Below, piece by piece: positions 1 to 64,000 of a stretch of 64,000 nucleotides of DNA (positions within the stretch are counted from its first letter, which is position 1; each line of letters starts with the position of its first letter). The DNA lies in assembly GCA_963719055.1 (NCBI GenBank), contig CAVRAU010000023.1:136699-200698 (forward strand), in the 5' to 3' direction. Below the pieces are notes generated by a model. That model saw nothing but the letters and a program-made list of their open reading frames with translations. It had not been told where the DNA came from and searched no databases. The position numbers and the translations under genes were made by a program. Source of the stretch: an uncultured Acidobacteriota bacterium (GTDB taxonomy: Bacteria; Acidobacteriota; Thermoanaerobaculia; Multivoradales; JAHEKO01).

Positions 1-856
1 ATCTGCTGCTCGAACTGGCCCGGCTCGCCCAGAATCTCGGGCCCATCTCCCACCAGAGATTGATCACGACCATAGTAGAAAACCGAACCTTTGTGTTGGT
101 TGCTGCCGCTGCGGGTGATCGCGTTCAGCGAGCCGCCCGAGTAGCCGCCGTTGCGGACATCGTAGTCGGCCATCACCAACTGGATCTCCTGAATGGCATC
201 CAGACTGATGGGCGTGGTCTCCGCCTGGCCACCGGGAGTGCCCGGAGTCGGCCAGACCGAAGAGATCGTTGTTGACCGAACCGTCGATCTGGATGTTGTT
301 GAACCGACTGTTGCGGCCCGCAAAGCTGATCGCCTGAGAGTCCTCATTCTCCGCCGACAGGGTGACGAACGGGTTGGTGCGCGCAAAGTCGTTGAAGCCG
401 CGTTCGATGGTCGGCAGATCCTCGATCGTCTGGATCGCGACGTTGCTGGCCGCACCGGTGCGCGACGGGCTGATCAGCGGGTTCGACTCACCCACCACCG
501 TGACCGTCTCAGTGACGGTCTGCCAGGTTCAGCATGTAGGTCAGACGAGTCAGCTCACCCAGATTGACGTAGATTTCCGTCGACTGCTGGGGATGAAAGC
601 CCTCCAGGCTGACCGAAACGGCGTATGGACCGCCAGGGCGGACATTCTGGATGCTGAATCGCCCTTGGGTATCGGTTACCGTCGCATAGCGGGTTCCGGT
701 GGGTTGATGGATGGCCTCGACATTGACGCCCGGCAGTGCGGCTTTGTCCGCGTCGCTCACGACACCGCCCAGAGCACCAGTGGTGGTCTGTGCGAAGGCC
801 ATGCTCGTGCAGAGCGCCAGAGCGAGGAATAGTGCGGCTCTGGTTGTGAATCTCAT
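1..856 (-). CDS. TonB-dependent receptor (carboxypeptidase-regulatory-like N-domain + plug); C-terminal part runs off window start; two apparent frameshifts (~245, ~505)
   Basis: ATG at 856 (MRFTTRAALFLALALCTSMAFAQ signal peptide) with GGAGG 7 nt upstream. Followed by CarbopepD_reg-like 'GVVSDADKAALPGVNVEAIHQPTGTRYATVTDTQGRFSI' and plug motifs 'NNIQIDGSVNNDLFGL'. Frame changes to 'TPGTPGGQAETTPISLDAIQEIQ' after ~245. Confidence 0.75.
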
Positions 857-1127
857 AGCAGTCCTCCAAAAAGAAAAATAAGGGGTGAAATATGAGTGCG
901 ATTGGAAGCCGAGAATTCGGTCTCCGATGGAGAAACGGGTGGCGGGCAGGTCAGCGCGTGAACTCCCGCCCTGGGGTGACAACGGTGTGTCAAGAGGGCC
1001 ACAATTCGCTTACTCCGCCAGTCCAGTCGAGGCCTGGTTTTTCCCTGTGAAAACAGTCTATACCACCCATTTCCCCTTGGCTACAAGGGTGTCAAGCATT
1101 CATTCTTTTGGATGAAACAGGTGAGGT

Positions 1128-1589
1128 TCAGTCGACCCCGGTAGAGCCGAATCCACCCTCGCCGCGCTGCGTCGATGCGAGCCTATCTCTCTCTGTCAAA
1201 ACAACTTGCGACACCGGTGCCACGACCAGCTGAGCGATACGGTCGCCGCGCTCGAGGCGGAATTCCTCCTGCCCCAGGTTGACCAGGATGACCTTGATTT
1301 CGCCCCGGTAGTCGCTGTCGATGGTACCGGGAGTATTGAGGAGGGTGACCCCGTGGCGCAGCGCCAAGCCACTACGCGGTCGCACCTGCCCTTCCCAGCC
1401 TGTCGGCAGCTCCAGAATCAGACCTGTCGGCACCTGGACACGCTGGCCAGGTGCAACGATCTGCGCGGCTTCGATGGCCGCTCGGAGATCCACTCCAGCA
1501 CTACCAGGCGAGGCGTGCTCCGGCAGAGCCATACCCTGGGCATGGGCCAACCGGAGCACCGGAATGGTGATGGGATCAGTTGCCGCCAC
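1128..1589 (-). CDS. dut: dUTP diphosphatase
   Basis: 153 aa. Motifs 'GSAGVDLRA', 'GLALRHGVTLLNTPGTIDSDYRGEIKVILVNLG' and 'GDRIAQLV' are typical of dUTPase. Last gene of the minus-strand secretion operon; overlaps the upstream gene by 14 nt. Confidence 0.85.
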   Translation of the reverse strand: MAATDPITIPVLRLAHAQGMALPEHASPGSAGVDLRAAIEAAQIVAPGQRVQVPTGLILELPTGWEGQVRPRSGLALRHGVTLLNTPGTIDSDYRGEIKVILVNLGQEEFRLERGDRIAQLVVAPVSQVVLTERDRLASTQRGEGGFGSTGVD

Positions 1590-2304
1590 TGCGATTCGAC
1601 CGCCGTCGTGGATTGCGATTCACCGGACCTTGACCGGACTGCGCCGGGGTATTGCCACCCACCGGGCCCAGACCTGGACGAAAGGGCCGCCCCACCCAGC
1701 GAACGTTCGCCCGGACGGGACTCAGGGTATCTGGTGTGAGGTTGGCGATGGGAACCAGGTCGGCGGTGAATCGCCAGTCACTGTGCTTGCTACCCTCGAA
1801 GAAACTCTTCAGCGCCTCGTCGTCGCTACGGCTGTGCACCCCGACAATCGGTGCCGTGCCCACGGCGGAACGCCGCCGCTGACTCTCACCGCCGAGTTGC
1901 CGCGGACCCGCACCCCCAAAGGTCTGGGGCTGCTGCTCGGGTGCGACCCCGCGGCCCCGACGACCGCGCCGACCCTGCCTCTGCCCTGGAGCGGTCTGCG
2001 CGTAGATCAGTCCCCACTGACCGTCATCCGTCAAGGGATCGGTCCAGAGCTGGCGGATCGAGCGAGGTTTCACTGTCAGCAGCTCTTCGAGACGCAGAGG
2101 GTAACGACCGTTGCGCAGCTGGAAGACACGAATCGCTTCGGCGTACTGCATGCCCCGGAAGATCAGCTCCTCTTCCTTGTCGCGTTGGATGACGTTGCTC
2201 CAAACGGGCATGGCCGCCGAAATGACGACCGCCATCACGGTGAAGATGATGATCATTCCCACCAAGGTGAAACCGGTCTGGGTCGAGCGACGGTTCTCTA
2301 CCAT
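1576..2304 (-). CDS. atypical pseudopilin: prepilin-type N-terminus with Gly at +5, GspG-like core, Arg/Gly/Pro-rich low-complexity C-terminal tail
   Basis: N-terminus 'TQTGFTLVGMIIIFTVMAV' (G^FTLxG instead of G^FTLxE). 'YAEAIRVFQLRNGRYP' resembles the GspG core. C-terminal ~130 aa are RG/P-rich. Confidence 0.6.
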   Translation of the reverse strand: MVENRRSTQTGFTLVGMIIIFTVMAVVISAAMPVWSNVIQRDKEEELIFRGMQYAEAIRVFQLRNGRYPLRLEELLTVKPRSIRQLWTDPLTDDGQWGLIYAQTAPGQRQGRRGRRGRGVAPEQQPQTFGGAGPRQLGGESQRRRSAVGTAPIVGVHSRSDDEALKSFFEGSKHSDWRFTADLVPIANLTPDTLSPVRANVRWVGRPFRPGLGPVGGNTPAQSGQGPVNRNPRRRSNRSGGN

Positions 2305-2726
2305 TCGCTATAAGGAGTTCCGTGCAGACTGATCAACTCCGAACCAGAGTGGACATCGATGATTCCCGGCTGCAAATCTTCGGGGAGATCGGTCTCCGGA
2401 GGCTGCTCCTCCGGGTCCAACTCCTCGTAGACCACCAGCCAGGTATCCGCACTCTTGGTAATCGGATCTCTGGGGACCGCACGAAGATAGCCAGCCTCCA
2501 CCAGGGCCTCCAACGTCGGCGGGTAGTGCCCCTTGTCCCCGTGGAACTGATCGATCACATCGCGGAAGATGTGCAGATTGGATTTCAATACCGCCTCGGC
2601 GCCCCGTCGCGGCACATCCTTGAGCGCCGGCAGGGCGATGGTCGCCAGAATTCCGATCACGGCCACCACGATGATCAGCTCCATCAGGGTGAAACCCGAT
2701 CTCGATCTCGACCTTCTCATCACCAC
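2298..2726 (-). CDS. gspG: type II secretion major pseudopilin GspG
   Basis: 'SGFTLMELIIVVAVIGILATIALP' prepilin cleavage/methylation motif. 'FHGDKGHYPPTLEALVEAGYLRAVPRDPIT' is a GspG signature. 142 aa. Confidence 0.85.
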   Translation of the reverse strand: MVMRRSRSRSGFTLMELIIVVAVIGILATIALPALKDVPRRGAEAVLKSNLHIFRDVIDQFHGDKGHYPPTLEALVEAGYLRAVPRDPITKSADTWLVVYEELDPEEQPPETDLPEDLQPGIIDVHSGSELISLHGTPYSEW

Positions 2727-3196
2727 TCCTTGTAGGGCACCTTGTTCAAGCCCACCCCTTCGCTCAGCGAATAGACATCGAAGACGTTCTCACCTCCCCA
2801 AGAAGTGGAGTCGAAGTCGTCTTGAAAGCTCCGCAGCCCCCACTCGTACTCGCCCGTCATGGGATCTCGTGGAATCCGACGCAAGAACCGCACCTGCTTG
2901 TCGATCTGCCCCACCAGATCCACTCCTTCGACCAACACCTCGATCTCACTTGGATAGCCATCGGTTCCCAGGTCCACCGGGATCAACCCGGCATCGCTGT
3001 AACGTTTGAATTCGTCAATCGCATTCCGCATGGTCCTCAGCGCCAGCCGCAGCTCGATCTCCTTGGCTCTTCTGACAGTGTACTTGGATGCCGGTAAGGC
3101 GACCGCGGCAAGAGTCACGAGAAGAGTCGTGACCAACACCAGTTCCACCATCGTGTAACCAGATCGGTGCCAGGCACGGTGCTCGGAACGAGCCAT
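2720..3196 (-). CDS. GspG-family pseudopilin paralog
   Basis: 'SGYTMVELVLVTTLLVTLAAVALP' (G^YTMVE, Glu at +5). 'RRIPRDPMTGEYEW' is a GspG-like C-region. 158 aa. Confidence 0.7.
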   Translation of the reverse strand: MARSEHRAWHRSGYTMVELVLVTTLLVTLAAVALPASKYTVRRAKEIELRLALRTMRNAIDEFKRYSDAGLIPVDLGTDGYPSEIEVLVEGVDLVGQIDKQVRFLRRIPRDPMTGEYEWGLRSFQDDFDSTSWGGENVFDVYSLSEGVGLNKVPYKEW

Positions 3197-3214
3197 TGCT
3201 TTGGGTTCCTCCGG

Positions 3215-5804
3215 CTAGCCGCGGAGCGGTGGATCACCGCGCTCGGGTGGGTCGGGCCTTTCCGGAGTCTCGAAAGGCTCCGAAGCGCTGCCCTCCGGTC
3301 CCACCTGAATGACCGCTCTCTTCTTCTTCAAAGGCTGGATGGGTTCGAGGGCTCGATCCAGAGCCTTGCCCTTCTCGAACTTCACCACCGCCCGGCCTTC
3401 GGTCAGGGCGCGAAACCGGACAAAAGCCACCGTACCCTGCCCCTGGACCCCTTGACGATTCCCCAGCCGGCTGGCACCGAGGACGATTCGACCCGGCTCG
3501 GAGAACTCGGACAGGAATTGGCTCTCCTTCTTGGAGCCGATGAAATCGCCTGACCAGACATCCAGAACCTGGAGCCGTTTGTCGTTATAGCGCAAGGTGA
3601 TCGGCAGGTGCGACACCTGTTGCGAAGCATCGATCTGGACGGCCACATTGAAGCGGTCGCCAACTCCGACCCTCTTCTTTGTCGGCTGCAGCCGAATCTC
3701 GACAGCCGCCGCGGTCTCGTCGCGGTCGGCAGCCAGTTGTATCTCCGAGTGGCGACCCGGCGAGTAGCTCGCCGGCATGAACAGAGGCCGATGCTGGCGG
3801 CGATAGGAAACCTCGGATGGACCGCCGTCCTCCTCGTCTTCTGTGGCGGGCAACGAGTCTTCAAAAGGATCGAACTCGCGTTGTTCAGGCTCGCCTTCGA
3901 AGAAATCTCGTGGCGTGCCGGGTTCCACTATCTGTTGCCCCGGCAGATCGTCCTCGGTGCCCGTCTCCTCTCCTTGCTCGTTCTGCAGTCCGCGAGGCAG
4001 GTTCTGGATGCGGCGCCGGATCATCTCGCGAATCCTCTCCGCATCTTCGTCGCCACCGTCTTCGTCAAATGGACCCTCCACATCCGACTCCACTCTGGGA
4101 CTACCGCCACGGAAGGTGATATTGGCTTCGGTCCCCACCCAGATGGGCAGTAGGTCCTGCTCATCGATGTTGGCCGTCCGGATGATGTGGGGTGTCATCG
4201 TCAGGATGAGATCCGTGCGGTCCAAATCGGTCCTCTTGTGTGTGAAGAGACGACCGATGATCGGAATGTCCATCAGCCCCGGGATACCGGTATCCGTGGT
4301 CGTCTCATCGGTGCGGATCAGACCGGCCAGGAAGTTGGTCTCACCGTCCTTCAGACGAATATTGGATTCGATCCGCCGAGTGGCAATGATCGGCTGCTGA
4401 CCCCGACTCACCGACAAAACCGGTGATGGCACTGACTTCGACCTTGAGCTTGAGAGTGATCTCCTTGTTGTGGTGAATCCGGGGCTCGATATCCAGACGG
4501 ATGCCGATGTCCTGATACTGGAACGAGGTGATCGGCACGATGTTGCCACCGATGGTATTGGCACTGTTGAAGGTGGTGACCGGGATGGGAACCTGATCCC
4601 CGATGTGAAGAAGCGCTTTCTCGCCATCGCTGATCCTGACCTGAGGACTGGCCAGCAGTTGGGCTTCCGTTCGCTGTTTCATGAAGTCGTAGCTGAAGCT
4701 GGGAATGGTCACCAGCCAATCGCCCTGGTTGATGAACTCCAGATCGGAGACCCGGTAGCCACCGGTGTCGCCGACTTGCAGGGACGGATCGAGGAACTGC
4801 GTGATCTGGTAGTCGCTCAGCAGGATTCCCAACTCCTGGAGTTTCTTGGTGTCGATCTCGAGCAGCTCCACATCCACCACGACTTCGCCGCGGGACTTGT
4901 CATTGGTGCCGATGATCGTCTCGGCCACCTTGACCTTGTCGGCGCTGTCCCGCAAAACGATGGCGTTGAGCTGATCGTTGGCGGCCACGTTCTTGGCTCC
5001 CACCAGGCTGCGGAGCATGGTCATGACGTCCTTGGGCTCGGCATTCGAGAGAAAGAAGGTCTGGATCACCAGATCCTCGTAGGCGCGACGATTCTGGGGC
5101 GTATCCTCGACCACTATGATGGTGTGCTCGTCCAGCACCTTGTAGAAGTGCTTGGACGTCCGCATCAGGATTTCGAGAGCGTCCTGGGCGTTGACGGATT
5201 CGAGCTCGATGGCGATCTCTTGATCGCGCAGCTTGGGATCGAACATGACGTTGATGCCAAAGGCCTTACCCAGTGCCAGATAGATGTCCTGGACCGACAC
5301 GGGACGGGGAAAGCTCAGGGAGATCGGTTCTGCAGAGCGGGGATCGAGCACCGGCGGCTGGGCTCTGGCGCCTCTGGCGGCCTCTTTCATTTCCGCCAGC
5401 GTCAGGTCTGGATCACCGCCTCTCTCGGTGACAGCGATGTCTTCCATGACCTTCTCGAGCTCGACACGGGCGTACTGGTTGGTAGGGTCGAGCTGCACCG
5501 CCTGCCTGTATTCCTCCAATGCCCGGTCCAGAGCCTCTGCTTCGTGCAAGAGTTTGGCTCGCTCGAAGTGCATCTGCGAGGCCTTGAGCTTGGCCCGCAG
5601 CAGACCCGTCTGATAGGAGACGTTGTTGGGATGGTTATCGACGAGCTCCAGGTACTGCATCACCGCTTGATCCCAGTCTCCTTCCTGTTCGGCTACCTGC
5701 GCCTGGCGAGAGGTGTTGTAGCCCGAGCAGCCCATGAGGGCTGCGAGAGCCATGACGAGTGCCATGCTGAAACCGCGGAGTCGGTGCCTTCGCATCGCCC
5801 GCAT
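3215..5804 (-). CDS. gspD: secretin (GspD/PilQ family) lipoprotein with ~340-aa C-terminal acidic linker + cohesin-like domain; one apparent frameshift at ~4400
   Basis: Start 'MRAMRRHRLRGFSMALVMALAALMGCSG' (lipobox LMGC). N-domains follow. Secretin domain 'QVRISDGEKALLHIGDQVPIPV...DIGIRLDIEPRIHHNKEITLKLKVEVS' continues in another frame as 'QQPIIATRRIESNIRLKDGETNFLAGLIRTDE...GIPGLMDIPIIGRLF...ILTMTPHIIR'. C-terminal extension covers 3215-4177. Confidence 0.85.
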
Positions 5805-5805
5805 C

Positions 5806-6399
5806 TTATCCTCCAATCTCCAATCGCTGGGCTGGAGCCTCGGGAAACCCGACAAAGCCCAGATCGGCTGACTCCATTCCTATCTTCACCAAAACGAATT
5901 TGTCCTTCAAGATGTCCCCCTCCGGGACATTGAAGATCTCACTGCCGTCCGTGAACACCGCCAGCCGCCGACGGCCATTGCCAAAGTTGCCCAGATACAC
6001 CACGTCGATGGCGGGTGGCCTCGGCGCCGGCGGCCGGACGGGCGCCGTGACCTCGGTCGTTCGACGCTGGCGAGCCTCTTCGATCCTCTGGCGAAGATCC
6101 GACTCCGTCGGCTTGGGTCGCGGAGGAGGCTCGGGACGACCTGCCTGAAACGGATCTCGGCCTTCGCTGAGCGCTTCGGTCCCCATCACGAGCGCACTCG
6201 AATGCAGCTCCTCGACTTCCGGCAGCGTCGTTCTCCAATCCTGCTCGGCCAGACCCGTGGTGCGACCGCCAGACGAGCGACCACCCGAACCGCTGAAGCT
6301 ATCCACCGAGAACAACGAACCGAGCCGTCGTCCTGCCGCGATCACGAGAATCAAGGCGAGAACGGCCAACAGGGCTTGTTGCTTCTGCTTCTTACTCAA
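5806..6399 (-). CDS. PilP/GspC-like inner-membrane lipoprotein-type secretion component
   Basis: Single N-terminal TM 'ALLAVLALILVIAA', Pro-rich linker and C-terminal beta domain 'IDVVYLGNFGNGRRRLAVFTDGSEIFNVPEGDILKDKFVLVKIG'. Sits between the pilO-like gene and the secretin. Confidence 0.55.
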   Translation of the reverse strand: MSKKQKQQALLAVLALILVIAAGRRLGSLFSVDSFSGSGGRSSGGRTTGLAEQDWRTTLPEVEELHSSALVMGTEALSEGRDPFQAGRPEPPPRPKPTESDLRQRIEEARQRRTTEVTAPVRPPAPRPPAIDVVYLGNFGNGRRRLAVFTDGSEIFNVPEGDILKDKFVLVKIGMESADLGFVGFPEAPAQRLEIGG

Positions 6400-6402
6400 C
6401 GC

Positions 6403-6982
6403 CTAGGCCTCTGCGCTCTCAAGATTGTCCAGGAACAACGTCGAGACACTGATGCGTACCCGAACATCCGTGCTTTTACCGCCTGTCTCGCTGACTCCTA
6501 TCTCGTCGAGGATCAAGAACTGCTCCGAGCGCTCGAGGGCATAGATGAATCGCCGCAACTCCTTGTAGCTGCCCTCCGCCGAAAACACGATGGAGCGGCG
6601 CACGAGCTCGAACTCCTCCAGCGCCTCGTCAGGGTACCGAAAGCCCGATGCTTTCACACCCGCGGCTCGTGCCATGGTCTTGACCTCGGCGATCACCTGG
6701 GTCAGCCGGTCGGCCTCGGAAGACAACCACCGTCCATAGAATTCCTCTACCCGAAGCCGATTGGTTTCGGCCTTCGCCCAGACGTCATCCAGAGCGGCCC
6801 GGTGCGCCTGCAATTCGGCCAGCGTGGTGCTCAGCCTCTCGACTCGAGACAAGCGCAACTGGGTCTGTCCCGCGAGCAGAAACCGGTACGTCGACAACAC
6901 GCCCAGATTTGACGAGCAGCAACAACAGACCCGGGAGCCAGAGCTTCAGCATCCGCCGCCACACCACTGCCGAGCCGATCAT
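6403..6982 (-). CDS. PilO/GspM-like membrane protein (apparent frameshift ~6905)
   Basis: ATG at 6982 gives TM 'VVWRRMLKLWLPGLLLLLV'. Frame then switches to 'LSTYRFLLAGQTQLRLSRVERLSTTLAELQAH...' (coiled-coil plus periplasmic domain). Sits between the pilN-like and pilP-like genes. Confidence 0.5.
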
Positions 6983-7656
6983 CCGTCACCCCCCGCCGAA
7001 TCGGTTGCCAACGCCGCCTCTTCGACCGCGCTTTCCGCCGTCTCGGCACTTTCCTCGGGCATCACTGAGGGTAGGTAGAGAACGTTGAGATTGAACTCCA
7101 GATGGCCGTCGTCTCGCTGGTTCTCTCCCATGAGATTCGGCAAGGTGAAACTCGAATGATCGAAGAGGTTGTCCACGAGCTGCAGCAGCTCCTCGGTTGT
7201 CTCGGCGCTGCCTTTCATATCGATGGCGATCAGATCCTGAAGGCGTGGATTCTTCGGCTTACCGCGACGCTCCTTCGAGGTTTTCGGCGATACCCGGTGC
7301 AGCTCGACGTTGGCTGGCAGAACCTCCTCCAGGCGATCGAACAACCGGCTCCAGGAAAACGTCCGGCGGGCGATCTCCTCGTTCAGGAAGACCACCTCTT
7401 CGTTCTGCTCGTCGAGATGCAGAGATGCGAGGTCAGCTTGCCCCTGCTTGATCGCTTCCTCCTCTGCCCCGATCTGCTCCTGCAGGCTCCTGATGGTTTG
7501 CCGCTGCTCGTTGTGAGCCGCAAGGTGGCGTTGATAGAGAAAGATGTTGATCGCCAACAGGGCCAGCGCCAGAATCCAGATCAAGAGCGTAGTCCGCTTC
7601 ACCGGTCGCTCATTGGCGAACGGTTGCGCAGCGAGATTGGGCCCCATGGTCCTCAT
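6979..7656 (-). CDS. pilN: PilN-like (GspL periplasmic-half homolog) assembly protein
   Basis: ATGA overlap with pilM at 7653-7656. 'GPNLAAQPFANERPVKRTTLLIWILALALLAINIFL' (INLLP-like N-terminus plus TM), then a periplasmic domain. Confidence 0.65.
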   Translation of the reverse strand: MRTMGPNLAAQPFANERPVKRTTLLIWILALALLAINIFLYQRHLAAHNEQRQTIRSLQEQIGAEEEAIKQGQADLASLHLDEQNEEVVFLNEEIARRTFSWSRLFDRLEEVLPANVELHRVSPKTSKERRGKPKNPRLQDLIAIDMKGSAETTEELLQLVDNLFDHSSFTLPNLMGENQRDDGHLEFNLNVLYLPSVMPEESAETAESAVEEAALATDSAGGDG

Positions 7657-8651
7657 GCGACCTCCTGCCTGGCGGCACCCAGCAAGGTTGCAACCTCGCA
7701 TAGGGGCACCTCCGTGCCCGCCGTGCTCAGAGGCAGATTCTCCAGGCGCAGGGGATGGGCCGCGAGGCCGAAGCCGCCAGCCAGCCACCCGAGCCACCTC
7801 TCTTCGATCTCCCGGGGCCCGATGAGCAGGAGACGTCCGATCTCGCCACCTGGAAACTGCTCCCCCAGGTACATCTTCGTCAGCTTCAGATCGCGTTCCA
7901 CCAGTTGTTGCGGGGGCTCGTCACCGGCCATCTGGGGCAAGGCCTTGAATCGATGCAACACGGGTTCGCCGTGGAGCACGAACGTCAGGCTGTAGCCCCG
8001 CGTCGACACGAAGGCCACGGCGCCCAACTCCACACCGCTGAGAACATCCCGAACCGCGGAGAGCAGGGTCAGACTCTCGCTCGAGATGTATCCCAGATGA
8101 ATCCCGCGATCCTCGAAGACCCCTTCCAGTTGCCTCAGGAGCCCTTCCAGTCCAAAACCCAGCAGCACACGACCGTTCCCAAACCTGTTTCTGGGAGAAG
8201 TCATGGTGCCGCGAACCCGCAGCTCCTCGACTCGGAAGGGCACCGTTCTTTGCAGCTTCCACTTCAGGACCTCCTCCCGGGCCTCGCCTTTGCGAGGCAA
8301 ATCCTCACTTTCGACGAGAGCGATGCGCAGCCAGGGATCCGGCAGGATCAGTGAACCCTCTTGCACCTCACCCTCCATGCCTTCCTGGAGCTCGGCCACC
8401 GCCGACCGAAATCTCTCCGGATCGTGGATCGGACCGCCGACGGGTCCGGCTGCAAAGAGATCGGGATCGAGATCCACGGCTTGATAGTCCGCCAGCTCAT
8501 AGCCGAAACTCTGGCGCTCGAAGCGGGCAAAGCGCAGCTGGGTCTCGTCCACGGAGAAGACGGCCGGTGGTAACGGCATCGGCTCCAGGCCAAAGAACCT
8601 CTTAGTCCACGAAGGTAACTTTATTGATCTCACGTAGCGTCGTGACTCCAT
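7653..8651 (-). CDS. pilM: PilM-like actin-fold cytoplasmic assembly protein (GspL cytoplasmic-half homolog); start may be at 8579
   Basis: 332 aa. 'VLLGFGLEGLLRQLEGVFEDRGIHLGYISSESLTLLSAV' and 'AVAFVSTRGYSLTFVLHGEPV' have an ASKHA/PilM-like pattern. Sits between gspE and pilN. Confidence 0.65.
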   Translation of the reverse strand: MESRRYVRSIKLPSWTKRFFGLEPMPLPPAVFSVDETQLRFARFERQSFGYELADYQAVDLDPDLFAAGPVGGPIHDPERFRSAVAELQEGMEGEVQEGSLILPDPWLRIALVESEDLPRKGEAREEVLKWKLQRTVPFRVEELRVRGTMTSPRNRFGNGRVLLGFGLEGLLRQLEGVFEDRGIHLGYISSESLTLLSAVRDVLSGVELGAVAFVSTRGYSLTFVLHGEPVLHRFKALPQMAGDEPPQQLVERDLKLTKMYLGEQFPGGEIGRLLLIGPREIEERWLGWLAGGFGLAAHPLRLENLPLSTAGTEVPLCEVATLLGAARQEVA

Positions 8652-10251
8652 GAAACGCCCGCTCCAGCGCGGACTCCCGCAGAAAGACCATGCCCTCTTC
8701 CTTGGCCGCCCTCTTGATCTCCGATGCCGGGCGGCGATCCAGAATCAGCTCGCGGATCCGATCGGAAAGATCGAGCAGCTCGGAGATGGCCGATCGGCCG
8801 AGGAACCCGCTGCCGCTGCATTCGAGGCATCCCCGGCCTTCGTAGAACGGATGGTTGGCATAGACATCCGGGTCGAGCCCGCTCTCGACCAGCAACTCCC
8901 GGGAGACCTCGGCCGGTCGCCGGCAGTTGGTGCAGATCTTGCGCACCAACCGCTGCGCCAGGACACAGTTGAGCGCCGAAACGAAGTTGTATAGATCCAC
9001 ATTCATGTTCAGAAAACGTCCCAACACATCGACGACGTTGTTGGCATGCACGGTGGTAAAGACCAGGTGACCGGTCAGGGCTGACTGCACCGCGATCTGC
9101 GCGGTCTCGACGTCTCGGATCTCACCGACCATGATCTTGTCGGGATCGTGTCGCAGAATCGAACGCAGACCGCGAGCAAAGGTCAGACCTTTCTTCTCGT
9201 TGACCGGTATCTGCGTGATGCCGCGAAGCTGATACTCGACAGGATCCTCGATGGTTACGATCTTGTCCTCCGAGGACTGGATCTCCGACAAGCACGCGTA
9301 GAGGGTGGTCGTCTTACCGGAACCGGTGGGACCCGTCACCAGAACCATGCCGTAGGGCTCGCGGATGAACTTGCGAATCTTGTCGATGGTGCCGCCGTCG
9401 AGACCGAGAACATCGAGCCGCAGGTTCTTGAACTCCTTGCTCATCGACTCCTTGTCGAGGATTCGGATCACCGCGTCCTCGCCGTGCACCGATGGCATGA
9501 TGGAGACTCGGAAGTCGATGTTTCGCCCTTCGAACCGGAGCTTGAACCGACCGTCCTGCGGCACCCGTTTCTCGGCAATGTCCAATTCGGACATCACCTT
9601 GATGCGGCTGATGATCGTCTGGTGATGCCGCTTGTCGATGGGCTCCATCGCTTGGTAGAGAACGCCATCGATGCGGTACTTCATGATGACTTCCGACTCG
9701 CGGGTCTCGATATGGATATCGCTGGCCCGCCGCTGAATGGCGTTGAAGATGGCGGAGTCCACCAACTTGATGATGGGACTACTGTCGGTCGTAATCCGAT
9801 CGAGGGAGAGGATCTCTTCTCCATCCGAATCCTCCTGAACCAATTGCAGGCGGAAATCCTCCGTTGCCTCGTCCAGCACCCGCTGGGCGCTCTCCGACTT
9901 CTGCAGGATTTCCTCGATCGCCGAGCGCGCGCCGACCCGCACCTCCAGGGGTTGGTTCAGCAGCAGCTCCAGCTCGTCCTGCTTGGTGACATCGCTGGGA
10001 TCCGACATGACCACCGCCAGCCGGCCAGCCAATTGGCGATCCGGAATGAACGAATAGCGCAGCATGAGATCGAAGGGAATCGAGCGCAGCAGGTCGTTGT
10101 CGATCCTGAACCGGCTCATATCCACCAACTCCAGACCGAGACGCTCGGCCAGCACCGCCGCCTCCCGTTCCTCTCGCTGCTGCTTCGCTGCGAGCTCTCC
10201 TGCTGCGTCAACCAAGGCGATGGGGCTGTTCGGGGAATCCAGATTCATCAC
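8602..10251 (-). CDS. gspE: type II secretion / type IV pilus assembly ATPase (GspE/PilB family)
   Basis: N-terminal T2SSE_N-like domain. Walker A 'GPTGSGKTT', Asp box, His box 'HLVFTTVHAN' and tetracysteine 'CTNCRR...CLECSGSGF'. ATGA overlap with gspF. Confidence 0.9.
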   Translation of the reverse strand: MMNLDSPNSPIALVDAAGELAAKQQREEREAAVLAERLGLELVDMSRFRIDNDLLRSIPFDLMLRYSFIPDRQLAGRLAVVMSDPSDVTKQDELELLLNQPLEVRVGARSAIEEILQKSESAQRVLDEATEDFRLQLVQEDSDGEEILSLDRITTDSSPIIKLVDSAIFNAIQRRASDIHIETRESEVIMKYRIDGVLYQAMEPIDKRHHQTIISRIKVMSELDIAEKRVPQDGRFKLRFEGRNIDFRVSIMPSVHGEDAVIRILDKESMSKEFKNLRLDVLGLDGGTIDKIRKFIREPYGMVLVTGPTGSGKTTTLYACLSEIQSSEDKIVTIEDPVEYQLRGITQIPVNEKKGLTFARGLRSILRHDPDKIMVGEIRDVETAQIAVQSALTGHLVFTTVHANNVVDVLGRFLNMNVDLYNFVSALNCVLAQRLVRKICTNCRRPAEVSRELLVESGLDPDVYANHPFYEGRGCLECSGSGFLGRSAISELLDLSDRIRELILDRRPASEIKRAAKEEGMVFLRESALERAFHGVTTLREINKVTFVD

Positions 10252-11464
10252 TCAACCGATCCAAGAAGACTGAAAAGAGGTAGATACACCGAAATCAAGA
10301 GTGTGGCGATGATGATGCCCATGAGGACCAACATGACCGGCTCCAGCAGGCTCAGAACCCGCTGCAGACGCGTCTCCACTTCCTCATCGAGAAAATCCGA
10401 GACATCGGACAGCATGACATCGAGCGATCCCGTCGCTTCGCCCACCTCCACCATGTCGACCAGAATCTCCGGCACCGCTCCCGTGGACTCCAGGGTCTCG
10501 GCCAGGGCTTTGCCCTCACGCACCGAATCGGTGGTTGGAGCCAGCTGCCCCCTGAGATGGAGATTGCTCACCGCTTTGACCGACACCTCCATCGAGCTGA
10601 CCAGAGGAATCCCTCCGGCCAACAGGGTGGACAGGGAACGGCAGAACTCCGACAGCGCCAGACGGTGGAAGAGCGTCACCCAGGAAAGGGATCTGTGAGC
10701 AGCAGTCGAGAGAGCGTCAGACGGCCAGTCTCCGAGCGCGCGTACTGCAGAAAGGCGACCGTGCCGACGACCAGGACGATCAGGATCACCACGATATGTT
10801 CCTTGACAAACAGCGAGAAGCCCATGGTGATCTTGGTCACCAGCGGCAGATCCACGTTCAGCGTCGAGAAGAAATCGGTGAAGTTGGGCAACACAAAGAC
10901 GGTCATCACGGCGATCAGACCCAGGGAGAGTCCCACCAACGCCGCCGGATAGACCATCGCCGATGTCACTCGTTTGCGGGTCTCCAGCTCCAGCTTGAGA
11001 TGGCGCACGAATCGGCGGATCACCTGTTCCATCTCACCGCTGCGTTCGCCGGCCTTCAGGGTCGCCGGATAGAGACCGGGAAATCGATCACCGTAGGCCG
11101 CAATGGCGGTCGACAGATCCTCTCCGCTTCTCACCTGATCGCGAACCTGGGTCAGGATCTGTTTGAAGACCGGGTTGCGCTGGCGGGAAAGCACCAGCTC
11201 GAGGGCCTGCAGCATCGGTAGACCCGACCGCAGCAAGGCAGCCAGCTCCTGATTGAAGATCATCAGATCCCGCGGACTGATCTTCTGGTTCCGTGCCCCG
11301 AGGGTCGGGAGCCGCAATCGCCCCATCAATCCCCGACGACGAATCTCGAACAGATGATAGCCCTGGTTGGTGAGATCCTTCTTCAGCGTCGTCTCGTCAT
11401 GGGCTTCCATCACCTCTTCGATGACCTGTCCCGTCGGAGTTCCCAATTTGCAGATGAATTGCAT
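10248..11464 (-). CDS. gspF: inner-membrane platform protein GspF/PilC family (apparent frameshift ~10680)
   Basis: N-terminal piece 'QFICKLGTPTGQVIEEVMEAHDE...LPMLQALELV...' and C-terminal piece '...SLSTLLAGGIPLVSSMEV...LLEPVMLVLMGIIIATLLISVYLPLFSL' are both T2SSF repeats. Combined ~405 aa. Confidence 0.85.
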
Positions 11465-11471
11465 TCGACTC

Positions 11472-12290
11472 TCAGTTCTCCGACAACCGAGCGACAGATT
11501 CATCCGCGGCGTAGGTCAGGAGCAACCACAGCTGCTCCTCGTCCTCGTCGGCCGGCGTCACGCCAACAATCAGGGGGGAATTGGGCAATGGCTGCAAGTG
11601 GGCGCTGAACAGAGCGACCTCGCCTTGTTGGTCAGAGTGCAATAACTGGAAACTCCTCAATACCGGGCCACCCATCGATATCTCTCCGGGCCAGCTGAAC
11701 CGAATTCGGTACCCGTGTCCCAGATCGCGGTCCACCCTTTCGCCCGCGTGGGTAGCGATCTCCAGGTGAGAAACCGTGTGCAGGGTCGGAGATCTCGACA
11801 GATCGGACACCCGCGTGGATCGCGCCAACTCCACCTGCAGCTTCACCACCGCACCGTCGATGGCGGCTCGCGGAACGTTCACCAGCCCGGAACCGACTCC
11901 GACGGCTCCCGCGAACGGGACCTCTTCAGGAGTCTGTCGCTCCGAGCGCATGGGTATCAGGACAATGGCCATCAGCACCATGGCGGCGAGGGCACCCACC
12001 GCCAGACCTCGGCGAGACCAGGAGGCCTCCATGGCTCGCACCCGCCGCATGGCCTGCACCGTGCGCCGAATCTCCTCGATTTCCCCTTCCTCGATCTTTT
12101 CCTCCGGTAGCAAGGAAAAGACCACTGTGGGATCCGCCTCGGCAGCAGCCCGGCGACAAGAGGGACAGCCCTGGAGATGGATCAAATACTCCTCGCGTCG
12201 AGACCCGGCCAGCTCATCGACGCTCTCGGCCCGAAGCAGATCCCGCCAGCGGGCACAGCTCACTGGATCGGCCCGCCCTGATCTGTGCAA
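11472..12290 (-). CDS. zinc-binding anti-sigma factor (HxxxCxxC), single TM
   Basis: 'IHLQGCPSCRRAA' ZAS-type motif. TM 'LAVGALAAMVLMAIVLIP'. Lies immediately downstream of the ECF sigma and overlaps it. Confidence 0.65.
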   Translation of the reverse strand: MHRSGRADPVSCARWRDLLRAESVDELAGSRREEYLIHLQGCPSCRRAAAEADPTVVFSLLPEEKIEEGEIEEIRRTVQAMRRVRAMEASWSRRGLAVGALAAMVLMAIVLIPMRSERQTPEEVPFAGAVGVGSGLVNVPRAAIDGAVVKLQVELARSTRVSDLSRSPTLHTVSHLEIATHAGERVDRDLGHGYRIRFSWPGEISMGGPVLRSFQLLHSDQQGEVALFSAHLQPLPNSPLIVGVTPADEDEEQLWLLLTYAADESVARLSEN

Positions 12291-12841
12291 TCCCAGCCTG
12301 TGGGGGCGTACTCTGGATAGCGTCGCACCAACTCTTGGCGCAGATGCTTGCGCGCGGCAAACAGGTGGTTGCGGACCGTCGAGGCCTTGCAGCCCAGAAT
12401 CTGGCCCACCTCGTCCGATCCCAGTCGCTCGACGCCTGCCAGCAGAAACACCAATCGTTGCCTCTCGGTCAAGCCCTCTGACAGACGTTCCAGAATCTCA
12501 GTGACTTCCCGGTCCCCGAGATCGGCCAGCGTCCGAGCTCCCGGATTCTTGAGACTCCTCAGGTGGGTCCCCAGGGGTCGCAAGGCCTGCTCCCGGGTCC
12601 GGCGCCAGCGCACCTGGTCGATGGCGAGGTTGACGGCGATACGGAAGATCCAGGTATTCGGACTCCACCGGGTATCGAAACTCTGTCGTTTCTCCCACAC
12701 CCGCAGAAAGACCACCTGAACGATATCTCGCGCCTCCTCCCGATCCCGCGTTATGCGTGTGACCACTTGCAGGAGGGGCGGTGTTTTGCGACGGATCAGC
12801 TCGTCGAAAGCCCTCTCATCACCGTCCTGCACCGCAGTCAT
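12260..12841 (-). CDS. RNA polymerase ECF (sigma-70 family group IV) sigma factor
   Basis: 'ERAFDELIRRKTPPLLQVVTRITRDREEARDIVQVVFLRVWEKRQSFD' is region 2. The region 4 HTH is 'LTERQRLVFLLAGVERLGSDEVGQILGCKASTVRNHLFAARKHLRQ'. Confidence 0.85.
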   Translation of the reverse strand: MTAVQDGDERAFDELIRRKTPPLLQVVTRITRDREEARDIVQVVFLRVWEKRQSFDTRWSPNTWIFRIAVNLAIDQVRWRRTREQALRPLGTHLRSLKNPGARTLADLGDREVTEILERLSEGLTERQRLVFLLAGVERLGSDEVGQILGCKASTVRNHLFAARKHLRQELVRRYPEYAPTGWDCTDQGGPIQ

Positions 12842-13173
12842 GACCTCGGTGTCCGCGGCTGCGGTCCAGGATTGCTGCGGACGTGAAGTGTAGAGGTGAA
12901 AAGGCACGTGTATCCCTATCTCGATCGACAGTCGATCAACGGTTCATACGGCCGTCGATCCGGCATCGTCTATGCATCTCGCGAATCGCCGAAGCTCTGC
13001 CATCGGTGATCCCACCCGGCGGCTTCCCGAAACACCCGTACGATGACGATTCTGTGAAGATAGAATGCACGTGCGCCGGGAAGAAACACCCGACCGCGGG
13101 CTCGCAACGGGCAACCGCCTGTGGCCGATTCGATTATACGGGACAGGTGCCCTGTTGCCTTGTTGCAAATTCC

Positions 13174-14457
13174 ATGTGGTTCCTCTACCAGATTGCCACG
13201 ACATGTGTCTTGTTGGTTGTCGGGCCCTTCCTGCTGCTCCGTCGCGGCCGGCACTATCTGGGCAGCCTGCCGGGGCGTCTGGGCCGCTACACCGGCGAGG
13301 CTCCCGACGCTCCCTTGTGGGTTCACGCCGTGTCCGTGGGTGAGGTAGGAGTCGCTCACACTCTGATTCGGGGTCTGCCCGCGCATCTGCCTCTGCTGAT
13401 CACCACCGTGACGCCCACGGGTCAGGCACTGGCCAAGCGCTTGTTCAAAGATCGCGCAGCCGTCGCCTATCTGCCTTTCGATCTGGGACCCATCGTCGAG
13501 AGATTCCTCGACCACTACTCCCCCAGAGCGCTGGTCCTCGTCGAGGGCGACCTGTGGCCGCTGTTGCTCTCGCGGGTCCAAGCGCGCGGGCTTCCCATCG
13601 CCGTTGTCAATGGTCGGGTCAGTGATCGTAGCTTTCGGCGCATGACCCGGCTCGAGCCCCTTCTCGGACCGATCTTCGGACCTGTGGACCGGTTCGGCAT
13701 GCAATCAGAAGCGGACCGTAAGCGGCTCCTAGATCTCGGCGTGCCCGCTGAACGAGTTGTGGTTTCCGGCAATCTGAAGTTCGAGACACCGACTCAAAAG
13801 GCCAAGCCGGAACTGGCTGAAGCCATTCGGAACCTGGCTGCGGGTAGGCCCATCTTGGTCGTGGGTTCTACCATGTCGGGGGAGGAAGAGGAGATTTTGG
13901 CGGCTTTTCGACAGATCGGAGGTGGGAAAAGAGCCCTACTCGTGCTGGCTCCCCGTCACCCTGAGCGCTGGAACGAGGTTGCGGCGTTGGTGCAGGCAAG
14001 GGGGCAGTCTCTGACCCGACGCACGGATCTGACCGCCGCCTCCGCGGCCACAGACATCTTGCTCCTGGATAGCCTCGGTGAGTTGGCGGCGATCTATGAA
14101 GTGGGCCTCGGCTGCTTTATCGGTGGCACGCTGGTGCCCACAGGGGGGCACAACCCGCTGGAAGCGGCGCTGCACGGTGTGGCCATCAGCGTCGGTCCGT
14201 CGATGGAGAACTTTCGCGAGATCGCCGCCGCTTTCGAGAGCGGCACCGCCTGGCAACAAGTTGTCAGTACCGATGAATTGGCCCAGGTCTGGAATACGTG
14301 GATCTCTGAACCGGAAGAAGCCGCCGCGCTCGGTAGAAGAGGATTGAGCGTCGTCGCGGCAAACCGGGGTAGCCTGCGGACCACGACAGCCCTGCTGGAG
14401 TCACTCGTAGATCTGGGAGCTTCGAACGACCCCATCCCATCGGATACATCATCGTGA
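13174..14457 (+). CDS. waaA: 3-deoxy-D-manno-octulosonic acid (Kdo) transferase
   Basis: 428 aa. 'LWVHAVSVGEVGVAHTLIRGL' and 'GGHNPLEAALHGVAISVGPSMENFREI' are KdtA family signatures. Confidence 0.85.
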   Translation: MWFLYQIATTCVLLVVGPFLLLRRGRHYLGSLPGRLGRYTGEAPDAPLWVHAVSVGEVGVAHTLIRGLPAHLPLLITTVTPTGQALAKRLFKDRAAVAYLPFDLGPIVERFLDHYSPRALVLVEGDLWPLLLSRVQARGLPIAVVNGRVSDRSFRRMTRLEPLLGPIFGPVDRFGMQSEADRKRLLDLGVPAERVVVSGNLKFETPTQKAKPELAEAIRNLAAGRPILVVGSTMSGEEEEILAAFRQIGGGKRALLVLAPRHPERWNEVAALVQARGQSLTRRTDLTAASAATDILLLDSLGELAAIYEVGLGCFIGGTLVPTGGHNPLEAALHGVAISVGPSMENFREIAAAFESGTAWQQVVSTDELAQVWNTWISEPEEAAALGRRGLSVVAANRGSLRTTTALLESLVDLGASNDPIPSDTSS

Positions 14458-15491
14458 AAGCCGTCGCCTCCACGACCCTCCCGCCACGATCGCCTTGGCA
14501 ACTCCTGTATGGGGCAGCCCACAAATTGCGGTGGCACTGGTACGTCCGACGAGCGCGGCGACTGTCCCGACCGGTGATCAGCGTCGGCAATCTGCATTGG
14601 GGCGGCGCCGGCAAGACACCGGTGGTGGCGGCCATCGCTCGACACCTGACCCAGCGTGGACTGCGTACCGCGATCCTCTCCCGGGGTTATGGCAGGCAAG
14701 ACAAGAGGGTCCGCGTAGTGAGTACCGGCGAAGGTCCTCTGCTCGGACCCCTGGTGGCCGGCGACGAGCCGGTCTTGCTGGCCGGTGAGTTGCCAGGCGT
14801 GGCTGTTGTGGTCGGCCGAGACCGATACGAGGCTGGCCGCCACGCCCTGGAACGCCTCGACCCCGCCCCGCAGGTCTTTTTGCTCGATGACGGCTTTTCC
14901 CATCTCGGTCTCTTCCGAGATATCGATCTGGTTGTCTTCCCTTCGGATGATCCTCTGGCAGGGGGCAGGCTGCTGCCGGGGGGCAGGCTCCGCGAGCCTC
15001 TCGCCGCCATGGAACGAGCCGACGCGGCCCTGATGGTAGGCATGCAGGATGCCGCAGCTCAGCAGTTGGCCAACGGGCTGCGCCCCTTCGGATTCACTGG
15101 GCCAGCGTTCGCGTGCGAGCTCCAGACCCTAGCCGCGCAGATGGCCGAAGGCGGAGACTTGTCGCCGGGAAGTCGGGTACTGGTGGTCGCTGCGATCGCC
15201 CGGCCCGAGCGTTTCATCGCGGCGGTGCGGCAAACAGACTTCCCCATCTCCGAGGTGCTCACATTTCCGGATCACCACAAGTATCCGGATCGCAGCCTGC
15301 AGCAGATACGGACAGCCTGGGAGGAGTCCGGGGCCGACGCCGTCCTCACCACTTCCAAGGACCGGGTCAAGCTCTTGCGGCGACTCGATCTTCCCTTGGC
15401 AGAGCTGCCCTTGCGGGCCCGGCCTATCGACTCGTTCTGGACCTGGCTGTCACGGCAACTCGATCAGCAGATGGCGGAGACTCGAGCGTGA
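14454..15491 (+). CDS. lpxK: tetraacyldisaccharide 4'-kinase
   Basis: 'ISVGNLHWGGAGKTPVVAAIARHL' P-loop and 'ILSRGYGR'. ATGA overlap with waaA. Confidence 0.85.
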   Translation: MKAVASTTLPPRSPWQLLYGAAHKLRWHWYVRRARRLSRPVISVGNLHWGGAGKTPVVAAIARHLTQRGLRTAILSRGYGRQDKRVRVVSTGEGPLLGPLVAGDEPVLLAGELPGVAVVVGRDRYEAGRHALERLDPAPQVFLLDDGFSHLGLFRDIDLVVFPSDDPLAGGRLLPGGRLREPLAAMERADAALMVGMQDAAAQQLANGLRPFGFTGPAFACELQTLAAQMAEGGDLSPGSRVLVVAAIARPERFIAAVRQTDFPISEVLTFPDHHKYPDRSLQQIRTAWEESGADAVLTTSKDRVKLLRRLDLPLAELPLRARPIDSFWTWLSRQLDQQMAETRA

Positions 15492-16501
15492 AATCGCTCG
15501 CGATCCTGCCGAATTGGGTCGGCGACACCGTCATGGCCTTGCCGGTTCTGGATGCCCTGGCGTCGACCGGCCGTCGTCTCTCGGTCCTCGGTAGACCCCA
15601 CCTACGCCCTCTTCTCGAAGGTCGATCAGGAATCGCCGAGTACGTCGTCCGAGCCGCGTCCAACGCCGGCACCCTTGACGCCTTGAGCGACTCCGGCTTC
15701 GACGAGGCAGTGATCCTTCCCAACTCGTACCGTGCGGCCTGGTTGGCCCACCGAGCCGGTATCTCGAAACGCTGGGGCTATGGTGGCTGGTCTCCGGAGG
15801 GACTCCTGCGAGGTGCCCTTCTCGCTCCGCGGGTCCCCGACCATCGAGAGCGAGGGCGACACCAGGTCGCGGACTATACCGAGCTGCTCTCGGCGATGGA
15901 AATCAAAGTACCAACGGAGTGGATCCCACGACTCGAGCTCACTCCCCAACAAGTAAGGGAAGGGCGAGATCTGCTGGCCAGATCCCACCTCGATCCGAGC
16001 CGCTCGCCGCTGATCGGTCTCTTCGCCGGCGCCGAGTTCGGCCCCAGCAAACGTTGGCCGTGGAAGCGATTCGCGGAGCTGGCTCAACAGCTCAGACGCA
16101 ATCTTCCTGGCAGCCAGCAGCTGGTCCTGGCCGGTCCAAAAGAGACCTGGCTGGCGGTGAGGATCCACGAGGAATCGGGCAAGATCCATCCCGTGGTTGG
16201 ACCCGATCTGGACCTCGGCCAGCTGGCGAGCGTCATGTCGGAGATGGACCTCCTGGTGACCAATGACTCCGGCCCCATGCATCTGGCCGCAGCGCTAGGA
16301 GTCCCCTGTCTGTCCATCTTCGGTCCGACCGATCCGCGCCGCACGAGCCCGGTCGGCGATGCCCACCGAGTCCTCTACACCGACCGCTGGTGCTCCCCTT
16401 GCTTTCGCCGTCGCTGCCCCCTCCTGCGCCACCGATGCATGCGCGACATCACCGTCGAAGAGGTCACCCAACAGGCCATCCAGATGCTCGCTCCAGAGTG
16501 A
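15488..16501 (+). CDS. GT9-family LPS heptosyltransferase (WaaF/WaaC-like); GTG start overlapping lpxK stop
   Basis: 'KSLAILPNWVGDTVMALPVL', 'LIGLFAGAEFGPSKRWPWKRFAEL' and 'LLVTNDSGPMHLAAALGVPCLSIFGPT' are GT9 hallmarks. Confidence 0.8.
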   Translation: MKSLAILPNWVGDTVMALPVLDALASTGRRLSVLGRPHLRPLLEGRSGIAEYVVRAASNAGTLDALSDSGFDEAVILPNSYRAAWLAHRAGISKRWGYGGWSPEGLLRGALLAPRVPDHRERGRHQVADYTELLSAMEIKVPTEWIPRLELTPQQVREGRDLLARSHLDPSRSPLIGLFAGAEFGPSKRWPWKRFAELAQQLRRNLPGSQQLVLAGPKETWLAVRIHEESGKIHPVVGPDLDLGQLASVMSEMDLLVTNDSGPMHLAAALGVPCLSIFGPTDPRRTSPVGDAHRVLYTDRWCSPCFRRRCPLLRHRCMRDITVEEVTQQAIQMLAPE

Positions 16502-16534
16502 TACAAAAGGCCGGCACGGAGACCCTCCAACCGA

Positions 16535-16554
16535 GGCCGGCGCGGAGGCCGGCC
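16535..16554. terminator. possible bidirectional hairpin between convergent genes
   Basis: Stem ggccgg / ccggcc around an 8-nt loop cgcggagg. Lies between the heptosyltransferase (+) and the biotinyl protein (-). A weak T tract follows. Confidence 0.3.
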
Positions 16555-16596
16555 ACTACCGTTCTTGTCTCTGCAGAAGCCTACCGGTCTGAAGAT

Positions 16597-17100
16597 CTAT
16601 TCGAGCTCGAAGAGAGGGTCGCCGCCTTCGACGGGCTGGCCGGCGGTGACGAAGATCCGGGTGACGACGCCTTCGTGCTCGGCCTGGATCTCGTTCTCCA
16701 TCTTCATGGCTTCCAGCACGATGAGACCCTGGCCTGGCTGCACCGACTCTCCTTCTTCCACCAGGATCTCGACAACCCGACCGGGCATGTAGGCCAGAAT
16801 CTGTTGGGGACCTTCACGCTTCTGTCTGCCCGAACCCTGTTCGGCAAGATAGGTCAGGGGATCGAGTACCTGTACCTCGTCGATGGCTCCTTGATGACTG
16901 ACGGTGTACTTGCTGGAGTTCTCGCGTCGTACCGAGACTTCGAATTGGCGACCTTCGATCACCAGGCTCCGTACGGAACCGTTGGTGGCCGCGGAGTCGA
17001 CGACATAGGATCGCTCCCCGATCCGCAGACGAAAGACCTGCCCCTGCTCCTCTACCTCGACGCGGCTCTCTTCGCCACCCCGCAGAACAATCAGCTCCAT
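16597..17100 (-). CDS. biotin/lipoyl-attachment domain protein (BCCP-like)
   Basis: C-terminal 'GLIVLEAMKMENEIQAEHEGVVTRIFVTAGQPVEGGDPLFELE' carries the AMKM biotinylation motif. Immediately downstream of accC. Confidence 0.75.
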   Translation of the reverse strand: MELIVLRGGEESRVEVEEQGQVFRLRIGERSYVVDSAATNGSVRSLVIEGRQFEVSVRRENSSKYTVSHQGAIDEVQVLDPLTYLAEQGSGRQKREGPQQILAYMPGRVVEILVEEGESVQPGQGLIVLEAMKMENEIQAEHEGVVTRIFVTAGQPVEGGDPLFELE

Positions 17101-18635
17101 CGGTTCCCCCGCAACATCTCCTGTCGAGCCGCGTGGCGCCAGCGCTCTCGCTTGCCTCCTTCTCTGACCGGCGCCGCAGAGGTGCGGACCTGTCCCTTCA
17201 GGTGCTCCAACGCCGCCGCGATGATCGCCAGCTCAGGGAATTCGATTTTCTGGTCCGCCGCCAATTCTCCATCAGCCATCTTGCGGTCCAACATGCCGAT
17301 ATCCAGCCGGCCCTGTCGGAAATCCTCATCCTCCAGCAAAGCCTTGAAGAGCGGCACGGTGGTGCGGATCCCTTCGATTCGCAGCTCACTGAGAGCCCTG
17401 GCCAGTCGCTCCATGGCCTGTTCCCGGTCACGGCCCCAGACAATCAGCTTGGCCAGCAGCGGGTCGTAGTGGATCGGCACCTCGGCGCCTTCGTAGACGC
17501 CGGCATCGTTTCTGATCCCGGGTCCCTCGGGCCAGCGCAGTCTCCGAATCGTCCCTGGAGAGGGCACAAAGCCATGATAGGGATCCTCGGCATAGAGCCT
17601 CACTTCAATGGCGTGCCCCTCGGGTTGTACGTCATCGAACTCGCTTCCCAGCCGCCCACCCTGGGCAATCTCGAGTTGCGCCCGGACCAGGTCGAGGCCC
17701 GTCACCATCTCGGTCACCGGATGTTCCACCTGCAAGCGGGTATTCATTTCAAGAAAGAAGAACTCGCCATCTCTGGCGAGTAAGAACTCCACCGTACCCG
17801 CGTTGGTATATCCCGCCGCCTGCGCCGCACGGACCGCTGCTTCACACATTCGTTGGCGCAACCCGGGAGTCACCACCGGCGACGGCGCCTCCTCGACGAC
17901 CTTTTGATGGCGCCGCTGCAGCGAGCATTCTCTCTCTCCCAACGCCACCACCTTGCCGTGCTCGTCCCCGAGAATCTGAATCTCCACGTGACGTGGCTCG
18001 ACGATGTATTTCTCCAGGTACACGGAATCGTTACCGAAGCTGGCACCGGCCTCGGATCGAGCTGCACGGTAGGCGCTGGCCAGCTCATCCGGTCCCTGGA
18101 CGAGTCGCATGCCCTTGCCCCCTCCACCCGCCGTGGCTTTGAGCATGACCGGATAGCCGATCTCCTCCGCAAAGGCGGCGGCCTCCTCGACAGTCTCCAG
18201 GGCCTCGGTACCGCCCGGCACGATCGGCACCTCGGCCTGACTGATCAAGCGGCGACTCTCTATCTTCGATCCCATGAGGGCGATGGCCGCTGCCGAGGGT
18301 CCGATGAACTTGATTCCTGCCTGGGCGCAAAGCTCGGCAAAATCGGCGTTTTCGGCGAGGAATCCATAGCCGGGGTGGATCGCATCCGCGCCGATCTCCT
18401 GCGCCAGCTCGACGATGGCCTCGGCTCTCAGATAGCTCTCGCGGGAAGGCGCCGCGCCGATGCAATAGGCCTCATCGGCCAGCAGGACCGGCAGGCCCCG
18501 CCGATCCGCCTCCGAGTAGACGACCGCACTGCGAATCCCCGCGTCGCGTAGGCCACGAATGACACGTGCCGCGATCTCGCCACGGTTTGCGACCAGGACT
18601 TTCTGAAACGGTGTCTTCACCACAGGTTGGGTCAC
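17091..18635 (-). CDS. accC: biotin carboxylase subunit of acyl-CoA carboxylase
   Basis: 'KVLVANRGEIAARVIR', ATP-grasp 'GYPVMLKATAGGGGKGMRLV' and 'EFLLARDGEFFFLEMNTRLQVEHPVTE'. 514 aa, long C-terminal extension. Confidence 0.9.
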   Translation of the reverse strand: MTQPVVKTPFQKVLVANRGEIAARVIRGLRDAGIRSAVVYSEADRRGLPVLLADEAYCIGAAPSRESYLRAEAIVELAQEIGADAIHPGYGFLAENADFAELCAQAGIKFIGPSAAAIALMGSKIESRRLISQAEVPIVPGGTEALETVEEAAAFAEEIGYPVMLKATAGGGGKGMRLVQGPDELASAYRAARSEAGASFGNDSVYLEKYIVEPRHVEIQILGDEHGKVVALGERECSLQRRHQKVVEEAPSPVVTPGLRQRMCEAAVRAAQAAGYTNAGTVEFLLARDGEFFFLEMNTRLQVEHPVTEMVTGLDLVRAQLEIAQGGRLGSEFDDVQPEGHAIEVRLYAEDPYHGFVPSPGTIRRLRWPEGPGIRNDAGVYEGAEVPIHYDPLLAKLIVWGRDREQAMERLARALSELRIEGIRTTVPLFKALLEDEDFRQGRLDIGMLDRKMADGELAADQKIEFPELAIIAAALEHLKGQVRTSAAPVREGGKRERWRHAARQEMLRGNRWS

Positions 18636-18714
18636 GAGGCCAACTCCCTCAAGTCGACTGAGCTACGCCGCGAGGCGGAACGCACCATCGTGCAGCCACT
18701 GGATCTTAGCAGCC

Positions 18715-21030
18715 TCAAGTCTGGCGCCGCCGCAGGGAAAGGGTGATCAGACCCACCAGGGCGATGAGGGCGACAGCTGTGGAGATCCAAAGGGGGCGAC
18801 GGTCGATCCAGATCTCGACCCGGTGATCCCCCGCAGGCAGCTCGATCCCAAGCCGATGGATGTTGGCGGCCACGATGGGTATTCGCCGACCATTCGCCCG
18901 CGCCCGGTAGATGGGCAGAAAGGCCCTCTGCAAGACCAGAACGCCTGGGACGGTCGAGCTGACCTCGAGCTCCATCCGGTGGGTGCCGGACTCGGTGACT
19001 CTGGCGCTTCCCGGTGGCCCATCCCAGCTGGAACCACCCTCCGGCAGGACTACCGTCGTCGTCGGGTCGAAGTCCTCGGCGGTGATCCATTCCAGCGCCG
19101 CGTTGAGATGGGGTGCTCGCAACACCCTGCCGAGGAATTGTGCTCGTGGCGCCGCGTCGATCTCGTAGACGAAAATCTCACCGCCCACCCCGGGCTGCCG
19201 ATGTCGCAGTCTGGCGACATCGTCGCTCTCGATTTCGAGCGCCCGGCCGAGCAGCAGAACATCCACCCCCGAGGCGGCCAACAGTCGCACCCGTCGATCG
19301 TCAGGTAGAACTCGCAGAGCCTCCGCTGCTGCCCGGGTCAGAAACGCGTCCAGACCTTCAGCCGAGATGGCGAAATCGTAGCGCCTGCCCCAGATCGTGC
19401 CGGCGACCGGATAGAGCTCATCGAAAACCTGCCGCTGCAACCAGATGGGGCGAGCATCGGGGTAATCGGCCGGCGACATCTTGACAGCGCCAAACAGGCC
19501 ATTGGACTTGCCATGCGTGACGATGGACCCTTCGCCGACGTGCGCCAGCAGCGCCGGCGGCTCCAAGAACTGCCCCACCTCCACCATGGGCAGCGCGGGC
19601 CTCAGAATCCAAAGCTGTACCGCTAGATGCAGGACCAGCAAGCCGGCACCCGCGAGCTCGGGAGAGCGGCGACCCCATCTGTAGATCCATCCCATGACCG
19701 CCAGGAGACCGAGGGTGATCAGCGCCCATCCAGCCCAAGCTTGCTGCTCCAGTAGGAGCCGCTCACTAGTCAACGAGCCGGCAACCTTGGAGGCCAACCA
19801 CGAAGGACTCGCCGTCCCGGCAGCACCAAAACCCACCCACAGCAAAAGAAACACGAGACCCAGACCTGCCAAAATCCTCCAGAAGGTGCGGCGGTGAGAG
19901 GCGCCCATCAACCGCTCGAAACCCAGGCCACAGAGCAGGGCCAGACCCACAGCGGTCATCAACCAGAACTTGACCGGCAATCGCATCAGATCGGTGCCCG
20001 GTATCTTCAACAGCCAACGCACCAGGACATTGTGCTCACCCAGGGCCAGGAACACCCCCAGACCCGCTACGGCCCATGCCCACCGAGCCGCCCGGCTCGA
20101 TGGGCGACCACTACCGAGAATCAAGATCAGTGCCAGAACCCCTGGGTAGAGACTGGGAAACAAGGGCAAGTTTCCACCATGGAAACCCTGACCCCAGAAC
20201 GCCAGATCAGGACGCCCGAAGAAGAACGGAATCAACCACTCCGCTGCCGCCATGGGGTGCCAGCTGGCTGCGGTTGCGGCGGCCTCCGAGAACCCCATGT
20301 GCCCCCGATAGGACATCGGCAGAATGCGCAGAAACTCCACCCATTGCGGTGCCGCGATCGCAGTCCCGAGAACGATCGCCAAGCCGGCCCAAAACCAGGC
20401 GACCCGACGCCAACCCCACCGCACGAGCACTGCCGAGGCTCCCAGGAACAGAGCCATGACGCAGGTCATGGGATCTCCCGCCAGGAGCAGCACGGTCCAG
20501 ATCAACCCAACCGGCAGCAGATTCTTGCGCTCGCTCTCCGGCCGAGCCAATTGCAGCCAGGCCGCCACGAACGCCGGTGTCCAAGCGGCTCCGGCGACAA
20601 GGTTGTAGAAGCCCAGGTTGGAGATGAAGAATCCACTCGCGGCGTAACAGATCCCGGCAGCCCATGCCGCTTGGCGATCCAAACCCCAGACCCGAGCCAA
20701 CCAGAACATGGTCAGAGGCGCGAGGAGTAGATGGAGCCAGAAGTGGGCATTGAACGCCCACAGGGTCGGCGCCACCAGGTAGAGCAGGTTGTCCGGCAAC
20801 AGCGGTACGGTGTTTGGATTGCCCAGATGGGGTTCGCCGCCATCGCGATAGGTGTCCACTACCGGCAGGTACCCTTCGCGCATGGCTTCGGCCTGGACCC
20901 ACTTCTTGCCCAGATGAGTGTTGAAGACATCCCGCAGGAAGAGCGAGTCCGTACCGCGGATCAAAGGCAACGCCACCCAAACGATCACCAGCAGGCACGG
21001 TAGGACAAAGGTGAGAAGGAATCTCTTCAT
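18715..21030 (-). CDS. YfhO-family polytopic membrane protein (GT-C-like glycosyltransferase)
   Basis: 771 aa, >12 predicted TM helices. N-terminal 'LFLRDVFNTHLGKKW...PHLGNPNTVPLLPDNLLYL'. Large C-terminal extracytoplasmic domain ending in a final TM. Confidence 0.65.
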   Translation of the reverse strand: MKRFLLTFVLPCLLVIVWVALPLIRGTDSLFLRDVFNTHLGKKWVQAEAMREGYLPVVDTYRDGGEPHLGNPNTVPLLPDNLLYLVAPTLWAFNAHFWLHLLLAPLTMFWLARVWGLDRQAAWAAGICYAASGFFISNLGFYNLVAGAAWTPAFVAAWLQLARPESERKNLLPVGLIWTVLLLAGDPMTCVMALFLGASAVLVRWGWRRVAWFWAGLAIVLGTAIAAPQWVEFLRILPMSYRGHMGFSEAAATAASWHPMAAAEWLIPFFFGRPDLAFWGQGFHGGNLPLFPSLYPGVLALILILGSGRPSSRAARWAWAVAGLGVFLALGEHNVLVRWLLKIPGTDLMRLPVKFWLMTAVGLALLCGLGFERLMGASHRRTFWRILAGLGLVFLLLWVGFGAAGTASPSWLASKVAGSLTSERLLLEQQAWAGWALITLGLLAVMGWIYRWGRRSPELAGAGLLVLHLAVQLWILRPALPMVEVGQFLEPPALLAHVGEGSIVTHGKSNGLFGAVKMSPADYPDARPIWLQRQVFDELYPVAGTIWGRRYDFAISAEGLDAFLTRAAAEALRVLPDDRRVRLLAASGVDVLLLGRALEIESDDVARLRHRQPGVGGEIFVYEIDAAPRAQFLGRVLRAPHLNAALEWITAEDFDPTTTVVLPEGGSSWDGPPGSARVTESGTHRMELEVSSTVPGVLVLQRAFLPIYRARANGRRIPIVAANIHRLGIELPAGDHRVEIWIDRRPLWISTAVALIALVGLITLSLRRRQT

Positions 21031-21071
21031 TGGAGGTCCAGATTTTCAGTGACTCCCCTACAATACACTCC

Positions 21072-21944
21072 ATGATAGGCCCCATGATTCGACTTCTGCG
21101 CCCGGCACATTGGGCAAAGAACGTGTTCGTCCTCGCTCCACTGGTCTTCGCTCAGCGGCTCACCGATCCGGAATCGGTCCACAACGGTCTGATGGCCTTC
21201 GCCGCGTTCTGTCTGGCCTCCAGTGCCGTCTATGTCTTCAACGACATTCGGGACCGAGCCGAAGATCGCCTGCATCCGATGAAGCGCTTCCGGCCCATCG
21301 CTGCGGGTGAAGTCAGCGTCTTCGCGGCTACGGTGCTGGGTCTCGGACTGGCGATCGTCAGTCTGGCGCTGGCTGCCTCCCTGGGCTGGCCCTTCTTTGC
21401 CATACTGGCCATCTATCTGGGGCTCAACCAGCTCTACTCAGCGGGTCTCAAGCACACGGTCATCCTCGACGTGATGATCGTCAGCCTCGGGTTCGTCCTC
21501 AGAGTCCTCGCCGGTGGCGCTGCCGTGCATGTGCAGGTATCGGCATGGCTTCTCCTTTGCACTTTCTTCATCGCCTTGTTTCTCGCCTTCTCGAAGCGAC
21601 GCCACGAGCTCATCCTGCTAGCCGACGACGCCTCCGGTCAACGACCGGTGCTGAGCCACTACAGCCCCGAATTCCTCGACCAGATGATCAACGTCGTCAC
21701 CGCCTCCACCGTGGTGGCCTATGCCATGTACGCCATCTCGCCGGAGACCATCGAGAAATTCCAGACGCGACATCTGATCTACACGATTCCGATGGTCCTC
21801 TTCGGCATCTTCCGATACCTCTACCTCATCTATCAAAAGCACACGAACCGCAATCCCACAGAAGCGATCCTGAGAGACCCACCGTTCTTGATCAACATGT
21901 TCCTCTGGGCGTTGGCGGCTCTCTGGATCGTCTACCGTGGCTAG
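21072..21944 (+). CDS. UbiA-family prenyltransferase, decaprenyl-phosphate phosphoribosyltransferase (DPPR synthase, Rv3806c)-like
   Basis: 'MIRLLRPAHWAKNVFVLAPLVFA' plus Asp-rich 'FNDIRDRAEDRLHPMKRFRPIAAGEVS'. ~290 aa. Confidence 0.75.
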   Translation: MIGPMIRLLRPAHWAKNVFVLAPLVFAQRLTDPESVHNGLMAFAAFCLASSAVYVFNDIRDRAEDRLHPMKRFRPIAAGEVSVFAATVLGLGLAIVSLALAASLGWPFFAILAIYLGLNQLYSAGLKHTVILDVMIVSLGFVLRVLAGGAAVHVQVSAWLLLCTFFIALFLAFSKRRHELILLADDASGQRPVLSHYSPEFLDQMINVVTASTVVAYAMYAISPETIEKFQTRHLIYTIPMVLFGIFRYLYLIYQKHTNRNPTEAILRDPPFLINMFLWALAALWIVYRG

Positions 21945-22046
21945 GGTGACCTCTATCCTGGCGCGGGTCCGAGCCGGCATCTATCCCTTCGAGATCGTCA
22001 CCACCGTCAGTCTGTTCGCAACCGTTGTCTTCCTACGCCGCCACGG

Positions 22047-22946
22047 TTGAGAATCGACTGGCAGACCTTCGAGTACACCGTTCCACCTCTGATTCCGGTG
22101 ATGGCGAAGTATTTTGCCGTCGGATTGTGTCTCTATCTGGTTTACCTCCTCCTCAGAAGGCGTCGGATCCAGCCGAATGTTCGGCGTGTGCTCTCGGTTC
22201 CTGGTTGCTGCTCACACTCAGGCTGTGGCTGGCGATCATCGGCTTCTTCTTCTGCTACTTATGGCTGAAGGTCTGCACGCCGCTGATCAATCACAGGCTC
22301 TGGGATGGCGTCTTCTGGCGTCTCGACACGATCCTCCATCTCGGTTTTTCACCCTGTCTTTCTCACCGAGCTCACCGTGGCACGGGACTGATCGACTGCT
22401 CGATATCTGGTATGGCCTCTGGCTGCCGTCGGTCTCCCTGAGCATCGCCTTCTTCCTGGCCCTGCCAGGAGCCCGTATCCGCCGCCGCTTTGTCCTCAGT
22501 TGCGTCCTGATCTGGGTGTCGGGTGCCTGGATCTATGTGTCTCTTCCGACCCTGGGCCCCATCTACGCCTTTCGCCCGTATCTCGAGGAGGTGCTGCCAG
22601 AGATTCCCCAGGCCAGCAGCGCTCAGGCGATGCTGTGGGACAACTACGAGAAAGTCGTGGCGGGCGCTCTGGAGATCTCAAGCAGTTCAAACCTGCCCTG
22701 GGTATCGCTGCGATGCCAAGCCTCCATGTGGGCGTCCATTGGCTGCTGATGTTGTGGATCCGACGGTATGCCAGACCTCTCTTCGCAGTGGCGGTCATTG
22801 GCACCCTTCTGACCTTCCTCGGTTCGATCGTCACCGGGTGGCACTACGCGGTCGACGGATACGTGGGCATCGGATTGGCCCAACTGAGCTATTGGCTGGC
22901 GAACCGGACGGAGCGGCAACCGCAGACTGCCCGAGCCACGGCCTGA
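22047..22946 (+). CDS. PAP2-family membrane phosphatase (about three apparent frameshifts)
   Basis: Pieces in three frames. N-terminal TMs 'AKYFAVGLCLYLVYLL'. C-terminal 'AMPSLHVGVHWLLMLW...TGWHYAVDGYVGIGLA' matches PAP2 motifs (SxH; SRxxxxxHxxxD-like). Confidence 0.6.
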
Positions 22947-23054
22947 TCTCGCGATGACTTTCGCTTTCACGACCTTGGGATAACATGCGAACGCTGGCCG
23001 TGACCGGTAGGCATCGGCCGGCGGCCGAGAACCGAGTCGAACTCACCCCTCCCC

Positions 23055-26000
23055 ATGCGATTCACCGTCACCAAGATCAGTCTGCTGGTCTTCGGCTCCG
23101 GGTTCTGTGCGCTGGTCTACCAGATGGCATGGCTACGGTTGCTGCGTCTGATCTTCGGCTCTTCGACGCCCGCCACCGCAGCCGTCCTGGCCATCTTCAT
23201 GGGCGGTCTCGGGGCCGGCAGTCTCATCCTCGGACCCCGATCTGATCGCCAGGCCAGCCCACTCGGCTTCTACGCTCGGCTCGAGCTCGGCATCGCCGTC
23301 TCGGCAGCAGCCAGCCCCTTTCTCATCTTGCTGACTCGTTGGCTCTACATCTTCGCTGGAGGATCTCAGCAGTTGGGCCTGGTGACCGGTAGCCTCCTGA
23401 GGATCCTTCTCGCGACCTTGGTCCTCGGTCTGCCGACGTTTCTCATGGGAGGCACTCTTCCTGCGGTCACTCGAGCCGTGGAACGGGCCGAGGACCCCGG
23501 GCGGCGGCTGCTAGGAATTCTCTATGGAGCCAACACCCTCGGTGCCGTGCTGGGCGCCCTCACCACGACCTTCTTCAGTATCGAGATTCTGGGAATCCGC
23601 CGATCCATCTGGATCGCCAGTCTGATCAATCTGCTGGTCGTCGTGCTCGCCCGACGCCTGGCCCAGAGGTCTCGCCGAGCGCGGGGCGGTTGCCCGCGAA
23701 CCGACCCCAGCTAGCACGGATCACGAGGTCCGGGCGATCCCGTCGCCAGCAGTGGCGACGTCGGCACCTGCACGGCTGGTGCTGATCTCAGCAGCGATCG
23801 TGGGCTTCGCATTCTTTCTCATGGAGCTCGTCTGGTACCGCATGCTAGCTCCCCTGCTGGGAGGATCCTCCTATACCTTCGGTCTGATCCTGGCCGTGGC
23901 GCTGGCGGGAATCGGTGCCGGTGGACTCCTCTACGGCGCCGGCACCAGGACCCGGCGCCCCTCGCTACTCGCATTCTCGATCACCTGTTCGCTGGAGGCG
24001 CTCTTCCTGGTCATTCCGTTGGCACTCGGGGACCGGCTCGCCGTCGTCGCTTTGGTATTGAGGGACCTGGGAGGATTGGGGTTCCCGAGCCTCGTCCTCT
24101 CCTGGTCGGTGGTGGTCGCCGTGGTGGTCCTGCCAGGAGCCATCATCGCCGGCTATCAGTTTCCACTCCTGGTGGCCATCCTGGGTACAGGTCGCGACCG
24201 GGTCGGCACGGAGGTGGGTTGGACCTATGCTTGGAATACGGCCGGCGCCATTCTCGGCTCCCTTGCCGGCGGGTTTGGCCTGATCCCCCTGCTCTCGGCA
24301 ACCGGCACCTGGCGACTGGTCGTCACCGTGCTGGTAGCTCTGGCGATCGTTACCGGAGTCTTTGGAACAAGGCGGCCGGCTCACCGGCGACTCGCGACAC
24401 CCTTGGCTATCGCTCTCGCCGCGCTGGTGCTGGCCACCTCTACCGGGCCCACGGCATTCTGGCGGCACAGCCCGATCGGCGCCGGTCGGATGAAGCTCAC
24501 CTTTGCGGACGAGAACGACCTGACCGACCAGATCCGCTGGAAGAATCGCATCATCCTCTGGGAGGCGGATGGCAGGGAGAGCTCGATCGCTATGCAATCT
24601 GTCGACGGCGCCAGCTTTGTGATCAGTGGCAAGGTCGACGGTCACGCCCGCAAAGATGCCTCGACTCAGGTGATGAGCGGCCTGCTGGGAGCAGCTCTCC
24701 ACCCCAACCCACGACACGCCCTGGTGATTGGACTGGGAACCGGGAGCACGGCTGGCTGGTTGGCTCGGGTTCCCACCATCGAGCAAGTCGATGTCGTGGA
24801 ACTGGAGCCGGATATCGTGGAAGTGGCTCGGCAATGCGTACCGGTCAATCAGGATGTTCTCGGCAATCCAAAGGTCCACCTGATCATCGGAGACGGCCGC
24901 GAGATTCTGCTGACCACTGGGCAGCGCTACGATGTCGTCTTCTCGGAACCCTCCAACCCCTACCGCGCTGGAATCGCCAGCCTGTTCACCAGGGATTTCT
25001 ACTCTGCGGTCTCCCAGCGTCTGACCGAGGATGGCATCTTCATTCAGTGGCTGCAGGGATACGAGGTGGACGGTCAGATCGTCCGCACGGCGATGGCAAC
25101 AATGGGGGTCGTTTTCGATTCTGTAGAGATCTGGCACACCAACCAGTCCGACTTGATGCTCCTGGCCTCCAATCGACCGATCCGCCACGATACGGCCCGA
25201 CTGCGGGACCGCCTGGCTGCTGAGCCCTTCAAAACAGCCATGAACAGAATCTGGGGGGTCGAAGGGGCCGAGGGCTTCTATGCCGGTTTTGTCGCCGCCG
25301 ACCCGCTGACCCGGGCCATCCTCGAACAGGAGAACCGTTGGATCAACTCCGACGACCGGCCCATTATCGAGTTCGGCTTCGCCAGGAATCTCGGTCGGGC
25401 CGGGAGGTTCAAGATCGAAGACTTGATCCAACTCGCCAGGAGCCGGGGCGAGGATCGACCGAGCGGCGTCGAAGAGGAGAGCCTGGATTGGCAGCAAGTG
25501 GTCGACCTGAGGGCTGCCAGGACCGCCGCCGTCAATCAGTCTCCTCATATGCCCCCCGACGCCCCACCGGACCTGGCATCCCGAATCCGCGCTCGTCAGC
25601 ATTTCGTGCGCCAGCAGCTTCACCGGGCCTGCACCGAGTGGCACACCCAGGACCAGCAGCCGACAGCACCCATCGATGTCCTGATGTTGGCCGAGTGCCT
25701 GGCAGACAGCGGCAACCACGCCGCGGAGCCGCTCATAGAACAGCTGCGAACCGATGGCAGAATCATCGAAGCCGAGGCCATCCTGGCTCGACTGGTGGCC
25801 AAGTCCGGGGAGACCGAGAGCGCCGGCGAGCACCTGACAAGGGCCTTTGAAGGCTACCGCTCGGATCCCTGGCCGTACCCCCCGACCATGACTCGATTGC
25901 TGCTCCTGGCGGCGGAGCTGGTGCGAGAAGAACCGTCCTTGGGACCGAGGATCTTCAAAGCTCTGGACGAGCCCTTTGCCGTCGATCTGCTGAGCGAACT

Positions 26001-26235
26001 TCGCCGTGCGGCCCTCCTCGATATCGCCCGCATCACCGGGTCCAACGATCTCTGCTTGCAGGCCATGGAGGCCTTCGGCCGGTGGTATCCCTGGCAAGAG
26101 AACTTCTTGCGCGAACGGCTCCGGTGCCTGGACGAGAATCGTCATCCTCTGGCGGGGCAAGCGCGACGAGATCTGGAGGACTTTCTGGTGGTGGCACCCT
26201 TTCCCCTGGACACCGGGCTGCGACCCGAATCATGA
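23055..26235 (+). CDS. fused membrane (2x6-TM internal duplication) / spermidine-synthase-like aminopropyltransferase-fold protein with long C-terminal extension; apparent frameshift ~23715
   Basis: Repeated modules 'FGSGFCALVYQMAWLRLLRLIFGSSTPATAAVLAIFMGGLGAGS' and 'IVGFAFFLMELVWYRMLAPLLGGSSYTFGLILAVALAGIGAGG'. Spermidine-synthase fold 'ALVIGLGTGSTAGW...VDVVELEPDIVEVA...HLIIGDGRE...YDVVFSEPSNPYRAGIASLFTRDFY'. Confidence 0.65.
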
Positions 26236-27516
26236 GCAGGCTGAGCGCGCGAGGGCGGCTGACCGTGATTCTCGGGGCCGGCCTGCTCTTCGTTCTCGTC
26301 GCGCTCTTCCTGCGCCCCTCCACCGAGGAGCTGATCGACGGGGAGGACATCCAACCGCCGGGGCGCTGGCATCTCCAAACGTCCCGACTTGAGGAATCGA
26401 ACGCCGGAGAAGAGCTTGCCCGAGTGCTCTCGCTACCCTATATGGCCGGTTCCAAGGCAGCGCCGTCCCAGACCGGCGTGACCCGCCACGACTCCGACCT
26501 GGCCCAGCCCGGTCTCAATCTCTATGTCTCGGGTCACGGACCGGAGGTCGTGCTCGTGGACATGCAGGGAACGTTGATGCACCGGTGGCACTATCCCTTC
26601 GAGAGAGCGTTCCCCGAAAAGAAGCCCACCATCGACACGGCCTACATCCGTCGAGCCCTTCTCTACCCCAACGGTGACCTGCTGGCGATCTTCCAGGGCG
26701 GTGGCATGATCAAGCTCGACCGCCTCTCCAACCTGATTTGGGCCTCGGACCTGCCCTACTACAACCATCTCTCTGTCGATGAACATGGCCGGATCCTGGC
26801 CATCGCCAAGACCGCCAGAGTCGTCCCCGAGCTCCGGCCCGACGCGACGATTCTGGAGGACTCCATCGTCCTCCTGACACCCGACGGGTGAGCTCTTGCG
26901 TCGCGTGTCGCTCCTCGAGTGCTTCGCGGCGTCCGAATTCGCCGACCTGATCCATCCCCTCCCCGACCACCCGGACATCTTCCACACCAACACCGTGCTG
27001 CCCATCGATGGCACTCTGGCCGCAGGCTCGGACGTCCTCCGACCCGGTCAGCTGGTGGTCTCGCTGCGTGAGATCGACACCGTAGCGCTGATCGATCCCG
27101 ATGCGGTGAAGGTGACAGCTGCCTGGCGCGGGCCCTGGAGAGGCCAGCATCAGCCCGTGCCTCTTTCTTCGGGAACTCTTCTTCTGTTCGACAACAAGGG
27201 TGCTCGTACAGGGTCTCGAGTCGTCGAATTCGACCCGGCAAACGGAGAGCTGTCATGGGTATTCCCCGGCGAAGATCAGCCGAGCCTCTCGTCGCCCGAG
27301 GCAGGATCCTGTCAACGTCTGCCCAATGGCAACACGCTGATCACAGAATCCGAGATGGCTCGGGCGCTCGAGATCACACCCGCGGGCCAGGTGGTGTGGG
27401 AGTTCGTCAGCCCTCACCGCGCCGGTGAGCAACTGGAGCTGGTCGCGACGCTTTTTGAAGTGATCCGGTTTCCAGTCGAGGCACTACCGTTTGTCGGGAG
27501 CGGCGATACCCGCTAG
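26232..27516 (+). CDS. arylsulfotransferase (ASST)-like beta-propeller protein with N-terminal anchor; apparent frameshift ~26890
   Basis: Signal anchor 'LTVILGAGLLFVLVALFL'. 'GLNLYVSGHGPEVVLVDMQGTLMHRWHYPF...LYPNGDLLAIFQGGGMIKLD', then 'HTNTVLPIDG...NGNTLITESEMARALEITPAGQVVWEF'. Confidence 0.55.
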
Positions 27517-28616
27517 AAGAACCGCTGAACCGCCACACACACCTCCTCCACCTCGCCGTCCGTGAGCTCGGGGAACATGGGCAGGCAGAGAACTTCTCGT
27601 CCGGCCAGCGTCGCCACCGGTAGATCGTCGACCTGCGAGCCCCTGCTGGTAAAGGCGGGCTGCAGGTGCAACGCCAGAGGATAGTGAACACTGGTGCCGA
27701 TTCCTTGCTCCTGCAGAAACTGGCGCAACTCATCTCGCTGTCCGGTCATCACCGTTTCCTGGTGAAACACCGATAGCGCCCCGGGTGGGTCGATCAGAAA
27801 CCGCAGATCTCCGACATCGGCCAGATTCGCTCGGTACCGCTGTGCGATCTGCCGGCGTCTCTCGTTGTGCGTTGCCAGCGACGGCAGGCGACAATTGAGC
27901 ACTCCGGCCTGGAGCGCATCCAAGCGACTGTTCATGCCCACTTCCGAGTGCACGTAGTGCTCACGCCGACCATGGTTCGCCAATCTCCTGACCCTGGCCA
28001 ACAGATCGACATCGTTGCCGGTCACCGCCCCACCATCGCCAAAGCAGCCGAGATTCTTCGCCGGGTAGAAGCTCCAGGTTGCCAAAGAACCGAAGTTGCC
28101 CACCCGCCGACCCTGCCACTCGGCACCATGAGCCTGTGCCGCATCCTCGACCAACCAGAGGCCATGCCGCACCGCTAGATCCTGAGCTCGATCGACAGCG
28201 AAGGGCCGACCATAGAGATGGACTCCGATGACGCCCACCGTGCGATCGGTGATCCGGTCCGCGGCTCGCGCCCAATCGAGATTCAAGCTCGCGGCCTCGA
28301 CGTCGGCAAAGACCGGTGTCCCCCCAGCCAGCACCACCGCCGCGGCGGTAGCGATGAAGGTGAAGCTGGGAACGATGACCTCGTCTCCGGGCTCCAGATC
28401 CAGGGCCCGCAGCGCCAGGACCAATGCGTCCGTGCCATTGGCGACACCGACACAGCCGGCCGACGCGACAAAGTCCGCGAAGGCCTTCTCGAAGCGATCG
28501 ACCTCCGCTCCGCCGACAAAGGAGCTCGCCATCAACAGCGAGCTCCAACGGCTCTCGACCTCCTCGGCGATGGGCTCGATGGCGCGCCGCAGATCAAAGA
28601 CGGGAATCTGAGTCAT
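27513..28616 (-). CDS. DegT/DnrJ/EryC1/StrS-family PLP-dependent sugar aminotransferase (ArnB/WecE-like)
   Basis: 'GCVGVANGTDALVLALRAL', 'EVIVPSFTFIATAAAV' and 'SFYPAKNLGCFGDGGAVT' (PLP-lysine region). 367 aa. Confidence 0.85.
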   Translation of the reverse strand: MTQIPVFDLRRAIEPIAEEVESRWSSLLMASSFVGGAEVDRFEKAFADFVASAGCVGVANGTDALVLALRALDLEPGDEVIVPSFTFIATAAAVVLAGGTPVFADVEAASLNLDWARAADRITDRTVGVIGVHLYGRPFAVDRAQDLAVRHGLWLVEDAAQAHGAEWQGRRVGNFGSLATWSFYPAKNLGCFGDGGAVTGNDVDLLARVRRLANHGRREHYVHSEVGMNSRLDALQAGVLNCRLPSLATHNERRRQIAQRYRANLADVGDLRFLIDPPGALSVFHQETVMTGQRDELRQFLQEQGIGTSVHYPLALHLQPAFTSRGSQVDDLPVATLAGREVLCLPMFPELTDGEVEEVCVAVQRFF

Positions 28617-30180
28617 GGTTTAGCTCCATTTGCCGGCTCGACCAAGGGATAACGAGTCCAAGGGGTCCTGTACACCACCAGGACATCTCCGGCCATGGTG
28701 ATGTTGTTGGCGATCGGAATCTCGTGGACCGCCTGGAAAGCGGAGACGTCGTCGATGAGCCGGTCCAACCAGTTGGGAAAAATCACCAGATAGTCTGGCT
28801 TGTAGTGTTCCAGAAAAGCGACTGCGCCCCAGGTCTTGATCTCGGGATTGGCAATACCCGCCAGATCGACGACCTGGTTGGGAAGCAGGTACTTGATGGC
28901 ACCGATATCACCCACACCCAACACCGCCTCGGGCGGCAATCGGTGGGCCAGCCAGCGGGCGGCCCTGACGTCACTGTCCTGGACATTGACGACTCCTTGG
29001 GCGTAGCGACCCGCACCCTGGGCCAGCTCCGTCAGGGTCGGCGCCAGGAGAACCAGAACCGCCAGTAGGCGGAGAGGGATCCGCAAGAACCCTACCTTGA
29101 CCCACCTGGCGAGTCGCCGGGCGACGGGCTGCACGGCCAGAATTCCCAGGATGACCACGATGGGAAAAAGCGGAAAGTAGTAGCGGCCGAAATTCCCCAC
29201 AAGGCTGTACTTACCCGGCGGATCGATCAGACCGTAGGCGAACGGCAGACCAAAGAGCCAGAGAATCGGCAGCAGTCCACGGTTCCTTCTGGGTCCCCAG
29301 ATCGGCGAGAAGAATCAGGGCTCCGGCAGCGGCGAACAGAGCCATCCAGGGCTGTGCCTGGAAGAAGATCCCGAACACTGTATACAGATAGCCCATCTCC
29401 GGCAGCCACCGAGCCAGCCCTCCCGACTTGGCTCCAAATGTGGTGGGCAAGATCGATCCGGTGACTGAGAGATTGAAGACCAAGACCGGAGCTACGATCA
29501 CCGCGGCGATCGCCAATCCGACAAGCAGATCTCGCCACCGCGGCGGGTGCCAGGTCCCCTGACCATCCGCCCCGAGCCGAAATACCAGCAGCCGGTCGGC
29601 GACCGCCGCCAAGATCAGCAATGCCGCCTCCGGACGAGCCAGAAAGCCGAGCGCCAGGATGGGCAGCGACACGGGAATGCGCGCGGGATCTCGACGCTCC
29701 TGGATATGGAACAGAATTCCCGCCAGACTGAGGACGATGAACAGCGAGATCTCCAGACCCGGACAGCGCCGACCAGACGAGCCAGGAAGTCGCGAGGGTC
29801 ACCGCCGCGGCGAGGTTCGCCGGCCAGGGGTCCAGCCCCAACTCTCGTGACAAACGATAGGTCACCACGCCGCCGGCCAGATAGAGGACGACGCCGAAGA
29901 GCTTTGTCCAGAAGAGCGGATTGCCGGGTAGAAAAAAGATCAGGGACAGAAGGGCTGTCCACAGCGGCGCCGTCGAGCCGGGCACCAGCACCTCTGGATT
30001 GAACGAGAGACCGTTGCCGGCAAAGAGATTGCGAGCAAACTGCAGGTGGATCCAGCTGTCGTCGAGGGGAAACCCCAACTCGCCTCCGAGCAGATAGATC
30101 TCGACCACCAGATAGAAGAGACAGGCTGCCAGACCGAAGACCAGACAACCTAGCCAGATCCTGCTGTCTCTACTCCCCAT
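28613..30180 (-). CDS. ArnT/PMT-like (GT39/GT83-type) polytopic membrane glycosyltransferase; at least two apparent frameshifts
   Basis: N-terminal 'LGGELGFPLDDSWIHLQFARNLFAGNG...PLWTALLSLIFFLPGNPLFWTKLFGVVLYLAGGVVTYRL'. Middle and C-terminal pieces lie in other frames. ATGA overlap with the DegT gene. Confidence 0.55.
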
Positions 30181-30304
30181 GGCAGCGCCCGGATTCAAGT
30201 TGTCCGTTTGTGAAGGCTCCGATCTCTCCGCTCCAGACACCGGGTAAGGATACACAAACAATCGTCCCGGGAACGACTTTGCCGATGCTAAGATCGCGCC
30301 GCGC

Positions 30305-31741
30305 ATGTATCTTTCCAAGAGATTCGCCGCTCTTCCTCCGCGCCAAAAGCTTCTCGCTCGCATCGCACTCTACGGTGGGCTGGCCGCCCTCATGGGCCTC
30401 GTGGCGCTGGGGATCTCCTACTTCGCCCGCCCCCTGAAAAGGGGGAGGGACGCTATCGGAGACATCGCCGCGCTCAGTCAGACCGAGGAGGTGCGGCTAC
30501 TCCAGGAGTACATTCAGATCGACACCAGTTCGAGTACCGGTAGCGAGGTGGATGGCGCGCTCTTCCTGGCCGAGCACCTGCGGCAAGGGGGTCTCGAACC
30601 CTACATCGAGCGCCTCGGTGAAGACAAAGCCAACCTGTGGGCGATTCTGGAGGGCGAGACCGAGCAGGCCATCGTCCTCCACAACCACATCGACGTCTAT
30701 CCGGCGGGTGATCCGGAGGATTGGGACTTTCCACCTTTCGGGGGAGTGATCGACAAGGCCTGGATCTACGGCCGCGGCGCCTTCGATATGAAAAGCCTCG
30801 CCATCGCCCAGCTCATGGCCATCGTCGATCTGGCCAAGGATCAGGAACGACCCGAGAACACGATTATCTTCCTGGCTTCGGGCAGCGAGGAGGTGGGTAG
30901 CGATCTGGGCTCGAAATGGATCCTGGCCAACCACCCTGCCCTGGCCGACCGGTTCTCGGTCGTCCTGACCGAGGGTGGGGTCATCGAAGCGATCACTCAC
31001 GAAAACATCAAGTATTGGGGGGTCGAGTTCGCCCAGAAGTGGTTCGCAGACGGCTGGGCCTGCGCCCCGACTCGAGAGCGGCTGGAGGCTCTCAGAGAGG
31101 ATCTGAACCACATCAGCGACTCGAGTTACGAGTTACGAGTGACCCCAGAGATCCAGGACTTCGTGCTCTCGTATGGCGGTTCGCGGGGTAGCGAGAAGAC
31201 TCAGGAGATGCTGGACGACCTGCTCTCGACCCTCGACCATGCCGATCAGTTCAAGGCGCTGCCGCCCTATCTGCAATCGCTTTTCCGAGACGAGACCGCC
31301 CCTTTCGAGATCGAGCCGGATCCCGAGGGAGAAGGCTACAGGATGAGAATCATCCTGCATCTGCTGCCCGGTTCGGACTTCGAGGAGGCCAAGAGGACCC
31401 TTCTCCCCGACTGGGCGACTGCCGGCGTCTCACTGACCTTCACTCCTCCTGCGGGAGCGGATTACGGCAGCCCCATTGATCATCCTGCCTTCCAGATTCT
31501 TGTCGACTCTCTCCAGGAAGCCCATCCCTATGCCACTGTCGGCCCCTACTTTCTGGCCTGGTCGGCCACGGACGCCCGCTTCTTTCGCCAGGCCGGTACC
31601 CCGGCCTATGGCTTCTCGCCATTCCTGATCTTCGTCACCGACACCTTCCGCCGCGACACGCTCAACGAACGGATCGATCTGCGGGGCTTTGTCGAAGGTG
31701 TGGACCTCTACCGGCAGGTCGTCCGCCGACTCGCCGGCTGA
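30305..31741 (+). CDS. M20-family metallopeptidase (ArgE/DapE/CPG2-like) with N-terminal membrane anchor
   Basis: 'NHIDVYPAGDPEDWDFPPFGGVIDKAWIYGRGAFDMKS' and 'IIFLASGSEEVGSDLGSKW' match M20 metal-binding motifs. Confidence 0.75.
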   Translation: MYLSKRFAALPPRQKLLARIALYGGLAALMGLVALGISYFARPLKRGRDAIGDIAALSQTEEVRLLQEYIQIDTSSSTGSEVDGALFLAEHLRQGGLEPYIERLGEDKANLWAILEGETEQAIVLHNHIDVYPAGDPEDWDFPPFGGVIDKAWIYGRGAFDMKSLAIAQLMAIVDLAKDQERPENTIIFLASGSEEVGSDLGSKWILANHPALADRFSVVLTEGGVIEAITHENIKYWGVEFAQKWFADGWACAPTRERLEALREDLNHISDSSYELRVTPEIQDFVLSYGGSRGSEKTQEMLDDLLSTLDHADQFKALPPYLQSLFRDETAPFEIEPDPEGEGYRMRIILHLLPGSDFEEAKRTLLPDWATAGVSLTFTPPAGADYGSPIDHPAFQILVDSLQEAHPYATVGPYFLAWSATDARFFRQAGTPAYGFSPFLIFVTDTFRRDTLNERIDLRGFVEGVDLYRQVVRRLAG

Positions 31742-31838
31742 CAGGCTGTGGCAAACCCCTGGTCAATTCTTGTCACCTCGACGGCCGGGTTCTCCTGAAC
31801 CGACCCCAAAAACTCCCTGAAACAAGGGTTTTCTCGCT

Positions 31839-31854
31839 TGGCACGCAATCTGCA
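31839..31854 (+). promoter_or_regulatory. sigma54 (-24/-12) promoter
   Basis: TTGGCACGcaatCTGCA. GG and GC are 11 nt apart; TGGCACG-N4-TTGCA has one mismatch. ~50 nt upstream of the pilin start, with a GAGGAG RBS at 31895-31900. Confidence 0.65.
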
Positions 31855-31909
31855 GAAAGGGTATTCGAGCGAAGCGGAAACACTAACTGTTACAGAGGAG
31901 TGAATGACT

Positions 31910-32458
31910 ATGATGCGACTCATGAGACGACGGGGCCAAAAGGGTTTCACCCTTATCGAGCTCCTCATCGTGGTTGCCATCATCGGCATCATCGCTGCGA
32001 TCCTCATCCCGAACCTGCTGGATGCTCTCCAGAAGGCGAAGCAGAAGAGGACCGTTGGTGATATGCGTGATGTTGGTGCCGCCTGGTTCTCCTGGTTGAC
32101 CGACCAGGTGGGCGCAGCCGCCGCTGGAAGCACAGCCAAGACGTACAGCCTTCCTGGATCTTCGGTGACTGGAGATACTCTTCTCCAGACACTGTATCCG
32201 AACGACAACATGTTCTACATTCAGGAAGTGCCGAACACGGACGGTTGGGGTGGCCCTATTGAGTACTGGTACTCGGGCAACCCGCTCTCCGCCCAGGTCA
32301 TGGCGGTCCGCAGCTTTGGTCGTGACGGCACCGCCGGACCGAACGGTTCCGGAACGCCTACACCATGGGGCCCTTCCTGGCCTCGGATTACGATCAGGAC
32401 ATCGTCTGGGCCGACGGCTTCTTCGTCACCTACCCAGCAGGTGCCAAGATCGACTGAC
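31910..32458 (+). CDS. type IV pilin / pseudopilin (PilA-like) with prepilin N-terminus; probable frameshift near 3' end (~32360)
   Basis: 'RRRGQKGFTLIELLIVVAIIGIIAAILIPNLL' is a classic class III signal. The alternative-frame tail '...DYDQDIVWADGFFVTYPAGAKID*' ends at ~32458. ATGs at 31904, 31910 and 31913 are all possible starts. Confidence 0.85.
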
Positions 32459-32478
32459 GCTTTCACTCTCTGAAAGCA

Positions 32479-32510
32479 GGTTTTCCAAGAGGCGCCGCGA
32501 TTCGCGGCGC
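32479..32510 (+). terminator. rho-independent terminator after pilin gene
   Basis: gaggcgccgc-gattc-gcggcgcctc is a perfect 10-bp GC stem with a 5-nt loop, followed by ttttctttct. Confidence 0.85.
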
Positions 32511-32541
32511 CTCTTTTCTTTCTGGACCCGATTCTTCAAAG

Positions 32542-33934
32542 GTGCTGCCCTTGCTAGACTCTCACTCCACCGTGCGTGCTTCGGCCAGTCTCCTGCTCAT
32601 CCTCCTGGCGATCGCCTTTCCAGGCCAGGTCCTCCAGGCGCTGGAGCCGACGGTCGACGAAGCCACCGAGTGGCTCGAGCATTACATCGAGATCGACACC
32701 TCCACCCTCGACGGGGCGCGAAAGGCGGGCACCTATCTGCGCGGACTTCTCCATCAGGCCGGGGTGACCACCCAATGGATCATCTCTCCGGAGGGTCAGC
32801 CGTTTCTCTACGCTCGTGCCGAGGCTGCGGTAGCCGGTGCTCCTACTTTGATCCTGCTGCATCATCTCGATGCAGTTCCCGCCGGATCGGGCTGGACTCA
32901 CGAGCCGTTTGCGGCGGAGATCGATGAGGGGGCTCTCTACGGACGCGGAGCCATCGATGACAAGAGTCTGGGAATCGCCCATCTGGTCGCCTTTCTTGCG
33001 CTACCGGCAATCGACCTCCACATCCGTGGCGCTCGCCTTTCTCGCGGTTGGAGGAGAGGAAACCGGCGGCATGGCAGGAACCGGATGGCTGATCGACAAT
33101 CACCCAGAGCTCTTCGAAAACGTGGCAGCGGTCCTCACCGAGGGAGGCTCCAATCGGGTCTACGGTGATCGTGTCGCCTGGTGGGGAATCGAAGTGGCAC
33201 AGAAGCGACCCCTGTGGATGCTGGCGACCAGCACGGGTCGTCCCGGTCACGGCTCGACGCTCAATCTGCACAGCGCCCCCCACCGTCTCGTGCGAGGGCT
33301 CAGCAAGATGGTGGATCGACCTCTGGATTTCCGCCTGACGCCGGAAGCGAGGCTCTTTTTCGAAACGCTGGCACCGCTGGAGAGTCCCGCATTCCGGTCC
33401 GTGGTCGAGGATCTGGATTCCATTCTGGCGGAGCCCGACCCCGTCCTGCGGCTGCTGCCGGGCCTGCCCAACTATCTCTTGGATTCCGTCCAGGTCAATG
33501 TCCTGGAGGCCGGGTCGGATCTCAACGTGACTCCCGATGTGGCCCGGGCGCGGATCGACGCGCGCCTACTCCCCGACACTGACGAAGCCGCATTTCTGGC
33601 CGAGCTGCGCGAGCTCGCGGGTCCCGATGTCAAGCTCGAGGTTCTCCTGACTGCCGCCCAATCCCCACCCTCACCCACCGACCACCCTGTCTTTGTCTGT
33701 CTGCAGGATCAACTCGGCAGTTCGGCACCCGTGGTGCCGGCCTTCATCACCGCCATCACGGATGCGCGCTTTCTTCGCCAGCGAGACATTCCGGCCTACG
33801 GATTCTCACCGTTCCCCCTCGGCCCCCGGGCCCTGCGCGGTATCCACTCGAGCGACGAGCACATCCCCCTCGATGACTTTGGCGAGGGTATCGAGACCCT
33901 GTGGAAAGTGGTGTGGCGATGCACCGGCGGCTGA
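32542..33934 (+). CDS. M20-family metallopeptidase paralog (apparent frameshift ~33000)
   Basis: 'LILLHHLDAVPAGSGWTHEPFAAEIDEGALYGRGAIDDKS', then in another frame 'FLAVGGEETGGMAGTGWLIDNH...LTEGG'. Paralog of 30305-31741. Confidence 0.7.
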
Positions 33935-36361
33935 TTCGGTTGCTGCCGGTCATCATCGGCATCATCGCCCTGTCCATCCTCTACGGACAGCTACTTCTCC
34001 CGGGCAGAGCGCTGGCCGAGCGCGATATTCCCGGTCTTCATCTCCCCATGCTCACCGACCTCGCTCGCGTCGGCGCCGAGGGGATCCCCTACTGGAACCC
34101 CTCGATTCATGGGGGACAGCCCCTGCTCACCAATCCTCACTACGCCACCTTCTACCCGCCGACCTGGATGATCTTTCTGCTGCCCGTCGATTACGTCATC
34201 GGTCTACTGGTCTTTCTGCACGCGCTCTGGGCTTTCGTCGGCGCCTGGAGGTTGGCGCGGCGCTGGGGGTGCGAATCGGCCGCGGCCAGTCTGGCCGCCG
34301 TGGCATTTGTCGGCGGTGGCGCCTTCGTGTCTTCACCCAATCTGCTCAATCTGTTCCTGGGGATGGCCTGGCTGCCTTGGATTCTGGCGCTGGGGCGAGG
34401 AGGCCCTGCGGGAGCCAGCGGCCAGACAATGGGTCCCGGCGAGCGTCAAAACCGCTCTCGGAATCGGCGCCCAGGTTCTGGTGGGCAGCCCGATCATGCC
34501 GCTTGCTCAGTCTGTTGGCACTCCTGTGTCTGGCTCTCGAATACGTGCCGAGTCGCTGGTACCGGGTCGCACGGCTGGTGCCGATCGGTCTGACCTCCCT
34601 GGCTATCGCCGCCATTCAGCTGCTGCCGACTCTGCGACACATCGCCGACTCCTCCAGGGGGGCGGGCTTGGATCTCCACACCGCGACGACCTGGTCGACA
34701 CCCCCGGCGAGGTTCGCCGAGTTCTTCTGGCCGCGCATCTATGGCGACCCGACAATGGCCGAATCCCTCTTGTATTTCGGCTACCCCGGTGTCGAGCGAC
34801 CGGTGCCCCTGATTCTCTTCATCTACACCGGTCTGATGATCCTGGCGCTGGCGTTGGGCGGTCTTTTCGACAAACAGCTTCCCCGACGTCGCACCCTGAT
34901 CACCCTCATGCTTCTTGGGCGCCTTCCTCTCCTTGGGCCGCTACAACCCCCTCTACACCGCAGTCCTGGTCAAGGTGCCGCCTTTCTCGGCGATCCGATT
35001 TCCCGAGAAGTTCCTCATCTTGACCACCACCGCGATCGTCTTTGCGGCAGCCCTGGCCTGGCAGGGAATCCTCTCCAGTCGAGGCGAGGATCGAAAGGCG
35101 CGGCTGAGGGCGCCGCTGATCGTCGCCAGTGTCGCCCTGGTGCTGACGGCTATTCTCTATCTGGCCCCGCTGGTGGCACCGGATCTCGCAGTCCGTCTCA
35201 TCGAGGGAACCAGCGCCGAGAAGTTGCAGTGGTACGACAAGCCGGCAGGAGAGGCGACGCTGCCAGCCGAAGTCCTGGCCGTCAGGGCCGGTTACCTGGG
35301 CAAGGAGACCTTTGTCGCCGGTGTTTTCTGGTTCGGGGCCCTGATCCTTCTGCGCCTCCATTCGAGACCTGGGTTCTCGCCAGCTCTGCTGGTCGGACTC
35401 GTTCTGGCGCTGGTCACTGTGGAATTCGCGTACTACGGCCGGACCGTGAACAACCCGATACCCGCTGGCTTTCTACGCCAGCCACCAAGGGTATTGCAGC
35501 AGCTCCCGCCCTCGACTGGGCGGGTCTTCTCCGACGCGGGTCTCTTCAACGACTGGGAGTTCTTCATCCCCTCACCCGAGGAAAAGGTGCCACCGTCCTT
35601 ACAGCGATTCCTTCTGCGGCTCGATCCCTACTCGGCGAATCTCTGGGGATATTCCTATGCCCTGGAAACCGATCCCGACAAGATGATCAACCGGTGGGGG
35701 CGACATGCTCTGGAGACGCTGAGAACCGACTCGACTCTGTTGAGTGAGGGCTGGTCCGTGAGAGCCTATAGGTTCCTCGGCGCGTGGAATGTCGGCATCG
35801 TCGTCCGACGCCGATCGCCCAAGGCCCAGATGGATGAGAAGGAGCGCACGGGAACCATGCCGGACCCGGCGCGCGTGATCGGCAACCCCTATGTCCTGGA
35901 GAGATTCCGGTTTGTCTCCCGAGTGGACTCGTGTGCCGATCTGCCCGCCGCTGTGCAGCGGATCAAGGATCGAGACTTCGATCTCGAGGATTTCGACGCC
36001 ATCGTGGTCCCCTCGACAGCAGGCCGGGGGCCGCAGCCTGGAATTCGACTCGCAGGCCGAGGTGACCGTTATCGAAGACCACGCCAGCCGCATTCTGGTC
36101 GACTACCAAGCCCAGAACAAGGCCTTCCTGGTGGCCGCCATCACCGCCGACCGCGATTGGTCAGCGCGAGTGGATGGAGCCTCCACCCCCATCCAGGTCA
36201 CCGCCCTGGGTCAGATGGGCATCGAGCTCCCTGCGGGGTCCCACCGCCTGGTGCTCGAGCATCGGAATCCGGTGCTGATCTGGGGTGCCCTCATCAGCGG
36301 GCTCGCGCTCCTGGCTTGCGCGACCCCTCTCATTACCCGGACAATGCGTCATGGTGATTGA
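33919..36361 (+). CDS. second YfhO-family GT-C-like membrane protein (three or more apparent frameshifts)
   Basis: 'LPMLTDLARVGAEGIPYWNPSIHGGQPLLTNPHYATFYPPTWMIFLLP' parallels the N-terminal loop of the 18715-21030 paralog. C-terminus 'IELPAGSHRLVLEHRNPVLIWGALISGLALLA' matches the paralog C-terminus. Confidence 0.55.
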
Positions 36362-37128
36362 GTCCATCTTCTTCCTGCTCTGGGTGGGACTGGTCGGCCT
36401 GGTTGTCGGCAGCTACCTGAACGTCCTGATTCACCGGATTCCCCGGGGAAAGTCAACAGTCCTGCCCCGCTCGAGATGCCCCTATTGCCAGGGACCCATT
36501 CGGGCCAGGGACAACCTGCCGGTTCTGAGCTTCCTCATCCTGCGCGGACGCTGCCGCCACTGCCGGGCGCCGATCTCCTGGCGCTACCCGATCATCGAGG
36601 GCCTCACCTCCATCCTTTTCGTGGCGAGTCTTCTCAAGTTCGGAATCAGTCCGAGCCTGGTCCATGCACTGGTCTTTTCATGCTTGATGGTATTGCTGGC
36701 AGCCATCGACATGGAGCACTTCCTTCTCCCTGATCGCCTCACCCTGCCCGGCATCTTCGTCGGCCTGGGGCTGCAGCTCTGGGCTCCGATGCCGGGATTG
36801 CTCGATGCCGTGGTCGGCACCGCTGGTTGGCGCCGGCATCCTGATTCTGGTCATCAACTACTGGTACTGGTGGCGGGGTGAGGAGGGCATGGGAATCGGG
36901 GACGTCAATATGCTGGCACTGATCGGTGCGTTTCTGGGCTGGCAAGGTGTCTTGACGACAATCGTCCTGGCGACCTCGAGCGGGGCGCTGGTGGGGATCA
37001 GCATGCTCCTGGCCGGCCGCCTCGGCATGCGCTCGCGGTTGCCCTTCGGCTTCTTTCTGGCCCTGGGTGCTCTCCTGACCTTGTTCTTCGGCGATCTGCT
37101 GATCGCCTACTACAGCGGGTTGCTATGA
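36351..37128 (+). CDS. pilD: prepilin peptidase / N-methyltransferase (A24 family) (apparent frameshift ~36815)
   Basis: 'LPRSRCPYCQGPIRARDNLPVLSFLILRGRCRHCRAPISWRYP' is the tetracysteine zinc motif. Polytopic TMs. The A24 catalytic region 'GMGIGDVNMLALIGAFLGW' lies in a second frame. Confidence 0.8.
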
Positions 37129-38864
37129 GTCGTCGGCGCTGGCCGCGGCTCGGACTGCGGCGCGAGATCCAGATTCTCTTGCCGGTCACGGTCTTTCTGC
37201 TGGTTCTCATCTCCGGGTTCACTCTGTTCGCCTATCGCAGTGCCATCGACCTGTTGGTCGAGGAGCGCCAGCGAGAAGTCCTGGCCATCACCCAGAAGTT
37301 CGCCATCGATCTTGCCGCGGGCCCCTGGCCCACACCCACAGAGCTGCGTCGACAGGCCCCAGCCGCCAGTCGCATCGCCATTGCCGACACCACCGGTCGC
37401 CCGCTGCGCTCCTTCGGCGCCCAGGCGACTGGCAACCTTCTCACTCCGTTGCAGGGCCAACCTCTGACCCGAGCCGTGGCGTTCGGACCCGGTGCGGCCG
37501 CAGGCGACTCTGTCATGGGCTTCGCCCCCTTCCGGTATCAAGACCAGAGCTTCATCCTCCGTCTCGAGATGCCGGCCATGGAGTTGTCTCGGCAAAGGCA
37601 GGGAGTTGGCGTTCTGACCTGGGTCGTTCTGCCCACCAGCGTCGCGCTACTGATGCTGACCCTGCTCTTTCTGCCCCACTTCTTGAAGCCCTACGACACG
37701 CTGGTGGAGCAGGTGCAGCGGGTGACGCCGGACAGCGACGATCAGGACGATGTCTCGATGCTCGTGTCCACTGTAGACAAGGCGTTGACCGCTCTGGCAG
37801 CCGCCTCCAAAGAGTCCTCGGAGGACGACTTCACCGCCCTGCAGCGCACACTGGGGGCCAGCCTGGAGAGCGGTCTTCTCCTTCTCGATCAGCAGGGGCT
37901 GGTCCTGACTCTCAACCAGCTGGGCAGCGATCTCCTCGAGATCGACCCGATCGAGGAACCGGTTCCCGTGGCGACCTGTCTGGAGACTCATCCGGGGCTG
38001 CTCGCCATGTTGTCCCAGGCCGTGACTGAAGCCAAGGGTCTTCCCCGTCAGGAAATTCGCCTCGAGACCTCCGAGGGCGGTCGCACCCTGGGATTCACGG
38101 TTCATGTCCTGCGACGGGACGACAGCACGGTCCGGGGCCATCTCGCTCTGTTCGTCGATCTCACGGAAAGCCACCGGGAAGCCGAAGCTCGCCAGCTCGC
38201 CACCAGTCTGGAGCAGCTCGGTGAGGTGGCCGCAGGAGTCGCTCATGAACTGCGCAACAGCTTGGCGACCCTGCGTGGATATCTGACGCTCATCGAACGC
38301 CATCCGGATGAAGAATCCATCACCGACTATCTGCAGGAGATCCGTCGAGAAAGCGACCACCTGCAGAGGGTTGTCGAAGACTTCCTGTCCTTCGCGCAAC
38401 CGGACAGCGCCCGGGTCGAAACCGTGGATCTGCTGGCAATCGCTCGCAGAGCGGCCGCCGACCCGGCCCTGGAAGCGGTACCGGTGGAGATCGAACCCCA
38501 AGGAAGTGCATCGTGGAAGCTGCAAGGGGATGCGCAGCTGTTGGAGCGGGCGCTGCGCAATCTTCTGCACAATGCCGCTCGAGCCGAGCAGGACGCCGGA
38601 CGATCAGGTCCCATTCACCTGAGCCTGCAGCAGAGAGGGGACCAGATCGAGCTGGCAGTCGAGGATCGCGGGCCGGGAATTCCCACCGAGGTCCGCACCA
38701 GACTCTTCCAGCCCTTCGCCACAGGCCGCAGTGACGGTGTGGGTCTGGGCCTTTCCCTGGCTCACCGCATCGTGACGCTGCATGGCGGCAGGATCGATCT
38801 CGAGGACCGCCCGGGAGGCGGGACCCGAGCGGCGATTTCATTTCCCTTTGGCATTTTTGTGTAG
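37125..38864 (+). CDS. sensor histidine kinase (2 TM, periplasmic sensor, HisKA + HATPase_c)
   Basis: H-box 'GVAHELRNSLATLRGYL', N-box 'LRNLLHNAARA' and G-boxes 'DRGPGIP...GVGLGLSLA'. ATGA overlap with pilD. Confidence 0.85.
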   Translation: MSRRRWPRLGLRREIQILLPVTVFLLVLISGFTLFAYRSAIDLLVEERQREVLAITQKFAIDLAAGPWPTPTELRRQAPAASRIAIADTTGRPLRSFGAQATGNLLTPLQGQPLTRAVAFGPGAAAGDSVMGFAPFRYQDQSFILRLEMPAMELSRQRQGVGVLTWVVLPTSVALLMLTLLFLPHFLKPYDTLVEQVQRVTPDSDDQDDVSMLVSTVDKALTALAAASKESSEDDFTALQRTLGASLESGLLLLDQQGLVLTLNQLGSDLLEIDPIEEPVPVATCLETHPGLLAMLSQAVTEAKGLPRQEIRLETSEGGRTLGFTVHVLRRDDSTVRGHLALFVDLTESHREAEARQLATSLEQLGEVAAGVAHELRNSLATLRGYLTLIERHPDEESITDYLQEIRRESDHLQRVVEDFLSFAQPDSARVETVDLLAIARRAAADPALEAVPVEIEPQGSASWKLQGDAQLLERALRNLLHNAARAEQDAGRSGPIHLSLQQRGDQIELAVEDRGPGIPTEVRTRLFQPFATGRSDGVGLGLSLAHRIVTLHGGRIDLEDRPGGGTRAAISFPFGIFV

Positions 38865-38974
38865 AAAAGAAACAAAACTCGCACACCGGGGTCTGTCGTG
38901 AGAATCCCTTGGCAACACTCCTAAGTCCTTCTCTCACAAGTAGTTGATGCGTATTCAAAGAGATGCCAGAGACC

Positions 38975-38989
38975 TGGCACTACTCTTGC
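38975..38989 (+). promoter_or_regulatory. sigma54 (-24/-12) promoter upstream of minor-pilin operon
   Basis: TGGCACtactcTTGCg. GG/GC spacing is 11 nt, a near-consensus match. ~65 nt upstream of the fimT-like start. Confidence 0.6.
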
Positions 38990-39052
38990 GACACCATAGA
39001 TCCGATCTCAGCGATGTGTCCGTTGATGGACGACCCACGGAGAGACCAGAAA

Positions 39053-39698
39053 ATGCGTTCCAATCGTCAAGACCACTCGCACGCAGGCTTCACCCTCTTC
39101 GAGCTGCTCGTCGTGATCGCCCTGATCTCCATCATGGCGACCATGGCGACACCCAATTTCCTGCGTTTGATTCAACGCTCGAAGCTCACCGGCATCGCCC
39201 AGGAGACATCGTTGCTCATGCGGATGGCGCGTGACTACGCGATCCGCTACAACACGGAAACCGTTGTCCGCATCGACGTGAACACCAACGAAGTCATCGC
39301 TTTTGTCGAAGTGGACGGCGTCCTCCCCGGTGACCCGGGTGACCGGATCTTCAACCCCATCGCCGGCAGCCCACATCGCTCTACCGATTGGGAACTGGCC
39401 AGATACCAGCTGCCGAGTCGGGTGACGTTCGATGCCCCGGCGGCTGACCCACTGGTCGGAGGCGGTACGCCCATCTGGGCGTTCACTCCGGTGGCCGGAG
39501 AGAACGTTGCGGTGTTTCAGCCCAATGGATCAGCCGACACTACGGGGAGCCTTTCGGTTTGCCGATCCCTTCGGGAACTTTCTGCAGGTCCGGGTCGAGC
39601 CGGCGGCCACGGGTCGCGTGCGGATCGAGAAGTTCCACGACGCCGACGTGAGGTGGTACTTCCGCAACGAGAACAACAAACCCTGGGAATGGAAGTAA
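39053..39698 (+). CDS. FimT/GspH-like minor (pseudo)pilin (apparent frameshift ~39555)
   Basis: 'HAGFTLFELLVVIALISIMATMATPNF' prepilin motif. The C-terminus in the alternative frame ends '...RVEPAATGRVRIEKFHDADVRWYFRNENNKPWEWK'. Confidence 0.7.
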
Positions 39699-39720
39699 CG
39701 GCAGCGAGAGGAACCTACCC

Positions 39721-40329
39721 ATGCTGAACCAAAGGAGATCTGCTGTGTACAGAAAACAAGTTTCTCGTCGGGGCGGCTTTTCCCTGATCGAGGTGCTCAT
39801 CGCCATGGGCATCGTCCTCATCGCGATGGTCGGGCTGCTGCCGCTCTTCATGCGCTCGGTCCTGCAGAACATCGAGGGCCGGGAATCCACCATCGCCGGC
39901 AATCACGGGCGTTCGGAGATGGAGACCTACAGCGAGCTCGGCTTCAACAATTGGGAGCTCGAGCTCACCGCCGGCACAGAGCGAATCTCGCAGTTGTTCT
40001 ACACGAATGGCGAGGTGGACAAGCGAGGCGACGAGTCCTGGGTCACCGTCGTCCCGGCTGGGGAAATCGCGCCCTGGACACAGACCACGACCATTCGTCA
40101 ATTCGGTCTCAACGGGGTGGTCGACACGGATCTGGATGGCGTCATCGATCTGATCCGTGGCTTGGAGGATGACGACCACGACGGCGAGCTCGACAACCCG
40201 CTGGCGGCGGGGACTCTCGCCGGAGCCGTCCATCTGAAACAGGTCGAGGTGGATGTCGCGGGGGAGAAGGATTGGGCCCACGGCGGCGGCGCGGGTCAGA
40301 TCACCGTCGAGACTCTCAAGGCTTTCTAA
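39721..40329 (+). CDS. PilV/GspI-like minor pilin
   Basis: 'RRGGFSLIEVLIAMGIVLIAMVGLLPLF' prepilin motif. 202 aa. Confidence 0.65.
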   Translation: MLNQRRSAVYRKQVSRRGGFSLIEVLIAMGIVLIAMVGLLPLFMRSVLQNIEGRESTIAGNHGRSEMETYSELGFNNWELELTAGTERISQLFYTNGEVDKRGDESWVTVVPAGEIAPWTQTTTIRQFGLNGVVDTDLDGVIDLIRGLEDDDHDGELDNPLAAGTLAGAVHLKQVEVDVAGEKDWAHGGGAGQITVETLKAF

Positions 40330-40343
40330 GGAGGATGGGCGAG

Positions 40344-41686
40344 ATGACTTCATACGAAACGCACAGACCTCGGCCCAGGCGCCGCGTGCCTCGCCGGCAG
40401 GGTTACTCCCTGGTCGAGCTTGTCATCGCCTTCGCCGCTGCGATCATCATTCTGCTGGTGCTCTTCCAGGCCTTCCAGGCCAAGACCCAGCTGGCCCGCA
40501 CCCAGATCGATGTCTCGGACATGCAGCAGGCGCAGCGCGTCATCCAACACGAGATGAGCCGACTGATTCGCATGACCGGTCGAGGCGGCCTGGCCGACAT
40601 GGTCGACAGAGGCAACGGTACCCGCTATCAGCCGGCCCTGACCGTTCGCGACGACGTGGCGTCGGGACAGAACATCGCGATCGGTGACGCCAGCACCCCT
40701 CTCGTGGCCGAGGGGACCGACGTCCTGACGATCCGGGGTGTCTTCAACTCCCCGGTCTACCAGCTCAACTTCGCCAGTCCCGCGACTCTGGCACTCACCA
40801 TCAATGGCGTCGACACCACCGACGAAACGCAGGCCACAGACGGGACTCTCCTCGTCACCGATCCGAGTCCCACTGGTGTGCCGCAGGATCTGACAGCCGC
40901 TCTGCAATGCTGTCGCCGGAGACGCCTTGCTGCTCGTCAGCCCCATCGACGAGGCGATCTACGCGGTGGTCGAGATCAGCAATGGCCCCAATTGTGGTGC
41001 CGGTCAGGCCTCGGTCCCATTCGACGTCACGGGTGGCACCTACACCAGCGAATTCAGGACCCTCTACAACTCCGGTCTGGGTGGCAATCCGACCCTGCCC
41101 AGCGGCCTCTCCAACGTCGCACTGGCCGGGCTCGTCGAGGAGTTTCGGTTCTATGTCCGCGAGCCCGATCCCAATACCATCGCGGCCCCGGCGCTTTCCG
41201 TCGCCAGCATGATCCCCGGCACCGAGATCGTCGACCCCAGGACGACCAGCAGGCAATAACGTGCGTCTCGATCTGGCGGACAACATCCTCGATCTGCAAG
41301 TTGCCCTGGGCTATGACTCGGCTCTGGGGGACGCCCTGACCGATCGCAACGGCGACGGCTTTACCAACGAGGACGACATCGTGCTGACCGAGACCGCCGA
41401 CGGTCAGGACGACGACTGGCTTTTCAACCACGATCAGGACGACCCCGACGCGGCACCCTTCGTACCGCCTTGGGACACCGATCCCCTGACCGCCACCCCG
41501 GAGCAGCCGGACATCTACTTCGTGCGGCTCACCACCCTGGCCCGGGTCCAGGTGCCCGATCGGAACTTCGACTCCCTCGAGATCGCGAGGATCGAGAACC
41601 GGGACGTGGATCCCTTCAACACCTTGGATGAACGGCGTTTTCGTCGCCAACTGATTCAATCGACCATCGACCTGAGGAATCTCTGA
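40344..41686 (+). CDS. PilW/GspJ-like minor pilin (two apparent frameshifts ~40915, ~41255)
   Basis: AAGGAGG RBS 9 nt before ATG 40344. 'RQGYSLVELVIAFAAAIIILLVLF' prepilin motif. C-terminal 'DIYFVRLTTLARVQVPDRNF...' is PilW-like. Confidence 0.6.
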
Positions 41687-42252
41687 TGCGTAGATCCAAC
41701 CGCACCCTCCGTCGCCAACAGGGCAGTGTCTATATCCTCGCCCTCCTGGTCCTCCTCATTCTCACCATCGTCGGGCTCGCCGTATCGCTCGTCACCCAGA
41801 GCGAGATGCAAATCGGTATCAACGAGCGCCTCGGTCACCAGGCGTTCCACTCGGCCACCAGCGGCATCGACATCGCCATGGCCAAGGCCCTGGTGATGCC
41901 CGACCTGCGGTCGTTCGAGCTCGATCTGGTCGAGCCCGGCACCGATGTGGCCAATCTCAACATCCGCCACCGTCTCGAAGTGTCCCCGTTTCTGCCAATC
42001 CTCAGCGCTCCCTGCAATCTCTGCCAGATCAACGAGGGCGCCGAGTTCATGAAGATCAACCATGCCGTCGCCTCCACGGCGACACGCATCGCCTGGATGG
42101 GCAATCCCGACACCCCACCCGATGTTCCGACGCCGCTGGCGCAGGAGCAACTGAGTGTGTTGGTCTCATTCCAACCCTGGCGAATGGACATCACATCCGG
42201 CGTCGACGCCGCCACCGATCCGAACCGTGGTGGCCTCGACAACGCGTTCTGA
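41686..42252 (+). CDS. PilX/GspK-like minor pilin
   Basis: 'QQGSVYILALLVLLILTIVGLAVSLVTQSEMQIGINE' is a PilX N-terminal type motif (no Glu +5). 188 aa. Confidence 0.6.
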   Translation: MRRSNRTLRRQQGSVYILALLVLLILTIVGLAVSLVTQSEMQIGINERLGHQAFHSATSGIDIAMAKALVMPDLRSFELDLVEPGTDVANLNIRHRLEVSPFLPILSAPCNLCQINEGAEFMKINHAVASTATRIAWMGNPDTPPDVPTPLAQEQLSVLVSFQPWRMDITSGVDAATDPNRGGLDNAF

Positions 42253-42284
42253 TCCGCGAGAATTTCTAGAAGGAAGGTGTCGCC

Positions 42285-45200
42285 ATGACTCGAAGGATCT
42301 CATTCTCGAACCCCATGTTTCGACTCGTCTGCCTCTTGATGGTAGCGACGCTGGTCACCAGCACAGGTATCGCCGACGACCGCGATCTGGTCAAGGAAAG
42401 CGGTGAAGTACCCTACCTTTTCGTCATCTTCGACGTCTCCGGGTCCATGAACTGGACACCGCCGGACCTCGACAACGGCCTGCCTGAGGATCGCTGGGCC
42501 CCCGGCTCGGGTGACGATCCCAACTCGAAGTTCTACCAGGCGAAATCCGCCCTGTTCCAGGTCATGCAGGATCCCGATCTCCAGGGCATCAACTGGGGAT
42601 TTGCCACGTACAACCAAGACCAGGTGCGGGCCTACCGCAAGCACTATCTCTACTCGCCGGTGGAAGACCCGCCCTGGGCGACCGATCTCCCCTATCCGCT
42701 GCCAGGCACACCCAAGCATTTCGGGGACACCTGTATGGACGACTCCGACGGCGGCTCGGGTTGTGATCTGGATGCGGATATGGCCGAAGTCGCCTGGAAC
42801 GCCGGCCGCAGTGCCTGGGCCATGGGAACCTGTGGAGCGCCACAGGATCTGGCGAATCTCGAGAGCACTGGCGAGCTCATTTCCTTCCCCGTCTTGGGAC
42901 CCTATGGAACTGCGGAGACCATCGAATGGGTGCGGTCTCAAGGCCGCGAGTTCGAGGTCACCTGGCACGACGTGGATTCCGGCGCCTATGGCGACGACAA
43001 CATCGTGGTCGAGGTCAGCGTGCGGGAGCGCGACGGATGTGGCAGCTACGGCATGTCATGGAACAACGTCGATCTGGAGTTCACCAAGACCTACCCCACC
43101 GACAACAACGGTCGTGACCTGCCGGGCGGCAGCGAGACGCTGATCTGGCAGGGCGATGGCTTCACCGACGGCGCGGGCAACCCCGCAGGTTTCTACGACC
43201 CCGACGACACGCGAGCGACCAACACCTGTCGCGGCTGGGAACCCAACAGCGACGCCGGCAACGATGTCGCCGCCGGCGTCAATGCCAAGTACCCCACGAC
43301 CTCCGACCCTCTGAGCCGTCATACCTCGGGCTTTCGACCGGGGTGACGTCATCCCCTTCGACTGGCAGGATGAAGAGGCCTGGGGTGCTGGCAACAGCAA
43401 CCGTGCCCAGATCCTCAAACGTCTGGCTCCCAGCTTCGACTTCGCCGATCCCGCGACGGCCGACTTCCGGGTGGCCCCCTACTTCCAGGACCTGCCCGAC
43501 AGTTTCACCGCCACGGGCGCCCAGGGAAGGCTGGCTCTGAAACCGGAGTACGTCATCACCCCGCCACTGCTGCCCAGCGGCTCGACGCCGATCGGCAACT
43601 CGATGTACAACTTCATGCAGTGGTTCGATCAATGGAAGACGGTGGCCACGGGCCCGGTTGGCGACGACCAGTTCGGCTGCCGAACGGTCAACCTGCTGAT
43701 CCTGAGTGATGGCGACGAGACCTGCTACAACGGCGGTATCGACGGCACCACGGATGGCGGCGGGGATCGCAATCCCTGCTGGATGGCCGATCGCCTCTTG
43801 ACTCAGAACAACCGCAGTATCCGCACCTTCATCATCGGCTTCGGCGTGCCGGGCACGAATGCCAACTTCCTCAACTGCATCGCGGAGCGGGGCGGCACGG
43901 ATGCCATCGATCTGGACAACGACGGTGTCACCGATGTCGAGGGACCGATCCTGCCCGGCAACGAGCAGGAGCTGGTCGATGCCATGAAACAGATCGCCAA
44001 CGCGGTCAAGAGCCAGTCCCGGTCCTTCGCCTCCGCCGCGGTACCGCAGGCGCAGGTCAATGTCGATGACAAGGTCTATCTGACCAGCTTCATGCCCCTG
44101 CAGGGTGAACCTATCTGGCCGGGACGATTGGATGCCTATCTGCGCCCCGTACCCCTGCGCGAGCAGGATGTGGTGCTGCCTGATGGAACCATCGTCACCC
44201 GCCTGGTCCCCGACCCGACGCAGGGCTGTGCCGCGGGAGACGAAAGCCAGTGCCACATCTGGAACGCGGGCGAGGAGCTGCTGCTCCAGGCCGCGGAAGA
44301 CACCCAACTCATCGACATGGGGAGCGGTGTCGGCGACGGCACCTTCAACCTGGGCAACGGTGAGCTGCGACGTCGCGTCTACTACTCCATCGATCGCAAG
44401 AACTTCCAGGTGCCCGATCGCCGACGCTTCTTCCGACTCAATGCCGGCAACAGTGACGGTCTATGGCGGGACATGTTGTATGGAATGGATATCTGTCACC
44501 GAGACGATCCCGCTTGTACACTCGACTCAAGACAATCGAGATATCGCCTCCGAGAACATGAACTTCACCCATGGTGTCAAGACCGCCGAGGATCCGACCG
44601 ACCCCGGTACCTACTTCGACTACATCCTGGGTGACTTCTTCCACTCCGATCCGCTCGTGTACGGCAACCCGGACAATTTCGCCTACTGGGTCGGCGACGC
44701 GGAAGGCAGCGGCACGCTGCCGCTGCAGGATCCTTGTGACACCTCACCCGATGGCTACCGCTGCTTCTTTGCCCAACATCGGTATCGCCGCAAGGTGATC
44801 ATCGCGGGCACCAACGATGGCCAGGCCCATATCTTCGATGCCGGGTTCTTCCGCGGTCCCAACGGGAATCCGACCGGTCTCTGCGAATCGAACCCGGTGA
44901 CCAGCCAGGAGTTTGTGGTCGGCGAGTTCGACAAGGGGACAGGACGGGAGCTGTTCTCCTATGTTCCGCGCACGGTCATGCCCATGATGGAAGACCTCAG
45001 AACAGACAAGCGTGCAGGACTTCTCGGTCGACGGCCGGATCGCTCGCGGCGATGCCTTCATCGACCCCGTGCAGGGGGACGGAATTCCCAATCCCAGTGA
45101 AAGAGAATGGCGAAGCACGCTGGTGGGGACCCTGCGGGAAGGCGGTTCCGGATTGTGGGCCATCGATATCACCCAGCCCGACGTCCTGCTCGAATGCGAT

Positions 45201-46565
45201 GGTCTCAACGCAGATTCCACAGGCACGCAACGGTGCCCTCGACTACGTCCCCTCCTGCACCAACGGTGGCATCGATTGCGGCACGGCCCGCTACCCCGAG
45301 GTCATGTGGGAGTTCGAGGACAGCAAGGACTGCGTCATATGAGATAGACGACCCCTACCTGGACCATCCCGGCATAGACCCTGAAACGGAAGCCAAACGG
45401 TGCGATGATGACGGCAACGGCTTTGTCGATCTCGGCGATACCTGGTCCCGACCGACCATCGCCCGAATCCGTGTCGACTCCGACGCGGACGGTGGCGTCG
45501 TCGACAAGTACGTCGCGGTCTTCGGTGGCGGGATGGATCCCGACGAGAAGCACTCGGCAGATCAATCCCGAGTGCGTGGGAACTTCCTGTACATGGTGGA
45601 TATCGAGACCGGTCGCGCCATCTACAAACGGGCCGTGATCGGATCGGCCGCCGGCGATCCCGCGGTGGTCGACACCGATCAGAACGGCTATGCCGACACG
45701 GTCTACTTCGGCACGACCGCCGGCTATCTCTACAAAGCGGATATCAGCTCCGTGGAGATTCTCGAGGATCTGGGAAATGCGGGTGGCTTCAAGGTGACCT
45801 CCGAGAACTGGGAGCCTTTCGCCATCTTCAATACTTTCGATCGCCCCATCTATCACGAGCCCACGGTGGTCTTCGTGACCGAGCTGGGCAAATACGCGGT
45901 GGCCTTCGGCACCGGCGACCGGGAGGATCTCTGGGACGACAGCTATCTGGGCCAAGCCCAGGAACGAAGGTCGCTTCTACATGTTCGTGGACCGTGACTT
46001 CGGAAGGAACGATGGCTTTCTGCCGCAGGATGAGACCGACTACCAGCAGATTGCCCTGACCGACACCAACACGACGGCCGACTACCTGCGGCAAGCCCCC
46101 TACGGCTGGTACCTACGTCTCGATCCAACGGAACGGGTCATCTCCGAGGCGTTCTCGTTGGCCGGCGTCACGATCTTTTCCTCCTACGTGCCCGAGGAAT
46201 CGATCAGCGACGATGGATCGGTCTGCCAGCGCTTTGGCGACAGCAGGATCTACCTCGTCACCTCGACGGCCGCCAACACCCTGCTGAGCACCAACGAGCG
46301 CTACTTCACCGTCGAGCAGGGTTTCTTGTCACCTCCGTTCGCCGAGACGTCGCAGACCAAGAACCCGCCCGATGGGGATGAGGGACCCGGTGACTTGCCG
46401 GACGATATGGTCAATGTGGTGAACGAGATCAAGAAGCTCCTGCCGACCAACTGCAAGTACGCCAACTACACCATCAATATCAAGGCGGTGCGTGACGACA
46501 CCGGTATCGAGTTCCTCGCCGCCATTCCGATCTGTACCGTGGAGGCCAACTGGAAGGACTTCTAA
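42285..46565 (+). CDS. PilY1/PilC-like pilus tip adhesin with N-terminal vWA (MIDAS DVSGS) domain and C-terminal PilY1 beta-propeller; five or more apparent frameshifts
   Basis: Signal peptide 'MFRLVCLLMVATLVTSTGIA'. 'YLFVIFDVSGSMNW' is a vWA MIDAS motif. The C-terminus 'QNGYADTVYFGTTAGYLYKADIS...GKYAVAFGTGDRED' matches the conserved PilY1 C-domain. ORF pieces span four frames. Confidence 0.7.
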
Positions 46566-46567
46566 AG

Positions 46568-47294
46568 ATGAAGCTACGCCAGACTCTCGCTGTTGTGATC
46601 TTCGGTTGCGGCTCCCTGGCCTGGCTGGCCAGTGGAGCCGCCGCCGATTGGCTGGTGGCCAGCGATGGCTCCAGAATCGAGACCACGGGACCCTTCAAGG
46701 TCGAAGGCAAGTTGGTGATCTTCACGTTGCCGAACGGTACCCTGGGCTCGCTGCCTCTCTCGGAGGTCGATCTGGAAGCCAGTCGCTGCGCTGACCGCGC
46801 AAGCTGCCGCCGAAGACCCGCCTGCAGACGAGCCGGACCGTCCCAAGGCGGTGCTGGTGATCACCGACGCTGATGTCGGACATCCCAATCTCGGCAGAAC
46901 CCGGGCCCCCGAAGAGGACGACACCATCCCGGCCGAGGCGCCAGCTCCGGAGCTACGGGTATCCAATTGGCGAGAGAATCTGGATCAGACCACCAACTCC
47001 GTCGAGATCAGCGGCACCCTGGAGAATCCGACCGACAATCCAGCCACTTCGATCGAGCTCGAGGTAGTCCTCTACGACGAAGAGGGCGGCCTGCTGGAGC
47101 GCAGCAGTGCCAGGCTCGAGCGAGGGTTTCTCAACCCCGGCACCAGTACGCGGTTCGACTCGGATTTCAACGAGACCATGAGTTACGACCACGTCGAATT
47201 CCACATCCGGAGTCGGGGGTTCATGGCCCATCCACCGGACGAGGAACCGCAGGTCGAGGGTGAAGACGACGACGAGAGCCCGGACTGGCAGTAG
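46568..47294 (+). CDS. hypothetical secreted protein (signal peptide; acidic C-terminus); apparent frameshift ~46790
   Basis: 'MKLRQTLAVVIFGCGSLAWLASGAAA' is a signal peptide. No recognisable domain. Lies directly after the pilY1-like gene (2-nt gap). Confidence 0.4.
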
Positions 47295-47314
47295 CGTTAC
47301 AGAAGAGGGTCAGG

Positions 47315-48531
47315 TCAAGGACCCGTATCGGGTTCGCCTTCGGTGGCCCCGTCGCTGATGGCCGAGCCGGTGGCGACCCGAAACCGCCGCAGAATGCTCC
47401 AGGGGCCCCGCTCGCCATCGTCGTCGAAGGCGGCAACCCGCCAGACGAAGCTCCCCGTCCCCTGCAGACCAATGGTCGCCGAGGTCTCGGTACGGTCGGC
47501 CAGATCGATGATGTTCTGGACGAAGAAACGGGTTCTGGCGACCTGCAGCGCATAGCGGCTGGCGCCTTCGACCGGACGCCACTCCAGCACCAGCTCGCCA
47601 TCGGCTGCCATGACAGCCTCGTAGTTGTCCTCGGGCCCGAGAAGCAACGGTGCGTTGGGCAGCAGCTTCTTTCTGGATAGGGCCGTGCCCTGTTGGACGA
47701 CCTGCTCCAGAGGCCCCACATCTCGACTGGAACCATCCGAGGAGGAGACCACCATCTGGCCCTCATAGGCGGCGAACCGGCTGGTGTCCTCTTCCGGATC
47801 GTGGCTGATGGCCGCCTTGCTGTCGCGCTGGACTCTCGCCTCCGCTTGCGGCGTCGAAATGCGGCTGCTGGTCTGAGCGGTTCCCAAATCGACCCACCCT
47901 GCCTCCAGATCGATGGTGCGCTGCCGCGCCTCGCCGGGTGCCGGCCGGGTGCGGCCGATCAGGAGCACGGTATCCGGTCGCACCGTGTACAGGGTGCCAT
48001 CGACGGACATGATCTCTGCCGAACCACTGCCAGTGGTCTTGACATAGTCGCCCGCGTTGAGGGCCACGCGGCTGCGAGCGGTCTGCCATGAGCCGCGGTC
48101 TCCACGTCGGTACTGGACGCCACCCTGGACCGCAATGAACATGGCCTCGCCCTCGGCACCACGCATTCGCAAGGTGCTGAGAATCGACGCCAGCAGCGTG
48201 CGGCTGCGCTCGGCGCTAACGAACGACTCGCGCAGCGCCCCAGCGCTCTGATGCTCCCGCGCCTCCTCCAAATGACGACGGGCCACGAAGTACTCCTCTC
48301 GGTAGCTGTTGATCGCGCCTTCGCTGCGCACTGTGCGCAGAAGATCTTCGGCCTCCAGGATGACCCTGGCCACTTCCCTTTCAAGGACCATTCGATCCAG
48401 AAATCTGTAGCCCATGACTCCCACGATTCCCAAGACCAGCAGGACGACCACGAAACCCCACCCCTTGACGGAATCGAGCGAGACCGTGTACCAGTCGACC
48501 AGTTTGCGGGACTTGTTCTCCGAGCTCACTG
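47315..48531 (-). CDS. membrane-anchored FecR-domain protein with C-terminal Fn3-like domain
   Basis: Putative GTG start at 48531 with AGAGGAA upstream. TM 'GWGFVVVLLVLGIVGVMGY'. FecR-like 'RVALNAGDYVKTTGSGSAEIMSVDGTLYTVRPDTVLLIG'. C-terminal 'LEWRPVEGASRYALQVA...GSFVWRVAAFDDDG' is Fn3-like. Confidence 0.55.
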
Positions 48532-48590
48532 AACTGATTCCTCTGACGGGTGGTTTTGCACGGGGTCTCGAATATAGCAGGCGACGACGC

Positions 48591-49901
48591 CCTATTTCCG
48601 ATACTCCGGGAAGCCCCCGAGATCGTATTCCTTGATCCGGCGCTGCAGCGTACGATAGCTGATCCCCAGAACTGCCGGCGGCCTGATGCTTGTCGCCATC
48701 GGCCTGGGTCAGGGCCTCGCAGATGCGCTGGCGATCGTTACCGCTACCCAGAGCGGAGAGCAGTGGACGCAGCTCGGCGGCTCCCAGCCGCAGACCCTCG
48801 CCGACGATCATGGCGCGCTCCAGGACGTTGGCCAACTGTCGGACGTTGCCCGGCCAGGGGTGCGATTCCAGCAACTCCAGGGCATCGTCCGTCAACTGCC
48901 GGCGGCTCGATTTCTGACGCTCCGCGAGGCGATCGAGAAGATACTGCGCCAGCAGCGGAATATCGCTCGGCCGATCTCGCAAGGCAGGGAGCTCGATCGG
49001 AAAGACCTCCAGCCGGTAGAACAAGTCTTCGCGGAAGCCTCCGGCCTCGGCCATCGCGGCCAGATTCCGATTGGTGGCGGCCACCAACCTGACATCCGCG
49101 TGCAGGGTCTGTGAGCCCCCCACACGCTCGAAGGTCCGTTCTTCCAACACCCGCAAGACCTTGGCCTGAACCGCCAGGGGTAGCTCGCCGATCTCATCCA
49201 TCAGCAGGGTGCCGCTCTTGGCCACTTCGAAGCGACCGGGCTGGCGTCGGTGGGCGCCAGTGAAGGCGCCTCTTCTCGTGCCCGAAGAGCTCATTTTCGA
49301 TCAACGTCTCCGGGATGGCGGCACAGTTGACAGCCACAAAGGGCCCCTCGCGACGCGGAGACAGCGCGTGCAGCGCCCGAGCAAAGAGCTCTTTGCCGGT
49401 GCCGCTTTCGCCGGTCAACAGGACCGTGCTGTCGGTGCGGGCCACGCGTTCGAGAAGTCGGAGGGCGGTGCGGACCTTGGGGTGCGCACCCACAATGGTC
49501 GGTCCACCGGCAACGCTGAAAGAATCCTCGGCGGCTGTCTCGCCCGCCACGGCAGCCACGAGTCGGAACAGATCGTCGATCTCGACCGGCTTTTCCAGGA
49601 AGTCCACGGCTCCTTCTTTCATGGCCTCCACGGCCGTGTGAACGGTCCCGTAGGCTGTCAGGACGACTACAGGCAATCCTGGATTCAGTTTGCGGCTGCC
49701 TCGCAACACATCGATCCCCGACTGGCCGGGGAGCTTGAGATCGGTGAGAACCAGATCGTACTGTCGCGTGGCGAGAAGCTCCAAGGCCGTCTCACCGTCC
49801 GCGGCGGTCTCCACCACATGGCCTTCACCGCTCAAAGCGCGGTCCAACATACGGCGCAGGGACTCCCGGTCCTCCACGACCAGGATACGTGACGAGGACA
49901 T
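48591..49901 (-). CDS. NtrC-family sigma54-dependent response regulator (REC + AAA+ + Fis-type HTH); two apparent frameshifts (~48680, ~49270)
   Basis: REC '[18 protein letters not shown]...[14 protein letters not shown]'. AAA+ '[19 protein letters not shown]', '[10 protein letters not shown]' and GAFTGA. The HTH is recoverable in the alternative frame '[24 protein letters not shown]'. Confidence 0.85.
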
Positions 49902-49963
49902 AGATCGATTCTACTGGTCTGGATGGGTTAAGCAGTATGAAATGCCACAGCGGCGACGCCGCT

Positions 49964-51331
49964 CTATCTCGCTGACGCCGCCTGCACCGCCTGGATCAGG
50001 ACCTCGTCGTCTTCCGGGTCGACCGTGCGCAGATCCAGGATCAGTGCACCCTCGCGGATGTATCCCACGACCGGCGGATCGCCGGCGCGGAGACGCTCGA
50101 GCAAGGCGGGGTCTCCCGGCAGCGCCAGTGCCTCGCCCGGAACAGGCCGCTCGGGTGCCGCCCCACCCCCGAGAAAAGCCTCGGCCGGGACGATGTCGGC
50201 GCCGAGTCGCTCGGCGACCTGCTCGAGCCTTTCGCGCTGCAGCGCCTGATCGAGCCACAAGCGATCCAGCGGCATCGGCTCGCCCGCCAGGTGCAACCTG
50301 AGGACGCCCTCGAGAGCCGCAAAAACAGTGCGGTCGGGACGCAACGCCCGATAGAGGGGGTGGCGCCGACAACGGTCCACGAGCTCTCGCTTGCCCACCA
50401 GGAGACCGGCCTGAGGCCCACCCAGCAGCTTGTCTCCGCTGCCACAAACCAGATCGCAGTCAGCGGCCAGAAGCTCTTGAATGCTGGGGTGCCCCGCCAG
50501 CTGGGGTGCTGAATGGTGACGCAGTAGACCGCTGCCCTCGTCCATGAGGACGGGGAGATCGTGCCTCTGCCCCAGCTCGACCAGAGCCGGAATGTCTACC
50601 GACTCGACGAATCCCGAGACCCGATAGTTGCTGGGATGAACCTTGAGCAACAACGCGGTCTCAGACCCGATGGCCTTCTCGTAGTCGGCAATTCGGGTTC
50701 TGTTGGTTGTCCCGACCTCAACCAGCGTCGCACCCGCCGCTTCGAGAATGTCCGGAATGCGGAAGGAGCCCCCGATCTCCACCAGCTCACCCCGGGACAC
50801 CACCACTTCGCCGCCGCGGGCCAGGGCGGACAAGACCAGGACCAGCGCGCCCGCATTGTTGTTGGCGACCAGCGCGCCCTCGGCACCGGTGACCGCCTCG
50901 AGCAGCCGCTCCGCTCGGCGATTGCGCTCACCCCGGCGGCCGTTGCCGAGATCGAACTCCAGATCGCAGTAGGCGTTCAGCAGCGGCGGCAAGTCGCTGG
51001 CGATACTCCTGGGCAGGGGGGCCCGGCCCAGATTCGTGTGCAGGAAGATGCCGGTAGCGTTCAGAACCCGACGCAAAGCACCGCCCAACTCCTCTTCCAG
51101 ACCTGTCCGGAGTCTGGCTTTCAAGGCCTCGACCTCCGTGCCGAGCTCTCCGGTCTGTGCCTCTCCGTCGTCGGCGAGCCGGTGCCGCAACTCATCCAAC
51201 CCCTGTCGGAGTCGCTGGCGCACCAGATCTCTCCCGTATAATCCGATGAGTCGTTGAAAGCCAGGCTCAGCCATCAGCCGGTCTACGGATGGGATGTGTC
51301 GACGCAGGTCTTCTGTGGGGGTTTCGGTCAT
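49964..51331 (-). CDS. selA: L-seryl-tRNA(Sec) selenium transferase
   Basis: 455 aa. 'LRRVLNATGIFLHTNLGRAPL' and 'VSGFV...GDKLLGGPQAGLLVGKRELVDR' surround the PLP-lysine. The length is characteristic of SelA. Confidence 0.85.
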   Translation of the reverse strand: MTETPTEDLRRHIPSVDRLMAEPGFQRLIGLYGRDLVRQRLRQGLDELRHRLADDGEAQTGELGTEVEALKARLRTGLEEELGGALRRVLNATGIFLHTNLGRAPLPRSIASDLPPLLNAYCDLEFDLGNGRRGERNRRAERLLEAVTGAEGALVANNNAGALVLVLSALARGGEVVVSRGELVEIGGSFRIPDILEAAGATLVEVGTTNRTRIADYEKAIGSETALLLKVHPSNYRVSGFVESVDIPALVELGQRHDLPVLMDEGSGLLRHHSAPQLAGHPSIQELLAADCDLVCGSGDKLLGGPQAGLLVGKRELVDRCRRHPLYRALRPDRTVFAALEGVLRLHLAGEPMPLDRLWLDQALQRERLEQVAERLGADIVPAEAFLGGGAAPERPVPGEALALPGDPALLERLRAGDPPVVGYIREGALILDLRTVDPEDDEVLIQAVQAASAR

Positions 51332-51446
51332 GGCTTCGAGGCAATTCTAGCCTGACCCGTATCGTTGGAACCGGATGTGACGTGCGTCACGATGTGAAGA
51401 GCATCACTCGAGAACAGTGTTTCGCAGGGTACCCTAGGAGCCACCC

Positions 51447-52016
51447 GTGGTAGATCTACCTTCACTCAAGCGCAAGAAGACCCTCAACGAGAGACTGATG
51501 AATCTCGATCAGGATATCCGTCGCTTTCGCATCGATTACGAACGGTTCTTCAGCGGCAACCTCCCCATCCCTCCGGAACAGCGGCGGATCAGCATCATCA
51601 ACCAGATCAAGGAGCTGCGCACCGAGCGCATGAAGGCGGTTTCGCATCGTTTCCGCTTCAATACCCTGGAAGCCAAGTTCAATGCATTTCTCGTCTTGTT
51701 CAACCGACGGATGCGGGAGGTCGAGCTGGGCCGCAAGGCTCGCCCGATCGCCGGCTCCGAGGAAATCCAGTTCGATCCGCTAAAAGGTGTGGTGGTGGAT
51801 GAGAAACCCAGCGACGCCGCCACACAGGCTCTCTTCCAGGGTCTCTACGCGGACAGCGCGACCGGTCCCAAAGCCGACTTCGGGAAGTTCCAGACCTATC
51901 TCGAAAAGCAGGCGGCGAAGATCCGCGACAAGACCGGCTGCAACCAGGTCAGCTTTCGAGTGGCGTCGGAGAAGGGGAAGTTGAAGCTGAAGGCCAAGGC
52001 GGTCAAGAGTGACTGA
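51447..52016 (+). CDS. hypothetical protein (basic, Lys-rich C-terminus)
   Basis: 189 aa with no recognisable catalytic motif. Ends 'FRVASEKGKLKLKAKAVKSD'. Divergent from selA. Confidence 0.4.
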   Translation: MVDLPSLKRKKTLNERLMNLDQDIRRFRIDYERFFSGNLPIPPEQRRISIINQIKELRTERMKAVSHRFRFNTLEAKFNAFLVLFNRRMREVELGRKARPIAGSEEIQFDPLKGVVVDEKPSDAATQALFQGLYADSATGPKADFGKFQTYLEKQAAKIRDKTGCNQVSFRVASEKGKLKLKAKAVKSD

Positions 52017-52028
52017 GGGCGGGCCCGC

Positions 52029-53339
52029 CTAGTCCATACTCCGCAGACCAAGCCCACCGATCAGCAGCGAGGGGGCGCCGATCATGGCACTCAGTGGCTG
52101 GAAGCTCAAGTCGCGAGCCACCGCCTGGATATTCCGCAGTAGGGCACCGATCCCCCCTTCGACCCAAGTCCGCGACAAGGGTGCGGTGGCCTGACCCTGA
52201 CGCAGGACAAAGCCGCACACGGGTAGACGAAAATGGTCGCGCTCGAAGTCGAACATGCCGGGTCCCAGCGGCTCCAGCAGATAGTAGCCGCGAGAGACGG
52301 AGCTCAGGAGCTCGCCGACGCCAACTCCGTCTCGAGGCTGGAGATAGAGATGGGAGGGGGAGGTCTGAGGCAGGTCCCGCCAGCTCTCGCGTCGGGCACA
52401 CCCAAACACCTTCCGTGGTTCGCCGCCGCTCTGTCGCCAGTCCACCAAGGGCTGGCGATAGCGACCCTCCTCGATCAGCACGGCCGGTCCGGTGGGCAGG
52501 CCCTCGCCGTCGACCGGGCTGGCCAGGACGCCGGCGGGCAGCCGACCGTCGTCGATGATCGTCAGCAGCCCGCTGCCCAATCTGCCCTGCCGGTCCCTGA
52601 GACGTCGAGCCAGCGCCTCGGCATCGACTCCCAGCAGCAGGGGCAACAACGATGCGAGGAGCCGCGCGGCCACGGCGGAACCGACCAGGACATCGCCCCG
52701 TTCTCTCGAGGGAGCCGCTCCCTGCCGCGTCAGCAGCAGTCGATTCGCCAGCCGCTTGGCGATCGCCGCGGGTTGGAACGCACGATGGTCCCGCTCCGCC
52801 AGCGACAAGACCGCGGAGGCCGATCCCTGCCAGGGGCCGACTGCCTCGACAAACAACGAGGCGGCTCGGCTGCGGTAGTCCACATCGATGCCTTGCGTGC
52901 TGACGATCGAGGTCTCGCTGGTGCCCTCTTCCAACCGACCCAGGATGATGTGGCTACCCGGCACTTCGTGGATCAGGGCACTCTCGATACCCGACAGCAG
53001 AGCCACGGCCTCGGCCTCGGCCACCAGAGCGGTGTCGAGATCAGTGGGAGGACGCCACGGTGGTATCGGCATCGCCGGGGGTAACCGCAAAGGCTGGCCA
53101 TCCGGCTCTGGCCACTTCAGACTCGCCTTGGGGAGCCCGGTACCGGCGATAAACAAGGAGGACCGGGGGCTGCCTGCCCGAATCGCCCAGCCGCGCTCGA
53201 CACTGGAGCTCCCCGCCTTGCCCTGCGAGCCGATCTCGAATCGCCGTGAGCGGCCGCTCTTGGAATAGATCTCGGCCTCTTCCATGCCCGCCCGCTTCAA
53301 CGACTCGAAAATCTCCGCTGATTGCCCCTGATCCGTCAT
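52029..53339 (-). CDS. pmbA: TldD/PmbA-family metalloprotease (PmbA/TldE-like)
   Basis: Start at '[18 protein letters not shown]' (ATGA overlap with tldD). Carries a TldD/PmbA C-terminal beta domain and 'GYYLLEPLGPGMFDFERDHF'. Confidence 0.7.
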   Translation of the reverse strand: MTDQGQSAEIFESLKRAGMEEAEIYSKSGRSRRFEIGSQGKAGSSSVERGWAIRAGSPRSSLFIAGTGLPKASLKWPEPDGQPLRLPPAMPIPPWRPPTDLDTALVAEAEAVALLSGIESALIHEVPGSHIILGRLEEGTSETSIVSTQGIDVDYRSRAASLFVEAVGPWQGSASAVLSLAERDHRAFQPAAIAKRLANRLLLTRQGAAPSRERGDVLVGSAVAARLLASLLPLLLGVDAEALARRLRDRQGRLGSGLLTIIDDGRLPAGVLASPVDGEGLPTGPAVLIEEGRYRQPLVDWRQSGGEPRKVFGCARRESWRDLPQTSPSHLYLQPRDGVGVGELLSSVSRGYYLLEPLGPGMFDFERDHFRLPVCGFVLRQGQATAPLSRTWVEGGIGALLRNIQAVARDLSFQPLSAMIGAPSLLIGGLGLRSMD

Positions 53340-54650
53340 CCGACCACCTCGACCGTTTCCAGCCTCAAGGCGGGTGCTGTCGCCCACACGGGCAGCTTGA
53401 TACCCCCTTTGGCACACCAACCCGCACCCGCCGATCGTCGCTCTTCGCCGACGCCGGTCACGGCCTGCAACAGGTCGGAGACCCGCCCCCGCAAACGACA
53501 AGGAGCCACCAGGTCACCGACCTTGCCCTGGCGAATCTGTCGACCCCAGGGGACGGACAAGGAAAACTCCCCAGAGAGAGGATCGAGGGTTCCTCGGGAA
53601 GCCTCGGCGAAGAACAGGCCGGCAGTGACGTCGGTCATGAGATCCTCGATCGACAGATCTCCGGCAAGCAGCTCGAGGTGGCTCGAACGAGGTACTGGGG
53701 GTACGTGGCGGTGACTTCGCCGCCCCGCTCCGGCTATGAGATCCGGCGAGTCGTGCGCCGTCTTGAGATCGGCCAGCAGCTGCTCCACGACTCCCCCGCG
53801 CAGCAGCCACCGACGGACGACTCTCATCCCTTCATCATCGGTCTGGCGACAGACGCCCGCCGGACCGTCTGCCGGGATTGTCCAACACGTTGAGGAGATC
53901 GCTACCCACCCGCAAACCCAGGGCCTTTTCGATTCGGCCCCCGAGGGCCAGGGTGTCGGTTTCCAGAGCGTGGGCGACAGCTTCATGAAGAAGCACCGCG
54001 CAAGCAGCCGGCCCCAGAATCACCGGCGAAGGCCCTGGCCGCACTGCCGAAGCCTCCCGGGCACGGAAGAGCGAGGTCAGGCTGGTCGCGACATCCTCCA
54101 CCTGCTCCTCACCCATCTCGGCCAACAAAGCGCCATGACGCCCCCAAGGAGTCTCCGCCTCGAAGCTATGAAACTCCTCCCGTTCCTGCTCTGGAGCCAC
54201 ATGAGTCCCGACGACACGCAGCCACCGGCGATATCGCCGGATCTTCAGGCGCAAGGGAAATCCAGCCAGCCGGCGCCGGATCGCCCGGGTCACTTGCACC
54301 GGAAATCTCTGCATCGCTCGTGGCACCTGCGAATCCTCGAAGACCGCGACTGGCAGGATCGGCGGAGAATAGGTCGCCGCGGGCAGGACCCGCGCCACCT
54401 GTCGCAGACTGTCGGCAAAGAGCTCCGGCTCGATCTGATCTCGCGACGCCAGCCAGGCAGCCCCCTCACGAATCAAGCGCACAGCGAACCCCTCTTCGCG
54501 CCACACTCGTGCACCGGCTGATTCTTCGGCTGCCGGCAGCTCGACGACTTCCTGACGTTCGAAGAAGACGTCCGCCAGGTCACCCTCGCGGTCCGCGATC
54601 TGGGCGAGCGATCGAGCAATGGCGGTCGTATCGAGATCGTCAAACGGCAC
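53336..54650 (-). CDS. tldD: TldD-family metalloprotease (apparent frameshift ~53900)
   Basis: N-terminal part '[13 protein letters not shown]...' and C-terminal part '[33 protein letters not shown]' lie in two frames. Both match TldD. Confidence 0.7.
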
Positions 54651-54725
54651 GATCGAAAATTCTTACACACCCTCGCCGACTCGGGGTATCGAATTCGTAG
54701 CGCCAGCGATGAGATAATCAAGTTC

Positions 54726-56297
54726 ATGACGAAATCAAAATCTGCGCCAGCCGACACCAAAGTAGGCGAGCTCGAACGACGACTGTCCGAGGCGAGAGCC
54801 GCCGGAGGCCCGGCTCGCATCGAGCGCCAGCACTCTGCCGGCAAGCTGACCGCCCGCGAACGCCTCGAGCTGCTTCTCGATCCGGGTTCTTTTGTCGAGA
54901 TCGATGCTCTGGTCACCCACCGCTGTCAGGACTTCGGCATCGAGGATCAAAAGATCCCAGGCGATGGGGTCGTGTGCGGATACGGCACGGTGGACAACCG
55001 ATTGGTCTATGTCTTCGCCCAGGACTTCACCGTTTTCGGTGGCTCCATGTCCGAGACCAACGCCCGCAAGATCTGCAAGATCATGGATCTCGCAGTGGAG
55101 AACGGTGCTCCAGTGATCGGCTTGAACGATTCTGGTGGAGCGCGTATTCAGGAAGGCGTGGCGTCACTCGGTGGCTATGCGGACATCTTCCTGCGCAACA
55201 CGTTGACCTCCGGGGTCGTACCCCAGATCAGCGCCATCATGGGTCCCTGTGCCGGGGGTGCGGTCTATTCGCCCGCCATCACCGACTACATCTTCATGGT
55301 CGAGAACACCAGCTACATGTTCCTCACCGGACCCGACGTCATTCGCACCGTCACCCACGAGGAAGTCACCAAGGAAGAGCTGGGAGGCGCCTCCACCCAT
55401 GCCGCCAAGAGCGGTGTCTGCCACTTCACCGTGCCCGACGACACCTCTTGTTTGTTGGCCATCCGCGACCTGCTTTCCTATCTGCCCAGTAACAACCTCG
55501 AGGACCCGCCCGCCGGATCCAGCGAGGACAATCCCGAGAGAGAGGACGAGACTCTCGACAGCCTGATTCCCGGCGACCCCAACAAGCCCTACGACATCAA
55601 GCGCCTCATCCACTCGGTTGTCGATGACGGCCGATTTCTGGAGGTGCAGGTCGAGTACGCCAGAAACCTCGTCGTCGGTTTTGCCCGGTTGGCCAATCAG
55701 AGCGTCGGGATCGTCGCCAACCAGCCCAACTACCTGGCCGGGGTCCTGGACATCGACGCTTCGTTGAAGGGGGCACGCTTCGTCCGCTTCTGCGATGCCT
55801 TCAACATTCCGCTGGTGACCTTCGAGGACGTGCCGGGGTTTCTCCCGGGAACCCAGCAGGAGTTCGGCGGCATTATCAAGCACGGGGCCAAGTTCCTCTA
55901 CGCGTTCGCAGAAGCCACCGTCCCGAAGATCACCGTCATCACGCGCAAAGCCTATGGTGGTGCCTATTGCGTCATGTCCAGCAAACACCTGCGAACCGAT
56001 GTCAATCTGGCCTACCCCGCCGCCGAGATCGCCGTCATGGGCCCCGAGGGCGCAGTGAGTATCCTGTACCGACGCGAGCTCGAAGCGGCCGGCGACGGGT
56101 CCGAGGATCTACGCCGAGAGCTGGTGGCCGAGTACCGGGAGAAGTTCTCCAACCCGTATATCGCCGCCGAGCGGGGCTTTATCGACGCTGTCATCCAGCC
56201 ACGACAGACCCGCCCACAGATCATTCGGGCTCTGCGCCAGCTGGGCTGCAAGCGCCAAAGTGTCCCACCCAAGAAACATGGAAACATCCCTATATAG
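54726..56297 (+). CDS. pccB: acyl-CoA carboxylase carboxyltransferase subunit (propionyl-CoA carboxylase beta / methylmalonyl-CoA carboxyltransferase family)
   Basis: '[23 protein letters not shown]', '[21 protein letters not shown]' and '[20 protein letters not shown]'. 523 aa. Confidence 0.85.
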
Positions 56298-56379
56298 ACC
56301 CCATCCACCGCTTGACACCGGGGACGAGGTCGGGCAAGCTGACCCCCCGGCTGAATACGCCTAGATCCGAGGAGGGAAG

Positions 56380-56781
56380 ATGCGGGAAAAAGACCGTCAG
56401 CTGAGACGCCGACGAAAACGCCGTCAAGAGAGACTGAAAGAGCGTCGGCGAGAGATGCTCAAGAAACGAACCCCTCGCAGTAGCAAGCCCGTCAAGAAGA
56501 CGGCTGCCAAGAAGGCCAGCGAGGATAGCCCGGAGAAGGGCACCGCCAAGAAGGCTGCCGCCAAGAAGACTGCGGCCAAGAAGACCGCTGCCAAGAAGAC
56601 CGCAGCCAAGAAGACCGCTGCCAAGAAGACAGCGGCAAAGAAGACCGCCGCCAAGAAAACCGCTGCCAAGAAGACAGCAGCCAAGAAGACCGCCGCCAAG
56701 AAGACCGCCGCCAAGAAGACCGCGACAAAGAAGACCGCCAAGAAGACCGCTGACGAGGGTGGCGACTCGGCTAGCGAATAG
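56380..56781 (+). CDS. histone H1-like Lys/Ala-rich repeat (KA-rich) DNA-binding protein
   Basis: 133 aa. Basic N-terminus, then ~13 tandem 'AAKKT' pentapeptides. GAGGAGGG RBS upstream. Confidence 0.7.
56545..56745 (+). repeat. 13 x 15-nt near-perfect tandem repeat (gccaagaagaccgcN) encoding (AAKKT)n
   Basis: Direct inspection. Only third-position variation between copies. Confidence 0.9.
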
Positions 56782-56819
56782 TCCCCACCCCTCCTCCCGC
56801 CTTGATAGGGAGTCCTGCC

Positions 56820-58073
56820 ATGTCCGAATACCGCTCGCTGCAAGCGACCGACGCTGAGATCTATGCCGCCATCGCCGCCGAGCGTCGGCGACAGAACGAG
56901 TCGATCGAGCTGATCGCCTCCGAGAACTTCGTCAGCCAGGCGGTACTCGAGGCCGCCGGCTCCGTGATGACGAACAAGTACGCCGAAGGGTATCCCGGGC
57001 GCCGCTACTACGGTGGCTGTGAGAATGTCGACGTGGCCGAGCGCCTAGCCATTCAGCGAGCCAAGGAGCTCTTTGGCGCCGAGCATGTCAACGTCCAACC
57101 CCACAGCGGCAGCCAGGCCAACATGGCCGTCTATTTCTCCGTTCTCGAGCCTGGTGACACGCTCATGGGGATGGACCTGGCCAGTGGCGGTCATCTGACG
57201 CACGGACACCGGCTGTCCTATTCGGGCCGCGATTTCCAGGTCGTGTCCTATGGGGTCGACAAAGAAACAGAGACCATCGACTACGAGCAGGTGGCCAAGC
57301 TGGCTCGCGAGCATCGTCCCAAGTTGATCATCTGTGGTGCCAGCGCCTACAGCCGCACTATCGACTTCGAGCGCTTCCGCAGCATCGCCGACGAGGCCGG
57401 GGCGTTGTTGATGGCAGACATCGCCCATATCGCGGGCCTGGTGGTCGCCGATCTCCACCCGTCACCCGTTCCCCACTGCCAGTTCGTCACTACCACTACG
57501 CACAAGACCCTCCGGGGTCCTCGCGGCGGCATGGTCATGTGTCACGAGGAGTTCGCCAAGAGCCTCGACCGCGCCTTGTTTCCTGGAATCCAGGGTGGGC
57601 CCCTGATGCACATCATCGCGGCCAAGGCCGTAGCCTTCAAGGAAGCTCTGGAACCGGAGTTCAAGGTCTATCAACAAAGACTGGTCGCCAACGCCGCGTC
57701 GATGGCGCAACGCATGGTGGAGTTGGGCTTTCGGATCGTTTCCGGCGGTACCGACAATCACGTATTTCTTGTCGACGTCGCGGCGGCCGGACAAACCGGC
57801 AAGCTCGTCGAGAAGGCCCTCGAGAAAGCGGCCATTACCGTCAACAAGAACACCATTCCCTACGACCCCAAGCCACCCCTGGTGGCCTCGGGTATTCGTA
57901 TCGGCACACCGGCGGTCACCTCCAGGGGTATGGAAGAGTCCCAGATGATCGAGATTGCCGATCTCATCGCCCGGGCCCTGGAAGAGCCGGAGGACGACGA
58001 CCATTTGGCAGGAGTACGGAACCAGGTCCTGGAGCTCTGCGAGAGATTCCCGCTCTATCCTCCATTGGCCTGA
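56820..58073 (+). CDS. glyA: serine hydroxymethyltransferase
   Basis: '[38 protein letters not shown]' and the PLP site '[15 protein letters not shown]'. Confidence 0.95.
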
Positions 58074-58094
58074 GACCCGTTGGTCACTTTCTAT

Positions 58095-59488
58095 CTATCG
58101 TCGCTGCAGATTGTCCGTCGCAGGATACGGCACACCGAACCGCTGGCGCAGATCCATTCGCACGTCGCCGACCAGATAGACCGAGCCACAGACCACGACA
58201 AAGTCCCCTGCCGCCGCCAAGGCCGCTGACAGCGCCGCGTTCCTATCGGTCTCGATGACGGTCTTGTCGCGGTCGCACCATGGCGGCGAGAGCCTCGGGG
58301 TCCATGGCTCGGGGACTCGCCGGAGACGTCAGGACCACTTTGTCGGCCCTCTCGGCCAGAACCGGCAGCACGCGATTCACCTCCTTGTCTGCCAAGGCCC
58401 CGAAAAGAAGAACGCATCGACCCTCTACCCGGTCGAGCGAGCGCCTGAGGGTTTCGGCACCATCGGGATTGTGAGCCACGTCCAACAGCACGGGTTTGGC
58501 GGCTGACGGCTCCACCCACTCGAGCCGGCCCGGCCAGCGAGTCATCGCCACACCGGCTGCGATGGCTGCGGGGTCGAACCGATCGAGCCCCGAAATGGCG
58601 AGCTGCTCGGCCGCCAACGTTGCCAGAGCGAGATTGGCCACCTGATGCTCACCTGGCAGCGGCAAGGTCAGTTGGTGCTTGCCGCTGGGAGTCTGCAACT
58701 CGATCTGCTGGCCGTTCCACCCAAGCTCCTCCCGGCTCATGATGGAGGCCAGCGCAGTTCCCCAGGACAGATGCGCCCCCATCTCGTCGGCAACCTCTTG
58801 AATGGCTTGGCGAGCCTCCGGCCGCTCCACCCAGGCGAGCGCCGGGCGATCTGGACGCAGAATTCCCGCCTTTTCCCGCCCGATGCTGGCCAGGGTCTTG
58901 CCCAGATACCGCTGATGCTCGAGGCCGATTTCGGTGATCAAGGAGAGCACGGGCTCGCATCCATTGGTGGCATCCAGTCGACCTCCCAGCCCCACCTCGA
59001 GCACCGCGAGATCCACGGATTCGCGAGCAAACCAGAGAAACGCAGACGCGGTCAGGGCCTCGAAATAGGTCGGTAGATATCCCAGACGACTCTCGGCTGT
59101 GGCCACGACCTCGGCCACAGTGGATGCGAGTGCCGCGGTCGGAATCGCTTGGCCATCGATTCGCAGTCTCTCTTCCACCGACTCGAGATGAGGAGAGGTG
59201 TACAGACCCACGCGGTAACCCGCAGCCTTCGCCATGCCGGCCAGCAAGGCGGCCGTGGATCCCTTGCCATTGGTGCCGGCTACGAGGACAGGCACGAAGA
59301 TTCTCCTGGGGGTCACCCAAGGCCGTCAGAAGTCGTCGGGTGGTCTCGAGCCCCAGACGAACTCCGAATGCCTCCAGGCGCTGCAAAAGGGATTCGAGCT
59401 CGGACTCGGTGCTCACACATACGCTCCCGGAAGGCTCGACCCCAGGGTACCGAGGGCCGAAGTCGCTCAGTGAAAATGTCGCAGGCAC
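58095..59488 (-). CDS. folC: bifunctional folylpolyglutamate synthase / dihydrofolate synthase (two apparent frameshifts ~58250, ~59315)
   Basis: 'VLVAGTNGKGSTAALLAGMAKAAGYRVGLYTSPHL' P-loop. N-terminus ('ESLLQRLEAFGVRLGLETTRRLLTALGDPQENL') and C-terminus ('GSVYLVGDV...') lie in other frames. The 5' frameshift sits at a CCCCC run. Confidence 0.8.
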
Positions 59489-60312
59489 CGGGACACGGTC
59501 TGCTTCAGCTCGGTGCGTGGCACGACCATATCCAGGAAACCGTGCTGCAGAAGGAACTCGCTGCGCTGAAAGCCTTCCGGCAGGCTCTCGCCGATGGTCT
59601 GCTCGATGACTCGCGGGCCGGCGAAGCCGATCAAGGCGCCTGGTTCGGCGATGTTGAGATCACCCAGCATGGCGAAGGAGGCCGTGACCCCACCGGTCGT
59701 GGGATCGGTGAGGATGGACAGATAGGGCAACCGGGCCTCTCGCAGACGAGCCAGGGCAGCGCTGATCTTGGCCATCTGCATCAGGGAGAGGGCGCCCTCC
59801 TGCATGCGGGCGCCTCCCGACGCCGACACCACGACCAGGCCGATGTCGCGTCGCAGCGCTTCCTCGGCGGCGCGCGTGATCTTCTCTCCGACCACGGAAC
59901 CCATGGACCCACCCATGAAGCGATACTCCATCACCGCCAGGATCACCTGTAGGTCATCGATCCGACCCTCCACCACCCGGACTGCTTCGGGTATGCCCGT
60001 CTTGTCCTGGTATTGCTTCAAGCGACTCTTGTACGGCTTGCTATCCCGGAACTTCAGCGGATCGACCGGCAAGATGCCGGTGAAAAGCTCCCGGGGCTGT
60101 TCTTCATCGATCAGCAGACCGATCCGTTCCGGAGCCGAGATGCGGAAGTGGTACCCGCATTTGGGACAGATCATGAGGTTCTTGTGCAGCTCTTTGGAGT
60201 AGATGATCTCCCGACAGCCGTCACACTTGACCCACAACCCTTCCGGTACCTGGCTGCGCTGTCGGACGGCGACTACGGGCTTGGGCTTCTTGCTCCTTTT
60301 GAACCAGACCAT
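59467..60312 (-). CDS. accD: acetyl-CoA carboxylase carboxyltransferase beta subunit
   Basis: Zinc ribbon 'CDGCREIIYSKELHKNLMICPKCGYHFR', then the carboxyltransferase domain 'VVVSASGGARMQEG'. Confidence 0.9.
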   Translation of the reverse strand: MVWFKRSKKPKPVVAVRQRSQVPEGLWVKCDGCREIIYSKELHKNLMICPKCGYHFRISAPERIGLLIDEEQPRELFTGILPVDPLKFRDSKPYKSRLKQYQDKTGIPEAVRVVEGRIDDLQVILAVMEYRFMGGSMGSVVGEKITRAAEEALRRDIGLVVVSASGGARMQEGALSLMQMAKISAALARLREARLPYLSILTDPTTGGVTASFAMLGDLNIAEPGALIGFAGPRVIEQTIGESLPEGFQRSEFLLQHGFLDMVVPRTELKQTVSRCLRHFH

Positions 60313-60526
60313 CGCCTCGCGTTTCTAACACTTAAACTCGCCGGTCGTCAACGAAGAAGTCTTTTCGACTGAGCCACTTAGAAAGCGAGCCGCAGGACGC
60401 TCCGACCGCGGTCGCAACCGGCGACGGCGACCGCGCTACAATGGGAATCGCTGACGAGATCAAGGGCAACTGCCCAATCAGAAGGTCGAGCGACACATCC
60501 TTTCTCGAGACAGGTAGGAGCGCAGA

Positions 60527-61276
60527 ATGGCGGGTCACAGCAAGTGGTCACAGATCAAACGCAAGAAAGCGGTCACCGACGCCCGCCGTGGTCAGTTGTG
60601 GACGAAGCTACTCAAGGAGGTGACGGTAGCCGCCCGGTTGGGTGGTGGCGATCCCGATGGCAATCCGCGACTGCGTACCGCGGTCCAGGAAGCCAGGAGC
60701 AGCAATGTTCCCAACGACAATATCGACCGGGCCATCAAGAGAGGTACCGGCGAGCTCGAGGGCGTGTCCTACGAGGAGGTGACCTACGAAGGTTACGGTC
60801 CCGGCGGAGTCGCCATCCTGGTCGAGGTGGTCACGGACAACCGCAATCGTTCGGTGGCGGAGATTCGTCACCTCTTCTCCAAGAGCGGCGGCAATCTGGG
60901 TGAGAACGGCTGCGTGGCCTGGATGTTCGACAAGAAGGGGCTGTTTGCCGTCGACAAGACCAGATGAGCGAAGAGGAGTTCATGGAGCTCGCCCTGGAGA
61001 TCGAGGCCGAGGATATCTCTATCGAGGAGGAGACCTACGAGATCTACTCTCAGCCGGAGCTTTTTGGAGCCCTCCAGGAAGAGCTCGAGCAACGCCAGGT
61101 ATCCCTTGTCGCCAGAGAGCTCGCGATGCTGCCTCAGAACCAGATCAAGGTGGAAGCCGACAAGGCACCCCAAGCTTCTCCGCCTCATGGAAGCTCTCGA
61201 AGATCAAGAGGATGTCCAGCATGTCTGGGCGAACTTCGATATCGACGCCGACGTCCTGGCCTCCCAGATGGGCTGA
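60527..61276 (+). CDS. yebC: YebC/PmpR-family probable transcriptional regulator (two apparent frameshifts ~60965, ~61190)
   Basis: '[28 protein letters not shown]' is the canonical YebC N-terminus. The middle and C-terminal ('[12 protein letters not shown]...') segments lie in other frames. Confidence 0.8.
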
Positions 61277-61299
61277 CTTCACGGCCCTGCCACAAAGAA

Positions 61300-61800
61300 T
61301 CTTGCGCATCCTAGGCCTAGACCCCGGCAGTCGACATACCGGCTACGGCCTGATCGAGGCCGACGGCGGATCCCTGCGCGCCCTCGCCCATGGCAGGTTC
61401 TCCTGTTCGGCTGCGAAACCGGTGGCCGATCGCCTGGCTCACATGGCCGCGGAGCTCACGGCTCTCCTCGCTCGCTGGCAGCCCGAAATCGCGGTACTCG
61501 AGACCCCCTTTCTCGGTATGAACACGCGCTCGCTGGTGGTTCTGGCGCAGGCCCGTGGCGCACTCCTGGCGGTATTGGCCGCTCAGGGGCTGGAGATCGA
61601 CGAGTACACCCCGGCCGAGGTCAAGAACGCGGTCACGGGCCACGGTCGTGCGGACAAGGGCCAGGTCGCAAAGATGGTCGGTCTGCATCTGTCGCTGGCC
61701 GGACACCCAGCTCAGCGAGGACGCTTCAGACGCCCTCGCGATCGCGATCTGTTTCGCCCAAAGAGGGCGAATGGACCGCATTCTGTCGGGTCGCGAATAG
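61300..61800 (+). CDS. ruvC: crossover junction endodeoxyribonuclease RuvC (apparent frameshift ~61690; probable TTG start)
   Basis: 'RILGLDPGSRHTGYGLIEADGG' and 'EIAVLETPFLGMNTRSL'. The C-terminal 'DASDALAIAICFAQRG' lies in the alternative frame. Confidence 0.8.
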
Positions 61801-62027
61801 GCCCCACCGACTCCGAACCCCGCTCGGTTGTCGGCTTACAGAACCCTGTGCTAGCATGCCATCCTTGTTTCCACAGCTGGCGAGGAATAGACTCTTCGCT
61901 GTTGACAATTGGATGACATCGGAGTGCGGTCTCGCTTCTTGGCGGACCGGTATCTTCCGATCTGTGGGGGGTCGTCGGGAACTCGTTTCGGCGATCTGGG
62001 GTCTAATTTAGATAGAGGAGGAAAGTC

Positions 62028-62735
62028 GTGGAATTCGGCGGAACTTTCGTAAAGCTCTTCAGGGATGGTGGTCCCGTTATGTACCCTCTGTTGTTGTTCT
62101 CGATACTTGGATTGGTGTTCATCATCGAGCGTTTCATCGCGCTGCGCAAAGCCAAGATCAACGTCAATGAGTTTCTCGCCAAGATTCGCAAGTCCTTGAT
62201 CGTCAACCGATCGATCAAAGACGCCATCAAGGTCTGCGAGAACTACCGCGGGCCCGTGCCGTCCATCATGAAGGCTGGCCTGCTGAAGTACGGTGAGCCG
62301 AAGGAGGACGTCGAGAAGACCATCGAGAACGCAGCCCTGTTCGAAATGGGACGTCTCGAGCAAAATCTGGTCTGGCTCGCGACCATCGCCAACGTATCGC
62401 CGCTACTGGGCTTCTTCGGCACGGTGGCCGGCATGATCAAGTCGTTCGACGCTCTGGCCGAGGCCGGTCTGTCCAACCCCGGCCTGGTGGCCGCGGGTAT
62501 CTCAGAGGCCCTGATCACAACGGCCGCAGGTCTGGCCGTGGCGATTCCGGCCCAGTTGTCCTACAACTTCTTCATGAGCCGGATCAACAAGTTCGTGCGC
62601 GACATCGAGACCTCCACGAACATGCTTCTGGAGACCTTTGGCGAGATGCAGCGCAGTGGAATCAGCCCCGAGCCCGCAGGAGCGCGGCCGAGCGCTGGAT
62701 CCGCACCAGCCACCAAGCCGGCAGCTGGCGGCTAG
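62028..62735 (+). CDS. exbB: MotA/TolQ/ExbB-family proton channel
   Basis: GTG start with GAGGAGG RBS. 'GFFGTVAGMIKSFDAL...GISEALITTAAGLAVAIPA' is the TolQ/ExbB signature. Confidence 0.8.
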   Translation: MEFGGTFVKLFRDGGPVMYPLLLFSILGLVFIIERFIALRKAKINVNEFLAKIRKSLIVNRSIKDAIKVCENYRGPVPSIMKAGLLKYGEPKEDVEKTIENAALFEMGRLEQNLVWLATIANVSPLLGFFGTVAGMIKSFDALAEAGLSNPGLVAAGISEALITTAAGLAVAIPAQLSYNFFMSRINKFVRDIETSTNMLLETFGEMQRSGISPEPAGARPSAGSAPATKPAAGG

Positions 62736-62757
62736 AGTCCGGGAATCGGTATAGACC

Positions 62758-63195
62758 ATGAAACTCCTAGTCCGATCAGTTCAGAACCAGGGCATACCTA
62801 CCGCCTCGATGGCGGATATTGCTTTCCTGCTGATCATTTTCTTCATGGTCACCATCAACTTCGAAGTGGACAAAACACAGGTCTTTCTGCCAAAGACCAA
62901 TATCCGCCTCGAGATTCCGAAGAAAGCTGCCTACATCTCCATCACGGAGGCCGGGCAGATTCGGGTGAGTGGCGGTGAAGAGATCAGCGTTCCAGTGCAT
63001 CCGGAGGACGTGCTCTCTTTCGCCGCTGACGTGGTGGCCAGGGATCCCGCCAAAGAGTTCGTACTCAAGGCCGACACCAACGTTCCCTATCGCTATGTCG
63101 ATGGGGTGATCGATTCCCTCAAACAGGCCAAGGCGAGGGTCATCTATCTCCTCTCGGAGCAAGAGACCGTCGACTCGGCCGCATCTGGAGGCTGA
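62758..63195 (+). CDS. exbD: ExbD/TolR biopolymer transport protein
   Basis: 'IPTASMADIAFLLIIFFMVT' is the ExbD N-terminal TM. Confidence 0.8.
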   Translation: MKLLVRSVQNQGIPTASMADIAFLLIIFFMVTINFEVDKTQVFLPKTNIRLEIPKKAAYISITEAGQIRVSGGEEISVPVHPEDVLSFAADVVARDPAKEFVLKADTNVPYRYVDGVIDSLKQAKARVIYLLSEQETVDSAASGG

Positions 63196-63199
63196 GGTA

Positions 63200-63634
63200 A
63201 TGAAGTTCAAGAGAGGTTCGGTCGACGACGAGATTCCCACCGCCTCGATGGCCGACATCGCCTTCCTGTTGATCATCTACTTCATGGTGACCACGACTTT
63301 TGCGGCGACGCGTGGCATCGACTTCTCGCTACCTCAGGAGGATGACAGCCCGCTGGTCGACAAAGAGGAATCGGTGCTGATCGAGGTTCAACCCGGGGGT
63401 GTCCTGTTGGTGGATACCAAGCCCATGCAGTTGGACCAGATTCTGGACTACCTGAAGCCCAAGCTCGAGCGCAACCCCATGAAACCGGTCATCATCCGTT
63501 CGAACGAAATGGCGGAGTACGGCTATATGGTCAGTGTTTTCGACGAGCTACGGCAGGCCCCGGACAAGATAGGGCTCGAGGTCAAGAATGTCTCGATCCC
63601 CACTCAACGTGAAATCGACATGTTCTGGTACTGA
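63200..63634 (+). CDS. exbD: ExbD/TolR paralog
   Basis: 'IPTASMADIAFLLIIYFMVTTTF'. Second tandem copy. Confidence 0.8.
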   Translation: MKFKRGSVDDEIPTASMADIAFLLIIYFMVTTTFAATRGIDFSLPQEDDSPLVDKEESVLIEVQPGGVLLVDTKPMQLDQILDYLKPKLERNPMKPVIIRSNEMAEYGYMVSVFDELRQAPDKIGLEVKNVSIPTQREIDMFWY

Positions 63635-63649
63635 TCGCCATGGCAAAAG

Positions 63650-64000
63650 ACAAAGAACCCGCAGCGTCGAAGATGAAGGAAGCCGTCCCCACAACCATGA
63701 TGGCTGAGGAGACCTTCGCTCTCGAGTACGAAGATGACAAGAAGAACATGCGGATCGCTATCGGAGTCGCGATCGCTCTCCACATCGTTTTCTTCCTCAT
63801 CCGGGTGCCCGAGATGATTGCCCAGCAGCAGGAGGCCAAAAAAGCGAAGGTCTATGTCGTGCAACAGGTGCGCTTCAAGCCACCGCCACCAAAGCAGCAA
63901 AAGGATATCCCCAAGGCGAGGTCGAAGAAGGTGCCCATCCCTGATCCGACACCCGACGAGCCGGAACCCATTCGGTTGCCAGAAGAGATCGACACCGAGA
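63650..64000 (+). CDS. TonB-like energy transducer, N-terminal part (runs off window end)
   Basis: TM 'IAIGVAIALHIVFFLI', then the Pro/Lys-rich 'RFKPPPPKQQKDIPKARSKKVPIPDPTPDEPEP'. Downstream of exbB-exbD-exbD. Confidence 0.6.

What the first reader, a model, noticed from the sequence alone, without database searches (positions are those of the whole stretch)
36351..47294. Minor-pilin priming locus: pilD - sensor kinase - (sigma54) fimT/pilV/pilW/pilX-like - giant PilY1-like vWA adhesin - orphan secreted ORF
The gene order mirrors fimU-pilVWXY1 operons. The PilY1-like product (~1400 aa) combines a MIDAS-containing vWA domain ('DVSGSM') with the conserved PilY1 C-terminal propeller ('VYFGTTAGYLYKADIS'). 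It is split into five or more frames. A 240-aa signal-peptide protein with no recognisable domain (46568-47294) follows at a 2-nt gap, where PilY2/PilE sit in Pseudomonas. It is a candidate novel pilus accessory factor.
Basis: partly seen in the sequence, partly recalled or inferred. Interest (0 to 1): 0.6.

Follow-up and report, generated by a model that had tools for sequence, protein, structure and literature searches.

The report
Pilus tip operon with sequencing-error frameshifts
This is an ordinary type IV pilus "minor pilin plus PilY1 adhesin" operon from an Acidobacteriota bacterium whose broken reading frames are single-base insertion errors, and the unnamed last gene is a conserved, uncharacterised secreted partner of this type of PilY1.

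Summary
The locus is real and its coordinates are accurate. It reads pilD, a sensor kinase, a perfect sigma-54 promoter, fimT/gspH-like, pilV, pilW, pilX, a 1424-aa PilY1, and then a 241-aa secreted protein. A convergent NtrC-type sigma-54 response regulator follows.

PilY1 is one gene. Stitched across its six frame changes, it matches intact 1370-1470-aa proteins end to end (82% identity to the best).

The frameshifts are artefacts:
- All 19 mapped between 32.5 and 56.3 kb are net +1 insertions, on both strands.
- They also hit housekeeping genes.
- Every one that could be checked against conspecific metagenome contigs (97-99% nt identity) is absent there.

The "orphan" is not domain-less. 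It has a Sec signal peptide, a small beta N-domain, a disordered linker carrying a conserved V-x-T-D-x-D motif, and a C-terminal FxLYD (NF038353) Ig-like sandwich. Its homologues number at least 426 clusters at 50% identity. One sits directly after pilY1 in 30 distinct relatives' loci, even where PilY1 identity falls to about 31-34%. Paralogues also exist outside pilus contexts.

A role as PilY1 partner rests on operon linkage only. The closest precedent is TfcP in Myxococcus. Interest is modest.

The parts
36351..37128 (+). Prepilin peptidase PilD (259 aa after repair), with one +1 frameshift at about 36820.
   Evidence: Pfam A24_N_bact E=3.5e-34 and Peptidase_A24, split over two frames. tblastn with the intact L001 PilD gives two HSPs in frames 3 then 1.
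37125..38864 (+). Sensor histidine kinase (579 aa, intact). It has two predicted TM helices flanking a periplasmic loop of about 115 aa, then HisKA and HATPase domains.
   Evidence: Pfam HisKA 1.8e-15 and HATPase_c 2.5e-25. Hydropathy segments at 13-41 and 159-187. The kinase lies upstream of fimT in most related loci.
38975..38989 (+). Sigma-54 (-24/-12) promoter TGGCACTACTCTTGC, 64 nt upstream of the fimT ATG.
   Evidence: It is the only exact TGGCAC-N5-TTGC in the 64-kb window. Eleven related loci each have one exact copy; ten lie just upstream of fimT, and in L026 it lies upstream of the cassette where no FimT match was found. A twelfth locus, the pilY1-less paralogue L031, also has one copy. 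It is the only invariant block in 8 aligned intergenic regions.
39053..39698 (+). FimT/FimU (GspH-like) minor pilin (214 aa after repair), with one +1 frameshift at about 39548.
   Evidence: Pfam N_methyl 1.8e-7 and GspH 1.2e-5. NCBIfam prepilin N-terminal domain. The class III signal is G|FTLFE. 72-80% identical to the intact L001 protein.
39721..40329 (+). PilV-like (GspI-like) minor pilin, intact. The true start may be a few codons downstream of 39721.
   Evidence: Pfam N_methyl 3e-6. Weak TIGR02523 PilV and GspI N-terminal hits. G|FSLIE motif. 76% identical to the L001 194-aa protein.
40344..41686 (+). PilW-like (GspJ-like) minor pilin (about 446 aa after repair), with two +1 frameshifts at 40896 and about 41245-41263.
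   Evidence: Pfam PilW PF16074 at 22.9 bits on the C-terminal fragment, below the 26-bit cutoff. The L005 orthologue carries the PilW hit. G|YSLVE motif. The conspecific contig L046 lacks the extra bases.
41686..42252 (+). PilX-like (GspK-like) minor pilin (188 aa, intact). It has no Glu5, as expected for PilX/GspK.
   Evidence: Pfam PilX_N 1.3e-6, 28.8 bits against a 25.5 cutoff. 86% identical to L001.
42285..46565 (+). PilY1-family tip adhesin (1424 aa after repair). It comprises a signal peptide, a vWA-like N-terminal region (DxSxS at residues 50-54, with an insertion of about 330 aa) and a C-terminal PilY1 beta-propeller with an EF-hand-like Ca site, DTDQNGYAD. Six +1 frameshifts lie at about 43328, 44524, 45010, 45209, 45338 and 45954.
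   Evidence: 82% identity and 100% coverage to the intact P0001. Pfam T4P_PilY1 30 bits. Family profile against PDB 3HX6 (P. aeruginosa PilY1 C-terminal domain) E=1.1e-27. Pfam VWA is hit in 16 of 35 homologues.
46568..47294 (+). The 'orphan': a Sec-secreted, two-domain, FxLYD-domain protein (241-242 aa after repair), with one +1 frameshift at 46788. Layout: signal peptide 1-25, small beta N-domain 26-68, linker with a conserved VxTDxD motif, FxLYD beta-sandwich about 129-216, and an acidic tail.
   Evidence: NF038353 E=1.2e-9. 98% identical to the intact P0132. Four conspecific contigs lack the G at 46788. AF2 model with pLDDT about 90-94 in both domains. Conserved directly after pilY1.
47315..48529 (-). 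FecR-domain single-pass membrane protein (404 aa, intact), convergent with the operon and downstream of the response regulator gene.
   Evidence: 87% identical to the L001 404-aa protein. Pfam FecR 6.1e-5 on the L001 orthologue. TM segment at 15-45. Present only in the closest relatives.
48592..49901 (-). NtrC-family sigma-54-dependent response regulator (435 aa after repair), with two +1 frameshifts at 48669 and 49275.
   Evidence: tblastn gives three frames. The intact orthologues in L001, L002 and L006 carry Response_reg, Sigma54_activat and HTH_8. L006 lacks the two extra bases. The gene is conserved convergently after the cassette in most loci.

Best explanation
The region is a type IVa-pilus priming and tip module from an Acidobacteriota (Thermoanaerobaculia-like) genome.

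**Proposed working of the module**
- A sigma-54 promoter drives one operon: fimT(gspH-like)-pilV-pilW-pilX-pilY1-orf241.
- The promoter is presumably activated by the flanking two-component pair. That pair is the periplasm-sensing histidine kinase upstream and the NtrC-type enhancer-binding response regulator downstream.
- PilD, encoded just upstream, cleaves the class III signal peptides of the four minor pilins.
- The four minor pilins plus the Sec-exported PilY1 would form the complex that primes pilus extension and then sits at the tip as the adhesin. PilY1 has a vWA-like N-terminal half and a Ca-binding beta-propeller C-terminal half.
- These steps are inferred by homology to the P. aeruginosa and M. 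xanthus systems.

**The frame breaks**
- The many frame breaks are not biological. They are random single-base insertions in this particular sequence record, at about 1 per kb across the whole window.
- In nature every gene of the module is intact.

**The last gene**
- It encodes a Sec-secreted, non-pilin, two-domain protein: a small beta domain, a flexible linker with a conserved short motif, and an FxLYD Ig-like domain.
- It is tightly (probably translationally) coupled to pilY1 and co-inherited with this PilY1 clade.
- Most likely it is a periplasmic or surface partner of PilY1 that stabilises it, loads it, or adds a binding surface to it. That would be analogous in logic, not in fold, to TfcP of M. 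xanthus.
- This last step is inference from gene linkage only.
For: **Identity of the parts**
- Pfam, NCBIfam and PDB hits support each gene.
- The Ca-site loop DTDQNGYAD aligns with DNNSDGVAD of 3HX6.

**PilY1 is a single gene**
- The stitched 1424-aa product covers 100% of the intact P0001-P0008 (56-82% identity).
- Identical synteny with intact genes is seen in L001 and L002.

**The frameshifts are artefacts**
- All 19 shifts are net +1 on both strands. They hit the M20 peptidase, YfhO (four times), TldD and the response regulator as well.
- Conspecific contigs L006-L009 (98.2-99.2% nt) and L046 (97.1%) lack the extra bases. The sites are 40896, about 41245-41263 (net +1), 45954, 46788, 48669, 49275 and 49958, and the contigs show no single-base deletions.

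**Sigma-54 control**
- A perfect consensus sits 64 nt upstream of fimT.
- It is conserved as the only invariant intergenic block and as a single hit per locus in 11 relatives.
- The kinase and the sigma-54 response regulator flank the cassette in most loci.

**Linkage of the last gene to pilY1**
- A homologue lies directly after pilY1 in L001, L002, L003, L005 and L010.
- The same holds in 22 of 33 species-level genome loci, with estimated gaps of about -30 to +72 nt.
- It also holds in 4 of 4 sampled distant family representatives.
- PilY1 identity falls to about 31-34% and orphan identity to about 30-39% in these loci.
- The profile search finds 426 clusters at 50% identity with E<=1e-30; the 150 best listed are mostly about 240 aa and match across both domains.

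**Precedent**
- M. xanthus minor-pilin/PilY1 clusters also carry cluster-specific, translationally coupled extra genes: TfcP and MXAN_1370 (PMC8833165, PMC13190605).
Against: - No experiment or interaction prediction links the last gene's product to PilY1.
- Its fold is a generic Ig-like sandwich (best Foldseek PDB E about 2e-3: IrmA, Cj0090, DUF1425, ApaG), so the fold says nothing specific about function.
- Ten paralogue loci lie outside any pilus context, next to a hybrid kinase, a CHAT protease, an OMP, a GNAT-ACS gene or a lectin.
- One PilY1 cassette of this clade (L004, 43% identity) lacks the gene.
- The window's own PilY1 does not reach significance for Pfam VWA. A profile of the vWA core finds no solved vWA structure by sequence.
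- No PilT or PilMNOPQ set was identified next to the operon. The only machine cluster in the window (1.5-11.5 kb) looks T2SS/MSHA-like.
- PilY1 frameshifts 1-5 could not be compared with conspecific DNA, only with relatives at 75-82% identity.
Confidence: 0.8

Rival explanations
1. The locus is genuinely decaying. On this reading pilY1 and its neighbours are pseudogenes inactivated by real frameshift mutations in this strain.
For: The frame breaks are really present in the window sequence: 6 in pilY1, 2 in pilW, and 1 each in pilD, fimT and the last ORF.
Against: - The same +1 shifts occur at a similar density in housekeeping and unrelated genes: M20 peptidase, YfhO (four), TldD and the sigma-54 regulator.
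- 19 of 19 shifts are net +1 and none is -1, which is not what mutational decay looks like.
- Conspecific contigs from four independent samples are in frame at every comparable site.
- There are no premature stops or large deletions apart from the shifts, and amino-acid identity to relatives is even along the genes.
Confidence: 0.05
2. The last ORF is not a pilus component or PilY1 partner. On this reading it is a general secreted Ig-like protein that rides in the operon. It might be a periplasmic input to the flanking kinase/response-regulator pair, or a surface protein co-regulated with pili.
For: - Paralogues with the same architecture sit outside pilus loci. One (L031) lies directly after a hybrid histidine kinase.
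- The operon is bracketed by a kinase with a periplasmic sensor loop.
- P. aeruginosa PilY1 and minor pilins are known to feed back on FimS-AlgR (PMC5979040).
- The fold is generic.
Against: - Adjacency is very tight, with gaps from a few nt overlap to tens of nt, and always on the 3' side of pilY1. This holds in 30 distinct relatives' loci across deep divergence.
- All 4 randomly sampled top family representatives are pilY1-linked.
- In L003 the kinase and regulator are absent, yet the gene still follows pilY1.
Confidence: 0.2
3. The four pilin-like genes are type II secretion pseudopilins (GspH/I/J/K) that serve the T2SS/MSHA-like machine at 1.5-11.5 kb. On this reading they are not T4aP minor pilins.
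For: - GspH Pfam and TIGR01708 N-terminal hits for the first gene.
- The machine cluster in the window has T2SSF, T2SSE with an MshEN domain, T2SSM_b and a secretin.
- No pilT was seen in the window.
Against: - A bona fide PilY1 C-terminal propeller protein is encoded in the operon. From established knowledge, PilY1 belongs to T4aP and MSHA-type pili, not to T2SS.
- PilW and PilX_N Pfam families match.
- FimU/PilVWX and GspHIJK are homologous sets, so the GspH hit does not discriminate.
- The NCBIfam GspH/I/J hits are far below their cutoffs.
Confidence: 0.07

Closest known systems
P. aeruginosa fimU-pilVWXY1Y2E minor-pilin operon (with the fimS-algR two-component genes upstream)
   Same: - The same order of four core minor pilins (GspH-, I-, J- and K-like) followed by pilY1.
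- PilY1 has an N-terminal vWA-type region and a C-terminal propeller with an EF-hand-like Ca site that aligns to 3HX6.
- A two-component system is encoded next to the operon.
   Different: - There is no pilE.
- The gene after pilY1 is not a pilin. It could not be compared with PilY2.
- Control is by a sigma-54 promoter and an NtrC-type regulator rather than the LytTR-type AlgR.
- The kinase has 2 TM helices with a periplasmic loop.
- pilD is adjacent.
M. xanthus minor-pilin/PilY1 clusters 1-3 with TfcP or MXAN_1370 (PMC8833165, PMC7541494, PMC13190605)
   Same: - Four minor pilins plus a PilY1 of about 1400 aa.
- A cluster-specific extra gene that is translationally coupled and encodes a Sec-exported non-pilin protein. 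TfcP is periplasmic and stabilises PilY1.1 by promoting Ca binding.
- An NtrC-like regulator (HsfA) controls a pilY1 cluster (PMC9109919).
   Different: - TfcP is a cytochrome c encoded upstream of pilY1.1.
- The protein here has no CxxCH (its single Cys is in the signal peptide), has an FxLYD Ig-like fold, and is encoded downstream.
- There is no sequence relationship between the two.
FxLYD domain family (NCBIfam NF038353); weaker similarity to Pfam DUF7490 and DUF3426
   Same: The C-terminal domain scores 37.9 bits against a cutoff of 23. The predicted seven-strand beta-sandwich has pLDDT about 94.
   Different: - The family is defined only as a domain and has no known function. No paper in the searched library uses the name.
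- The N-domain, the linker motif and the pilY1 linkage are not part of that definition.
PilS-PilR / sigma-54 control of type IV pilin genes
   Same: - A histidine kinase plus an NtrC-family sigma-54 activator.
- A perfect -24/-12 promoter upstream of fimT.
- A second near-consensus site precedes the pilin gene at 31904.
   Different: - The target here is the minor-pilin/pilY1 operon.
- The kinase lacks the six-TM PilS-type N-terminus (2 TM helices).
- The kinase and regulator genes are separated by the operon they presumably control.

Membership tests
T4aP minor-pilin / PilY1 priming module | Four proteins with a prepilin (class III) signal peptide and hydrophobic N-terminal helix. The fourth (PilX/GspK-like) lacks Glu5. 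| tested here: met
   Pfam N_methyl hits FimT (1.8e-7) and PilV (3e-6); the PilW hit is weak (0.0062). PilX_N hits at 1.3e-6. The motifs are G|FTLFE, G|FSLIE and G|YSLVE, and PilX reads QQGSVYILALL without E5.
T4aP minor-pilin / PilY1 priming module | Family-specific globular domains: GspH/FimT, PilW and PilX. | tested here: inconclusive
   GspH scores 26.2 bits (cutoff 21) and PilX_N 28.8 bits (cutoff 25.5), so both are met. PilW PF16074 scores 22.9 bits, below its 26 cutoff, on the window fragment, but it is recorded for the L005 orthologue. PilV is identified only by its N-terminus and its position.
T4aP minor-pilin / PilY1 priming module | PilY1 C-terminal beta-propeller domain. | tested here: met
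   PF05567 scores 30.0 bits (cutoff 28.1) on a window fragment. All 35 of 35 homologues match. The family profile hits 3HX6 at E=1.1e-27 over two stretches.
T4aP minor-pilin / PilY1 priming module | EF-hand-like Ca-binding loop in the propeller (D-x-[DN]-x-[DN]-G-x-x-D). | tested here: met
   DTDQNGYAD in the window aligns with DNNSDGVAD of 3HX6. D1128 and D1136 are invariant, and D1132 and G1133 nearly invariant, in 35 homologues. The ligand numbering is from established knowledge of the P. aeruginosa structure and was not re-read here.
T4aP minor-pilin / PilY1 priming module | Required for pilus priming and present at the pilus tip. | not testable with these tools
   This needs genetics, pilus shearing or proteomics in a cultured relative.
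von Willebrand factor A (vWA) domain with MIDAS | A significant match to a vWA model, plus the DxSxS...T...D metal-site residues. | tested here: inconclusive
   - DxSxS (D50, S52, S54) and the DG of 'LILSDGDET' are invariant in the family.
- Pfam VWA is above its cutoff in 16 of 35 homologues, but only for the C-terminal half of the model (positions 104-172).
- There is no significant hit on the window's own sequence, even with the 330-aa insertion removed.
- The PDB profile search was negative.
FxLYD domain family (NF038353) | A score above the curated cutoff of the NCBIfam model. | tested here: met
   37.9 bits against a cutoff of 23, E=1.2e-9, residues 144-203. The model is a confident beta-sandwich.
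TfcP-type PilY1 accessory protein (M. xanthus) | Cytochrome c fold with a CxxCH haem-binding motif. | tested here: not met
   The only Cys is residue 14, inside the signal peptide, and it is not conserved. There is no cytochrome hit in Pfam or NCBIfam. The protein is therefore not a member; any resemblance is in genomic logic only.
PilE / minor pilin downstream of pilY1 | Prepilin N-terminal methylation motif. | tested here: not met
   There is no N_methyl hit. The N-terminus is a Sec type I signal ending A-A-A|D-W.
Sigma-54-dependent operon with NtrC-family activator | A -24 GG / -12 GC promoter (TGGCAC-N5-TTGC) and a REC-AAA+(Sigma54_activat)-HTH regulator. | tested here: met
   An exact consensus lies at 38975-38989 and is conserved in relatives. 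The regulator's domains are seen in the intact orthologues. Actual sigma-54 dependence was not testable.

The most novel reading that the evidence does not exclude
The 241-aa FxLYD protein defines a large, undescribed family. The family has at least 426 clusters at 50% identity and is seen almost only in Acidobacteriota/Thermoanaerobaculia-type metagenomes. Its pilY1-linked members would be obligate partners of this PilY1 clade. One possibility is a periplasmic chaperone or loader; another is a second, Ig-like binding module of the tip complex. Docking would be through the conserved K-A-V-x-V-I-T-D-A-D-V-G-H linker motif by beta-strand addition. If so, the 'four minor pilins + PilY1' priming complex in this phylum would be a six-protein system.
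Probability: 0.4. Interest if true: 0.5.

Novelty: new variant of a known kind. Interest (0 to 1): 0.32.

Why it matters
- **Annotation.** The apparent 'giant split adhesin' is a data-quality problem. This record carries about one spurious inserted base per kb, so any pseudogene or novel-ORF call made from it is unsafe.
- **Biology.** The finding documents a tidy, conserved T4aP tip module in a poorly studied phylum. It has a sigma-54 promoter bracketed by its own kinase and activator.
- **A testable candidate.** It points to a conserved, uncharacterised secreted protein that travels with PilY1. PilY1-specific helpers are so far known from one case (TfcP). A second, structurally unrelated one would suggest that PilY1 proteins generally need lineage-specific partners.
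- **Scale.** This is a useful lead but not a surprise.

Tried and rejected
1. **Programmed frameshifting or several separate genes in the pilY1 region.** Rejected: relatives encode one intact ORF, and conspecific DNA lacks the extra bases.
2. **Homopolymer-type sequencing error.** Rejected: most inserted bases are not in homopolymer runs, for example CGCT[G]CGCT, CCCA[G]AACT and CTT[C]TCG. They look like random single-base insertions.
3. **Enrichment of frameshifts in pilY1.** Not significant: 6 observed against about 3 expected from the rest of the 24 kb.
4. **Lipoprotein.** The window's 'FGC' could mimic a lipobox, but the Cys is absent in most homologues.
5. **Cytochrome c / TfcP homologue, or PilE-like pilin.** Neither motif is present.
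7. **Confirming vWA by structure or PDB profile.** The PDB profile search and Pfam on the spliced core were negative for the window's own sequence.
8. **A common theme among neighbours of the non-pilus paralogues.** Contexts are heterogeneous; only a GNAT-ACS gene recurs, in L035 and L036.
9. **Literature on FxLYD.** No papers were found.

Full report
**1. What is in the sequence**

The window is about 62% G+C. ORF listing and third-position G+C tracking show a continuous run of + strand coding sequence from 36.3 to 47.3 kb, and its reading frame steps repeatedly.

Pfam and NCBIfam scans of the fragments give these assignments:
- A prepilin peptidase (A24_N_bact E=3.5e-34, Peptidase_A24).
- A HisKA/HATPase_c sensor kinase.
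- A GspH/FimT-type pilin (N_methyl and GspH).
- A PilV-like pilin (N_methyl).
- A PilW-like protein (PF16074, just under its cutoff).
- A PilX_N protein.
- A PilY1 beta-propeller protein (PF05567).

36351 is the PilD ATG and 47294 is the stop of the last ORF. That ORF starts 2 nt after the pilY1 stop.

**2. PilY1 is one gene and the frame breaks are errors**

I stitched the seven open segments of the PilY1 region into a 1424-aa product.
- It matches intact proteins of 1370-1470 aa over 98-100% of its length. The best hit is 82% identical (P0001, 1425 aa), and the search returned 189 hits.
- The contigs encoding P0003 (77% identity) and P0005 (69%) show exactly the same gene order, with every gene intact. 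The + strand run is M20 peptidase, YfhO-like, PilD (258 aa), kinase (579), FimT-like (214), PilV (194-203), PilW (439-443), PilX (188-193), PilY1 (1422-1444) and a 241-248-aa ORF. On the opposite strand follow a FecR-like protein, a sigma-54 response regulator (435 aa) and SelA.

I used the L001 proteins as tblastn probes on the window and mapped 19 frame changes between 32.5 and 56.3 kb.

| Gene | Frame changes |
|---|---|
| M20 peptidase | 1 |
| YfhO-like | 4 |
| PilD | 1 |
| FimT | 1 |
| PilW | 2 |
| PilY1 | 6 |
| Last ORF | 1 |
| Sigma-54 response regulator | 2 |
| TldD | 1 |

- Every change is a step of +1 in the direction of the gene, on both strands. That corresponds to a net single-base insertion.
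- The density in PilY1 (6 in 4.3 kb) is not significantly above the rest of the region (13 in about 19 kb).

Comparison with conspecific DNA is decisive.
- Four contigs from different metagenomes (L006-L009) are 98.2-99.2% identical to the window. A fifth (L046) is 97.1% identical.
- All lack the window's extra base at every comparable site. The sites are 40896 and about 41245-41263 (PilW), 45954 (PilY1 shift 6), 46788 (last ORF), 48669 and 49275 (regulator) and 49958 (intergenic).
- They show no single-base deletions. The only other indels are in-frame 6-nt polymorphisms at 40993 and 47409.
- Most inserted bases are not in homopolymer runs.

The remaining five PilY1 shifts were localised against an 82%-identical contig as uncompensated one-base 'window extra' gaps. 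They lie at about 43328, 44524, 45010, 45209 and 45338. The split adhesin is therefore an artefact of this sequence record, not pseudogenisation and not several genes.

**3. The PilY1 protein**

- A profile of 35 family members hits the solved C-terminal domain of P. aeruginosa PilY1 (3HX6) at E=1.1e-27. In that alignment the window's DTDQNGYAD loop lies on the DNNSDGVAD Ca-binding loop.
- The N-terminal half carries an invariant DxSxS (FDVSGSM) and, about 420 residues later, an invariant 'LILSDGDET'.
- Pfam VWA is above its threshold in 16 of 35 homologues, but only for the C-terminal half of the model.
- The window's own sequence does not reach significance, even with the roughly 330-aa insertion removed.
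- The vWA/MIDAS call is therefore probable by homology but not proven here.

**4. Regulation**

- The 188-nt gap between the kinase and fimT contains TGGCACTACTCTTGC at 38975-38989, 64 nt before the fimT ATG. It is the only exact TGGCAC-N5-TTGC in the window.
- The same exact consensus occurs once per locus in 11 related loci. In ten of them it lies just upstream of fimT; in L026 it lies upstream of the cassette, where tblastn found no FimT match. A twelfth locus, the pilY1-less paralogue L031, also carries one copy.
- It is the only invariant block in an alignment of eight such intergenic regions.
- The kinase has two TM segments around a periplasmic loop. It lies upstream, and the NtrC-type regulator lies convergently downstream, in most related loci.
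- A sigma-54 operon controlled by its flanking two-component pair is the simplest reading.
- NtrC-type control of a pilY1 cluster has a precedent in M. xanthus HsfBA (PMC9109919).

**5. The 'orphan'**

Repaired, the product is 242 aa and 98% identical to an intact 241-aa protein, P0132. Its features are:
- A Sec type I signal peptide (cleavage at A-A-A|D-W) and no prepilin motif.
- The C-terminal half matches NCBIfam FxLYD_dom (E=1.2e-9, above the cutoff), with weak DUF7490 and DUF3426 similarity.
- An AlphaFold2 model from a 32-sequence alignment gives two confident domains. One is a five-strand mini-domain at residues 26-68 (pLDDT about 90). The other is a beta-sandwich at residues 129-216 (pLDDT about 94).
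- The domains are joined by a low-confidence linker. That linker nevertheless contains invariant V97, T99, D100 and D102 within K-A-V-x-V-I-T-D-A-D-V-G-H.
- Foldseek against the PDB returns only generic Ig-like sandwiches such as IrmA, Cj0090, DUF1425 and ApaG, at E>=2e-3.

The word-indexed search found only 36 relatives. An exhaustive profile search found 1506 cluster representatives at E<=1e-3 and 426 at E<=1e-30. The 150 best listed are mostly about 240 aa and match across both domains.

Gene context:
- A homologue lies directly after pilY1 in L001, L002, L003, L005 and L010. The pairwise orphan comparisons with L001, L002, L003 and L005 gave E values of 1e-30 to 1e-98.
- The same holds in 22 of 33 loci from a scan of species-representative genomes. 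Nearly all of these are Thermoanaerobaculia/Acidobacteriota MAGs, and the estimated intergenic distances are about -30 to +72 nt.
- It also holds in 4 of 4 sampled distant representatives, each preceded by a recognisable PilY1 C-terminus (...PVCIVxKNWKEF*).
- Counting L002 and L011 once, because they are the same contig, that is 30 distinct relatives' loci.

Counter-examples:
- One cassette (L004) lacks the gene.
- Ten loci are paralogues in non-pilus, heterogeneous contexts.
- One locus (L041) has copies on both sides of pilY1.

**6. Interpretation**

The module is a standard T4aP priming and tip set, as in P. aeruginosa fimU-pilVWXY1 and the M. xanthus clusters (PMC7541494). Three lineage-specific features stand out:
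- pilD and a kinase lie immediately upstream.
- The operon has a sigma-54 promoter with an NtrC-type activator downstream.
- A conserved sixth gene encodes a secreted non-pilin protein.

M. xanthus clusters likewise carry cluster-specific, translationally coupled extra genes. TfcP is a periplasmic cytochrome c that stabilises PilY1.1 by promoting Ca binding, and MXAN_1370 is of unknown function (PMC8833165, PMC13190605). The protein here is unrelated to TfcP in sequence and fold, having no CxxCH, but it occupies the same logical niche.

I therefore favour a role as PilY1 partner, acting as a stabiliser, loader or co-adhesin. The conserved linker motif is a candidate docking element. This remains an inference from linkage. 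A signalling role towards the flanking kinase, or simple co-regulation, cannot be excluded.

**7. Verdict**

- The interpretation as a minor-pilin/PilY1 locus with a conserved candidate accessory gene is supported.
- The striking feature, the multi-frame giant adhesin, is a sequencing or assembly artefact.
- The only lead of some novelty is the PilY1-linked FxLYD family. Interest is modest.

Noticed in passing
window 32500-56300 (whole window probably): The sequence record carries about 0.8-1 spurious single-base insertions per kb on both strands. All 19 mapped frameshifts are net +1, and I saw no single-base deletions. Any ORF, pseudogene or fusion call from this window needs frame repair. 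One example is the 659-aa ORF at 47315-49294, which is a false fusion of the FecR-like gene with part of the sigma-54 regulator.
   Followed up: yes
window 31839-32473: A pilin or pseudopilin gene lies at 31904-32473 (N_methyl E=3.7e-10; N-terminus KG|FTLIELLIVVAIIGIIAAI). It is preceded by a near-consensus sigma-54 site, TGGCACGCAATCTGC, at 31839-31853. It may be the major pilin served by the same regulator. Its 3' end looks frameshifted.
   Followed up: partly
window 32551-36357, and 18715-21030 (-) with 30305-31741 (+): An M20-family peptidase and an 812-aa YfhO-like (GT-C type) membrane protein lie between the pilin gene and pilD. In relatives they overlap pilD, so they are probably one transcript. 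This may be a pilin-modification (glycosylation) function. A YfhO paralogue lies at 18715-21030 and an M20 paralogue at 30305-31741.
   Followed up: no
window about 1500-11500 (- strand): A separate T2SS/MSHA-like machine cluster is present:
- GspF/PilC-like at 10676-11503.
- An ATPase with an MshEN domain at 8602-10251.
- PilN-like at 6979-7797.
- T2SSM_b at 6403-6900.
- A frameshifted secretin with N-terminal TPR repeats and a C-terminal cohesin domain at 3215-5855.
- A pilin-like ORF at 1576-2304.

It is 25 kb from the minor-pilin operon. LPS core genes (Kdo transferase, LpxK, heptosyltransferase) lie between them.
   Followed up: partly
window 47315-48529 (-): A FecR-domain single-pass membrane protein is encoded downstream of the sigma-54 regulator, convergent with the operon. 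It is present only in the closest relatives (L001, L002, L006, L012-L014) and absent from more distant cassettes. It may be an added input to the regulator.
   Followed up: partly
L041 3965-4648 and 8979-9707; L020 8001-9005 and 15494-16135 (-): Copy-number variants of the orphan exist. L041 has one copy between pilX and pilY1 and another after pilY1. L020 has an extra FxLYD repeat and a second, convergent cassette with its own copy.
   Followed up: partly
orphan residues 92-104 (window about 46840-46880): A short, almost invariant motif, K-A-V-x-V-I-T-D-A-D-V-G-H, sits inside an otherwise variable, low-pLDDT linker. Such motifs often fold upon binding a partner, for example by beta-strand addition.
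   Followed up: no
window 40993 and 47409: In-frame 6-nt indel polymorphisms separate the window from conspecific metagenome contigs (in PilW and in the FecR-like gene). These are real population variation, in contrast to the 1-nt insertions.
   Followed up: yes
L035 8727-12125 (-) and L036 8694-11462 (-): Two non-pilus paralogues of the orphan are each followed by a convergent GNAT-acetyltransferase/ADP-forming acyl-CoA synthetase fusion gene. This looks like conserved synteny for that paralogue subgroup. Its meaning is unknown.
   Followed up: no
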